DNA from: Candidatus Saccharimonadota bacterium
Lineage (GTDB): Bacteria > Bacteroidota > Bacteroidia > Flavobacteriales > Blattabacteriaceae
Direction of reading: 5' to 3'
DNA length: 32,000 nt
Assembly (NCBI RefSeq): GCF_014252415.1
Contig: NZ_CP059223.1
Location: forward strand, 210,001 to 242,000
Below are positions 1 to 32,000 of this stretch, piece by piece. Each line of letters begins with the position of its first letter. Within the stretch, counting starts at the first letter, position 1. The position numbers and the translations under genes were made by a program. The notes under the pieces are model-generated. The model saw nothing but the letters and a program-made list of their open reading frames with translations. It was not told the origin of the DNA and ran no database searches.

Positions 1-1336
1 CAGATACTATTCCAGCCCCTGCTTGAAAAAAAATAGTATTTTCTTTGCTTATAAAAGATCTAATTATTATAGCTGTATTAATAATACGATTTTTTATTCC
101 AAAAAATCCTATAGCTCCACCATATGTACCCCTATTTTGATTCTCAATTTTGTCAATCAATTCCATAGCCTTATATTTTGGAGCTCCTGATAAAGTTCCA
201 GAAGGAAATGTATCTCCAAAGATTTTAATAATAGATAAATTTTTTTTTACAGATCCAGATACTCTAGAGACCATATGTAATACATGGGAAAATTTCTCAA
301 TTTTTTTTAATATTTCTACTTTTACATCAGATGAATTTTTACTTAAATCATTTCTAGCTAAATCAACAAGCATAATATGCTCGGAATTTTCCTTAGGATC
401 TTTTATTAAACTATTGTTATTATTTTTTATTGATCTTTTGATTGTACCAGCTATAGGATTTATGTAAGCAATATTATTATAAATGATTAATTGTGATTCT
501 GGAGAAGAACCAAAAATTTTGTAATATCCATAATCAAAATAAAAAAGATATGGAGAAGGATTAATAAATCTTAAAGCACGATAAATATTAAATTCATCTC
601 CTTTAAAATTTTGTATATACTGACGAGATAATACGATTTGATAAACGTCTCCACGTAAACAATGTTTTATTCCATTGGATACCATATTTTTATATTCATT
701 ATCTGTAACATTGGATTTACAATTTCCAATTGTATTAAATGAAAAAGATGAAAAAATTTTTTTTTTTATTATTTTTATTATTTGATTAATATTAGTATTT
801 TTATTATTGTATTGGTATTCAATTATATTTAATTTATTTTCAAAATAGTTAAATATAATTAAGTTTCTATAAAAACCTATACGTATTTTAGGTACATTAT
901 AATATTCTTTAACAGGAACATAAAATTTGATTTTTTCAAAATGTTGAATACTATCGTAAGATATATATCCATATAAACCGGTATATTCATATGAATATTT
1001 ATCACATGATGATTCATCAAATTGAAATACTTGAAAAAAATCATCAATTATATTTTGAATATTAAATTCATCATTAATAAATATATGTTTATGTATATTA
1101 TTATTAGGATATAATATTTTTAATATATTTTTTTCTAATATTAACTCTGAAATAGAATTTATACAAATAATAGATATTTTATTTTTATAGTTATTTAAAT
1201 AACATGGATTTGAAAATTCTAGTAATAAAGTATTAGGAAAGATATCTCTTAATTTTAAATATAATTCCACTGGAGTAGTAGTATCATTCATCATTTCTTT
1301 TCGAATTATTTTAAAATTAAATTTCAACATGTTCAT
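1..1336 (-). CDS. trpE: Anthranilate synthase component I (TrpE-type chorismate-binding enzyme); the C-terminal end runs off the window
   Basis: Absent from the ORF track because it is open at the window edge; I translated the minus strand myself. It starts at 1336 (MNMLKFNFKIIRKEMMNDTTTPVELYLKLRDIFPNTLLLEFS), with an in-frame stop just upstream at 1343-1345. Family motifs: LRGDVYQIVLSRQY (about 600-660), RFINPSPYLF (about 545-600), and FPSGTLSGAPKYKAMELIDKIENQNRGTYGGAIGF (about 100-215). NPSPY and LLE favour TrpE over PabB/MenF, but PabB is not excluded. Confidence 0.8.
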   Translation of the reverse strand, partial: MNMLKFNFKIIRKEMMNDTTTPVELYLKLRDIFPNTLLLEFSNPCYLNNYKNKISIICINSISELILEKNILKILYPNNNIHKHIFINDEFNIQNIIDDFFQVFQFDESSCDKYSYEYTGLYGYISYDSIQHFEKIKFYVPVKEYYNVPKIRIGFYRNLIIFNYFENKLNIIEYQYNNKNTNINQIIKIIKKKIFSSFSFNTIGNCKSNVTDNEYKNMVSNGIKHCLRGDVYQIVLSRQYIQNFKGDEFNIYRALRFINPSPYLFYFDYGYYKIFGSSPESQLIIYNNIAYINPIAGTIKRSIKNNNNSLIKDPKENSEHIMLVDLARNDLSKNSSDVKVEILKKIEKFSHVLHMVSRVSGSVKKNLSIIKIFGDTFPSGTLSGAPKYKAMELIDKIENQNRGTYGGAIGFFGIKNRIINTAIIIRSFISKENTIFFQAGAGIVS

Positions 1337-1476
1337 GATTTTTTAATTTTTCATAAAAAAATGGTCTTCGTTAATTTAACAATTCCTAAATTTTTTTAAT
1401 CTTGTTATCTAGATACCGTTATATTTTAACGTTATTTATTATAAATTTATGGATTTATTCCTGATTTATTAATCGA

Positions 1477-1484
1477 CAAATATA
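1477..1484 (-). promoter_or_regulatory. Candidate Bacteroidota -7 promoter box (TATATTTG, consensus TAnnTTTG) upstream of trpE
   Basis: The plus strand reads caaatata. It lies 141 nt upstream of the trpE ATG in the 310-bp divergent spacer. Confidence 0.2.
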
Positions 1485-1646
1485 CAAAATTTTTATATCT
1501 ATCATTAAATCATAAAAAATTTGAACGAAAACAAATAATGATAAAAATTATTGTGTATAAAATTGTATTAATGTTTAATAATATAAAATTTAAAAAATTA
1601 TTTTCTTTAACAAAAAATTTTTAAATTACAATAAATTTTTTGAATT

Positions 1647-2063
1647 ATGTATCCTGATATTTTAAAATATAGTAAAAATCATGAATGGGTAGGAATAATA
1701 AAACCTACGAAAGAAAATGGGATAAAAAAAGATGATAATCATGCTTATGTGGGGATTAGTTTTTTTGCTCAAAAAGAATTAGGAGACATAATATATCTGG
1801 ATATAGAAAATTCTATAGTAGATAGAATAATAAAAAAAGGAGAAATATTTGGGACCATAGAAGCAGTAAAAACTATTTCAGATTTATTTATGCCTGTTTT
1901 AGGTAAAGTTTTAGAAATAAATGAAAAATCTGTATCCCATCCGGAATTTATAAATGAAGATTCTTGTAAAATATGGATAATAAAGATAAAAATATTATGT
2001 ATTGAAGATTATAATAAATTAATGACATTAAAAGAATACGAAACTTTTTCAAAAAGTTTATAA
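1647..2063 (+). CDS. gcvH: Glycine cleavage system H protein (lipoyl carrier)
   Basis: 138 aa with YSKNHEWV, VGISFFAQKELGDIIYLD and the lipoyl-lysine motif IEAVKTISD, followed by PVLGKVLEINE. It carries a small lineage-specific insertion near the N-terminus. Confidence 0.85.
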   Translation: MYPDILKYSKNHEWVGIIKPTKENGIKKDDNHAYVGISFFAQKELGDIIYLDIENSIVDRIIKKGEIFGTIEAVKTISDLFMPVLGKVLEINEKSVSHPEFINEDSCKIWIIKIKILCIEDYNKLMTLKEYETFSKSL

Positions 2064-2131
2064 AAAATTATATAATTTAATTTAAGCTAATCTATGATTT
2101 AGAATTGAATTAATAATTTAATTTTAATGAT

Positions 2132-4372
2132 ATGGAAAAAATTATATCTTACAATTTTCTTAACGATAAAAAGATATCAGATAAAATCATAGATTTTTCA
2201 CATAAAAATATAAGTAGAGTTCATTTTTTTATTCCTTCTATTCATTGCAGTTCATGTGTATTTATTTTAGAAAGATTACCAAATAAATATAATGATATAT
2301 TAAGTTCTAATGTAGATTATTTAAATAAAAAAATTTGGATAACTTATAATAATAATTATATAAAAATAAGTGATTTAGCTCTGATTCTTAGAAATATAGG
2401 TTATGCTCCATCAATTGACTTAGAATCATTTGAAAAATATGATTCACAAAAAAAATATCAACCTAAAAATAGAAATAAAATACAAAAAATTGTAATTTTT
2501 ATATTTTGTTTTGGGAATATTATGCTTTTAGCATTACCAGAGTATGTAGGAGCAATGAATGATACATGGTATGTAAATCATCGTAATTTTTTTCGTTGTA
2601 TGATGGTAATTTTATCTATACCAGTTTTTATCTTTACTTTATTTAATCATATAAAGTATGCTTTATTAGGAATTAAAGAAAATATAATTAGTATAGATGT
2701 ATCTATTTCTATTGGAATATTAGTAATTTTTTTTTGGAGTTTATATGAAATATTTTTTGATTTAGGATCAGGTTATTTAGATAGTTTATCTAGTTTTTCA
2801 TTATTTTTATTAATAAGTAAATTATTTCAAATACATACCCATAATAAAATTTTATCTTTTAATAAAAATTATAAATCTTGTTATCCTATATTGATAACAA
2901 AAATTAAAAATGGAGTAGAAAAAAAAATTTTTATATCAAATTTAAAAATAGGAGATGTTATTGTAGTAAAAAATGAAGAAATTATTCCAGTAGACTCTAT
3001 ATTAATTAAAGGAAAATCTCTATTAGATAATAGCTTTATAACAGGAGAATCTTACTTAATAAATAAAAAAATAGGAGATAAAATATATGCTGGTTCTAGA
3101 CAAAAAGGTGAAGCTATCTATTTAAAAGTTATAAAAAATATAGATCACAGTTATTTAAGTATTCTATGGAAAAAAGGTTCTTCTAAAAGAAATGAAAATT
3201 ATTATTTAAATTCTATTACCACAAATTTTAGTAAATATTTTACCCCTTCTATAATTATTATATCCTTAATAAGTGGAATTTACTGGTATATAATAAAAAA
3301 TAATATATATAATGTATTTAAAACTATTTTTTCTACTTTGATAATAACTTGTCCTTGTGCTTTAGTACTTTCATCACCATTAATATTTGGAAATATAATA
3401 AAATTTTTTTCTAAAAAAGGATTTTATATCAAAGATACTTTAACAGTAGAAAAAATTTCATCTATAAAAACATTAATTTTTGATAAAACTGGAACCTTGA
3501 CTGATCCTAGTAGAGAAAAGATTAATTTTATTGGAAAAAAAATTAGTTATAATGAAAAAAAAATGATAGCATCCTTATTAAAAAACTCTTCTCATCCATT
3601 TAGTCAAAAAATATTATCTAAATTATCTATAAAAAATTTTTATCATATAAATAATTTTAAAGAAATACCTGGTAAAGGTTTAGAATGTAAGATAAATAAT
3701 TTTACAATAAAAATTGGATCCATGAAATATCTTAAATTATATAATTCTCAAACAAAAAATAAAACATTAGTAGCTATCTCTATAAATAATAAATTATTAG
3801 GATATTTTTGTTTTAGAAATTTTTATCGTAAAGGAATTAATAAATTATTTAATAATTTAAAAAAATATTATAAAATTATAGTATTATCAGGGGATAATAA
3901 TAATGAAGAACAACAATATATAAAATCAATACTTCCAAAATCAAGTAAAATTTTATTTAATCAAAGTCCAGAAAATAAATTAAATTATATAAAAAAATTA
4001 CAAAAAAATGGAATAAAAGTTATAATGTTCGGAGACGGGATTAATGATTGTGCAGCACTAAAACAAAGTGAAGTAGGAATTTCTGTATCAGATAATCCTA
4101 CTAGTTTTTTTCCTAGTTGTGACGCTTTTATTCAATCTAATTGTTTAAATAAAATTTCATTTTTTTTAAAAATATCTAGAATTTCTTATTTATTAGTAAT
4201 AATTAATTTTATGATTAGTTTATTTTATAATATTGTGGGATTATTTTTCTCTATTACATGTAAATTAAATCCTCTTATAGCGTCTATACTAATGCCAATT
4301 AGTTCTTTTTCAGTCATTATTTTTTCCATGATATCTACATGGATTATTTCAAGAAAAAATTTATGGATATAA
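2132..4372 (+). CDS. ccoI: Copper-translocating P1B-type ATPase, CcoI/FixI-like (cbb3 oxidase maturation)
   Basis: 746 aa. N-terminal metal-binding CxxC (HCSSCV), TGES (ITGESY), TM CPC motif (TCPCAL), phosphorylation site FDKTGTLT, SSHP, and hinge GDGINDCAAL. It lies directly upstream of ccoS and ccoNO. Confidence 0.85.
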   Translation: MEKIISYNFLNDKKISDKIIDFSHKNISRVHFFIPSIHCSSCVFILERLPNKYNDILSSNVDYLNKKIWITYNNNYIKISDLALILRNIGYAPSIDLESFEKYDSQKKYQPKNRNKIQKIVIFIFCFGNIMLLALPEYVGAMNDTWYVNHRNFFRCMMVILSIPVFIFTLFNHIKYALLGIKENIISIDVSISIGILVIFFWSLYEIFFDLGSGYLDSLSSFSLFLLISKLFQIHTHNKILSFNKNYKSCYPILITKIKNGVEKKIFISNLKIGDVIVVKNEEIIPVDSILIKGKSLLDNSFITGESYLINKKIGDKIYAGSRQKGEAIYLKVIKNIDHSYLSILWKKGSSKRNENYYLNSITTNFSKYFTPSIIIISLISGIYWYIIKNNIYNVFKTIFSTLIITCPCALVLSSPLIFGNIIKFFSKKGFYIKDTLTVEKISSIKTLIFDKTGTLTDPSREKINFIGKKISYNEKKMIASLLKNSSHPFSQKILSKLSIKNFYHINNFKEIPGKGLECKINNFTIKIGSMKYLKLYNSQTKNKTLVAISINNKLLGYFCFRNFYRKGINKLFNNLKKYYKIIVLSGDNNNEEQQYIKSILPKSSKILFNQSPENKLNYIKKLQKNGIKVIMFGDGINDCAALKQSEVGISVSDNPTSFFPSCDAFIQSNCLNKISFFLKISRISYLLVIINFMISLFYNIVGLFFSITCKLNPLIASILMPISSFSVIIFSMISTWIISRKNLWI

Positions 4373-4539
4373 TAATTATAATGATATTATCTAGTATTTC
4401 TTTAGGTATTTTTTTTCTAATATTTTTTTTATTTAGTATTTATGATGGACAATTCGATGATTTAAATTCTCAAAAGATTAGAATTTTAATAGATGAAAAT
4501 AATTATAATAATTTGAATAAAAAAAATATAAAAAATTAA
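4363..4539 (+). CDS. ccoS: cbb3-type cytochrome oxidase maturation protein CcoS/FixS
   Basis: Small single-TM protein MDIIIIMILSSISLGIFFLIFFLFSIYDGQFDDLNS with the GQFDD signature. The ORF track starts at 4339; I prefer the second ATG at 4363, which gives a 10-nt overlap with ccoI. Confidence 0.75.
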   Translation: MDIIIIMILSSISLGIFFLIFFLFSIYDGQFDDLNSQKIRILIDENNYNNLNKKNIKN

Positions 4540-4557
4540 ATTAATTTAATATTATAA

Positions 4558-6789
4558 ATGAAATTTAATATCAATAACAATACTAATAATTATAACTTAA
4601 AAAAATTCAAAAAAAGTTACTATAATAATAGTATAGTGAAAGCTTTTTTATATGCTACAATATTTTGGGCATTTATAAGTTTTTTAGCAGGATTATTTAT
4701 AGCATTACTTCTTTTTTCACCAAAAATACCTGAGATTGTTTTTGGAGAAAAATTAAAATATACTCAAGGTATGTTTGGATTTGGTAGATGGAGAATGTTA
4801 CATACAAACACTGCTATATTTGCTTTCGTAGGAAACATAATATTTACAGGTTATTATTATTCTTTACAACGTTTATTAAAAACAAGAATATTTAGTGATA
4901 TTCTAAGTTGGATTCATTTTTGGGGATGGCAGATATTTATAGTTTCCACATGGATAACTTTTTTATTAGGAATTAATACAAGTAAAGAATATTCTGAACA
5001 TGAATGGCCTATAGATATATTTATATTATTAATATGGATCATATACGGAATTAATATGATAGGAAGTATTTTAAAAAGAAGGATAAAACATTTGTATGTA
5101 AGTATTTGGTTTTTATTAGGAACATGGGTATCTGTAGCAATGTTGCATATATTTAACAATTTAGAATTACCTATATCTCTTTTATCATTTAAAAGTTATT
5201 CTATATATGCTGGAGTTCAAGATGCATTAATGCAATGGTGGTATGGACATAACGCAGTAGCTTTTATTTTAACCACTCCTATATTGGGGCTAATGTATTA
5301 TTTCGTTCCAAAAGCTTCAAATCAACCTATATTTTCTTATAAACTTTCTATTATTCATTTTTGGTCTTTAATATTTATATATATATGGGCAGGTCCTCAC
5401 CATTTAATGTATACATCACTTCCTAATTGGGCTCAAATGTTAGGTACAATATTTTCTATTATGTTAATTGCCCCCTCCTGGGGAGGTATGTTAAATGGAT
5501 TACTTACTTTAAGAAGTGATTGGGGTAAAGTAAGAAAAGATCCTGTATTAAAATTTTTTGTTGTTGGAATTATTTGTTATGGAATGGCTACATTTGAAGG
5601 TCCAATGTTGGCTACTAAAACTTTAAATTCAATAGGACATTTTACAGATTGGGTAATTGCTCATGTTCATTTAGGAACTTTAGGTTGGAATGGATTTATG
5701 TCATTTGGTATCATATATTGGATAATTCAAAAAATTTGGAATACAAAATTATATTCTAAGTTATTAGCTAATATTCATTTTATTCTTGGTATCATAGGAA
5801 TAATTTTATATATTTTTCCTATGTATCTTAGTTCAATCTTGCAATCATCAATGTGGAAACGTTTTAATTCAGATGGAACATTATCACACAAAAATTTTAT
5901 AGATTCTGTAATATCTATAATACCGTTTTATAAAATACGATTTTTAGGTGGACTTATATATTTGATAGGTTTTATACTAATGATTTACAATATTATAAAA
6001 ACAATTCAGAATGGATTTTTTATAAAAAATGAAGAATTTTTATATAACCCATTTTATTATAATGAAAAAAATAAAAATGAAAAATTTCATAGTTGGTTAG
6101 AAAGAAAACCTATTCAAATGATAATTTTATCTTTATTAGCAGTTGCAATAGGAGGATTAATTGAAATTATTCCTACTATAGTAATTAAATCAAATGTTCC
6201 TACTATTCATAATGTAAAACCATATTCTGCTTTAGAACTAGAAGGAAGAGATTTATTTGTAAGAGAAGGTTGTAATTCATGTCATAGTGCACAAGTTCGA
6301 CCATTTAGAGATGAAGTAGTTCGTTATGGTGAATATTCTAAAGCTGGAGAATTTGTATACGATCATCCGTTTTTATGGGGTTCTAAAAGAACAGGCCCGG
6401 ATTTAGCTAGAGAAGGAGGTAAAAATCCTAGTTCTTGGCATTATAATCATTTATTTGATCCTAGATCAACATCTTCAGGATCAATCATGCCTAGATATCC
6501 GTGGTTAATTTATAATAAATTAAATAGAATTGATACATATAATAAAATTAAAGCTATGATGAAATTAGGAGTACCATATAAATTGGAATACGTAAATACA
6601 TATAATAATGATATGAATAAACAAGCAAAAAAAATTGTTAAGGATATTTATAGTGAATATCCAAAATTGGAAAAAGAAATAAATAAAGAAAAAAATGAAT
6701 TTAAAGATAAATTTATACCTCTAGAAGATAGAGAAGTTATAGCATTAATTGCTTATTTACAAAGAATTGGTACAGATATAAAATCTTAA
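4558..6789 (+). CDS. ccoNO: cbb3-type cytochrome c oxidase, fused subunits I and II (CcoN-CcoO)
   Basis: 743 aa. The N-terminal multi-TM heme-copper oxidase part has WWYGHNAVAF, GPHHLMYT and AHVHLGTLGWNG. The C-terminal part has a TM anchor (MIILSLLAVAIGGLIEIIP) and a single heme-c site CNSCHS, plus GPDLAREG and IMPRYPWL, which are typical of CcoO. The fused arrangement is usual in Bacteroidota. Confidence 0.9.
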   Translation: MKFNINNNTNNYNLKKFKKSYYNNSIVKAFLYATIFWAFISFLAGLFIALLLFSPKIPEIVFGEKLKYTQGMFGFGRWRMLHTNTAIFAFVGNIIFTGYYYSLQRLLKTRIFSDILSWIHFWGWQIFIVSTWITFLLGINTSKEYSEHEWPIDIFILLIWIIYGINMIGSILKRRIKHLYVSIWFLLGTWVSVAMLHIFNNLELPISLLSFKSYSIYAGVQDALMQWWYGHNAVAFILTTPILGLMYYFVPKASNQPIFSYKLSIIHFWSLIFIYIWAGPHHLMYTSLPNWAQMLGTIFSIMLIAPSWGGMLNGLLTLRSDWGKVRKDPVLKFFVVGIICYGMATFEGPMLATKTLNSIGHFTDWVIAHVHLGTLGWNGFMSFGIIYWIIQKIWNTKLYSKLLANIHFILGIIGIILYIFPMYLSSILQSSMWKRFNSDGTLSHKNFIDSVISIIPFYKIRFLGGLIYLIGFILMIYNIIKTIQNGFFIKNEEFLYNPFYYNEKNKNEKFHSWLERKPIQMIILSLLAVAIGGLIEIIPTIVIKSNVPTIHNVKPYSALELEGRDLFVREGCNSCHSAQVRPFRDEVVRYGEYSKAGEFVYDHPFLWGSKRTGPDLAREGGKNPSSWHYNHLFDPRSTSSGSIMPRYPWLIYNKLNRIDTYNKIKAMMKLGVPYKLEYVNTYNNDMNKQAKKIVKDIYSEYPKLEKEINKEKNEFKDKFIPLEDREVIALIAYLQRIGTDIKS

Positions 6790-6827
6790 ATTATAATAAT
6801 AATCTAATAATTTGGAAAAATGTTATC

Positions 6828-7019
6828 ATGAGATTTTTTAAAAATTATTTTACAGGAGAGAAAAATATAGGAATATTTCAATCAACTATATTAATAATAT
6901 TTTTTTTAATATTTTTTTTTATATTATTTATGGTTTTTTCTAAACCAAAAGATTATTATAAAAATGATAGTTTAATAGCTACAGACAATAATTTTGATAA
7001 AAAAAAAAAAAATAGATAA
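6828..7019 (+). CDS. ccoQ: CcoQ/FixQ-like small membrane subunit of cbb3 oxidase
   Basis: 63 aa with one TM helix (ILIIFFLIFFFILFMVF). Called from its position between ccoNO and ccoP and an N-terminus (MRFFKNYF) resembling flavobacterial CcoQ. It ends in a 14-A homopolymer that encodes the lysine run. Confidence 0.6.
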   Translation: MRFFKNYFTGEKNIGIFQSTILIIFFLIFFFILFMVFSKPKDYYKNDSLIATDNNFDKKKKNR

Positions 7020-7025
7020 TCAATT

Positions 7026-7913
7026 ATGAAATCTAAAATTTCTTCTTTTATTATGATTTCTTCTTCATTATCTATTATAATATTCTCATTTTATACTTTT
7101 CTTAAAAGTTATAATAAGATGTTTTATATAAAACATCCTATTACCATATTATTTATTATAATAATAATATTATTACTGATAATATTAGAATTTATTAATA
7201 ATTTGATTTTTGAAAAAAAAATAGAATCATTATCTGAAAAAGAAAAAAAAATAATTCTTGAAAGAAATGAAGGAAATTATTTTTACTTATTTTATAAATT
7301 TTTATTTCACTATAATGAAAATAAAAAAATAAAAAAAGTAAAAAAAATAGATCATGGATTTGATGGAATCATAGAATTAGATAATAATATTCCAATATGG
7401 TGGACTCACTTATTTTTTTTAACTATTATTTTTTCTATGATTTATTTAATTTCTTATCTAACATTAGATTTTTCTAATCCTTATAAGGAATATAAAATAG
7501 CTTATGAAAAACAGTTAAAAGAAATTAAAATATTTGAAAAAAATACTCCACAAACATCTTTAAAAAAATCTTTTTTTAAAAAAAATTTAATAAATGATGG
7601 AAAAATATTGTTTGAAGAAAATTGTTCTACTTGTCATCAAAAAGATGGTAGTGGCAATATTGGTCCTAATTTAACAGATGATTATTGGATAAATATAGTA
7701 GAAAAAGATTTATATAAAAATATATTTTCTATAATATGGAATGGAAGTAAAAAAAATCCTACAATGCGTGCTTTTGGAGAATCTGGAGAAATCAAAGGAA
7801 ATGATATTGAAAAAATATCTAGTTATGTCTATTTTATCAATAAGAAAAAAATAAAACCTAACAAACAAAAATCACCTCAAGGAAAAAAAATATTAATATG
7901 GAATATTAAATAA
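7026..7913 (+). CDS. ccoP: cbb3-type cytochrome c oxidase subunit III (CcoP/FixP), single heme-c motif
   Basis: 295 aa with the FixP N-terminal signature DHGFDGIIELDNNIPIWWTHLFFLTIIFSMIY and one CxxCH (CSTCHQ) followed by GPNL and MRAFG. Confidence 0.8.
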   Translation: MKSKISSFIMISSSLSIIIFSFYTFLKSYNKMFYIKHPITILFIIIIILLLIILEFINNLIFEKKIESLSEKEKKIILERNEGNYFYLFYKFLFHYNENKKIKKVKKIDHGFDGIIELDNNIPIWWTHLFFLTIIFSMIYLISYLTLDFSNPYKEYKIAYEKQLKEIKIFEKNTPQTSLKKSFFKKNLINDGKILFEENCSTCHQKDGSGNIGPNLTDDYWINIVEKDLYKNIFSIIWNGSKKNPTMRAFGESGEIKGNDIEKISSYVYFINKKKIKPNKQKSPQGKKILIWNIK

Positions 7914-8374
7914 TGTTTTTAAAAAAATTATTTATGAAAATAAAATTAGGATGGGATACTTCTATTATATTATCCATGGTAACTTTCATGAGTTTTATAA
8001 TTTATATTGCATTTTTTTTCCCAAATATAGAAAGTCAACTTGTATCAGAAAAATATTATGAAGATGAATTGAAATATCAAGAGATTATAAATGAAAAAAA
8101 AAATGCATCAAAATTATCAGATAAAATCAATATTTTAACTTCATCTACTGGCATTAATATTATATTTCATATTTCTAATGGTTATGGTTCAATAAAGTTA
8201 TTTAGATATTCTTCTAAAGATTTAGATTTAATCAGATATTTTGACTTATCTACAAGAAAAAAATTATTCATTAATAAAAAATTTTTAAAAAAAGGATATT
8301 ATAAAGTAATAATAAGATTCAAAAATAATAAAGTAAAGTATTTTATTGAGAAAAATTTATACTGGAATAAATAA
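7913..8374 (+). CDS. FixH/CcoH-family cbb3 assembly protein
   Basis: 153 aa. N-terminal TM (GWDTSIILSMVTFMSFIIYIAFFF) followed by LVSEKYYEDELKYQ, as in flavobacterial FixH-family proteins. Its start overlaps the ccoP stop (TAATG). An alternative start is at 7934. Confidence 0.65.
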   Translation: MFLKKLFMKIKLGWDTSIILSMVTFMSFIIYIAFFFPNIESQLVSEKYYEDELKYQEIINEKKNASKLSDKINILTSSTGINIIFHISNGYGSIKLFRYSSKDLDLIRYFDLSTRKKLFINKKFLKKGYYKVIIRFKNNKVKYFIEKNLYWNK

Positions 8375-8395
8375 AAAAAAAAAAAAATAAATAAA

Positions 8396-10678
8396 ATGAA
8401 AAAAATAAAAAAAGATCTTCGTGAAGAATCATTAATTTATCATAGTAAATTTCCGGCAGGAAAAATAAAAATTACACCAACAAAAAAATATAATAGTCAA
8501 AGGGATTTATCATTAGCTTATTCACCTGGAGTAGCGGAACCTTGCAAAGAAATTGTTAAATATCCTAAAAATGTATATAAATATACATCGAAAGGAAATT
8601 TGGTTGCAGTTATTACAAATGGATCAGCAGTTTTAGGATTAGGAAATATAGGTGCTTTAGCTTCTAAACCAGTAATGGAAGGAAAAGCACTTTTATTTAA
8701 AATATTTTCTGGAATTGATGTATTTGATATAGAAATTAATGAATCTAATCCAAAAAAATTTATAGAAATAATAAAATCTATATCTCCTACTTTTGGAGGA
8801 ATTAATTTAGAAGATATTAAGTCACCAGAAGCTTTTGAGATAGAAAGAGTTCTAAAAAAAGAATTAGATATTCCTGTCATGCATGATGATCAAGATGGAA
8901 CCGCAATTATTTCAGGAGCTGCCTTACTTAATGCAATTTTTTACGTAAAAAAAAATATTGATAAAATAAAAATGGTTATTAATGGAGCTGGTTCTGCTGC
9001 AATTTCTTGTGCTAGAATATATAAAAAATTAGGAATTAAATCAAATAATATCCTTATGTTTGATAGTAAAGGTTTATTACATCATTCAAGAAACGATTTA
9101 AATAAAGAAAAAAAAGAATTTTCTATTAATGAATCTTATCCTATTTTTACCTTGAAAGAAGCAATTAAAAATTCAGATGTATTTATTGGATTATCTATAG
9201 GAGGTATATTAACTACTGATATGTTAAAAAGTATGGCAATAAACCCCATTGTTTTTGCTATGGCTAATCCTGATCCAGAAATTGATTATAATTTAGCTAT
9301 AAAAACTAGATCTGACGTTATTATTGCTACTGGAAGAAGTGATTATCCTAACCAAGTAAATAATGTAATAGGATTCCCATATATTTTTAGAGGTGCTTTA
9401 GATGTTCAAGCAAATATCATTAATGATAAAATGAAATTAGCAGCAGTGCATGCTATTGCATCTTTAGCAAAAGAACCTGTTCCTGAACAAGTAAATATCG
9501 TCTATAATAAAAAAAATATTTCTTTTGGAAAAGAATATATTATTCCTAAACCTTTTGATAATAGATTAATTATTAGAGTATCCCCTGCTGTAGCAAAGGC
9601 AGCTATGGATTCTGGAGTTGCAAGGAATCCAATTTCTAATTGGAAAATTTATAAAGAAATACTTCTAGATAGAATGGGATACGAAAGTAAAATTTTAAGA
9701 ATGATACAAAATAGAGCTCGAACAAATCCTAAAAGAATTGTTTTTTGTAATGGTGAAGAGTATAATGTATTAAAATCTATTCATATCCTAAATGAAGAAG
9801 GAATAATTCATTCACCTACAGTATTAGGAAATAAGAATAAAATAAATAATTTAATTAAAGAAAATAAATTAGACATAAAATTAAGAATTATAGATCCAGA
9901 AAAAGATAAAAATAATATAATAATAGATAAATACGCAAAAATTCTTTGGAAAAGAAGATGTAGAAAAGGATTAACTCTATATGAGTCAAAAATTAGAATG
10001 AGAAATAATGATCATTTTGGATCTATGATGGTAGATCAAAATGAGGCTGATGTTGTCATTACTGGATATTCTAGGAGTTTTTCTTTAAGTCTAAGACCTA
10101 TTTTAGAAGTTATAGGTAAAAAAAAATCTGATTTTAAAGTAGCTGGAATGATAATTTTATTGACAAAAAAGGGCCCCCTATTTTTAGCAGATACAGCAGT
10201 TATACCAGATCCTACAAGTGAAGAATTAGCTAGAATTGCATTGATGGCTTCTCATGTAGTTAAGGAATTTAATATTGAACCACACATCGCAATGTTATCA
10301 TTTCAAAATTTTTCATCACGTTCAAAAACATCAAATAAGGTATCTAGAACTGTAGCATTTTTACATAAAAAATATCCTAAACTAATAGTAGACGGAGAAT
10401 TGCAACCAGATTTTGCATTAAATGAATTTTTATTGTCTAGTAAATTTCCATTTTCTAAATTAGTTAAAAAAAAAGCTAACATATTTATTTTTCCAAATCT
10501 TGAATCAAGTAATTTAACCTATAAATTTATTAGAGGATTAGGTGAGGTTAAAACTATAGGACCTATTATGTTAGGAATGAATAAACCTGCTCATGTTATG
10601 CAAATGCAATCTAGTATAGAAGAAATTGTTAATTTATCTACTATAGCTGTGATTGATGCACAAATCAGAACTAACTAG
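8396..10678 (+). CDS. maeB: NADP-dependent malic enzyme (malic enzyme domain plus phosphate-acetyltransferase-like domain)
   Basis: 760 aa with YSPGVAEPC, VITNGSAVLGLGNIGALASKPVMEGKA, NGAGSAAISC and ANPDPEI, and a C-terminal PTA-like half. Confidence 0.9.
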   Translation: MKKIKKDLREESLIYHSKFPAGKIKITPTKKYNSQRDLSLAYSPGVAEPCKEIVKYPKNVYKYTSKGNLVAVITNGSAVLGLGNIGALASKPVMEGKALLFKIFSGIDVFDIEINESNPKKFIEIIKSISPTFGGINLEDIKSPEAFEIERVLKKELDIPVMHDDQDGTAIISGAALLNAIFYVKKNIDKIKMVINGAGSAAISCARIYKKLGIKSNNILMFDSKGLLHHSRNDLNKEKKEFSINESYPIFTLKEAIKNSDVFIGLSIGGILTTDMLKSMAINPIVFAMANPDPEIDYNLAIKTRSDVIIATGRSDYPNQVNNVIGFPYIFRGALDVQANIINDKMKLAAVHAIASLAKEPVPEQVNIVYNKKNISFGKEYIIPKPFDNRLIIRVSPAVAKAAMDSGVARNPISNWKIYKEILLDRMGYESKILRMIQNRARTNPKRIVFCNGEEYNVLKSIHILNEEGIIHSPTVLGNKNKINNLIKENKLDIKLRIIDPEKDKNNIIIDKYAKILWKRRCRKGLTLYESKIRMRNNDHFGSMMVDQNEADVVITGYSRSFSLSLRPILEVIGKKKSDFKVAGMIILLTKKGPLFLADTAVIPDPTSEELARIALMASHVVKEFNIEPHIAMLSFQNFSSRSKTSNKVSRTVAFLHKKYPKLIVDGELQPDFALNEFLLSSKFPFSKLVKKKANIFIFPNLESSNLTYKFIRGLGEVKTIGPIMLGMNKPAHVMQMQSSIEEIVNLSTIAVIDAQIRTN

Positions 10679-10679
10679 A

Positions 10680-11480
10680 CTAATAGTTATATTTTTCTAT
10701 AAAATTACTTTTACCAAATAAACTAATTACTTTTTTTTTAAAAAAGAAATTATAATTAGATGTATAATAAAAAACTGATGGATTGACCCATTGTGTCGAA
10801 GATAATAATTTTTTTTTCTTTAATTTTTTTTTTATTTCTTTTACAACTATTTTTTGTATATCAATTAAATGTACTTTACCATTATAAAAATTACTTATTT
10901 CATGTTTGATATATAAATAATGAGTGCAAGCTAGTATTAATAATTCTATTGACTTTAATTGAAATAAATAATTACTTATAATATTTATTGATTTTTTTAA
11001 ATTAAAATTATATTCTATGAAATAAGCTAATAATGGTATGGATATTTGAATAATTTTTAAATGATTATAATTTTCTTTTATTTTTTTTATATAAAAATTT
11101 GATTTAGCTGTAGAAGGTGTAGTAATAATACCTATATTTTTGTAAGATAAAAATATTTTATTTCTAACAATAGGATCTATTACATTAAATATTAATATTT
11201 TATTATTAAATTTATTTAAAATTATATCTAATGCATTGGAAGTGATTGTATTACAAGCTATAATAATAGCTTTACATTTTTTTTCATAAAGGAATCTAAC
11301 TATTTTAACAGAATTATTAATAATAAAATCTTTAGACTTATTACCATATGGCATATTAGCGGTGTCTCCAAAATAGATAAAATTTTCATTTGGCATTTGA
11401 TTTTTTATCTCTTTTGCTATTAAAAGACCACCTATACCAGAATCAAATATTCCTATAGGATATTTATCCTCATTTTTCAT
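10680..11480 (-). CDS. murI: Glutamate racemase
   Basis: 266 aa with IGIFDSGIGGL and the two catalytic-Cys motifs IIACNTITS and ILACTHY. Confidence 0.9.
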   Translation of the reverse strand: MKNEDKYPIGIFDSGIGGLLIAKEIKNQMPNENFIYFGDTANMPYGNKSKDFIINNSVKIVRFLYEKKCKAIIIACNTITSNALDIILNKFNNKILIFNVIDPIVRNKIFLSYKNIGIITTPSTAKSNFYIKKIKENYNHLKIIQISIPLLAYFIEYNFNLKKSINIISNYLFQLKSIELLILACTHYLYIKHEISNFYNGKVHLIDIQKIVVKEIKKKLKKKKLLSSTQWVNPSVFYYTSNYNFFFKKKVISLFGKSNFIEKYNY

Positions 11481-11523
11481 AAATTTAAATTATCCTTTAT
11501 GTAATTATAAATTTTATATAGGT

Positions 11524-11766
11524 TTATTTTTTTATAATTATTTTTTTATGTAAATATTTTTTTAATCTAGATGCTTTATTTAAATGTATTATATTTTTTT
11601 TAGATAATTTATCTATCATGGAGATTACTTTGGGATAAGATTTTTTATCTTTATTAATTAATAATTTTTTTATAAGTGTCCTTGTACTTTTATATATGTA
11701 TCTATTTCTAATTCGTTTTATACGATTTTGTCTAATTCTTTTTATAGATGATAAATGATTAGCCAT
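11524..11766 (-). CDS. rpsT: 30S ribosomal protein S20
   Basis: 80 aa, very basic, with the N-terminus MANHLSSIKRIRQNRIKRIRN typical of S20. Confidence 0.9.
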   Translation of the reverse strand: MANHLSSIKRIRQNRIKRIRNRYIYKSTRTLIKKLLINKDKKSYPKVISMIDKLSKKNIIHLNKASRLKKYLHKKIIIKK

Positions 11767-11787
11767 ATTTATTAATGTATTTTTATA

Positions 11788-11859
11788 TAGCCCATAGGGG
11801 AATCGAACCCCTCTTTCCAGGATGAAAACCTGATGTCCTGACCAATAGACGAATGGGCC
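11788..11859 (-). tRNA. tRNA-Glu (anticodon UUC), no encoded CCA
   Basis: Hand-folded cloverleaf on the minus strand. Acceptor GGCCCAT/ATGGGCT (G1-U72 wobble). D-stem GTCT/GGAC with loop ATTGGTCA. Anticodon stem TCAGG/CCTGG with loop TT-TTC-AT. 4-nt variable region. T-stem AGGGG/CCCCT with loop TTCGATT. Discriminator A. Confidence 0.9.
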
Positions 11860-11917
11860 TTATAACAAATTAAATTTTTTTTATGTTTAATACAAGTAAT
11901 AAATGTAAATAATATTA

Positions 11918-13171
11918 TTAATTACGAGTAATTATAAATCCTATAGATTCTAAATCTTTCCAAAAAAATGGATACGATTTTTCTACTACATCTGCATCTT
12001 TTATTTTTAAAATTGGAAAATTATTTAATAATGTAAAAGGAACAAATGACATTGCCATTCTATGATCTTGATAAGTATTTATTTCTATTGGATATTTAAT
12101 CCTTTTTTTTATAAAATCTTTTATTTCTAGGTGGGATTGTGTAATTTTTAAAATTACTCCAAACTTTATAAGTTCTTCTTGTAATGCAGATAATCTATCT
12201 GTTTCTTTTATTTTTAAAGTTTCTAATCCATATAAATAACATTTTACTCCAATAGATGCGCAAGTTACAGTAATTGTTTGTGCTATATCTGGAGTTTTAT
12301 TTAAATTTAATTTTATAATTTTTTTTTGATAAAAATTTTCTTTTTTTTTTAAAAAAATTTTGTTTTTAGTAAAATACGTTAATATTCCAAAATATTTCTC
12401 ATATAAATAAGATACCTCTTTATCTCCTTGTAAACTTTTATTAAAAAATGAACTTAATATAATATTACTTTTTTTTGATACAGTAGCCATTGAATAATAA
12501 TAAGATGCAGAACTCCAGTCAGATTCTACATGAAAAATTTTTTCTCCTTCTTTTCTATCAGGATAAATATGAATATATCTTTCTTTCCAAGAAATTTTAA
12601 TTCCTGATAACAACAAAAGATCAAAAGTCATTTTTATATATGGGATTGATGTAATTTTATTTTTTAAATAAATTTTTAATCCATTTTTAAATCTATTAGC
12701 AACTAACATTAATGAACTAATATATTGACTACTTATTTTTGCATCTACAATAACTTCACCTCCTTTAATCGACCCCCCAAAAATTTTTAATGGAGGATAC
12801 CCATTTTTTTCTAAAAAAATAATTTTAGCTCCTAAGTTTTTTAATGTATTAACAAGTATAGAAATGGGTCTTTGTTTCATTCTATTTGATCCAGTTAGAA
12901 TAGTTGTTTTGTTTTTTTTTATAGAGAAATAAGAAGTTAAAAAACGCATTGCAGTACCCGAATGATTGATGTTAATAACATCAGATTTACTTTTTAAACT
13001 ATTTTCCAATATTTTGGTATCATCACAATTAGATATATTTTCAATATAAATATCTTTTTTATATAAATATTTTATAATTAAAAGACGATTTGATATGCTT
13101 TTAGATCCAGTTATTGATATAGATCCATTTAAATTATTTGTTTTTCTATAAATATGAATATGATAAGACAT
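11918..13171 (-). CDS. aroA: 3-phosphoshikimate 1-carboxyvinyltransferase (EPSP synthase)
   Basis: 417 aa with ITGSKSISNRLLII, NHSGTAMRFLTSY, MKQRPI, the DAKISSQYISSLML-type motif and YQDHRMAMSF. Confidence 0.9.
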   Translation of the reverse strand: MSYHIHIYRKTNNLNGSISITGSKSISNRLLIIKYLYKKDIYIENISNCDDTKILENSLKSKSDVININHSGTAMRFLTSYFSIKKNKTTILTGSNRMKQRPISILVNTLKNLGAKIIFLEKNGYPPLKIFGGSIKGGEVIVDAKISSQYISSLMLVANRFKNGLKIYLKNKITSIPYIKMTFDLLLLSGIKISWKERYIHIYPDRKEGEKIFHVESDWSSASYYYSMATVSKKSNIILSSFFNKSLQGDKEVSYLYEKYFGILTYFTKNKIFLKKKENFYQKKIIKLNLNKTPDIAQTITVTCASIGVKCYLYGLETLKIKETDRLSALQEELIKFGVILKITQSHLEIKDFIKKRIKYPIEINTYQDHRMAMSFVPFTLLNNFPILKIKDADVVEKSYPFFWKDLESIGFIITRN

Positions 13172-13172
13172 A

Positions 13173-13499
13173 TTATTTTAAATCTTTATTTTTTTGATAA
13201 TGTCTATTATAATCTCTTTTAGTTTTTTCTATTAATTTTTTATTAAATGATTTTTCTAAATCAATACCAGTTTGATTAGCTAGACATATGACTACAAATA
13301 ATACATCTGATAATTCTCTTCCAAGATCTTCATTTATTTTATCTTCATTTTTTTTTGATTGTTCTCCATAATTTCTTGCGATAATCCTAGATACTTCTCC
13401 TACTTCTTCAGATAAAAGAATAGTATTCGTTAATATATTAAAATAACGCACACCATGAGTATGTATCCATTTATGAACTATTTTTTGTATATTATTCAT
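13173..13499 (-). CDS. MazG-like nucleotide pyrophosphohydrolase (small single-domain type)
   Basis: 108 aa with LSEEVGEVSRII and ELSDVLFVVICLANQTGIDLE, the EXXE-type helices of the MazG/YpjD family. Confidence 0.65.
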   Translation of the reverse strand: MNNIQKIVHKWIHTHGVRYFNILTNTILLSEEVGEVSRIIARNYGEQSKKNEDKINEDLGRELSDVLFVVICLANQTGIDLEKSFNKKLIEKTKRDYNRHYQKNKDLK

Positions 13500-13502
13500 T
13501 AA

Positions 13503-14465
13503 TTAAATTATTTTTTTTCTTTTTAATAAAATTTTTACCTTATTAATAATTGATTCACAATTAATTTCATATTTATTTAATAATTCCATTGGTTTCCCAC
13601 TTTCTCCAAAGGTGTCATTAACTGCTACAAATTCTTGAGGAATATTACATCGTTTAGTCGTTATAATTCTTGCGATACTCTCTCCTAATCCTCCAAAATA
13701 ATTATGTTCTTCAGCTGTAATAATACATTTTGTTTTATCAATTGATTTTAATATTGTTGTTTCATCCATAGGTTTAATTGTGTGAATATTGATTACCTCA
13801 CATTCAATTCCTTCTTTTTCGTATAAAAATTTATATGCTTTTAATGATTCCCAAACTAAATGACCTGTACAAACAATAGTTAAATCTTTTCCTTTTGTTA
13901 ATAGAATAGCTTTTCCTATATTAAATTCCTGATTTTTTTTTGTAAAATTTACCACAGAAGGACGTCCAAAACGTAAATATACTGGTCCATAAAATTTTGA
14001 TATAGATATTGTTGCAGCATATGTTTGATTATAATCACATGTGTTAATTACAGTCATTCCAGGTAGCATTTTCATTAATCCAATATCTTCTAAACTTTGA
14101 TGTGTAGCACCATCTTCTCCTATAGTTAATCCAGAATGAGATGCGCATATTTTTACATTTTTATAAGAATAAGCTATCGATTGACGTATTTGATCGTATA
14201 CACGAGATGTAGAAAAATTAGCAAAAGTTCCTGTAAATGGAATATATCCCCCAATACTTAATCCAGCAGCTATTCCCATCATATTAGCCTCTGCTATTCC
14301 TATTTGAAAAAATCTATCTGGAAATTCTACTTTAAATTTATTCATAAACATAGAATTAGTAAGATCTGCACATAATGCAACTATTTTTTTATTTTTATTA
14401 CCTATGAAAGCTAATGCATCGCCAAACCCAGCTCTAGTTTCTTTTAATTCTTTTTTATTATACAT
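13503..14465 (-). CDS. tkt: Transketolase, C-terminal (pyrimidine-binding plus C-terminal domain) subunit
   Basis: 320 aa with FQIGIAEANMMGIAAGL, GEDGATHQSLEDIGLM, and IHTIKPMD in the C-terminal domain. It is paired with the upstream N-terminal subunit gene. Confidence 0.9.
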   Translation of the reverse strand: MYNKKELKETRAGFGDALAFIGNKNKKIVALCADLTNSMFMNKFKVEFPDRFFQIGIAEANMMGIAAGLSIGGYIPFTGTFANFSTSRVYDQIRQSIAYSYKNVKICASHSGLTIGEDGATHQSLEDIGLMKMLPGMTVINTCDYNQTYAATISISKFYGPVYLRFGRPSVVNFTKKNQEFNIGKAILLTKGKDLTIVCTGHLVWESLKAYKFLYEKEGIECEVINIHTIKPMDETTILKSIDKTKCIITAEEHNYFGGLGESIARIITTKRCNIPQEFVAVNDTFGESGKPMELLNKYEINCESIINKVKILLKRKKII

Positions 14466-14487
14466 AGTATTACTATATGTTCATAAA

Positions 14488-15345
14488 TTATAATGGATAA
14501 TCTCTCAGATTACTTTCTGGAATCTGATTTAATGCTTTTATTAATTCATTTTTATTAGGAGCTTTTCCATGCCATTCATTTTTTCCAATCATAAAATCTA
14601 CACCATACCCCATTTTGGTATGTAAAATAATTAAAACAGGCTTTTTATTATTAGTTTTTGTTTTTGCTTTTTTTAAAATATTAATTACATGTTCAATGTC
14701 ATTACCATTTTTTTCTTCTAACACTTCCCAATTAAATGATTTAAATTTTTCATTCAAATTACCGAGGGGTAACACTTGATTAGTAGAACCATCAATTTGT
14801 TGTCCATTATAGTCTATAGTAGCTATGTAATTATCTATTTTTTTAGCGCCAGCATATAATACTGCTTCCCAAATTTGACCTTCATTTAACTCTCCATCAC
14901 CATGTAAACTAAATACAGTAGTATTTTTTTCTTTATCTAATTTTTTTGAAATAGCTACACCAATAGAAACAGACATACCTTGCCCTAACGATCCTGAAGA
15001 AATTCTTATTCCTGGTAATTTATCATGAACAGATGGATGTCCTTGTAAACGAGAATTAATCTTTCTAAAAGATGAAAGTTCTGAAATAGGGAAAAACCCT
15101 GATCTAGCTAATATACTGTAGTAAACAGGCGAAACATGTCCATTTGATAAGAAAAAAATATCTTCTCCTTTACCTTCCATAATAAATTTATTTGAATCAA
15201 AATTCATTATTTCACTATATAAGGCTACAAAATATTCCGTAGAACTTAAAGATCCCCCTGGATGTCCTGAGTTTGCATAACTTACCATTCTAAGAATATC
15301 TCTTCTTACTTGATTACATAAATTTTTTAAATAACATATATTCAT
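14488..15345 (-). CDS. tkt: Transketolase, N-terminal (thiamine-diphosphate-binding) subunit
   Basis: 285 aa with SGHPGGSLS, LSNGHVSPVYY, GSLGQGMSVSIG and the TPP motif GDGELNEGQIWEA. Confidence 0.9.
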   Translation of the reverse strand: MNICYLKNLCNQVRRDILRMVSYANSGHPGGSLSSTEYFVALYSEIMNFDSNKFIMEGKGEDIFFLSNGHVSPVYYSILARSGFFPISELSSFRKINSRLQGHPSVHDKLPGIRISSGSLGQGMSVSIGVAISKKLDKEKNTTVFSLHGDGELNEGQIWEAVLYAGAKKIDNYIATIDYNGQQIDGSTNQVLPLGNLNEKFKSFNWEVLEEKNGNDIEHVINILKKAKTKTNNKKPVLIILHTKMGYGVDFMIGKNEWHGKAPNKNELIKALNQIPESNLRDYPL

Positions 15346-15398
15346 TTTAATTCATAAAATTCTAATATCTTTTGTTTCATATAAACAAAATTCATATA

Positions 15399-15406
15399 CA
15401 AAAATA
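15399..15406 (-). promoter_or_regulatory. Candidate -7 box (TATTTTTG) upstream of the tkt-mazG-aroA minus-strand block
   Basis: The plus strand reads caaaaata. It lies 54 nt upstream of the transketolase N-subunit ATG (15345). Confidence 0.3.
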
Positions 15407-15477
15407 TATAATTATATTAATTTTATTAATGAATTTTATTAACTATAAATATTTTACTATAAATTATAATTAAATAA

Positions 15478-15903
15478 ATGAGTATAATAGTAAATAGAAA
15501 AGCTAAATTTCAATATTATTTATTAGATTTCTATCTAGCTGGAATACAATTACTTGGTTCTGAAGTAAAATCAATAAGAAATAGAAAGATTAACATATCA
15601 GAAAGTTTTTGTCAAATCATAAATAAAGAGATGTATATCATTAACTTATATATCGAAAAATATAAATTTGGATCAAATTGTGATACAAGAAGAAAAAGAA
15701 AATTATTGTTAAATAAAAAAGAATTAATAAAAATTAATAAAAAATTAGTAATTCATAGAATGACAATTGTTCCAATTGAAATTTTTTTTAATAAAAAAGG
15801 ATTCATCAAAGTAAAAATAGCAATAGCAAAAGGAAAAAAAAATTATGATAAAAGAGAAATTAAAAAAAATAAAGAATTAATAAAGGAAATAAATCAATAT
15901 TAA
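15478..15903 (+). CDS. smpB: SsrA-binding protein (trans-translation)
   Basis: 141 aa with NRKAKFQYYLLDFYLAGIQLLGSEVKSIR, RKRKLLLNKKE and a basic C-terminal tail. Confidence 0.9.
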   Translation: MSIIVNRKAKFQYYLLDFYLAGIQLLGSEVKSIRNRKINISESFCQIINKEMYIINLYIEKYKFGSNCDTRRKRKLLLNKKELIKINKKLVIHRMTIVPIEIFFNKKGFIKVKIAIAKGKKNYDKREIKKNKELIKEINQY

Positions 15904-15951
15904 TATTATAAATAAATTTTTATTATTTTATATTTTATATTCCTATTTATT

Positions 15952-15959
15952 TATATTTG
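15952..15959 (+). promoter_or_regulatory. Candidate -7 box (TATATTTG) upstream of the repeat-tailed OM protein gene
   Basis: Exact TAnnTTTG match 33 nt upstream of the ATG at 15992. Confidence 0.3.
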
Positions 15960-15991
15960 TTTTAAGATTCTAAAGAAATTTATAGTTTATT

Positions 15992-17653
15992 ATGAAAAAC
16001 GTAAGTATTTTTATTGTCGCTTTACTTGCTTTTTTTTCTAATCTTTTTTCTCAAAATGAGGAAAACGAAAAAAATGTAAAAAAAAATTTATCTATAAAAT
16101 TAGGAACAAGCGACATCAATTTTTTTTCTGAAAAAAATCCTTTTGAAGGTTTTTTTTCTTATAATAATAATAGCATAGGTCCATCTTCTAATATAGAATT
16201 AGGATATAATATTAATGACCGTATAGGTCTTTATGTAGATGGAACCTTAGGGTTGGTAAAAAATCATAGATGGAAAGTAGGTAATTCTCAATTTGCTAAA
16301 TTGAGTAGTGGATTAAAAGTTCACGCATTACCCGATCATCAAATTGATCCTTACCTAAGATTAGGTGGTGGATATCATAGATCCAATGCATATTTAAAAA
16401 ATGATTTAAAAATTTCTGAGACACAATTATTCAGAACAAATAAACAAAATTTTCCACTTATAGATGGAGGAATTGGAGTAAATTTTTGGGTACATCCCAA
16501 TGCAGGAATGAATATAAGTAGTACTTATAATCATGTTTTTTCAAAACAATCAAAAAATTATTTAGATTTTTTAAAACATGATATAGGTTTAATATTTCGT
16601 TTTAAAAATTTTTTAAATAAGGAAAGTAATGAAAAGAAGATAATTTCTTCTTTATCAGACAATGAAAAAGATAAAAATCTAAAACAAAATGATAAAGATA
16701 ATCCTAAAGATGATCTAAAAGATTCAAATAAAAAATTAGATGATGATGATGAAAAATTAAATTTGAAAAAAAAACAGTTAATTACAAATTTAAATAATGA
16801 TTTATTTTCTGGATTAAAATTCATTGATAAAGACAAAAACAAATACGAAGACAAAAATAAAGAACAAGATAAAAACAAAGACGAAGACAAAAATAAAGAA
16901 CAAGATAAAAACAAAGACGAAGACAAAAACAAAGACGAAAACAAAAACAAAGACGAAAACAAAAACAAAGACGAAAACAAAAACAAAGACGAAAACAAAA
17001 ACAAAGACGAAAACAAAAATAAAGACGAAGACAAAAACAAAGACGAAGACAAAAACAAAAACGAAAACAAAAATAAAAACGAAAACAAAAACAAAGACGA
17101 AAATAAAAACAAAGAACAAGATAAGACTACTGGTAAAAAACAACCTGAAAAATCTAATAATCAACCTATTATTGATGAAGAAAAACTAATATCTGATAAT
17201 AATACAAAAAGTTTTAAAAAAAATAACAAAAAACAAAAAGGAAAAAAAACACAAAATAATAAGAAAAATCCTTCTAAAAAGAAAACTGAAAAACCTTCTA
17301 AACCTTCTAGGGGTGCTAACAAGAAACCTTCTAATAAATGGGGTGCTAAAAGAAAACCTAATAAATGGGGTGCTAACAAGAAACCTTCTAATAAATGGGG
17401 TGCTAAAAGAAAACCTAATAAATGGGGTGCTAAGAGAAAACCTAATAAATGGGGTGCTAAGAGAAAACCTAATAAATGGGAGGCTAAGAAAAAACCTAAT
17501 AAATGGGGTGCTAAGAGAAAACCTAATAAATGGGAGGCTAAGAAAAAACCTAATAAATGGGAAGCTAAGAAAAAACCTAATAAATGGGAGGCTAAGAAAA
17601 AACCTTCTAATAAATGGGAGGCTAAGAAAAAACCTTCTAATAAAAAAAAGTAA
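15992..17653 (+). CDS. Outer-membrane beta-barrel protein (small OmpA-TM/OMP_b-brl type) with a long repeat-built charged C-terminal tail
   Basis: 553 aa. Signal-peptide-like N-terminus MKNVSIFIVALLAFFSNLFSQ. Residues about 30-205 show beta-strand periodicity and end in DIGLIFRF. The remaining ~350 aa are low-complexity: a [D/N]KNK[D/N/E][E/Q] array, then 11 copies of NKW[G/E]AK[R/K]KP. No OmpA_C-like region is visible. Confidence 0.7.
   Translation: MKNVSIFIVALLAFFSNLFSQNEENEKNVKKNLSIKLGTSDINFFSEKNPFEGFFSYNNNSIGPSSNIELGYNINDRIGLYVDGTLGLVKNHRWKVGNSQFAKLSSGLKVHALPDHQIDPYLRLGGGYHRSNAYLKNDLKISETQLFRTNKQNFPLIDGGIGVNFWVHPNAGMNISSTYNHVFSKQSKNYLDFLKHDIGLIFRFKNFLNKESNEKKIISSLSDNEKDKNLKQNDKDNPKDDLKDSNKKLDDDDEKLNLKKKQLITNLNNDLFSGLKFIDKDKNKYEDKNKEQDKNKDEDKNKEQDKNKDEDKNKDENKNKDENKNKDENKNKDENKNKDENKNKDEDKNKDEDKNKNENKNKNENKNKDENKNKEQDKTTGKKQPEKSNNQPIIDEEKLISDNNTKSFKKNNKKQKGKKTQNNKKNPSKKKTEKPSKPSRGANKKPSNKWGAKRKPNKWGANKKPSNKWGAKRKPNKWGAKRKPNKWGAKRKPNKWEAKKKPNKWGAKRKPNKWEAKKKPNKWEAKKKPNKWEAKKKPSNKWEAKKKPSNKKK
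16826..17125 (+). repeat. In-frame 18-bp tandem repeat array (about 16 units) encoding [D/N]KNK[D/N/E][E/Q]
   Basis: Read directly. The unit gacgaaaacaaaaacaaa starts at 16934, 16952, 16970, 16988 and 17006; the first four copies are identical and the fifth differs by one nt. Diverged units flank them, including a duplicated 36-bp super-unit (gacaaaaataaagaacaagataaaaacaaagacgaa) near 16850-16921. Confidence 0.9.
17312..17643 (+). repeat. In-frame 27/30-bp tandem repeat array (11 units) encoding Trp-containing polybasic nonapeptides
   Basis: TGG codons lie at 17339, 17366, 17396, 17423, 17450, 17477, 17504, 17531, 17558, 17585 and 17615. The spacings are 27 nt except for two of 30 nt. There are two unit families: ...tggggtgctaagagaaaacctaataaa (WGAKRKPNK) and ...tgggaggctaagaaaaaacctaataaa (WEAKKKPNK). 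Confidence 0.9.
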
Positions 17654-17804
17654 ATCATTTGTAAAACATGAAGAAAAAAAATGAACTATTCATAGTTTGT
17701 TTTTCATGTTTATAAAAAAAAATACTTTTTTTAAAAAATTATTTAAATTCAAATTCTTTTAAAAAAGAATTAATAATTTAATTAATCTATTTTTTTATTT
17801 TAAT

Positions 17805-17848
17805 AAAATCCTCTTGTATTTTAATATATAAGAGGGTTTTATTTTTTT
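17805..17848 (+). terminator. Candidate intrinsic terminator (hairpin plus T-run) downstream of the repeat-protein gene
   Basis: Stem aaaatcctctt (17805-17815) pairs with aagagggtttt (17830-17840): 11 bp including one G-U pair, with 4 G-C pairs. The loop is 14 nt and the stem is followed by atttttttg. It overlaps the tatC stop codon on the other strand. Hairpins are easy to find in DNA this AT-rich, so confidence is modest. Confidence 0.35.
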
Positions 17849-18621
17849 GAAGAAATCCATAAACTTATTTGATAAAGAATAATCATTGGTATTAATACTA
17901 TAATTGTACTTATTATATCTCCTGGGGTAATTGCGGATGCAATAATCAATTTTATTAGAAATGCATGTTTTTGATATTTTTTTAGAAATTTATGGGAAAT
18001 TAAATTTATTTTAGATAGAAAATAAATGAAACATGGAAATAAAAAAATAATCCCCATTAATAATATAGAATTTGTAATTATTGAAATATAATCAGATAAA
18101 TCAAATATATTTTTTGGGATATAACTAATTTTAAAGAAGTAAGAAAAATGAATTAAAAATGGACATAATATGTAATATCCAAAAAAAATTCCAGTAGAAA
18201 ATAAAATAAACATTATAAAAAAAATTTTTTTACAAAATTTTTTTTCTTTTTTAGAAAGAGCAGGGTTTATAAAGCCCCATAATTCATAAAAAATAAATGG
18301 AAAAGATATAATTATTCCTCCAATTAAACTAGTCCATATGTAAACATTAAATTGTCCAAACATTTTTCTATTTTGTATATATAAGTCTTTTTCAAAAAAT
18401 TGATGAGAGTTATATTTTATTATATTTTTTGTAATATATTTTAGTAAACGATAGGATATAAAATTCATTTTAGATGGACCAAATATTATTATATCAAATA
18501 CAATATGTTTATTAAGCATTAAAAAAATCATAGAAATAATAATTACGATAATACAACGAATTATACGAATCCTTAATTCTTCAATATGTTTCCAAAATGG
18601 CATTTTTATTTTTTTATTCAT
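17839..18621 (-). CDS. tatC: Twin-arginine translocase subunit TatC
   Basis: 260 aa. N-terminus MPFWKHIEELRIRIIRCII (the HLxELR motif of TatC), six predicted TM segments, and a PFIFYELWGFINPAL-type motif. Confidence 0.85.
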   Translation of the reverse strand: MNKKIKMPFWKHIEELRIRIIRCIIVIIISMIFLMLNKHIVFDIIIFGPSKMNFISYRLLKYITKNIIKYNSHQFFEKDLYIQNRKMFGQFNVYIWTSLIGGIIISFPFIFYELWGFINPALSKKEKKFCKKIFFIMFILFSTGIFFGYYILCPFLIHFSYFFKISYIPKNIFDLSDYISIITNSILLMGIIFLFPCFIYFLSKINLISHKFLKKYQKHAFLIKLIIASAITPGDIISTIIVLIPMIILYQISLWISSKK

Positions 18622-18651
18622 AAATTTTTCAAATTTAAAACGATAAACAAC

Positions 18652-19704
18652 ATGAAATGTGGAATTATAGGATTACCAAATATTGGTAAATCCACGTTAT
18701 TTAATATTGTATCTAATTCTAAAGCTTTATCAAAAAATTTCCCTTTTTGTACTATAAACCCTAATTATGGAATAATCAAAATATTAGATAAAAGATTGAC
18801 TGAATTAGAAAAAATTATTAATCCTTTGAAAATCACACCATCTGAAATAAAAATAGTTGATATAGCTGGTTTAATAAAAGGATCTCATAAAGGAGAAGGG
18901 TTAGGAAATAAATTTTTATCTCATATTCGTGAAACAAATGCTATCATTCATATGATACGTTTTTTTTATGACGAAAGTATCACTCATGTAGAAGGAAATA
19001 TTGATCCAGTTAGAGATAAAGAAATTATTGATACTGAATTACAAATGAAAGATTTAGAATCTATAGAAAAAAAAATATATCAAATTTCTCGTTTATATAA
19101 CAGTAATTATAATAAAAATGAATTTTATATTTTTTTAAAAAAAATCTTAAATTTTTTAATAAAAGGAAATAATATAAGAACATTTCCATTTAAAAAATGG
19201 GAAAAAAAATCTTTAGAAGAATTAAATTTATTGACTATCAAACCTATTTTATATATTTGTAATGTTAATAATTTTAATGATTTATATAAAAATTTAAAAA
19301 TAAAACAATTAAAAAAAATAATAAATAAAGAATCATCATCCATTTTATTTATTTCTTTAAAAAATAAAATTTGTTTCGATTTTGATAAATTTTTATACGA
19401 AATTATTTCTTTGCTTAATTTAAAAACATTTTTTACAGTAGGAAAAAATGAAGTTCGAGCTTGGAATATTCCAAAATCGTATACAGCATATGAAGCATCT
19501 TCTGTTATCCATACTGATTTTCAAAAAGGATTTATAAAAGCAGAAATTATTCATTATGATGATTATATTCAATATAAATCTGAGTATAATTTAAAAAAAT
19601 TAGGAAAAATTTTTTTATCTGGAAAAGATTATATCATTAATGATGGTGATATTGTTACTTTTCGATTTAATATTAATAAAAAAATTTTTTATAATCGTTG
19701 TTAA
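18652..19704 (+). CDS. ychF: Ribosome-binding ATPase YchF (Obg-family GTPase)
   Basis: MKCGIIGLPNIGKSTLFN (P-loop), FCTINPN, VDIAGLIKGSHKGEGLGNKFL, and C-terminal TGS-like GKDYIINDGDIVTFRFN. The ORF track starts at 18586, which overlaps the tatC start. The canonical start MKCGIIG is the ATG at 18652. Confidence 0.9.
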   Translation: MKCGIIGLPNIGKSTLFNIVSNSKALSKNFPFCTINPNYGIIKILDKRLTELEKIINPLKITPSEIKIVDIAGLIKGSHKGEGLGNKFLSHIRETNAIIHMIRFFYDESITHVEGNIDPVRDKEIIDTELQMKDLESIEKKIYQISRLYNSNYNKNEFYIFLKKILNFLIKGNNIRTFPFKKWEKKSLEELNLLTIKPILYICNVNNFNDLYKNLKIKQLKKIINKESSSILFISLKNKICFDFDKFLYEIISLLNLKTFFTVGKNEVRAWNIPKSYTAYEASSVIHTDFQKGFIKAEIIHYDDYIQYKSEYNLKKLGKIFLSGKDYIINDGDIVTFRFNINKKIFYNRC

Positions 19705-20746
19705 TATTATTTAATGTTTCGAATATTAATATAATAGATTTTTCTACATCGTATTTATTAACTACTTCTAATGAAGTATGCATATATTTTAATGGAATAG
19801 ATACTAAAGCACAAGATACTCCTTGATTAGAATATGCAAAAGCATCTGTATCTGTGCCTGTTCCATAACTAGATACTAATCGTTGAAATTTTATTTTATT
19901 ATTTATAGCGGTATTGATAAGTAAATCTCTAATTTTTTTTTGTATTGATGGTGCATATGTTATAACTGGTCCTAATCCACATTTTATGTCTCCCATTACT
20001 TTTTTCTCTATCATAGGAGTAGAAGTATCATGTGTAACATCTGTTATAATAGCAATATCTGGTTTTATATTATTAGAAATCATTTTTGCTCCTTTTAATC
20101 CTATTTCTTCTTGTACTGAATTTACTATATATAATCCATATTTTAAATCAATATTATTTTTTATAATCATTTTTATAGCTTCTGCTATTATAAATCCACC
20201 TATTTTATTATCTAAAGCTTTAGATACAATAAATTTTTTATTCATAAAAAAAAATTGATTAGGATATGATATCATACAACCAACATAGATTCCTAAATCT
20301 TGAACTTCTTTTTTATTTGATGCACCAACATCTATAAATATATTTTTTATTTGTGGGAATATTTCTTTATAAGACTTTCTAGTATGGATAGCAGGCCATC
20401 CGAAAACCCCACATACTGTTTTTCCATTTTTAGTATGAATTAAAACTTTTTTTGATGGAGTAATTTGATGATCCATTCCTCCATTGCGGGTTACATATAT
20501 TAATCCATCATCATCTATATAATTAACATACCATGATATTTCATCAACATGAGCTTCAATTATCAATTTTTTTGAATAATTAGGATTAATAATTCCTACA
20601 GCTGTACCATATAAATCTATATATACTTTTTCTACATAGGATTTTATATAGTTCATCCAAATTTTTTGTCCTATACATTCATCTCCGGTAGGAGAAAAAC
20701 TATTTAAATAGTTTTTTAAAAATTCAATAGAATCATTTTTTAACAT
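19673..20746 (-). CDS. M42-family metallo-aminopeptidase (FrvX/endoglucanase-like)
   Basis: 357 aa with SPTGDE near the N-terminus, IIEAHVDEI, SKALDNKIG, VQEEIGLKGA, and IITDVTHDTS followed by YMHT, as in M42 peptidases. Confidence 0.8.
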   Translation of the reverse strand: MLKNDSIEFLKNYLNSFSPTGDECIGQKIWMNYIKSYVEKVYIDLYGTAVGIINPNYSKKLIIEAHVDEISWYVNYIDDDGLIYVTRNGGMDHQITPSKKVLIHTKNGKTVCGVFGWPAIHTRKSYKEIFPQIKNIFIDVGASNKKEVQDLGIYVGCMISYPNQFFFMNKKFIVSKALDNKIGGFIIAEAIKMIIKNNIDLKYGLYIVNSVQEEIGLKGAKMISNNIKPDIAIITDVTHDTSTPMIEKKVMGDIKCGLGPVITYAPSIQKKIRDLLINTAINNKIKFQRLVSSYGTGTDTDAFAYSNQGVSCALVSIPLKYMHTSLEVVNKYDVEKSIILIFETLNNINNDYKKFFY

Positions 20747-20754
20747 AATAAATA

Positions 20755-21543
20755 TTAATAATTAATTGATCCTTTAAAAACAAATTTTACAGGACCGGTT
20801 AAATAAATATTTTCGTATTTATCATCTTTTTTTTCAAAAGACACTAATAAAATTCCACCTAAAGTAATAACTTTTATATTATTTTTCTTATTTATTTTTT
20901 TTGTTTCTACAAATGCAATGACTGATGCAACTACTCCAGTTCCACAAGATAAAGTTTCATTTTCTACTCCTCTTTCATAAGTTCTTACATATAAATAATT
21001 ATTATATATTTTTACGAAATTTACATTAACCCCATTTTTATATAAATTACTATATCTAATTTTTTTACCTTCTTTATACACATTAATATTTTCTTTTTTA
21101 TTTAAAAAAATAATATGATGAGGAGATCCTGTAAATAAAAAAGTATATTTTTCATATATTTTTATACTTTTTTTATCTATAGAAACAATATCAATAGATA
21201 TATTATTTTTTTTATGTATTAATCCTTGATGAGGTCCATTAATTGTATTAAAAAAAATTTTATTAGAATTCGTAATTCCTAACATATTAGAAAAATATAC
21301 GGCACACCTACCTCCATTTCCACACATAGTACCTTCTATTCCATTTGCATTATAATATTTCATATAAAAATTATATTTAGGATCTTTTTTTATTAAAATT
21401 AATCCATCAGATCCAATACCAATATGTCTATTACATAATTTTTTTATAAATTTTGGATCATTATGTATTTTCATTCCATGAAAAGAATTTATGATAATAA
21501 AATCATTTCCTGTTCCATGAAATTTAAAAAAATCAATTTTCAT
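20755..21543 (-). CDS. dapF: Diaminopimelate epimerase
   Basis: 262 aa with FFKFHGTGNDFIII and the two catalytic-Cys motifs MCGNGGRC and LSCGTGV. Confidence 0.9.
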   Translation of the reverse strand: MKIDFFKFHGTGNDFIIINSFHGMKIHNDPKFIKKLCNRHIGIGSDGLILIKKDPKYNFYMKYYNANGIEGTMCGNGGRCAVYFSNMLGITNSNKIFFNTINGPHQGLIHKKNNISIDIVSIDKKSIKIYEKYTFLFTGSPHHIIFLNKKENINVYKEGKKIRYSNLYKNGVNVNFVKIYNNYLYVRTYERGVENETLSCGTGVVASVIAFVETKKINKKNNIKVITLGGILLVSFEKKDDKYENIYLTGPVKFVFKGSINY

Positions 21544-21581
21544 AAATAAAAAAAATTAATAAATAAATTTAATTATTATTA

Positions 21582-21601
21582 ATTCAATTTTAAAATTGAA
21601 T
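21582..21601. promoter_or_regulatory. 20-bp perfect palindrome attcaatttt|aaaattgaat in the dapF/htrA divergent spacer
   Basis: Read directly. The half-sites TTCAATT/AATTGAA are separated by ttaa. It lies 23-42 nt upstream of the candidate htrA -7 box. Confidence 0.3.
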
Positions 21602-21623
21602 CGTATTTATATTATTTTCTAAA

Positions 21624-21631
21624 TATATTTG
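21624..21631 (+). promoter_or_regulatory. Candidate -7 box (TATATTTG) upstream of htrA
   Basis: Exact TAnnTTTG match 39 nt upstream of the ATG at 21670, flanked by two palindromes. Confidence 0.3.
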
Positions 21632-21641
21632 TTTTTTAATT

Positions 21642-21655
21642 TTCAATTAATTGAA
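21642..21655. promoter_or_regulatory. 14-bp perfect palindrome ttcaatt|aattgaa between the candidate htrA -7 box and the htrA start
   Basis: Read directly. It uses the same TTCAATT/AATTGAA half-sites as the 20-bp palindrome 40 bp upstream, here with no spacer. Confidence 0.3.
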
Positions 21656-21669
21656 TTATATGATAAATT

Positions 21670-23013
21670 ATGAAGAAAATAATTTTTTATATTATATTAA
21701 CTAGTTTTATTAGTTCAGTAATAAGTATTGCAGCATATAAAAAATATCTTGAAAAAGAATCTTTTATATTTCCATACAATACTTCTTCTACTATTAAAAA
21801 TAATAGACGATCATTCTCATCATTGAATAATGAATATCATAATGATTTCACTAAAGTAGTAGAAAAAACTGTACATTCAGTTGTTAATGTAAGAAATTTT
21901 TCAAAAAATACAAATAATTATAATTTTGATCCATTTGAATTTTTTTTTGGATTTCCTAATAATGAATTTAATAGAGATAATGGTAATAAATTTCAAGAAG
22001 GTGGTAAAGCACCAATATATCATGGATCAGGCGTTATAATATCATCTGATGGATATATCGTAACTAATCATCATGTTATAAAAAATTCATATAAAATTGA
22101 AGTTACACTTAATGATCAAAGAATTTATAAAGCTAGATTAGTAGGAACTGATCCTAGTACTGATGTAGCTTTACTAAAAATAGAAGAAAAAAATTTACCA
22201 TTCGTATATTTTTCTGATTCTAATAAAGTAAAAGTAGGAGAATGGGTTTTAGCAATAGGAAATCCATTTGATTTAAATTCAACAGTTACAGCTGGAATAA
22301 TTAGTGCTAAAAATAGAAGTTTAGGAATATTAAGAGAAGAAAATATATCAGCAATTGAATCATTTTTTCAAACAGATGCAGCAGTAAATCCTGGAAATAG
22401 TGGGGGTGCTCTATTAAATACTAATGGTGAGTTAATTGGAATTAATACAGCTATTTCCTCTTCTTCAGGAAACTTTATAGGATATAGTTTTGCAGCACCT
22501 TCCAATTTAGTATTAAAAGTAGTTCAAGATATAAAAAAATATGGGGAAGTAAAAAGAGCATTTTTAGGTATTAAGGGAATGGATTTATCTAAAATAGAAT
22601 TATTAAAATTTTTTAATAAAAGAAATAATAAAAATGTTCAACCACAATCAGGGTTTTTAGTCGGAGAAGTTTTTTATGGAGGTAGTGCTTATGAAGCAGG
22701 AATTAAAAAAGGAGATATTATAAAAAGTATAAATAATAGTAGTATTAGAAATGTTTCAGATCTTTCATTTATTATAGGTATTAAAAGACCTGGAGATTAT
22801 ATAAAAATTATTGTATTACGTGATAAAACTTTGAAAAGTTTCAATGTTTTATTAAAAAGTATTTATGGAACAGATGATAAAACAAAAGAAAATAAAAGTC
22901 AAACAAAATCTACATCAAATTTATTAAATTACACATGGAAATCATTAATTGAAAAATATCATAAATATTTTAATATATTTATTTTCATTCATTATTTCTT
23001 TTACAATAAATAA
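21670..23013 (+). CDS. htrA: HtrA/DegP-family periplasmic serine protease with a single PDZ domain
   Basis: 447 aa with an N-terminal signal/anchor. Catalytic triad contexts: TNHHV, TDVALLKI and GNSGGAL. One PDZ (GFLVGEVFYGGSAYEAGIKKGDIIKSINN). An odd 50-aa tail overlaps the next gene. Confidence 0.85.
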   Translation: MKKIIFYIILTSFISSVISIAAYKKYLEKESFIFPYNTSSTIKNNRRSFSSLNNEYHNDFTKVVEKTVHSVVNVRNFSKNTNNYNFDPFEFFFGFPNNEFNRDNGNKFQEGGKAPIYHGSGVIISSDGYIVTNHHVIKNSYKIEVTLNDQRIYKARLVGTDPSTDVALLKIEEKNLPFVYFSDSNKVKVGEWVLAIGNPFDLNSTVTAGIISAKNRSLGILREENISAIESFFQTDAAVNPGNSGGALLNTNGELIGINTAISSSSGNFIGYSFAAPSNLVLKVVQDIKKYGEVKRAFLGIKGMDLSKIELLKFFNKRNNKNVQPQSGFLVGEVFYGGSAYEAGIKKGDIIKSINNSSIRNVSDLSFIIGIKRPGDYIKIIVLRDKTLKSFNVLLKSIYGTDDKTKENKSQTKSTSNLLNYTWKSLIEKYHKYFNIFIFIHYFFYNK

Positions 23014-24055
23014 ATATTGTATATATGGAAGTTATAAAATTTGGAATCCATATAAAATATGGGGGTATATAATTTTTTGATGAAAATATATTTATAATTT
23101 CCATTAAAAATATATATAAAAATATTACAATAATTCCAATAATTATATTTTTTCCTAAATCATTTTTTCTATTTGAAGAAATAGATAAACCTAATATTGT
23201 AAATATTAATGCAGAAAAAGGTAAAGCAATTCTTTTATGATATTCATTTAAATAAATATTTTTATCTGTATTATTTATTTTAATTATTTTGTTTAATTCA
23301 TTTATACTCATATTCTCAGAAACATAGTCATCCGGACTTAATTCATCAGGACTTGATGTGATTTTTAATATTTTATATAATCCACTTTTAGACGAGTCAT
23401 AGTTTTTATTAAAAAAAATTTCCTTATAATTATATACTATATAATATTTATTTTTTTTAGACCAGAAAATATATTTAGACTTTAGTAAGTAGATTAAATT
23501 TTTATTATCAAACACTTCATATACACATTTATGTCCTACATTATTAATTCTTGAAAAATTTTTTATAAATAAATATTTATTTTTATCTATTTTAGCTGTT
23601 AAAGCTTCATTATTACCATATAATTCTTTATAAGAACTTACTAAATATTGAGAATGAAATTTATTTTTTTTTTTATTAACTGTTGGTAATACATAAAAGT
23701 TAATTATTAAATTAATTAATCCTATTATAAAAGCAAATATTAAATAAGTAATAGCTATTCTTCCATAGCTAATTCCATTAGCTAATAAAGTAGTAATTTC
23801 TGAATTTTTTGTAATTTTAGATGTAAAAAATATTATAGATAAGAAAAGAGATATGGAAGAAAATGTATTAATTATCCATATAGACCAAAATGGATAATAA
23901 TCAATTATTGCATTTTTTATAGAAGAATTATTATTGTCTAATCTATGTATCCTTTGTGGAATATCTATAATTACACATATAATTTGCATTGAAATTGTAA
24001 AAAAAATAAAATATTTTATAAAATTTTTAATCAAATAACAATCTATTATTTTCAT
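22985..24055 (-). CDS. LptF/LptG-family LPS export permease (YjgP/YjgQ)
   Basis: 356 aa. N-terminus MKIIDCYLIKNFIKYFIFFTISMQIICVIID, TM segments at both ends, and a central periplasmic beta-jellyroll-sized region. This is the typical family layout. I cannot tell LptF from LptG. Confidence 0.7.
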   Translation of the reverse strand: MKIIDCYLIKNFIKYFIFFTISMQIICVIIDIPQRIHRLDNNNSSIKNAIIDYYPFWSIWIINTFSSISLFLSIIFFTSKITKNSEITTLLANGISYGRIAITYLIFAFIIGLINLIINFYVLPTVNKKKNKFHSQYLVSSYKELYGNNEALTAKIDKNKYLFIKNFSRINNVGHKCVYEVFDNKNLIYLLKSKYIFWSKKNKYYIVYNYKEIFFNKNYDSSKSGLYKILKITSSPDELSPDDYVSENMSINELNKIIKINNTDKNIYLNEYHKRIALPFSALIFTILGLSISSNRKNDLGKNIIIGIIVIFLYIFLMEIINIFSSKNYIPPYFIWIPNFITSIYTIFIYCKRNNE

Positions 24056-25185
24056 TGTAATCTATTTTTTAAAAATGGGATCATCTTATTTTTCCAAGTA
24101 GAAAAATTATTATTCATAATATGAAATCTAGCTTTTTCTAATAAATTTTTATAAAAAAATAAATTGTGTATGGAAGCAATCTCTTTTCCTATACTATCTT
24201 TAGATATAAATAAATGTCTTAAGTAAGATTTACTATAAAATTTATCTACATGAGAATTTCCAAGTTTATCTATACAAGAATAATCATATTTCCATTTTTT
24301 ATTCTTAATATTGATAATTCCGTTCCAAGTAAACAACATTCCATGACGTCCGTTTCTTGTTGGTATAACACAATCAAACATATCTATTCCAAGAGATATA
24401 TGTTCTAGTATATCAGATGGTTCACCTACTCCCATTAAATATCTAGGTTTTTTATATGGTAATTTATTAGTTAATAAATTTATTATTTTATATGTTTTTT
24501 CTTTTTTTTCTCCCAAACTCAATCCTCCTATTGCATAACCCTCTATTTCCATTTCAGAATTATAAATTTTATTGATAAAATTTTCTCTTAATTCTGGATA
24601 TACACTACCTTGTATAACAGGAAAAAAACTTTGTTTATGATTATAAAATTCCGGATTTTTTTTTAAAAAAAAATAACATTTATTCATCCACAAAAACGTT
24701 CTTTCCATTGAAATTTTAGCAGTGTTAAAATCACATGGAAAAGTTGGACAATCATCAAATGACATAATAATATCTCCACCTATAAAACGTTGAATTTCCA
24801 TAGATTTTTCTGGAGAAAAAAAATGCGTAGAACCATCTATTACAGATTTAAATTTTACTCCTTCATCAGTAATTTGATTAATTTTTTTCATAGAAAAAAC
24901 TTGATAACCACCACTATCTGTGAGTATAGATTTTTTCCAATTCATAAAAGAATGAAGACCTCCTGATTCATATAGAATTTTTATTCCTGGATTAAAATAT
25001 AAATGATATGCATTTCCTAGAATAATATTAGATGTTTTATTTAGTTCTTTATTAAGAATAGATTTAACAAAACCTTTTGTAGCTACTGGCATAAAAACAG
25101 GAGTTTCTATTTCTCCATGATCTGTTTTTAATAAACCTGCTCTAGCTTTAGATGATTTATCTGTTTTTTTTAAAAAAAATTTCAT
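24052..25185 (-). CDS. tgt: tRNA-guanine transglycosylase (queuine tRNA-ribosyltransferase)
   Basis: 377 aa with ARAGLLKTDHGEIETPVFMPVATKG, LTDSGGYQVFS and FDCVIPTRNGRHG. Confidence 0.9.
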   Translation of the reverse strand: MKFFLKKTDKSSKARAGLLKTDHGEIETPVFMPVATKGFVKSILNKELNKTSNIILGNAYHLYFNPGIKILYESGGLHSFMNWKKSILTDSGGYQVFSMKKINQITDEGVKFKSVIDGSTHFFSPEKSMEIQRFIGGDIIMSFDDCPTFPCDFNTAKISMERTFLWMNKCYFFLKKNPEFYNHKQSFFPVIQGSVYPELRENFINKIYNSEMEIEGYAIGGLSLGEKKEKTYKIINLLTNKLPYKKPRYLMGVGEPSDILEHISLGIDMFDCVIPTRNGRHGMLFTWNGIINIKNKKWKYDYSCIDKLGNSHVDKFYSKSYLRHLFISKDSIGKEIASIHNLFFYKNLLEKARFHIMNNNFSTWKNKMIPFLKNRLQ

Positions 25186-25207
25186 AAAATAACAATAATG
25201 AGTATAT

Positions 25208-25215
25208 TATCTTTG
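25208..25215 (+). promoter_or_regulatory. Candidate -7 box (TATCTTTG) upstream of rsmH / the dcw cluster
   Basis: Exact TAnnTTTG match 47 nt upstream of the ATG at 25262. Confidence 0.3.
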
Positions 25216-25261
25216 TTTATTAATTTACTAATATGATGAAATGAAAAATTAAATAAAATAT

Positions 25262-26161
25262 ATGACTTATAAAAAACAAAATCATATACCAGTTTTATTA
25301 AAAGAAAGTATAGAAAATCTTATTACAGATAAAAATGGAGTTTATGTAGATGCGACTTATGGATTAGGAGGGCATTCATTTTCAATTTTAGAAAAATTAG
25401 GAGAAAAATCTATATTAATAGCAATTGATCAAGATAAGGAATCTATAAAAAAAAATTTTATAAAAGATAAACGTTTTTATTTATTTCATAATAATTTTAT
25501 TTATATAAAAGATATTTTAAATTTTTTTTCTATGAAAAAAGTTTCAGGAATATTGGTAGATCTCGGATTATCTTCTTTTCAAATTGAAAATTTATCAAGA
25601 GGTTTTTCTATGAAAGAAAATTGTATATTAGATATGAGAATGAATCAAGAATCTAATAATTATAATGCTCAAAATATAATTAATGAATATTCAGAAAAAC
25701 AATTGTGTCAAGTTTTACAAACGTATGGAGATTTTACAAATGCAAAAAAAATTGTAAAAAAAATATTAGATAAACGTGAAAATAAAAAAATTTGTACTAG
25801 TTATGATTTAAAAAATATTTTTTTTATAAAAGGATCTTTAAAAAAAAGAAATAGATTTTTTTCAAGATTATTTCAATCTATCCGAATAGAGGTTAATAAC
25901 GAAATTTTTATGTTAAAACAATTATTATATATATCATCTGAATTAATTTCAAAAGGAGGTAGATTAGTTATAATTTCGTACCATTCTGTTGAAGATAGAA
26001 TAATAAAAAATTTTTTAAAAAAAGGAATTTTTTTAAAAAAAAATATATGTTATACACCATTTAAAATAATAAATAAAAAAGTGATTAGGCCTACAATTGA
26101 TGAATTAAGAAATAATTATAGATCAAGAAGTGCAAAATTAAGAATTGCAGAAAAATTATGA
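25262..26161 (+). CDS. rsmH: 16S rRNA (cytosine1402-N4)-methyltransferase
   Basis: 299 aa with HIPVLLKESIENL, YVDATYGLGGHS, ILVDLGLSSFQ, ISYHSVEDRIIKNF and SRSAKLR. Confidence 0.9.
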   Translation: MTYKKQNHIPVLLKESIENLITDKNGVYVDATYGLGGHSFSILEKLGEKSILIAIDQDKESIKKNFIKDKRFYLFHNNFIYIKDILNFFSMKKVSGILVDLGLSSFQIENLSRGFSMKENCILDMRMNQESNNYNAQNIINEYSEKQLCQVLQTYGDFTNAKKIVKKILDKRENKKICTSYDLKNIFFIKGSLKKRNRFFSRLFQSIRIEVNNEIFMLKQLLYISSELISKGGRLVIISYHSVEDRIIKNFLKKGIFLKKNICYTPFKIINKKVIRPTIDELRNNYRSRSAKLRIAEKL

Positions 26162-26164
26162 ATT

Positions 26165-26392
26165 TTGCAAAAAAAAAAAATTGAAAAATATTTTATGTAT
26201 TTTTTAAAGGGTACGTTTTTAGTAGAAAAAAATTCATATCATACTTGGATTTTTATATTATTTATTGTTATTATATCTTTCATTATTATTACTAGTTCAC
26301 ACATAATGGATTATAATATAAAAATAATTTCAAAATTGTATCATGAAATTAAAAAATTAGAATATTATGAAAAAATGATTTTTTTAAATTAA
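26165..26392 (+). CDS. FtsL-like cell-division protein (flavobacterial type)
   Basis: 75 aa. YFLKGTFLVEKNSYHTWIFILFIVIISFIIITSSH is followed by a coiled-coil-like KLYHEIKKLE, matching my recollection of flavobacterial FtsL-like proteins (ILKGKFLV...W.FI...SSH). It sits directly after rsmH. The track start is a TTG at 26165; an ATG alternative is at 26195. Confidence 0.65.
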   Translation: MQKKKIEKYFMYFLKGTFLVEKNSYHTWIFILFIVIISFIIITSSHIMDYNIKIISKLYHEIKKLEYYEKMIFLN

Positions 26393-26404
26393 AAATTAAT
26401 AATC

Positions 26405-26587
26405 ATGAGAGAAAGATATTTGCTATTATATAAATCTTATTTAGTTAGTTTATTATTTATATTCATTGCCATATTAATCATTTACAATTTAATTAGTATT
26501 CAAAATAATTCAGATAAATATAAAAAATATGTATTAAAAAGAATAAATGATTTAAAATCATTTCGTCATTCTTTTTTTAAAAATTAA
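26405..26587 (+). pseudogene. ftsI: Relic N-terminus of ftsI (class B penicillin-binding protein 3); the transpeptidase body is deleted
   Basis: 60-aa ORF occupying the ftsI slot between the ftsL-like gene and murE. It has a short cytoplasmic stub, one TM helix (LVSLLFIFIAILIIYNL), then ISIQNNSDKYKKYVLKR, resembling the start of flavobacterial FtsI. The whole slot is 236 bp, against the roughly 2 kb needed for a full PBP3. Confidence 0.6.
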
Positions 26588-26628
26588 CATTAAAAAATGT
26601 TAATTCTATTTTTATTAAAAAAAATAGT

Positions 26629-28107
26629 ATGAAAAAAACATTAAAATATGTTTTAAATGGAGTAAACATATTAAATATAATAGGAAAATATGATAACAAA
26701 TCAATAAATGGAATATGTATAAATTCTAAAAATGTAAAATCTAATACAATATTTATTGCAAATAAAGGAATCAATACAAATGGAAATTTGTTTATAAAAC
26801 AAGCTATTTATAATGGAGCTAGTGTGATTGTTTGTGAAAAACATCCTCTATTTATATATAAAAATATAACTTATGTAATTGTTCATGATTCTAAAGAAGC
26901 GTTAGGAATTATATCTTCTAACTTTTATAATAATCCAACAAAAAAAATAAATTTAATAGGTATTACTGGGACAAATGGAAAAACAAGTGTAGCTGTTATA
27001 TTACATCAATTATTTTCTAATTTAGGAGAAAAAAATATTCTTATTTCTACCATAGGTATTAAAATATCATCTAAAATATATTATACTGAATATACAACTC
27101 CTAATATTATTGAGATTAATAAATATTTAAACTTATCAATAAAAAAAGGATGTAAATATGCATTTATGGAAGTAAGTTCACACGGAATTGATCAAAAAAG
27201 AATTTCTGGATTATTTTTTAAAGTAGGAATATTTACGAATATTACTCATGATCATTTAGACTATCATAAATCGTTTAATGATTATTTATTTGTTAAACAA
27301 CAATTTTTTAATCAATTAACAAAAAAATCTTTTTCTATAATCAACATTGATGATAAAAATTATTCAAAAATAATAGAAGGTAGTGTAAATAAAATTTATT
27401 TTTATGGAATTAATAATAAAAATGCAGATTTTAAAATAAAAATATTAAATAAATCTTTTAATGGTACTAAAATTCTTATTAATAATAAAAATAAAATAAA
27501 TATTAATTTTATTGGAAAATTTAATGCTTATAATGTTTTAGCGAGTTATGCAGCTTCTGTTTTATTAGGAATGAATTATAAAATTATTTTAAAAAATTTA
27601 AGTTTATTACACCCTGTAATGGGGAGATGTGAACAGTATGTATCAAAATGTGGAAAACGTATAATAATTGATTATGCACATAATCCAAATGGACTAAAAA
27701 ATGTTATAAATTCTATTAAGGAAATAATAAAAAATATTAATATTAATTTAATATGTGTAATAGGATGTGGAGGAAATAGAGATATTTCAAAACGATCTAT
27801 TATGGGAAAAATTGTTAATGAAATGTGTAATATATCTATATTTACATCAGATAATCCAAGAAAAGAAAATCCATTAAATATAATAATGGATATGAAAAAA
27901 CTTCTTTCTATAAAAGAAAAAAAATCTATTATTACTTTTATTGATAGAAAAACGGCAATTCATTACGCAATTAAATTATCAAATAAAGGAGATATTATTT
28001 TAATAATGGGAAAAGGACATGAAAATTTTCAAGAAATAAATGGAATAAATTATCCATTTAATGATATGAAAATTGTAAAAAATTTTTTAGAAAAAAATAA
28101 TGATTAA
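26629..28107 (+). CDS. murE: UDP-N-acetylmuramoyl-L-alanyl-D-glutamate--2,6-diaminopimelate ligase
   Basis: 492 aa with GITGTNGKTS, HLDYH, and DYAHNP. The DNPR motif (TSDNPRKENP) is characteristic of meso-DAP-adding MurE. Confidence 0.9.
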   Translation: MKKTLKYVLNGVNILNIIGKYDNKSINGICINSKNVKSNTIFIANKGINTNGNLFIKQAIYNGASVIVCEKHPLFIYKNITYVIVHDSKEALGIISSNFYNNPTKKINLIGITGTNGKTSVAVILHQLFSNLGEKNILISTIGIKISSKIYYTEYTTPNIIEINKYLNLSIKKGCKYAFMEVSSHGIDQKRISGLFFKVGIFTNITHDHLDYHKSFNDYLFVKQQFFNQLTKKSFSIINIDDKNYSKIIEGSVNKIYFYGINNKNADFKIKILNKSFNGTKILINNKNKININFIGKFNAYNVLASYAASVLLGMNYKIILKNLSLLHPVMGRCEQYVSKCGKRIIIDYAHNPNGLKNVINSIKEIIKNININLICVIGCGGNRDISKRSIMGKIVNEMCNISIFTSDNPRKENPLNIIMDMKKLLSIKEKKSIITFIDRKTAIHYAIKLSNKGDIILIMGKGHENFQEINGINYPFNDMKIVKNFLEKNND

Positions 28108-29242
28108 TCATTACATTATTTTTAGATCTTTAATTTCTATTTTTTTTTCTTTTTTTTTATCATTTTATTTATATAAATGGATGATAATTTGGAATAAAAA
28201 GAATAATTTTATAACAGAAAATATACGTCATTTAGGTATTAAAGGTGAAAAAAAGAAGATAGGTATTCCTACTATGGGAGGATTAATTATAATAATTTCT
28301 ACACTAATTCCTACTGTATTATTTTCTTATTTAAATAATATTTATATTATTATATTAATTATTACTACTGTATGGATGGGACTTATTGGTTTTTTAGATG
28401 ATTTTATTAAAATCAAATATAATAAAAATGGATTGAGTATTATTGAAAAAATATTAGGTCAAATAATTATTGGGGTTTTTATTGGAGCTATTATGTATTT
28501 TAATCCATCTATTAATAGATCCGTAAATAAAAATTTTTTATTCGAAAAAAATAAATATGGATTTAAAACAACAATACCAAGATTTTTTAAAAAAAATAAA
28601 AATGAATTTAATTATTCTAATTTATTAAATTGGTTTAAGAAGGATTTAGATAAATATACATGGATTATTTTTATACCAGTTATTATTTTTATAATAGTTT
28701 TTATATCTAATGGATCTAACATAACTGATGGAATAGATGGATTAACAGCTGGAGTTTCACTAATCATATTAGTGACATTAATTTTAATATCTATTATTTC
28801 AAGCAACAAAAATTATTCTAGTTATTTACATTGTATTTATGTTCCAAATATAGATGAGACAATAATATTTTCAATCTCTATGATTGGATCTTTAATAGGA
28901 TTTTTATGGTATAATACTTATCCAGCACAAATTTTTATGGGAGATACTGGTAGTCTTACTCTAGGTGGAATAATATCAGTATTATTAATTATGAATAGAA
29001 TAGAATTTATTTTTCCTATTTTATGTGGTATATTTTTAGTTGAAAATTTATCTGTAATTATACAAGTACTTTATTTTAAATATACTAAAATTCAATATAA
29101 AATTGAAAAAAAATTTTTTTTAATGTCTCCAATACATCATCATTTTCAAAAATTAGGTTATCATGAAAATAAAATATGTATTCGTTTTATTATTTTTCAA
29201 ATAATTTTATCTATTTTATCAATAATTTTTATAATTATGTAA
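28100..29242 (+). CDS. mraY: Phospho-N-acetylmuramoyl-pentapeptide transferase
   Basis: 380 aa polytopic membrane protein with PTMGGL, GFLDDFIKI, NGSNITDGIDGL, FMGDTGSLTLGG and PIHHHF. Confidence 0.9.
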   Translation: MINHYIIFRSLISIFFSFFLSFYLYKWMIIWNKKNNFITENIRHLGIKGEKKKIGIPTMGGLIIIISTLIPTVLFSYLNNIYIIILIITTVWMGLIGFLDDFIKIKYNKNGLSIIEKILGQIIIGVFIGAIMYFNPSINRSVNKNFLFEKNKYGFKTTIPRFFKKNKNEFNYSNLLNWFKKDLDKYTWIIFIPVIIFIIVFISNGSNITDGIDGLTAGVSLIILVTLILISIISSNKNYSSYLHCIYVPNIDETIIFSISMIGSLIGFLWYNTYPAQIFMGDTGSLTLGGIISVLLIMNRIEFIFPILCGIFLVENLSVIIQVLYFKYTKIQYKIEKKFFLMSPIHHHFQKLGYHENKICIRFIIFQIILSILSIIFIIM

Positions 29243-29256
29243 CAATCATAATTTTA

Positions 29257-30651
29257 ATGAAAAGAAAATATATAACAATCCTAGGAGGGGGAGAAAGCGG
29301 TGTAGGAGCAGCTTTATTAGCTAATAAAAATAATTTAAAAGTATTTGTATCAGATTCAGGAATCATAAAAAATAAATATAAAAAAATTTTAATAAAAAAC
29401 GATATTTTATTTGAGGAGAATGGACATACAGAAAATTTTATTATAAATGAATCTATAAAAATTATTAAAAGTCCTGGTATTTATAAAAATAATTATTTGA
29501 TAAATAGAATTAATTTAATGAAAATCCCCATAATATCTGAGTTAGATTTTTGTATGAAATATATAAAAGAATATAATTATTTAATAGGTATTACTGGTAG
29601 CAATGGTAAAACTACTACTAGTTCAATACTATATAATATTCTTAAAAAGAATAAATGTAATGTAGGACTAGCGGGTAATATAGGATTTAGCTTTTCTAGA
29701 AAAATTTTAGAAAAAAAAAATATTTATGTTTTAGAAATTAGTAGTTTTCAATTAGATGATTCTTACAAATTTCATGCAAATATAGCCATTTTATTAAATA
29801 TTACAAATGATCATTTAGATAGATATGAAAATAATATAGAAAAATATATGATATCTAAATTTAGATTGACTAATAATCAAACAAAAAAAGATATTTTTAT
29901 TTATAATTATGATGATCCCATGATTAGAATAGGATTAAAAAAATTTTTTTTAAATATAAAATCTAATTTTATTCCTTTTTCTGCAAAAAGAAAATTAAAA
30001 TTTGGATTTTATATAGAAAAAAATATTATATGTTACCAAGATAAAAATAATAAAATTCACAAAATTTTCAACGTTAAATATATATATGGTTTATATAATA
30101 TATATAATATCATTGCTATAATAATTGTTTCTAAATTATTAAATATTAATAATAATGTTTTAAATTCGGTTTTAAGTAATCTTAATTCGATAGAACATCG
30201 ATTAGAAAAAATTAATTATATAATAAATGGAGTCAATTTTATTAATGATTCGAAGGCAACAAATGTTAGCTCTACATTTTTTGCATTAGAAAAAATCAAA
30301 GGTCCTATTATTTGGATAGTAGGTGGAAAAGATAAAGGTAATAATTATAAAGAATTAGTACCTATAGTTAAGAAAAAGGTAAAAGCTATAATATGTTTAG
30401 GTATAGATAATATTAAAATTATTAATATGTTTAAAAACATTGTTCATATTATATTAGAAACAAAAAGTATGAAAAAAGCAGTTTATATTTCTTATAGTTT
30501 ATCTAAACCTGGATATAATATATTATTATCTCCTTCTTGTTCTAGTTTTGATTTGTTTGATAATTATATAAAAAAAGGAAATGAATTTAAAAAAGAAGTA
30601 AAATATCTTTTTTATAATAGAAAAAATGAAAAAAATAAATATTTTTATTAG
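29257..30651 (+). CDS. murD: UDP-N-acetylmuramoylalanine--D-glutamate ligase
   Basis: MKRKYITILGGGESGVGAALLA (N-terminal Rossmann fold), GITGSNGKTTT, NITNDHLDRY, NDSKATN. The ORF track starts at 29176 inside mraY; the canonical start is the ATG at 29257. Confidence 0.9.
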   Translation: MKRKYITILGGGESGVGAALLANKNNLKVFVSDSGIIKNKYKKILIKNDILFEENGHTENFIINESIKIIKSPGIYKNNYLINRINLMKIPIISELDFCMKYIKEYNYLIGITGSNGKTTTSSILYNILKKNKCNVGLAGNIGFSFSRKILEKKNIYVLEISSFQLDDSYKFHANIAILLNITNDHLDRYENNIEKYMISKFRLTNNQTKKDIFIYNYDDPMIRIGLKKFFLNIKSNFIPFSAKRKLKFGFYIEKNIICYQDKNNKIHKIFNVKYIYGLYNIYNIIAIIIVSKLLNINNNVLNSVLSNLNSIEHRLEKINYIINGVNFINDSKATNVSSTFFALEKIKGPIIWIVGGKDKGNNYKELVPIVKKKVKAIICLGIDNIKIINMFKNIVHIILETKSMKKAVYISYSLSKPGYNILLSPSCSSFDLFDNYIKKGNEFKKEVKYLFYNRKNEKNKYFY

Positions 30652-31774
30652 TAATTATTTAAGAGGAGATAAATATTTATGGGCTTTTATATCTTTATTA
30701 ACTATATTTTCTTTTTTACCAGTTTATTCTGCAATCAGTAGTTTTACAATTAGATATTGTAAAGGGACTTATACAATATTTTATTGTTTATTAAAACATA
30801 TTTTTTTTTTATTAGTAGGATATTGTATTCTTTTTTTTACACAATTTATTCATTATAAACATTTCTATAAAGTATCTATATTTTTAATTTTTATATCATT
30901 TATTTTACTTATTATTACAGTTTTTCAAGGTAAAAAATTAAATGGAGTTAATGCATCTAGATGGTTACATATTCCTATTATTAATGTATCATTTCAAACT
31001 TCTGGTATAGGAAGTTTATCTATATTTATGTATTCTGCAAGATTTTTATCAAAATATAAAAAAAATAAATTACACTTTATAAAATTTTTTATAAATTTTT
31101 TATTACCTGTATTTATGATTACAGGGTTAATTTTTCCTTCTAACGGATCTACAGCTATTATCATTTTTATATCTGTTCTAATTATACTTTTCATAAGTAG
31201 ATCTTCTACAAAAGATGTAATAACATTTTTTTTATTGGGAATATTTTTATCAACTACATATATTTTTTTTGTTACAAAATATTCTAATGAAAATAGAGTT
31301 TTGACATGGAAAAATCGTATAGAAAAATTTTTAAAAAATGAAGATACTTATCAAATAATACAGTCTAAAACTGCTATTATTATGGGAAAGACATTCGGCC
31401 TTGGACCTGGTAAAAGTATAATTAAAAACTTTCTTCCATTATCTTATTCAGATTTTATTTATGCCATAATTATAGAGGAATATGGATTACTTGGTGGAAT
31501 TATATTACTATTTATTTATTTACTTATATTATTTAGAATAATGGTCATAGCTACAAAAGTAAAAAATTATTTTTGTACACTTTTAGTATTTTCTGTAGGA
31601 TTTCCACTAATGATACAATCATTTGTTAATATGGGTATTACAGTAGGAATTTTCCCTATAACTGGACAAACACTACCATTAATTAGTGCAGGAGGTACTT
31701 CTATATGGATTACATTTTTTAGTTTTGGTATTATATTAAGTATTAGTAGAACTATATATGAAAAATCTAATTAG
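30626..31774 (+). CDS. ftsW: SEDS-family peptidoglycan polymerase / cell-division protein FtsW
   Basis: 382 aa, about 10 TM segments, with SDFIYAIIIEEYGLLGG and TGQTLPLISAGGTS. It sits between murD and murG. Confidence 0.85.
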   Translation: MKKINIFISNYLRGDKYLWAFISLLTIFSFLPVYSAISSFTIRYCKGTYTIFYCLLKHIFFLLVGYCILFFTQFIHYKHFYKVSIFLIFISFILLIITVFQGKKLNGVNASRWLHIPIINVSFQTSGIGSLSIFMYSARFLSKYKKNKLHFIKFFINFLLPVFMITGLIFPSNGSTAIIIFISVLIILFISRSSTKDVITFFLLGIFLSTTYIFFVTKYSNENRVLTWKNRIEKFLKNEDTYQIIQSKTAIIMGKTFGLGPGKSIIKNFLPLSYSDFIYAIIIEEYGLLGGIILLFIYLLILFRIMVIATKVKNYFCTLLVFSVGFPLMIQSFVNMGITVGIFPITGQTLPLISAGGTSIWITFFSFGIILSISRTIYEKSN

Positions 31775-32000
31775 TAACAATATCAATCCAAAAATTATTA
31801 TTGGATGTGGAGGCACTGGGGGGCATATTTACACAGGTGTAGCTATTGCAAATGGAATAAAAAATAAAATTCCGAAATCTAATATATTATTTATCGGATC
31901 TAAAAATCATATGGAAATGAAAGAAATTCCAAAATATGGATTTAAAATTAAAGGAATTTGTTTATCTGGGGGAAGAAATAAACTTGTATCTATATATTCA
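31758..32000 (+). CDS. murG: UDP-N-acetylglucosamine--N-acetylmuramyl-(pentapeptide) pyrophosphoryl-undecaprenol GlcNAc transferase, N-terminal part (runs off the window)
   Basis: My own translation from the ATG at 31758: MKNLISNNINPKIIIGCGGTGGHIYTGVAIANGIKNK..., with the G-loop GGTGGH. It overlaps the ftsW end by 17 nt. It is absent from the ORF track because it is open-ended. Confidence 0.85.
   Translation, partial: MKNLISNNINPKIIIGCGGTGGHIYTGVAIANGIKNKIPKSNILFIGSKNHMEMKEIPKYGFKIKGICLSGGRNKLVSIYS

Follow-up and report, generated by a model that had tools for sequence, protein, structure and literature searches.

OmpA of Escherichia coli and OprF of Pseudomonas follow a plan that the protein described here appears to share, in which an outer-membrane barrel continues as a low-complexity hinge into the periplasm. 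In OmpA a short, Pro-rich hinge connects the barrel to a folded domain that binds peptidoglycan, whereas the "hinge" of our protein has 349 residues and leads to nothing. OmpX, Ail, NspA and OmpW, its best structural matches, are barrel-only proteins that end at their last strand, where our protein continues for those 349 residues. Four main tethers between the outer membrane and the cell wall are described, namely Lpp, Pal, OmpA and OmpM, and some obligate intracellular bacteria have no recognisable tethers, with alternatives being possible (bioRxiv 10.1101/2021.05.31.446380).

Two Blattabacterium cuenoti orthologues with the Flavobacteriia OmpA-family architecture (barrel, thrombospondin type 3 or TSP3 repeats, OmpA_C), WP_185872424.1 (P0004, 421 aa) and WP_185856385.1 (P0007, 501 aa), are encoded in the same slot between smpB and tatC as the gene examined here, and share with it the predicted signal peptide, the ...FSQ junction and the upstream TATATTTG box. 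Their barrels are homologous to that of our protein (phmmer E 1e-57 to 5e-44, about 47-50% identity). Unlike them, our protein has no TSP3, no tail Cys and no OmpA_C, and carries a disordered tail with two repeat arrays instead. The main texts of papers on Blattabacterium genome erosion contain no discussion of this barrel-tail gene.

Gene, neighbourhood and expression signals

The ATG-started ORF of 553 aa was found exactly where the initial annotation had placed it in the window, by which we mean the whole 32-kb stretch of DNA that was analysed (Table 1). SmpB and ten further neighbours were identical to RefSeq proteins of B. cuenoti, a cockroach endosymbiont, in which the product of the ORF represents the OmpA-family outer-membrane protein of Flavobacteriia as its orthologue. 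The exact 553-aa product was not found in the protein collection searched, in which the eleven neighbour proteins were present. Between SmpB and the M42 peptidase lie three genes, for which exactly three accession numbers (WP_185878078-080) are left, and this continuity of the neighbouring accessions suggests that a protein is annotated at the position of the ORF.

Table 1 Features of the barrel-tail gene and its flanks (positions in the window)
Feature	Position	Strand	Basis or remark
Putative promoter box TATATTTG	15952..15959	+	fits Bacteroidetes -7 consensus TAnnTTTG; 40 nt upstream of ATG
Whole ORF, OmpA-family orthologue without OmpA_C	15992..17653	+	553 aa; barrel homology, synteny
Probable signal peptide, residues 1-20 (MKNVSIFIVALLAFFSNLFS), probable cleavage before Q21	15992..16051	+	hydrophobic core, FSQ junction
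Predicted 8-stranded outer-membrane beta-barrel, residues 33-204	16088..16603	+	PF13505, AlphaFold2, Foldseek
Modelled strands	residues 33-43, 65-73, 78-91, 96-111, 118-131, 153-166, 171-182, 193-204		AlphaFold2
Proximal non-repeat tail, residues 205-278, disordered, net charge 0	16604..16825	+	pLDDT, sister-strain alignment
Conserved motif LITNLNNDLFSGLKF, residues 263-277, directly before array 1	16778..16822	+	comparison with P0002
Array 1, near-neutral, 16 in-frame 18-nt units [D/Y/E/N][K/E/Q][D/N]KNK	16826..17113	+	TRF, unit table
K/N/Q/P-rich non-repeat spacer, net charge about +13	17114..17329	+	collinearity with P0002
Array 2, 11 in-frame 27- or 30-nt units (S)NKW[G/E]A[K/N][R/K]KP	17330..17635	+	TRF, unit table
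C-terminal SNKKK and TAA stop, adjoining A8 homopolymer	17636..17653	+	comparison with L081
Terminator-like hairpin then T run	17802..17843	+	common to convergent tatC 3' end
Rejected alternative ORFs, e.g.	16558-17112, 17161-17658, 16824-17189, 17313-17684	-, -, +, +	by-products of T-poor repeats

The TATATTTG octamer, with a background of 0.75 per kb per strand in the window, fits the Bacteroidetes -7 promoter consensus, TAnnTTTG. Of the 11 Blattabacterium loci compared, 10 have it at a distance of 29-42 nt before the start codon of the orthologue. Sigma-70 promoters, an unsuitable model for Bacteroidetes, were not enriched (16 found against 18.5 expected). Downstream of the gene, the hairpin shared with tatC is the sole terminator-like site in 15300-18000 (1 found, 0.6 expected). 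Peptidoglycan is still made, as the window has intact copies of murE, mraY, murD, ftsW, dapF and a murI-like gene.

Other readings of the repeat region were discarded. The only Rfam match in the window was a tRNA (11788-11859). The arrays do not correspond to a known RNA element, and they lack the spacers of a CRISPR. Long ORFs that run antisense to the arrays or through them in another sense frame were rejected as genes, being by-products of the T-poor repeats.

The N-terminal beta-barrel

The probable signal peptide was assigned from a hydrophobic stretch at residues 4-19 and a helix at residues 2-19 of the AlphaFold2 model. The ...FSQ junction is kept across the orthologues, and since Cys is absent the protein is not a lipoprotein.

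That the N-terminal part is a small 8-stranded outer-membrane barrel, as had been proposed from the sequence, is supported by Pfam, AlphaFold2 and Foldseek. Pfam OMP_b-brl (PF13505, MBB clan) matched residues 8-204 over model positions 2-175 of 175, scoring 32.7 bits with the full protein and 35.5 bits with residues 1-210 against a gathering cut-off of 28.7 bits. The AlphaFold2 model, built with a 32-sequence alignment, has eight long strands with block pLDDT of 80-97, the last of which closes in ...DIGLIFRF, with its aromatic end at residue 204. The best Foldseek matches are all 8-stranded barrels, including Ail, NspA (TMt 0.74), the OprF N-domain (0.71), the OmpA TM domain, OmpX and OmpW. 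E. coli OmpA and Pseudomonas OprF have the same barrel fold (E 1e-7 to 1e-5), the TM reaching 0.71 with the N-domain of OprF, at a barrel sequence identity of only about 15%.

In the model, both termini lie on the side of the short turns (4-6 residues) and opposite the long loops, which reach 21 residues; this arrangement agrees with the earlier proposal that the C-terminus faces the periplasm. With a dN/dS of 0.25 against the sister strain (dS 0.40), the barrel is maintained by purifying selection.

A disordered tail with two tandem-repeat arrays

The barrel is followed by a 349-aa tail (residues 205-553) with no Pfam domain and no predicted structure; its pLDDT is mostly below 50 and the AlphaFold2 model gives it no secondary structure. 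Residues 211-553 comprise K111 N59 D34 E29 P18 S16 A12 L11 W11 G10 Q9 I7 T6 R6 F3 Y1, without any V, M, C or H. The description of the tail as having almost no hydrophobic residues was therefore roughly correct, at 10%. By segment, the net charge is 0 in the proximal tail, -2 in array 1, +13 in the spacer and about +44 in array 2 with the C-terminal end included.

The two tandem-repeat arrays noticed by the initial annotation were both recovered, with array 1 being 288 nt long (TRF period 18, 15.7 copies, 89% matches, score 419) and array 2 being 306 nt long (period 27, 11.7 copies, 90% matches, score 424). Together these minisatellites (18-nt x16 and 27/30-nt x11) make up about 60% of the tail, and TRF scores elsewhere in the window are 77 or less. 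The units of array 1 can also be read as DKNK followed by DE, EQ or NE, and four consecutive ones are identical. The motif before array 1, for which the AlphaFold2 model gives no structure, is identical at 13 of 15 residues to LITNLNNDLLYGLKF of P0002, and the spacer is collinear with the same protein (KQPEKSNNQP against QKPEKSNEKP). The last unit of array 2 aligns with the single-copy sequence HSNKRPNKKRSNTNK of the sister strain L081, which continues for ~35 codons past the point homologous to the stop of our ORF; 3' of this stop, the window has stops in all three frames.

The tail is no common, already annotated domain, as it had no Pfam match and no convincing match in protein or PDB sequence searches. 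When searched alone against 5.8 billion proteins, it gave five weak matches (E 5e-6 to 7e-4), four of them with TPR domains. All five were taken as low-complexity matches, the two with a BLASTP alignment covering 10% or less of the query, and NELF-E, found in the PDB sequence search (E = 0.025), was likewise rejected as low-complexity noise.

Orthologues with and without TSP3 and OmpA_C

An exhaustive barrel search of representatives gave 27 homologues, the top eight being B. cuenoti. A word-indexed protein search returned no matches with the barrel alone and 8 relatives with the alignment. The gene sits between smpB and tatC in all 11 loci (the window and 10 other strains), with barrel identities of 37-81% to the orthologues, and this synteny together with the barrel homology indicates descent from an OmpA-family gene. 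The 10 other strains fall into four with a barrel, TSP3-like repeats and OmpA_C, three with a barrel only (222-240 aa) and three with other low-complexity or repeat tails.

OmpA_C (PF00691) was present in P0004, P0007, P0029, P0030 and P0033, and the free-living homologue P0012 has TSP_3 and OmpA domains. In our protein, on the other hand, the same searches gave no match to PF00691, with its ...NxxLSxxRAxxV... core, at E of 10 or less, either at full length or with the tail. The thrombospondin type 3 repeat (PF02412), a calcium-binding D-x-D-x-D-G-x-x-D motif between Cys residues, gave no Pfam match, with no Cys in the tail. A search for relics of both, covering the tail and 185 nt downstream, was equally negative. 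With tblastn, the C-terminal halves of the orthologues gave E 1.4 or worse on the window, the best E over all frames being 0.5-1.4 in a tiny database, and hhalign gave Prob 0.1 and E 0.53, the best TSP3-like stretch being LDDDDEKLN against DSDNDGVLD (E 0.53). The motif LITNLNNDLFSGLKF was considered as a TSP3 relic ("...CPNQFGLKKF") or as the start of OmpA_C ("PILF.." in P0006) and dropped, as the two assignments are contradictory and neither is significant.

From this comparison of one slot across strains, the tail occupies the former place of the peptidoglycan-binding module, in keeping with the initial annotation, since orthologues in the slot and free-living Flavobacteriia homologues have TSP3 and OmpA_C at that place. 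The ancestral form had a signal peptide, an 8-stranded barrel, TSP3 repeats and OmpA_C. In the window lineage TSP3 and OmpA_C are no longer detectable, and the peptidoglycan-binding module was lost repeatedly, at least two to three times. Barrels without the tail, which a comparison of the smpB-tatC interval had been expected to reveal or exclude, do occur in relatives. These short orthologues, from three strains and the Logan protein P0031, have 206-240 aa with the tail DNA deleted, thus the long tail is dispensable for the family.

Age of the arrays

The sister strain L081 has no array with a TRF score of 100 or more, and only about 19 non-repeat residues occupy the site of array 1. When each array is collapsed to one unit, the two tails become collinear with 48% identity. 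Many adjacent units are identical, and both arrays are evidently younger than the split from the nearest sequenced strain. Both grew in frame out of tail sequence that was once single-copy, for which replication slippage or unequal recombination is the simplest mechanism. Among the 11 loci (about 150 kb), all arrays scoring 100 or more lie in the post-barrel region of this gene. They occur in four lineages, and their units, although unrelated, always have a length divisible by 3.

Constraint on the tail and alternative explanations

The main rival to a tether or spacer function is that only the barrel matters, the tail being AT-driven, K/N-rich drift that followed the loss of function of OmpA_C, was inflated by slippage in a repair-poor, highly A-rich stretch and is tolerated as a by-product, like the N/K-rich inserts known from other AT-rich genomes. 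In Blattabacterium lineages with small genomes, mutation rates are elevated and genes that influence them have been lost (PMC8382890), which would favour this explanation. Barrel-only orthologues in several lineages, tails that show no relationship from one lineage to another and change rapidly, the lack of a domain or predicted structure, the eroding 3' end and the youth of the arrays with their identical neighbouring units all fit it as well. However, neutral DNA of this genome has similar A and T (0.41 and 0.43 in intergenic DNA). In the tail A is 0.57 and T is 0.17, and at the second codon position the T fraction falls to 0.07, against 0.32 in the barrel. Although 181 of the 349 tail codons are one step from a stop, the tail has no in-frame stop; composition-preserving shuffles had a mean of 28, and none of 20000 stayed open. 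Within the arrays an open frame is trivial, as one stop-free unit was amplified, but the non-repeat segments are open too, with about 8 stops expected from the shuffles in the proximal tail (P = 5e-5) and about 5.6 in the spacer (P = 0.002). A neutral F81 simulation predicts stops within d = 0.1-0.2 (P(no stop) <0.001 at d = 0.2), yet the tails of both strains are open at a dS of about 0.4. Of 67 residues of the proximal tail that align with the sister strain, 45 are the same in both (dN 0.23, dS 0.87, omega 0.26), this omega coming from 67 codons of low-complexity alignment biased to identities. Moreover, lineages that do not keep the tail delete its DNA and leave no long open frame, and the intergenic DNA and other genes of the 11 loci have no comparable arrays. 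The surprise expressed earlier at ~1 kb being kept in frame was thus justified, with both the neutral-decay simulation and the omega indicating constraint. The tail looks translated and constrained, and we regard the by-product explanation as possible but rather doubtful.

Two further explanations are both very improbable in our view. The tail could be exposed at the surface as a size-variable polycationic coat facing the host-derived bacteriocyte membrane or host antimicrobial peptides, its in-frame repeats then supplying length variation like that of mycoplasma repeat proteins. In its favour, this single locus has gained in-frame arrays independently in four lineages, and a strong positive charge with regularly spaced Trp is a membrane-binding type of composition. 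Against it, the even-stranded modelled barrel with short turns at its termini and long loops opposite gives the C-terminus the same periplasmic position that it has in OmpA, the orthologues carry periplasmic TSP3 and OmpA_C modules at the same position, and neither Pfam nor the tail protein search detected a secretion signal or a C-terminal sorting domain. The other explanation, to which we give hardly any weight, is that the ORF is not a working product as read, due to a short-read assembly artefact in copy number or frame, or to pseudogene decay. Typical short reads are about as long as each array, so that copy number may be misjudged, the stop lies beside the A8 homopolymer, and the exact protein is absent from a collection that holds its eleven neighbours. 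A wrong copy number would nevertheless leave the frame intact, as the unit lengths are multiples of 3, and the barrel is conserved in all 11 strains with its low omega of 0.25 against the sister strain. The conserved promoter box at 10 of the 11 loci and the gap in the accession series, which fits three genes from SmpB to the M42 peptidase and hence an annotated protein, also argue against an artefact.

Possible role of the tail

Taken as a whole, the account in which a kept barrel carries a disordered two-array tail in place of a lost module seems to us about evenly balanced between right and wrong. Of its parts, we are fairly confident that the tail goes to the periplasm with the barrel C-terminus and is translated, and that selection keeps stops and hydrophobic residues out of it. 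After the loss of OmpA_C, the tail may have become a flexible spacer with a Trp/Pro-punctuated polycationic distal block (net charge about +57), which could bind anionic peptidoglycan or phospholipid head groups non-specifically. Perhaps a weak role in outer-membrane tethering or spacing was retained in this way when the specific contact between OmpA_C and peptidoglycan was lost. Such an electrostatic periplasmic tether or spacer is our best guess, a tentative and speculative one. The tails of different lineages share no similarity, the sister strain is without both arrays, and the extreme C-terminus of the tail is not conserved; any function would thus be compositional rather than sequence-specific, given the dissimilarity between lineages. 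The intact orthologues are likewise acidic in the TSP3 half and then basic in the OmpA_C half, so the charge order may be inherited and not newly selected.

It is unlikely, though conceivable, that several Blattabacterium lineages, having lost the specific OmpA_C contact, independently evolved a sequence-nonspecific tether or spacer, in which a long, disordered periplasmic tail has its length tuned by in-frame minisatellites and binds peptidoglycan or anionic lipid electrostatically through its polycationic distal block. If true, this would be a fifth route of outer-membrane coupling, in an organelle-like symbiont. In close symbionts, this one orthologous locus shows a series from an intact tether, through barrels whose tail has decayed or is made of repeats, to a barrel alone, and is a natural case of a shrinking genome remodelling an envelope tether. 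Through it, the envelope architecture after loss of a peptidoglycan-binding module becomes testable, as does any residual function carried by a disordered charged tail. It also offers a clean example of selection that would keep a low-complexity frame open in a genome otherwise deleting unused DNA. Even if the tail is inert, the locus still marks domain erosion and slippage hot spots in reduced genomes.

Comparison with known systems

The short Blattabacterium orthologues (206-240 aa) are effectively in the barrel-only class of OmpX, Ail, NspA and OmpW. For the long tail, the initial annotation had pointed to the (EP)n(KP)n spacer of TonB and to domain II of TolA, which are likewise low-complexity and periplasmic and pass from mixed charge to a basic, Pro-containing part. 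This likeness is reduced to composition, as protein and PDB sequence searches showed no sequence similarity of the tail to either. TonB and TolA are anchored in the inner membrane, whereas our protein, which starts with a predicted cleavable signal peptide and a barrel, is predicted in the outer membrane. It has neither the TonB_C domain nor EP/KP dipeptide runs of TonB, its Pro residues coming every 9-10 residues, and it has neither the C-terminal domain III of TolA nor, unlike the long alpha-helical domain II, any predicted helix in residues 205-553.

In AT-rich genomes, slippage gives rise to N/K-rich inserts, and the Vlp-type lipoproteins of mycoplasmas carry size-variable in-frame repeats. 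Our tail resembles both in its in-frame, highly charged, lineage-specific tandem units with fast copy-number evolution. It differs from them in that its repeats have taken the place of a defined domain. The protein is a conserved one of the envelope, from an obligate mutualist with vertical inheritance, and the tail would be periplasmic by its predicted topology, with non-repeat parts that show signs of constraint.

The OmpA-type ORF and its genomic setting

The ORF at 15992-17653 (+) is real and had been correctly located in the initial annotation; it encodes 553 aa in a window of ~22% G+C whose source organism is, judging by protein matches, Blattabacterium cuenoti, a cockroach flavobacterial endosymbiont. 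The eight-stranded outer-membrane (OM) barrel proposed there was recovered, as OMP_b-brl (PF13505) covers residues 8-204 above its gathering score, AlphaFold2 (32-sequence alignment) modelled eight long strands in residues 33-204 (block pLDDT 80-97), and the top Foldseek matches in the PDB were 8-stranded OM barrels only (Ail, NspA with TMt 0.74, the OmpA TM domain, the OprF N-domain with 0.71, OmpX and OmpW). On its domain match, the product is assigned to OMP_b-brl. No Pfam match was found in residues 211-553, NCBIfam returned nothing meaningful for the ORF, and AlphaFold2 modelled the tail with no secondary structure and with pLDDT mostly <50.

In the modelled barrel, both chain ends share their side with short turns of 4-6 residues, and long loops, one with a small hairpin, reach up to 21 residues on the opposite side. 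This topology, together with OmpA-family precedent, would place the tail, as the continuation of the barrel C-terminus, in the periplasm; it speaks against exposure of the tail on the cell surface, which is unlikely.

Peptidoglycan-synthesis and envelope-upkeep genes are intact in the window (table), so peptidoglycan and LPS are presumably still made; the OmpA orthologue, as encoded, is no longer able to bind peptidoglycan through OmpA_C (PF00691). OmpA belongs to the four main systems that tether the OM, all of which are missing from some intracellular bacteria (bioRxiv 10.1101/2021.05.31.446380).

Other features of the surroundings were also recorded. Four of the larger genomes carry an NlpC/P60 (peptidoglycan hydrolase) gene between rpsT and aroA (table); none was called there in L081, L082, L083, L084 and L086, and the corresponding 437-nt gap of the window (11481-11917), with a tRNA inside, is too small for it. 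L083 and L089 excepted, this pattern partly follows OmpA_C loss, and it hints that cell-wall-related functions are co-eroding. The YchF ORF (18586-19704), as mechanically called, begins 22 codons before the conserved MKCGIIG start (L001) and overlaps the start of opposite-strand tatC; the gene probably begins at the ATG ~66 nt further on, around 18652. The COX1 (CcoN) and FixO (CcoO) domains of cbb3 oxidase share a single 743-aa ORF (4558-6789), after which come FixP-like and FixH-like genes.

Locations of the repeat arrays, of neighbouring genes in the window and of NlpC/P60 genes in other Blattabacterium loci
Feature	Location	Strand	Remarks
smpB	15478-15903		exact match to B. cuenoti RefSeq protein, as are ten other window neighbours
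Array 1	16826-17113	+	16 in-frame 18-nt units; DKNK then DE, EQ or NE
Array 2	17330-17635	+	11 in-frame units, 27 or 30 nt; (S)NKW[G/E]A[K/N][R/K]KP
murI-like racemase	10680-11480		intact
dapF	20755-21543		intact
HtrA-type protease	21670-23013		intact
lptF/G	22985-24055		intact
murE	26629-28107		intact
mraY	28100-29242		intact
murD	29176-30651		intact
ftsW	30626-31774		intact
NlpC/P60 gene	L085:1350-1925		
NlpC/P60 gene	L087:1457-1759		already shortened
NlpC/P60 gene	L088:1472-1981		
NlpC/P60 gene	L089:1617-1973		already shortened

Loss of the peptidoglycan-binding domain among orthologues

An exhaustive search of representative proteins with residues 1-210 gave 27 homologues, the eight closest being B. 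cuenoti proteins. The more distant ones resemble free-living Flavobacteriia-type proteins, most of which have the barrel followed by thrombospondin type 3 (TSP3) repeats and OmpA_C; Pfam detected OmpA (PF00691) in P0004, P0007, P0029, P0030 and P0033, and TSP_3 plus OmpA in P0012. In all ten other Blattabacterium loci compared, as in the window, the gene lies between smpB and convergent tatC. The tail thus sits where relatives with OmpA_C carry the peptidoglycan-binding domain, as had been read from its architecture.

TSP3-like and OmpA_C regions are intact in L083, L085, L087 and L088 (tails of 189-290 aa, genomes of 629-640 kb). The suggested comparison of the smpB-tatC interval did reveal the barrel without a long tail, in L001, L086 and L089, where only 25-38 aa follow it and DNA is deleted to 10-58 nt before tatC; P0031 (Logan data, 206 aa) resembles these. 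Three further tails are domain-free: that of L081/P0002, the nearest strain (229 aa, K/N/S-rich, without repeats), that of L082/P0009 (154 aa; an 11-aa unit of 33-nt period x4, then TNKKK x12) and that of L084/P0006 (337 aa; 25-aa x4, then basic 22-aa x3).

Seven flanking proteins were concatenated (2022 columns) for a neighbour-joining tree, in which L081 is the partner of the window (100% bootstrap, 83.8% identity) and the two join L084 and L086 (99%), all four being without OmpA_C. Support is weak (60%) for placing L082 with L085 and L087, which bear OmpA_C; L083 and L088, which also bear it, form the sister group (56%) of the short-tailed pair L001/L089. This would imply at least two to three losses of OmpA_C, subject to weak deep nodes and possible long-branch effects. 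The window protein is an OmpA-family orthologue that kept a selected barrel and lost its peptidoglycan-binding module. Massive parallel gene loss was described in 67 Blattabacterium strains, with genomes of 511-645 kb (PMC8382890).

Several orthologues have peculiarities of their own. The P0006 arrays (L084:7208-7680; 75-nt and 66-nt units) encode Ser/Thr/Gly/Pro/Gln-rich and Arg/Gly/Lys-rich units, very unlike the K/N repeats of the window, at a tail G+C of ~0.35 that is unusually high for Blattabacterium (other tails ~0.17-0.26). The TSP3 module is amplified in one OmpA_C-bearing lineage (P0029, 458 aa; P0003, 332 aa, annotated 'partial') as three identical copies of a 27-aa unit, CPNQFGLKKF[Q/H]GCPDTDLDNIPDQEDS, which makes the post-barrel region a hot spot of slippage even with intact domains. 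P0007, with TSP3 and OmpA_C intact, has an in-frame 54-nt x 4.2 array (GVSSSDSTVVKEEEEKEK) in its barrel-TSP3 linker (L085:6653-6878). In L082 (5216-6008), tatC is called as two separate short genes (79 and 76 aa) and is probably a pseudogene. P0020, P0022 and P0025, Logan-derived or unnamed homologues, are K/N-rich with a barrel and degenerate TSP3 and/or OmpA_C regions, the OmpA_C core of P0025 being barely recognisable; they look like proteins of AT-rich, possibly symbiotic, Flavobacteriia, so similar erosion may occur outside Blattabacterium.

Repeat arrays and the 3′ end of the ORF

Both tandem arrays initially annotated in the tail were detected by TRF (array 1: period 18, 15.7 copies, score 419; array 2: period 27, 11.7 copies, score 424), and elsewhere in the 32-kb window no tandem array scored >77. 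Many adjacent units are identical in DNA. Net charge is 0 in the proximal tail, -2 in array 1, +13 in the spacer and +44 in array 2 plus the end. When only one unit per array is retained, the tail is collinear with the repeat-free tail of P0002 (48% identity), sharing the landmarks LITNLNNDL(FS/LY)GLKF, (K)QPEKSN and TEK..RG.N.K.SNK. Array 1 is flanked by GLKF and KQPEKSN; in DNA, the final unit of array 2 can be aligned with L081 sequence that is single-copy. Both arrays are therefore amplified pre-existing tail sequence and would be specific to the window lineage, loss in L081 being a less parsimonious alternative. Two young minisatellites, both in frame, have thus lengthened the disordered tail. 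Neither tblastn nor hhalign could demonstrate that the tail is homologous to TSP3 or OmpA_C, and it may be an eroded remnant of them or a replacement.

The stop codon TAA adjoins an A8 run. The L081 frame continues ~35 codons beyond this stop, and past it every frame of the window contains stops, so that conservation does not extend to the extreme C-terminus. In this stretch (17636-17700), one A fewer in A8 would lengthen the frame by only ~10 codons (SNKKSKSFVKHEEKK*), which then matches ...KSF... of the sister strain, which suggests a recent homopolymer slip. Long shadow ORFs over the arrays (16558-17112, 16814-17164 and 17161-17658 on the minus strand; 16824-17189 and 17313-17684 on the plus strand) were rejected as genes, since repeats so poor in T are free of stops in several frames.

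Probable selection on the tail and alternative explanations

Composition-preserving shuffles of the tail contained on average 28 in-frame stops and none of 20000 was open. In the tail, 181 of 349 codons are one substitution from a stop. The arrays are uninformative on the open frame because one stop-free unit was simply amplified; the non-repeat parts stayed open in 5e-5 (70 codons) and 0.002 (64 codons) of shuffles. At the second codon position, where T encodes hydrophobic residues, its frequency is 0.07 in the tail vs 0.32 in the barrel, and the tail (A 0.57, T 0.17) differs from the intergenic DNA of the window (A 0.41, T 0.43). By Nei-Gojobori counts against L081, omega was 0.25 for the barrel (dN 0.10, dS 0.40) and 0.26 for the proximal tail (dN 0.23, dS 0.87), the latter a noisy, alignment-biased value from 67 codons. 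In neutral simulations (F81, intergenic base frequencies), the probability that the L081 229-codon tail or the 138 non-repeat codons of the window remain stop-free was <0.001 at 0.2 substitutions per site, about half of the window-L081 synonymous distance. All tandem arrays with TRF score ≥100 in the 11 loci (~150 kb) lie in the post-barrel part of the OmpA-type gene, in four lineages with unrelated units, and their periods (15, 18, 27, 33, 54, 66 and 75 nt) are all multiples of three. As for expression, 10 of 11 loci carry a box TATATTTG, fitting TAnnTTTG, 29-42 nt before the ATG (background 0.75 per kb per strand), TAnnTTTG being the consensus of the Bacteroidetes -7 promoter box, and a terminator-like hairpin lies 3′ of the ORF.

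Several of these tests argue that the tail is not purely neutral, and it is probably translated into the periplasm-facing part of the protein, with selection keeping its frame open and its residues hydrophilic. Against a function speak the existence of barrel-only orthologues, the tails that are not conserved between lineages, and the charge order: first and second halves of -25/+27, -11/+8, -3/+18 and 0/+15 occur in intact orthologues too, so the neutral/acidic-then-basic order may simply be inherited. The main rival is that domain decay and slippage left the tail as a tolerated by-product. We consider it less likely than not, as the stop-free non-repeat tail, its composition, the proximal-tail omega, the neutral simulation, the candidate expression signals and the confinement of high-scoring arrays to the post-barrel part of one gene all speak against pure neutrality. 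That the ORF is a pseudogene or an assembly artefact is unlikely given the barrel omega, the conserved predicted promoter and the 3n units. In a speculative reading, about as probable as the main rival, the tail would act as a flexible spacer whose polycationic, Trp/Pro-punctuated end would stick non-specifically to peptidoglycan or anionic lipid.

Comparison with known systems

We found no paper on domain loss or repeats of the OmpA-type gene in Blattabacterium. The likeness of the tail to TonB and TolA, from which a periplasmic tether had been proposed, is compositional only. By domain definition the window protein fails membership of the OmpA family, because it is without PF00691; by descent, it belongs with the barrel-TSP3-OmpA_C proteins of Flavobacteriia.

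Follow-up and report, generated by a model that had tools for sequence, protein, structure and literature searches.

In the prevailing view, SEDS polymerases act only when paired with a cognate class B penicillin-binding protein (bPBP), the pedestal domain of the bPBP activates the polymerase, and the FtsQLB complex switches on this SEDS-bPBP pair. [quoted passage not shown] The FtsI helix binds TM8 and TM9 of FtsW, and the FtsI linker contacts extracellular loop 4 (ECL4) (PMC7614612). The transmembrane (TM) helix of the bPBP is necessary for FtsW polymerase activity, and the TM domain of E. coli PBP3 is sufficient for septal localisation (Taguchi et al., bioRxiv 10.1101/358663). Clostridioides difficile has a divisome that dispenses with FtsW-FtsI and depends on a class A PBP instead (PMC12539705, PMC13584725). 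For Blattabacterium, Kinjo et al. [quoted passage not shown] A full-text literature search on Blattabacterium and ftsI returned nothing relevant. Here, we analysed a 32,000-nucleotide stretch of a genome of the cockroach endosymbiont Blattabacterium (the window) that contains the dcw genes from rsmH to the 5' part of murG, and compared it with other genomes of the genus.

An FtsI remnant between ftsL and murE

The features of the locus are listed in Table 1. The initial annotation had described murE, mraY, murD, ftsW, and murG as intact; all of them follow downstream in this order, and murG crosses the window end. The 236-bp gap from the stop codon of the ftsL-like gene (26392) to the start of murE (26629) holds a single + strand ORF of 60 aa, whose layout and sequence we could reproduce. 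In BLASTP, this ORF matched congener FtsI with E=3e-18 and 36 of 60 identical residues (60%). The clear alignment to congener FtsI N-termini agrees with the initial reading of the ORF as the N-terminus of a bPBP, and by this measure the resemblance is not a matter of chance. Intact ftsI genes of 655-684 aa are found at exactly this place, flanked by the ftsL-like gene and murE, in 43 of 49 Blattabacterium species genomes. The presence of ftsI at this locus in congeners means that the gene was deleted here and was not natively absent, so the earlier deletion reading holds when tested on relatives. Judged by position and alignment, the 60-aa ORF is the remnant of ftsI after a deletion of ~1.8 kb.

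The relic retains the cytoplasmic tail, the TM helix, and the residues that follow it. Residues 33-46 are the counterpart of the linker between the TM helix and the pedestal of FtsI; in the P. aeruginosa complex, this linker touches extracellular loop 4 of FtsW (PMC7614612). The degenerate tail (residues 47-60) probably goes back to FtsI residues ~50-62, as far as the R-G-N-I-Y motif, and the deletion would begin beyond it. This genome and its sister genome both retain CGT, a rare Arg codon, in the A-K-R-G motif. A Pfam search with the relic gave no matches above the cut-off, whereas congener FtsI shows pedestal, transpeptidase, and PASTA domains. The pedestal or PBP dimerisation domain (PF03717) is missing from the relic, whose ORF ends at approximately FtsI residue 60. 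The transpeptidase domain (PF00905; SxxK, SxN, KTG) is missing as well, the 236-bp gap being too small to encode it, as the initial annotation had stated for the transpeptidase motifs. Without pedestal, transpeptidase, and PASTA domains, the relic would be unable to cross-link peptidoglycan. In a wide similarity search of 5.8 billion proteins, the query alone passed, a query of this length being too short for a database of that size. In public annotations, such stubs appear merely as hypothetical proteins.

Table 1. Features of the dcw locus in the window, in order of position
Feature	Coordinates	Strand	Basis or remark
Candidate Bacteroidetes-type -7 promoter box (TATCTTTG), 5' of rsmH	25208..25215	+	Pattern TAnnTTTG
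rsmH, 299 aa, opens the dcw cluster	25262..26161	+	Orthologous ORFs of ~300 aa in 49/49 congeners
FtsL-like stub, 75 aa: N-terminal tail, TM helix, ~25 coiled-coil residues	26165..26392	+	Pfam FtsL_2 PF19579
FtsI relic ORF, 60 aa + stop	26405..26587	+	Homologous to congener FtsI residues 1 to ~60
Relic residues 1-11, basic N-terminal tail with genus-conserved R-x-R-Y-x-L-L-Y-K-S motif	26405..26437	+	Alignments
Relic residues 12-32 (YLVSLLFIFIAILIIYNLISI), transmembrane helix	26438..26500	+	Sequence reading and alignment with FtsI TM helices
Relic residues 33-46 (QNNSDKYKKYVLKR), juxtamembrane linker	26501..26542	+	Conserved in 4/5 clade members
Relic residues 47-60, degenerate tail	26543..26584	+	Codon trace of A-K-R-G motif, shared ORF end
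Perfect 10-bp A/T-rich hairpin of AUUAACAUUA-AAAA-UAAUGUUAAU type, overlaps relic stop codon	26582..26605	+	Folding
Second 8-bp hairpin, ends 1 nt before murE start codon	26606..26627	+	Folding
murE, 492 aa, intact	26629..28107	+	ORF
mraY, 380 aa, intact	28100..29242	+	ORF
murD, ORF of 491 aa (true start probably more internal), unsplit in this genome	29176..30651	+	ORF
ftsW (SEDS polymerase), 382 aa	30626..31774	+	PF01098, 211 bits, profile positions 3-353
murG, 5' part (375 aa in genome)	31758..32000	+	ORF; window end cuts gene

Divisome reduction in the genome and across the clade

A genome-wide search with PF00905 found only PBP2 and one class A PBP, and a search with PF03717 found only PBP2. 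The PBP2 gene lies within the mreC-mreD-mrdA-rodA operon, and its place between mreD and rodA identifies the sole other class B PBP as PBP2. Relocation of ftsI is ruled out, since this protein is orthologous to the PBP2 of all congeners. Likewise, an L,D-transpeptidase is ruled out as a substitute for FtsI, because a profile search of the genome found none of the YkuD type. The check suggested in the initial annotation, a genome search for another FtsI or transpeptidase, therefore ends with PBP2 and the class A PBP and no second ftsI. A cognate bPBP with periplasmic domains for FtsW is not encoded in this genome. Both of these enzymes, PBP2 and the class A PBP, remain intact throughout the 6 FtsI-less genomes.

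The initial annotation had framed the change as a loss of ftsI only, and this needs correction: FtsQ is absent, FtsL and FtsB are also reduced, and five genomes are affected. The FtsL-like stub scores 43.6 bits against PF19579 (cut-off 24.6) over profile positions 3-57 of 100, compared with 109.6 bits over positions 2-99 for a full-length congener FtsL, and it lacks the C-terminal 35-40 residues present in congeners (103-131 aa). The FtsB stub has 59 aa (genome positions 103450-103629), versus ~95-115 aa in congeners. It reaches 14.5 bits against FtsB/DivIC PF04977, under the cut-off of 28.9, and its orthology is based on synteny beside mnmG and on alignment with congener FtsB. FtsQ has left no stub in this genome. 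FtsA and FtsZ are intact here and nearly unchanged across the FtsI-less genomes (0.00-0.03 of genus-invariant columns).

The same ftsI truncation occurs in five Blattabacterium species genomes of one clade. A tree built from 8 proteins (3285 columns) groups these genomes with an SH-aLRT of 100; it is a quick LG+G4 tree with long, compositionally deviant branches inside the clade, and monophyly is also supported by the shared truncations. The stub ORFs of three clade lineages end near one common FtsI residue, and the ~600 codons downstream of the stub are deleted in all five members. For exact mapping of the 3' deletion boundary, the spacers between stub and murE are too short and too A/T-rich to be aligned. 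In two clade members, G011 and G015, both the FtsL and the FtsB stubs are lost. The upstream ftsL gene has been deleted there in addition to the downstream ftsI codons, so that the stub stands as an island between two deletions. A sixth FtsI-less genome, G030, carries a decaying FtsI copy. It adjoins the FtsI-containing genome G009 in the unconstrained tree, and an AU test did not reject its joining the stub clade (p=0.125), which indicates one or two FtsI inactivation events, not firmly two. As read from these genomes, the loss of the FtsQ/FtsL/FtsB/FtsI periplasmic module is old and clade-wide.

FtsW of this genome scores 211 bits against PF01098, level with FtsI-containing relatives, and retains the catalytic Asp (SYSDF, aligned to HTDF of Thermus thermophilus RodA, structure 6bar). 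Here 8% of its genus-invariant columns are changed. The three genomes that keep every stub have fractions of 0.08-0.10, and the two that lack the FtsL and FtsB stubs have 0.29 and 0.46. FtsW is strongly relaxed in G011, G015, and G030. In G011, the changed fraction is 0.50-0.53 in the periplasmic loops and only 0.11 in helices 8-9. By these comparisons, FtsW of the present genome is intact, yet somewhat less constrained than in FtsI-containing genomes.

Selection on the stub and its possible roles

Each of the five clade members has an open stub ORF, 58-71 aa in length. Fourfold-degenerate sites differ by 0.23-0.53 between members, and there are 42-45 single-base changes that would bring a stop codon into a stub ORF. 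With 0.3 substitutions per site, the neutral survival probability of such an ORF is ~0.01 per lineage, compared with five of five observed open. The cytoplasmic and TM part shows 47-81% identity among the five members, and a 45-residue core shows 56-80% among four of them. The core identity equals that of the same segment in intact FtsI at equal overall divergence (mean 63%), and the decaying G030 FtsI has 27% over the compared segment. Thus, the stub evolves about as slowly as this segment of intact FtsI in four of five members, and the G030 copy does not; the G015 stub is much more diverged, with 35% identity to full-length FtsI. Among pairs of comparable divergence, the stub has a pN of 0.17-0.23, versus 0.16 for intact FtsI and 0.33-0.39 for G030. 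The stub value is slightly higher than that of intact FtsI.

Two independent contrasts gave 18, 6, and 25 differences at codon positions 1, 2, and 3, respectively. The stub pN/pS was 0.23-0.94 and not below 1 in every pair, a ratio that is noisy owing to the shortness of the stub. Across lineages, maintenance of the ORF and constraint on its amino acids are found with moderate support from a small sample. It is likely, on these substitution patterns, that purifying selection keeps the stub as a translated small membrane protein. The conservation lends indirect support to the suggestion in the initial annotation that the relic may still be expressed in this form. Within the stub, conservation is highest in the cytoplasmic motif. 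The case of G030 illustrates that FtsI can decay without leaving a well-conserved stub.

Taken with the state of FtsW, the data suggest, with a fair degree of probability, that the FtsI anchor is a selected small membrane protein still pairing with FtsW and not mere debris. The stub helix would pack on helices 8 and 9 of FtsW, the helices of FtsL and FtsB would lie beside it, and this would maintain either the stability of FtsW or its lipid II polymerase activity at the FtsZ/FtsA ring. Cross-links in the glycan made by FtsW would come from PBP2 or the class A PBP. That the stub supports FtsW as in the divisome core, with cross-linking via PBP2 or the class A PBP, is a more specific proposal that we hold at close to an even chance. 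We only tentatively extend it to the clade, which may run a stripped divisome synthase consisting of FtsW and the TM stubs of FtsI, FtsL, and FtsB, devoid of a periplasmic pedestal, a transpeptidase, FtsQ, and a coiled-coil regulator, and with cross-linking left to PBP2 or a class A PBP. Loss of the module would have been stepwise and slow, with this genome at an early, still functional stage, and the decay of FtsW where the FtsL and FtsB stubs are lost fits such a course. The conservation of helices 8-9 amid loop decay in G011 FtsW points back to a contact with FtsW. The stub persists with a degenerate FtsW in G011 and G015, suggesting that it does something other than strictly support FtsW catalysis or that its loss lags. 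The membrane orientation of the stub as a free peptide is uncertain, since its C-terminal tail is more basic than its N-terminus.

The gap between relic and murE also contains two hairpins, which fold jointly at -10.4 kcal/mol (z = -3.6, better than 200 of 200 shuffles). The initial annotation had noted a weak hairpin at 26584-26603; it is real, but its stem is longer (26582-26605) and, given the z-score of -3.6, it is not weak. The 10-bp stem has one G-C pair, with a T-rich run downstream. A scan for intrinsic terminators, which uses a criterion of a G+C-rich stem, found none, as fewer than 3 G-C pairs occur in the stem. The hairpin sequence is missing in G010, the sister genome and nearest relative. 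The few G-C pairs and this absence speak against the hairpin as a terminator at the deletion junction, and we treat it, from its predicted fold and distribution, as lineage-specific and not a canonical terminator. As for promoters, the candidate box at 25208 is the only + strand TAnnTTTG match between tgt and murE, a match to consensus only of a motif that is not enriched in the window. Between rsmH and murE, no Bacteroidetes -7 box was found on the + strand and sigma-70-like matches were below the shuffle mean, which speaks against an internal promoter in this stretch.

Other explanations of the stub have to be weighed against pairing with FtsW. It could be a true FtsI remnant without function that deletions have simply not reached yet, with FtsW using PBP2 or the class A PBP or being on its way out. 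Erosion fragments are normal in Blattabacterium, where 200 of 566 genes are lost in some lineage according to the main text of PMC8382890, and FtsW is mildly relaxed here and strongly in G011, G015, and G030. Some stub pN/pS values near 1, the diverged G015 stub, and the annotation of the stubs as hypothetical proteins only would also suit a functionless leftover. However, the ORF has stayed open in all five members despite near-saturated neutral divergence, where ~0.01 per lineage is expected, and deletions did remove the ~600 downstream codons in all five as well as upstream ftsL in G011 and G015. Moreover, the stub is as conserved as intact FtsI and well above the decaying G030 copy, and second codon positions are spared. 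We therefore regard a neutral leftover as unlikely.

It is very improbable that the locus acts at the nucleic-acid level, by an internal promoter, by translational coupling into murE, or by an attenuator formed by the hairpins at 26582-26627, the peptide being irrelevant. Genomes with FtsI have overlapping ftsI stop and murE start codons (ATGA), so that translation of murE may have needed an upstream ORF; in G010, the stop codon of the FtsL stub and the start codon of the FtsI stub overlap as well; and the hairpins, which beat all 200 shuffles, directly adjoin the start codon of murE. Coupling could account for an ORF that stays open, but not for conserved amino acids or spared second codon positions. 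The spacer between stub and murE (~10-70 nt) differs in length and sequence in all five genomes, the hairpin is missing in the nearest relative, and neither a + strand -7 box nor an excess of sigma-70-like matches over shuffles occurs from rsmH to murE. We also consider it quite improbable that the stub is a selected small membrane protein with a role apart from FtsW, either as an FtsA/FtsZ-membrane scaffold through the R-x-R-Y-x-L-L-Y-K-S-Y motif or as a partner of RodA-PBP2. The persistence of the stub in G011 and G015 with degenerate FtsW catalytic loops, the cytoplasmic motif as its best-conserved part, and the almost unchanged FtsA and FtsZ throughout (0.00-0.03) would accord with such a role. 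Against it, helices 8-9 of G011 FtsW, the docking site of the FtsI helix, are conserved while the loops decay, and we know of no interaction of FtsI tails with FtsA/FtsZ or RodA-PBP2 in Bacteroidota.

Comparison with described division systems

Every periplasmic part of the FtsI/FtsQLB machinery has been removed here, and FtsW and its surrounding helices are kept despite near-saturated silent sites. If the stubs are functional, they would define the minimal membrane core that a SEDS protein requires, and division of the endosymbiont would rely on FtsZ/FtsA, on FtsW without a partner, and on a borrowed transpeptidase. A stripped synthase, if true, would be a natural demonstration that membrane helices alone sustain a SEDS protein. 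The six-genome series orders divisome decay from three stubs with a good FtsW, through an FtsI stub with a decaying FtsW, to an independently decaying FtsI. In addition, at least five hypothetical proteins in public Blattabacterium annotations could be renamed as FtsI, FtsL, or FtsB remnants.

Compared with congener FtsI/PBP3, the relic has the same position, tail, TM helix, and linker, and it lacks the pedestal (PBP_dimer), transpeptidase, and PASTA domains. The system of Taguchi et al. gives a reason why the helix alone could matter to FtsW, necessity and not sufficiency having been shown there. Free-living Bacteroidota with inactivated ftsI and ftsL resemble this genome in keeping FtsW and another bPBP or transpeptidase, but those cases are annotated recent pseudogenes in single species, whereas the loss here is old and clade-wide, with conserved anchor-only ORFs. 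The correlated loss described by Kinjo et al. 2021 (PMC8382890) is of the same kind and concerns the same strains (G010 is strain ALLACbim); their main text deals with metabolic pathways, names no fts gene, and does not describe retention of stubs. The P. aeruginosa bundle contains the same set of proteins as is retained here, and FtsQ, whose helix lies outside it, is the only one to have disappeared without leaving a stub. This genome lacks all of the regulatory and catalytic parts that the complex has in the periplasm, and the match is inferred from the structure of a distant organism. C. difficile offers a precedent for septal peptidoglycan without a divisome bPBP; a functional FtsW is also missing there, whereas here FtsW is kept and well conserved.

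The ftsI remnant and its locus

Blattabacterium is a fat-body endosymbiont of cockroaches, and the genome studied here (G000) is a single contig of 580,138 bp with 22% G+C, of which the window covers bases 210001-242000. We compared it with 48 congeners (49 Blattabacterium species genomes in total). murE was found in 48 of 48 congeners, and the 3.9 kb upstream of each was retrieved. The usual order is rsmH (~300 aa), an ftsL-like gene (103-131 aa), ftsI (650-680 aa) and murE, with the ftsI stop overlapping the murE start; one congener FtsI contains PBP_dimer, Transpeptidase and PASTA domains (Pfam). The 60-aa ORF preceding murE in the window aligns with the first ~60 residues of these FtsI proteins (BLASTP E=3e-18, 36/60 identities), including a basic tail with the motif R-x-R-Y-x-L-L-Y-K-S-Y, a transmembrane helix and the linker I-Q-N-x-S-x-x-Y-K-K. 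By homology, the ORF is thus identified as a relic of ftsI, as the initial annotation had proposed for the N-terminus of a class B PBP (bPBP). The rare CGT codon belonging to the A-K-R-G-N-I-Y motif survives in the weakly similar tail of the relic; the deletion therefore appears to begin directly after FtsI residue ~60.

Features of the dcw locus and of related genes (window coordinates unless prefixed C1)
Feature	Coordinates	Strand	Basis or remark
-7 box TATCTTTG	25208-25215		Bacteroidetes type
rsmH	25262-26161	+	ORF scan
FtsL-like ORF, 75 aa	26165-26392	+	ORF scan; FtsL_2 match
FtsI relic ORF, 60 aa	26405-26587	+	ORF scan; FtsI homology
Hairpin 1	26582-26605		Perfect 10-bp stem over relic stop codon
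Hairpin 2	3' of hairpin 1		Ends one base before murE start
murE start	26629	+	ORF open
murD	29176-30651		Unsplit
FtsB stub, 59 aa	C1:103450-103629 (L150:1450-1629)		Outside window; adjoins mnmG
murC-ftsA gap, 255 bp	C1:244289-244543		Beyond window

On re-reading of the window every coordinate of the previously described layout was borne out, and mraY, murD, ftsW and the start of murG are all open downstream of murE. The hairpin placed earlier at the presumed deletion junction is real and overlaps the relic stop codon; together with a second hairpin it folds at -10.4 kcal/mol, beating 200 of 200 shuffles. However, its stem holds a single G-C pair, it does not qualify as a terminator by scan, and it is missing in the sister genome G010, where just 11 nt separate the stub from murE; we ascribe no function to it. 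The -7 box, a candidate promoter for the entire dcw operon, stubs included, precedes the rsmH start by 47 nt within the 76-bp spacer that separates tgt from rsmH.

Further along the cluster, murD is split in about 22 congeners (e.g., loci L089, L091, L119 and L123) into ORFs of ~157 and ~294 aa. In the 8 genomes inspected, the break is a one-base frameshift located within a run of A9-A13 (..ATAAAAAAAAAGATG..), past which the protein reads on perfectly in the shifted frame; a 157 + 294 aa split also occurs in the other genomes concerned. That so many species have this frameshift in common suggests that the gene is not dead but rescued by transcriptional slippage. murE is split in G003 (L129) and G020 (L130).

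Distribution of the loss and erosion of the divisome module

A second class B PBP occupies the syntenic site in 43 of the 49 genomes, which speaks for deletion and not native absence of ftsI. Five of the remaining six carry an anchor-only ORF of 58-71 aa, and the sixth, G030, retains a 350-aa remnant with no Pfam match. In a quick LG+G4 tree built from 3285 columns of eight dcw proteins, the five stub genomes form one clade (SH-aLRT 100) with (G039,(G009,G030)) as sister group, several branches of the clade and its neighbours being long and compositionally odd. The stub ORFs end near the same FtsI residue in three clade lineages. Given this grouping and common end point, a single ancestral truncation is the simplest history. 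The loss in G030 looks like a separate event; joining G030 to the stub clade was not rejected (AU test, p=0.125). Two other genomes look like earlier stages of FtsI damage: ftsI of G014 (L078) encodes 594 aa, stops ~107 nt before murE and has lost the C-terminal PASTA region, and that of G046 (L059) is frameshifted into 175 + 490 aa. The reverse case occurs in G025 (L092), whose FtsI is full-length (657 aa) and whose ftsW is broken into two ORFs, 184 and 191 aa long.

The loss hits the divisome module, not ftsI alone. Beyond the window, murG is followed by murC, the 255-bp gap, ftsA and ftsZ. Congeners encode a 240-254-aa ftsQ between murC and ftsA; we found no FtsQ family match in the G000 genome and no anchor stub in the gap. 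Of the 100 positions in the FtsL_2 model, the FtsL-like ORF covers only 3-57, and it ends ~25 residues past its helix. FtsB/DivIC, ~95-115 aa in FtsI-containing genomes, is reduced to a transmembrane helix and the start of the coiled coil, ending ~33 residues past the helix without the conserved C-terminal DPKYLEKLAREKF...EDEDLF part of congeners. The FtsQ proteins of G023, G030 and G011 are truncated versions, and the NCBI annotation lists the named stubs as hypothetical proteins. What began as a single missing gene proves to be an old stripping of the divisome's periplasmic parts throughout the clade, with conserved membrane stubs remaining.

Divisome proteins in FtsI-less genomes and share of invariant FtsW columns changed
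Genome	FtsQ	FtsL	FtsB	FtsI	FtsW columns changed
G000	absent	75 aa	59 aa	60 aa	0.08
G010	absent	81 aa	62 aa	58 aa	0.10
G023	140 aa	81 aa	56 aa	60 aa	0.09
G011	231 aa	absent	absent	68 aa	0.29
G015	absent	absent	absent	71 aa	0.46
G030	109 aa	102 aa	77 aa	350 aa, degenerate	0.21

G023 (L164, C1:101374-105123) also has a tandem duplication of ~470 bp that copies the FtsB stub, giving two identical 56-aa ORFs, along with the mnmG 3' end; this is unusual for a repeat-poor reduced genome. Profile searches detected a DivIC-family FtsB (42.6 bits) in G042, which we take to be strain Bge, and showed that the genus has FtsL_2 proteins, the one in G002 scoring 109.6 bits. A syntenic 110-aa FtsL-like ORF is present in G042 as well. 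In view of these matches, a preprint's statement that Blattabacterium Bge lacks ftsL and ftsB (10.1101/2024.05.17.594780), which relied on BLASTP searches using E. coli queries, likely reflects a detection failure.

Probable selection on the stub and the state of FtsW

Sequence comparison within the clade indicates that the stub is probably translated and selected. The main rival, a neutral leftover, is unlikely though of real weight, and what speaks against mere debris is the reading frame and its conservation. The ORF is open in 5/5 stub genomes and its 45-codon core is gap-free in 4/5. Every one of the five has lost the ~600 codons downstream, and G011 and G015 also lack the upstream ftsL, so that there the stub is flanked by two deletions. 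At four-fold-degenerate sites, divergence is 0.23-0.31 for G000 versus G010 and 0.33-0.53 for other clade pairs, values near saturation when the third position is restricted to A/T. A stop codon can be reached from the stub by any of 42-45 single-base changes, and the computed chance that a neutral copy remains open at 0.3 substitutions/site is ~0.01 per lineage. The 45-residue core is 56-80% identical among G000, G010, G023 and G011, compared with a mean of 63% for the same segment of intact FtsI at equal overall divergence and 27% for the G030 copy against full-length FtsI; the G015 stub has clearly diverged further. Stub pairs of similar divergence have a non-synonymous divergence of 0.17-0.23, as against 0.16 for intact FtsI and 0.33-0.39 for G030. 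Differences at codon positions 1/2/3 number 18, 6 and 25 (sum of two phylogenetically independent pairs); stub pN/pS, 0.23-0.94, is noisy owing to the short segment. Independent recent truncations would take four to five events at the same residue, themselves needing selection. A role of the stretch at the nucleic-acid level is very improbable, as it leaves the amino-acid constraint unexplained.

How a selected stub might act is close to an even call for the mechanism we favor. By analogy with known complexes, its helix would dock on FtsW alongside the FtsL and FtsB stubs, maintaining FtsW stability or activity at the FtsZ/FtsA ring, and cross-linking would fall to PBP2 or the class A PBP. At 211 bits, the family score of G000 FtsW equals that of FtsI-containing relatives, and the catalytic Asp is kept. 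We took the FtsW columns invariant in the 43 FtsI-containing genomes and scored the share changed in each FtsI-less genome; FtsW of control genomes reached <=0.07 and the other seven dcw proteins of FtsI-less genomes 0.00-0.07. In genomes that still have all three stubs, FtsW is only mildly relaxed, whereas loss of the FtsL and FtsB stubs goes with FtsW decay. In G011, its extracellular loops changed at 0.50-0.53 and helices 8-9 at only 0.11. Because the stub outlasts a healthy FtsW in G011 and G015, a protein-level role other than FtsW docking keeps a slim probability.

Remaining synthases and known division systems

Whole-genome searches with the Transpeptidase and PBP_dimer families returned one class B PBP (640 aa) and one class A PBP (781 aa). 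The order mreC, mreD, PBP, rodA identifies the former as PBP2, orthologous to the PBP2 at ~13.5 kb in every congener. No YkuD-type L,D-transpeptidase was found in the genome, and its SEDS genes are two, ftsW and rodA. PBP2 is intact everywhere (invariant columns changed 0.06-0.12 in FtsI-less genomes versus 0.03-0.05 in controls), as is the class A PBP in 49/49 genomes. The relic identity, the lack of a second FtsI and the clade distribution are established, and the reading of the initial annotation is supported. The MurJ lipid II flippase family (PF03023) gave no match at E<=1 in the whole genome. If this holds genus-wide, another protein must flip lipid II, which could be a further reason for keeping FtsW or RodA.

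In vitro, FtsW polymerase activity requires the cognate bPBP and is abolished by removing the bPBP helix (bioRxiv 10.1101/358663, which also cites the E. coli PBP3 transmembrane domain as sufficient for septal localisation). Our literature search found no description of conserved anchor-only stubs. Partial precedents are two Hymenobacter species with ftsI and ftsL pseudogenes and an intact ftsW (PMC12516126), Clostridioides difficile, where a class A PBP serves division without FtsW-FtsI (PMC12539705, PMC13584725), and, for module erosion, correlated within-pathway gene loss in Blattabacterium (PMC8382890). In the P. aeruginosa FtsWIQBL complex (PMC7614612), the helix of FtsI lies against FtsW TM8 and TM9 with the following linker touching extracellular loop 4, the FtsL helix contacts FtsW TM1, and the FtsQ helix lies outside the FtsW-FtsI-FtsL-FtsB membrane bundle. 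The pieces retained in G000 are exactly the members of this bundle, and FtsQ, outside it, is the sole protein lost without trace.
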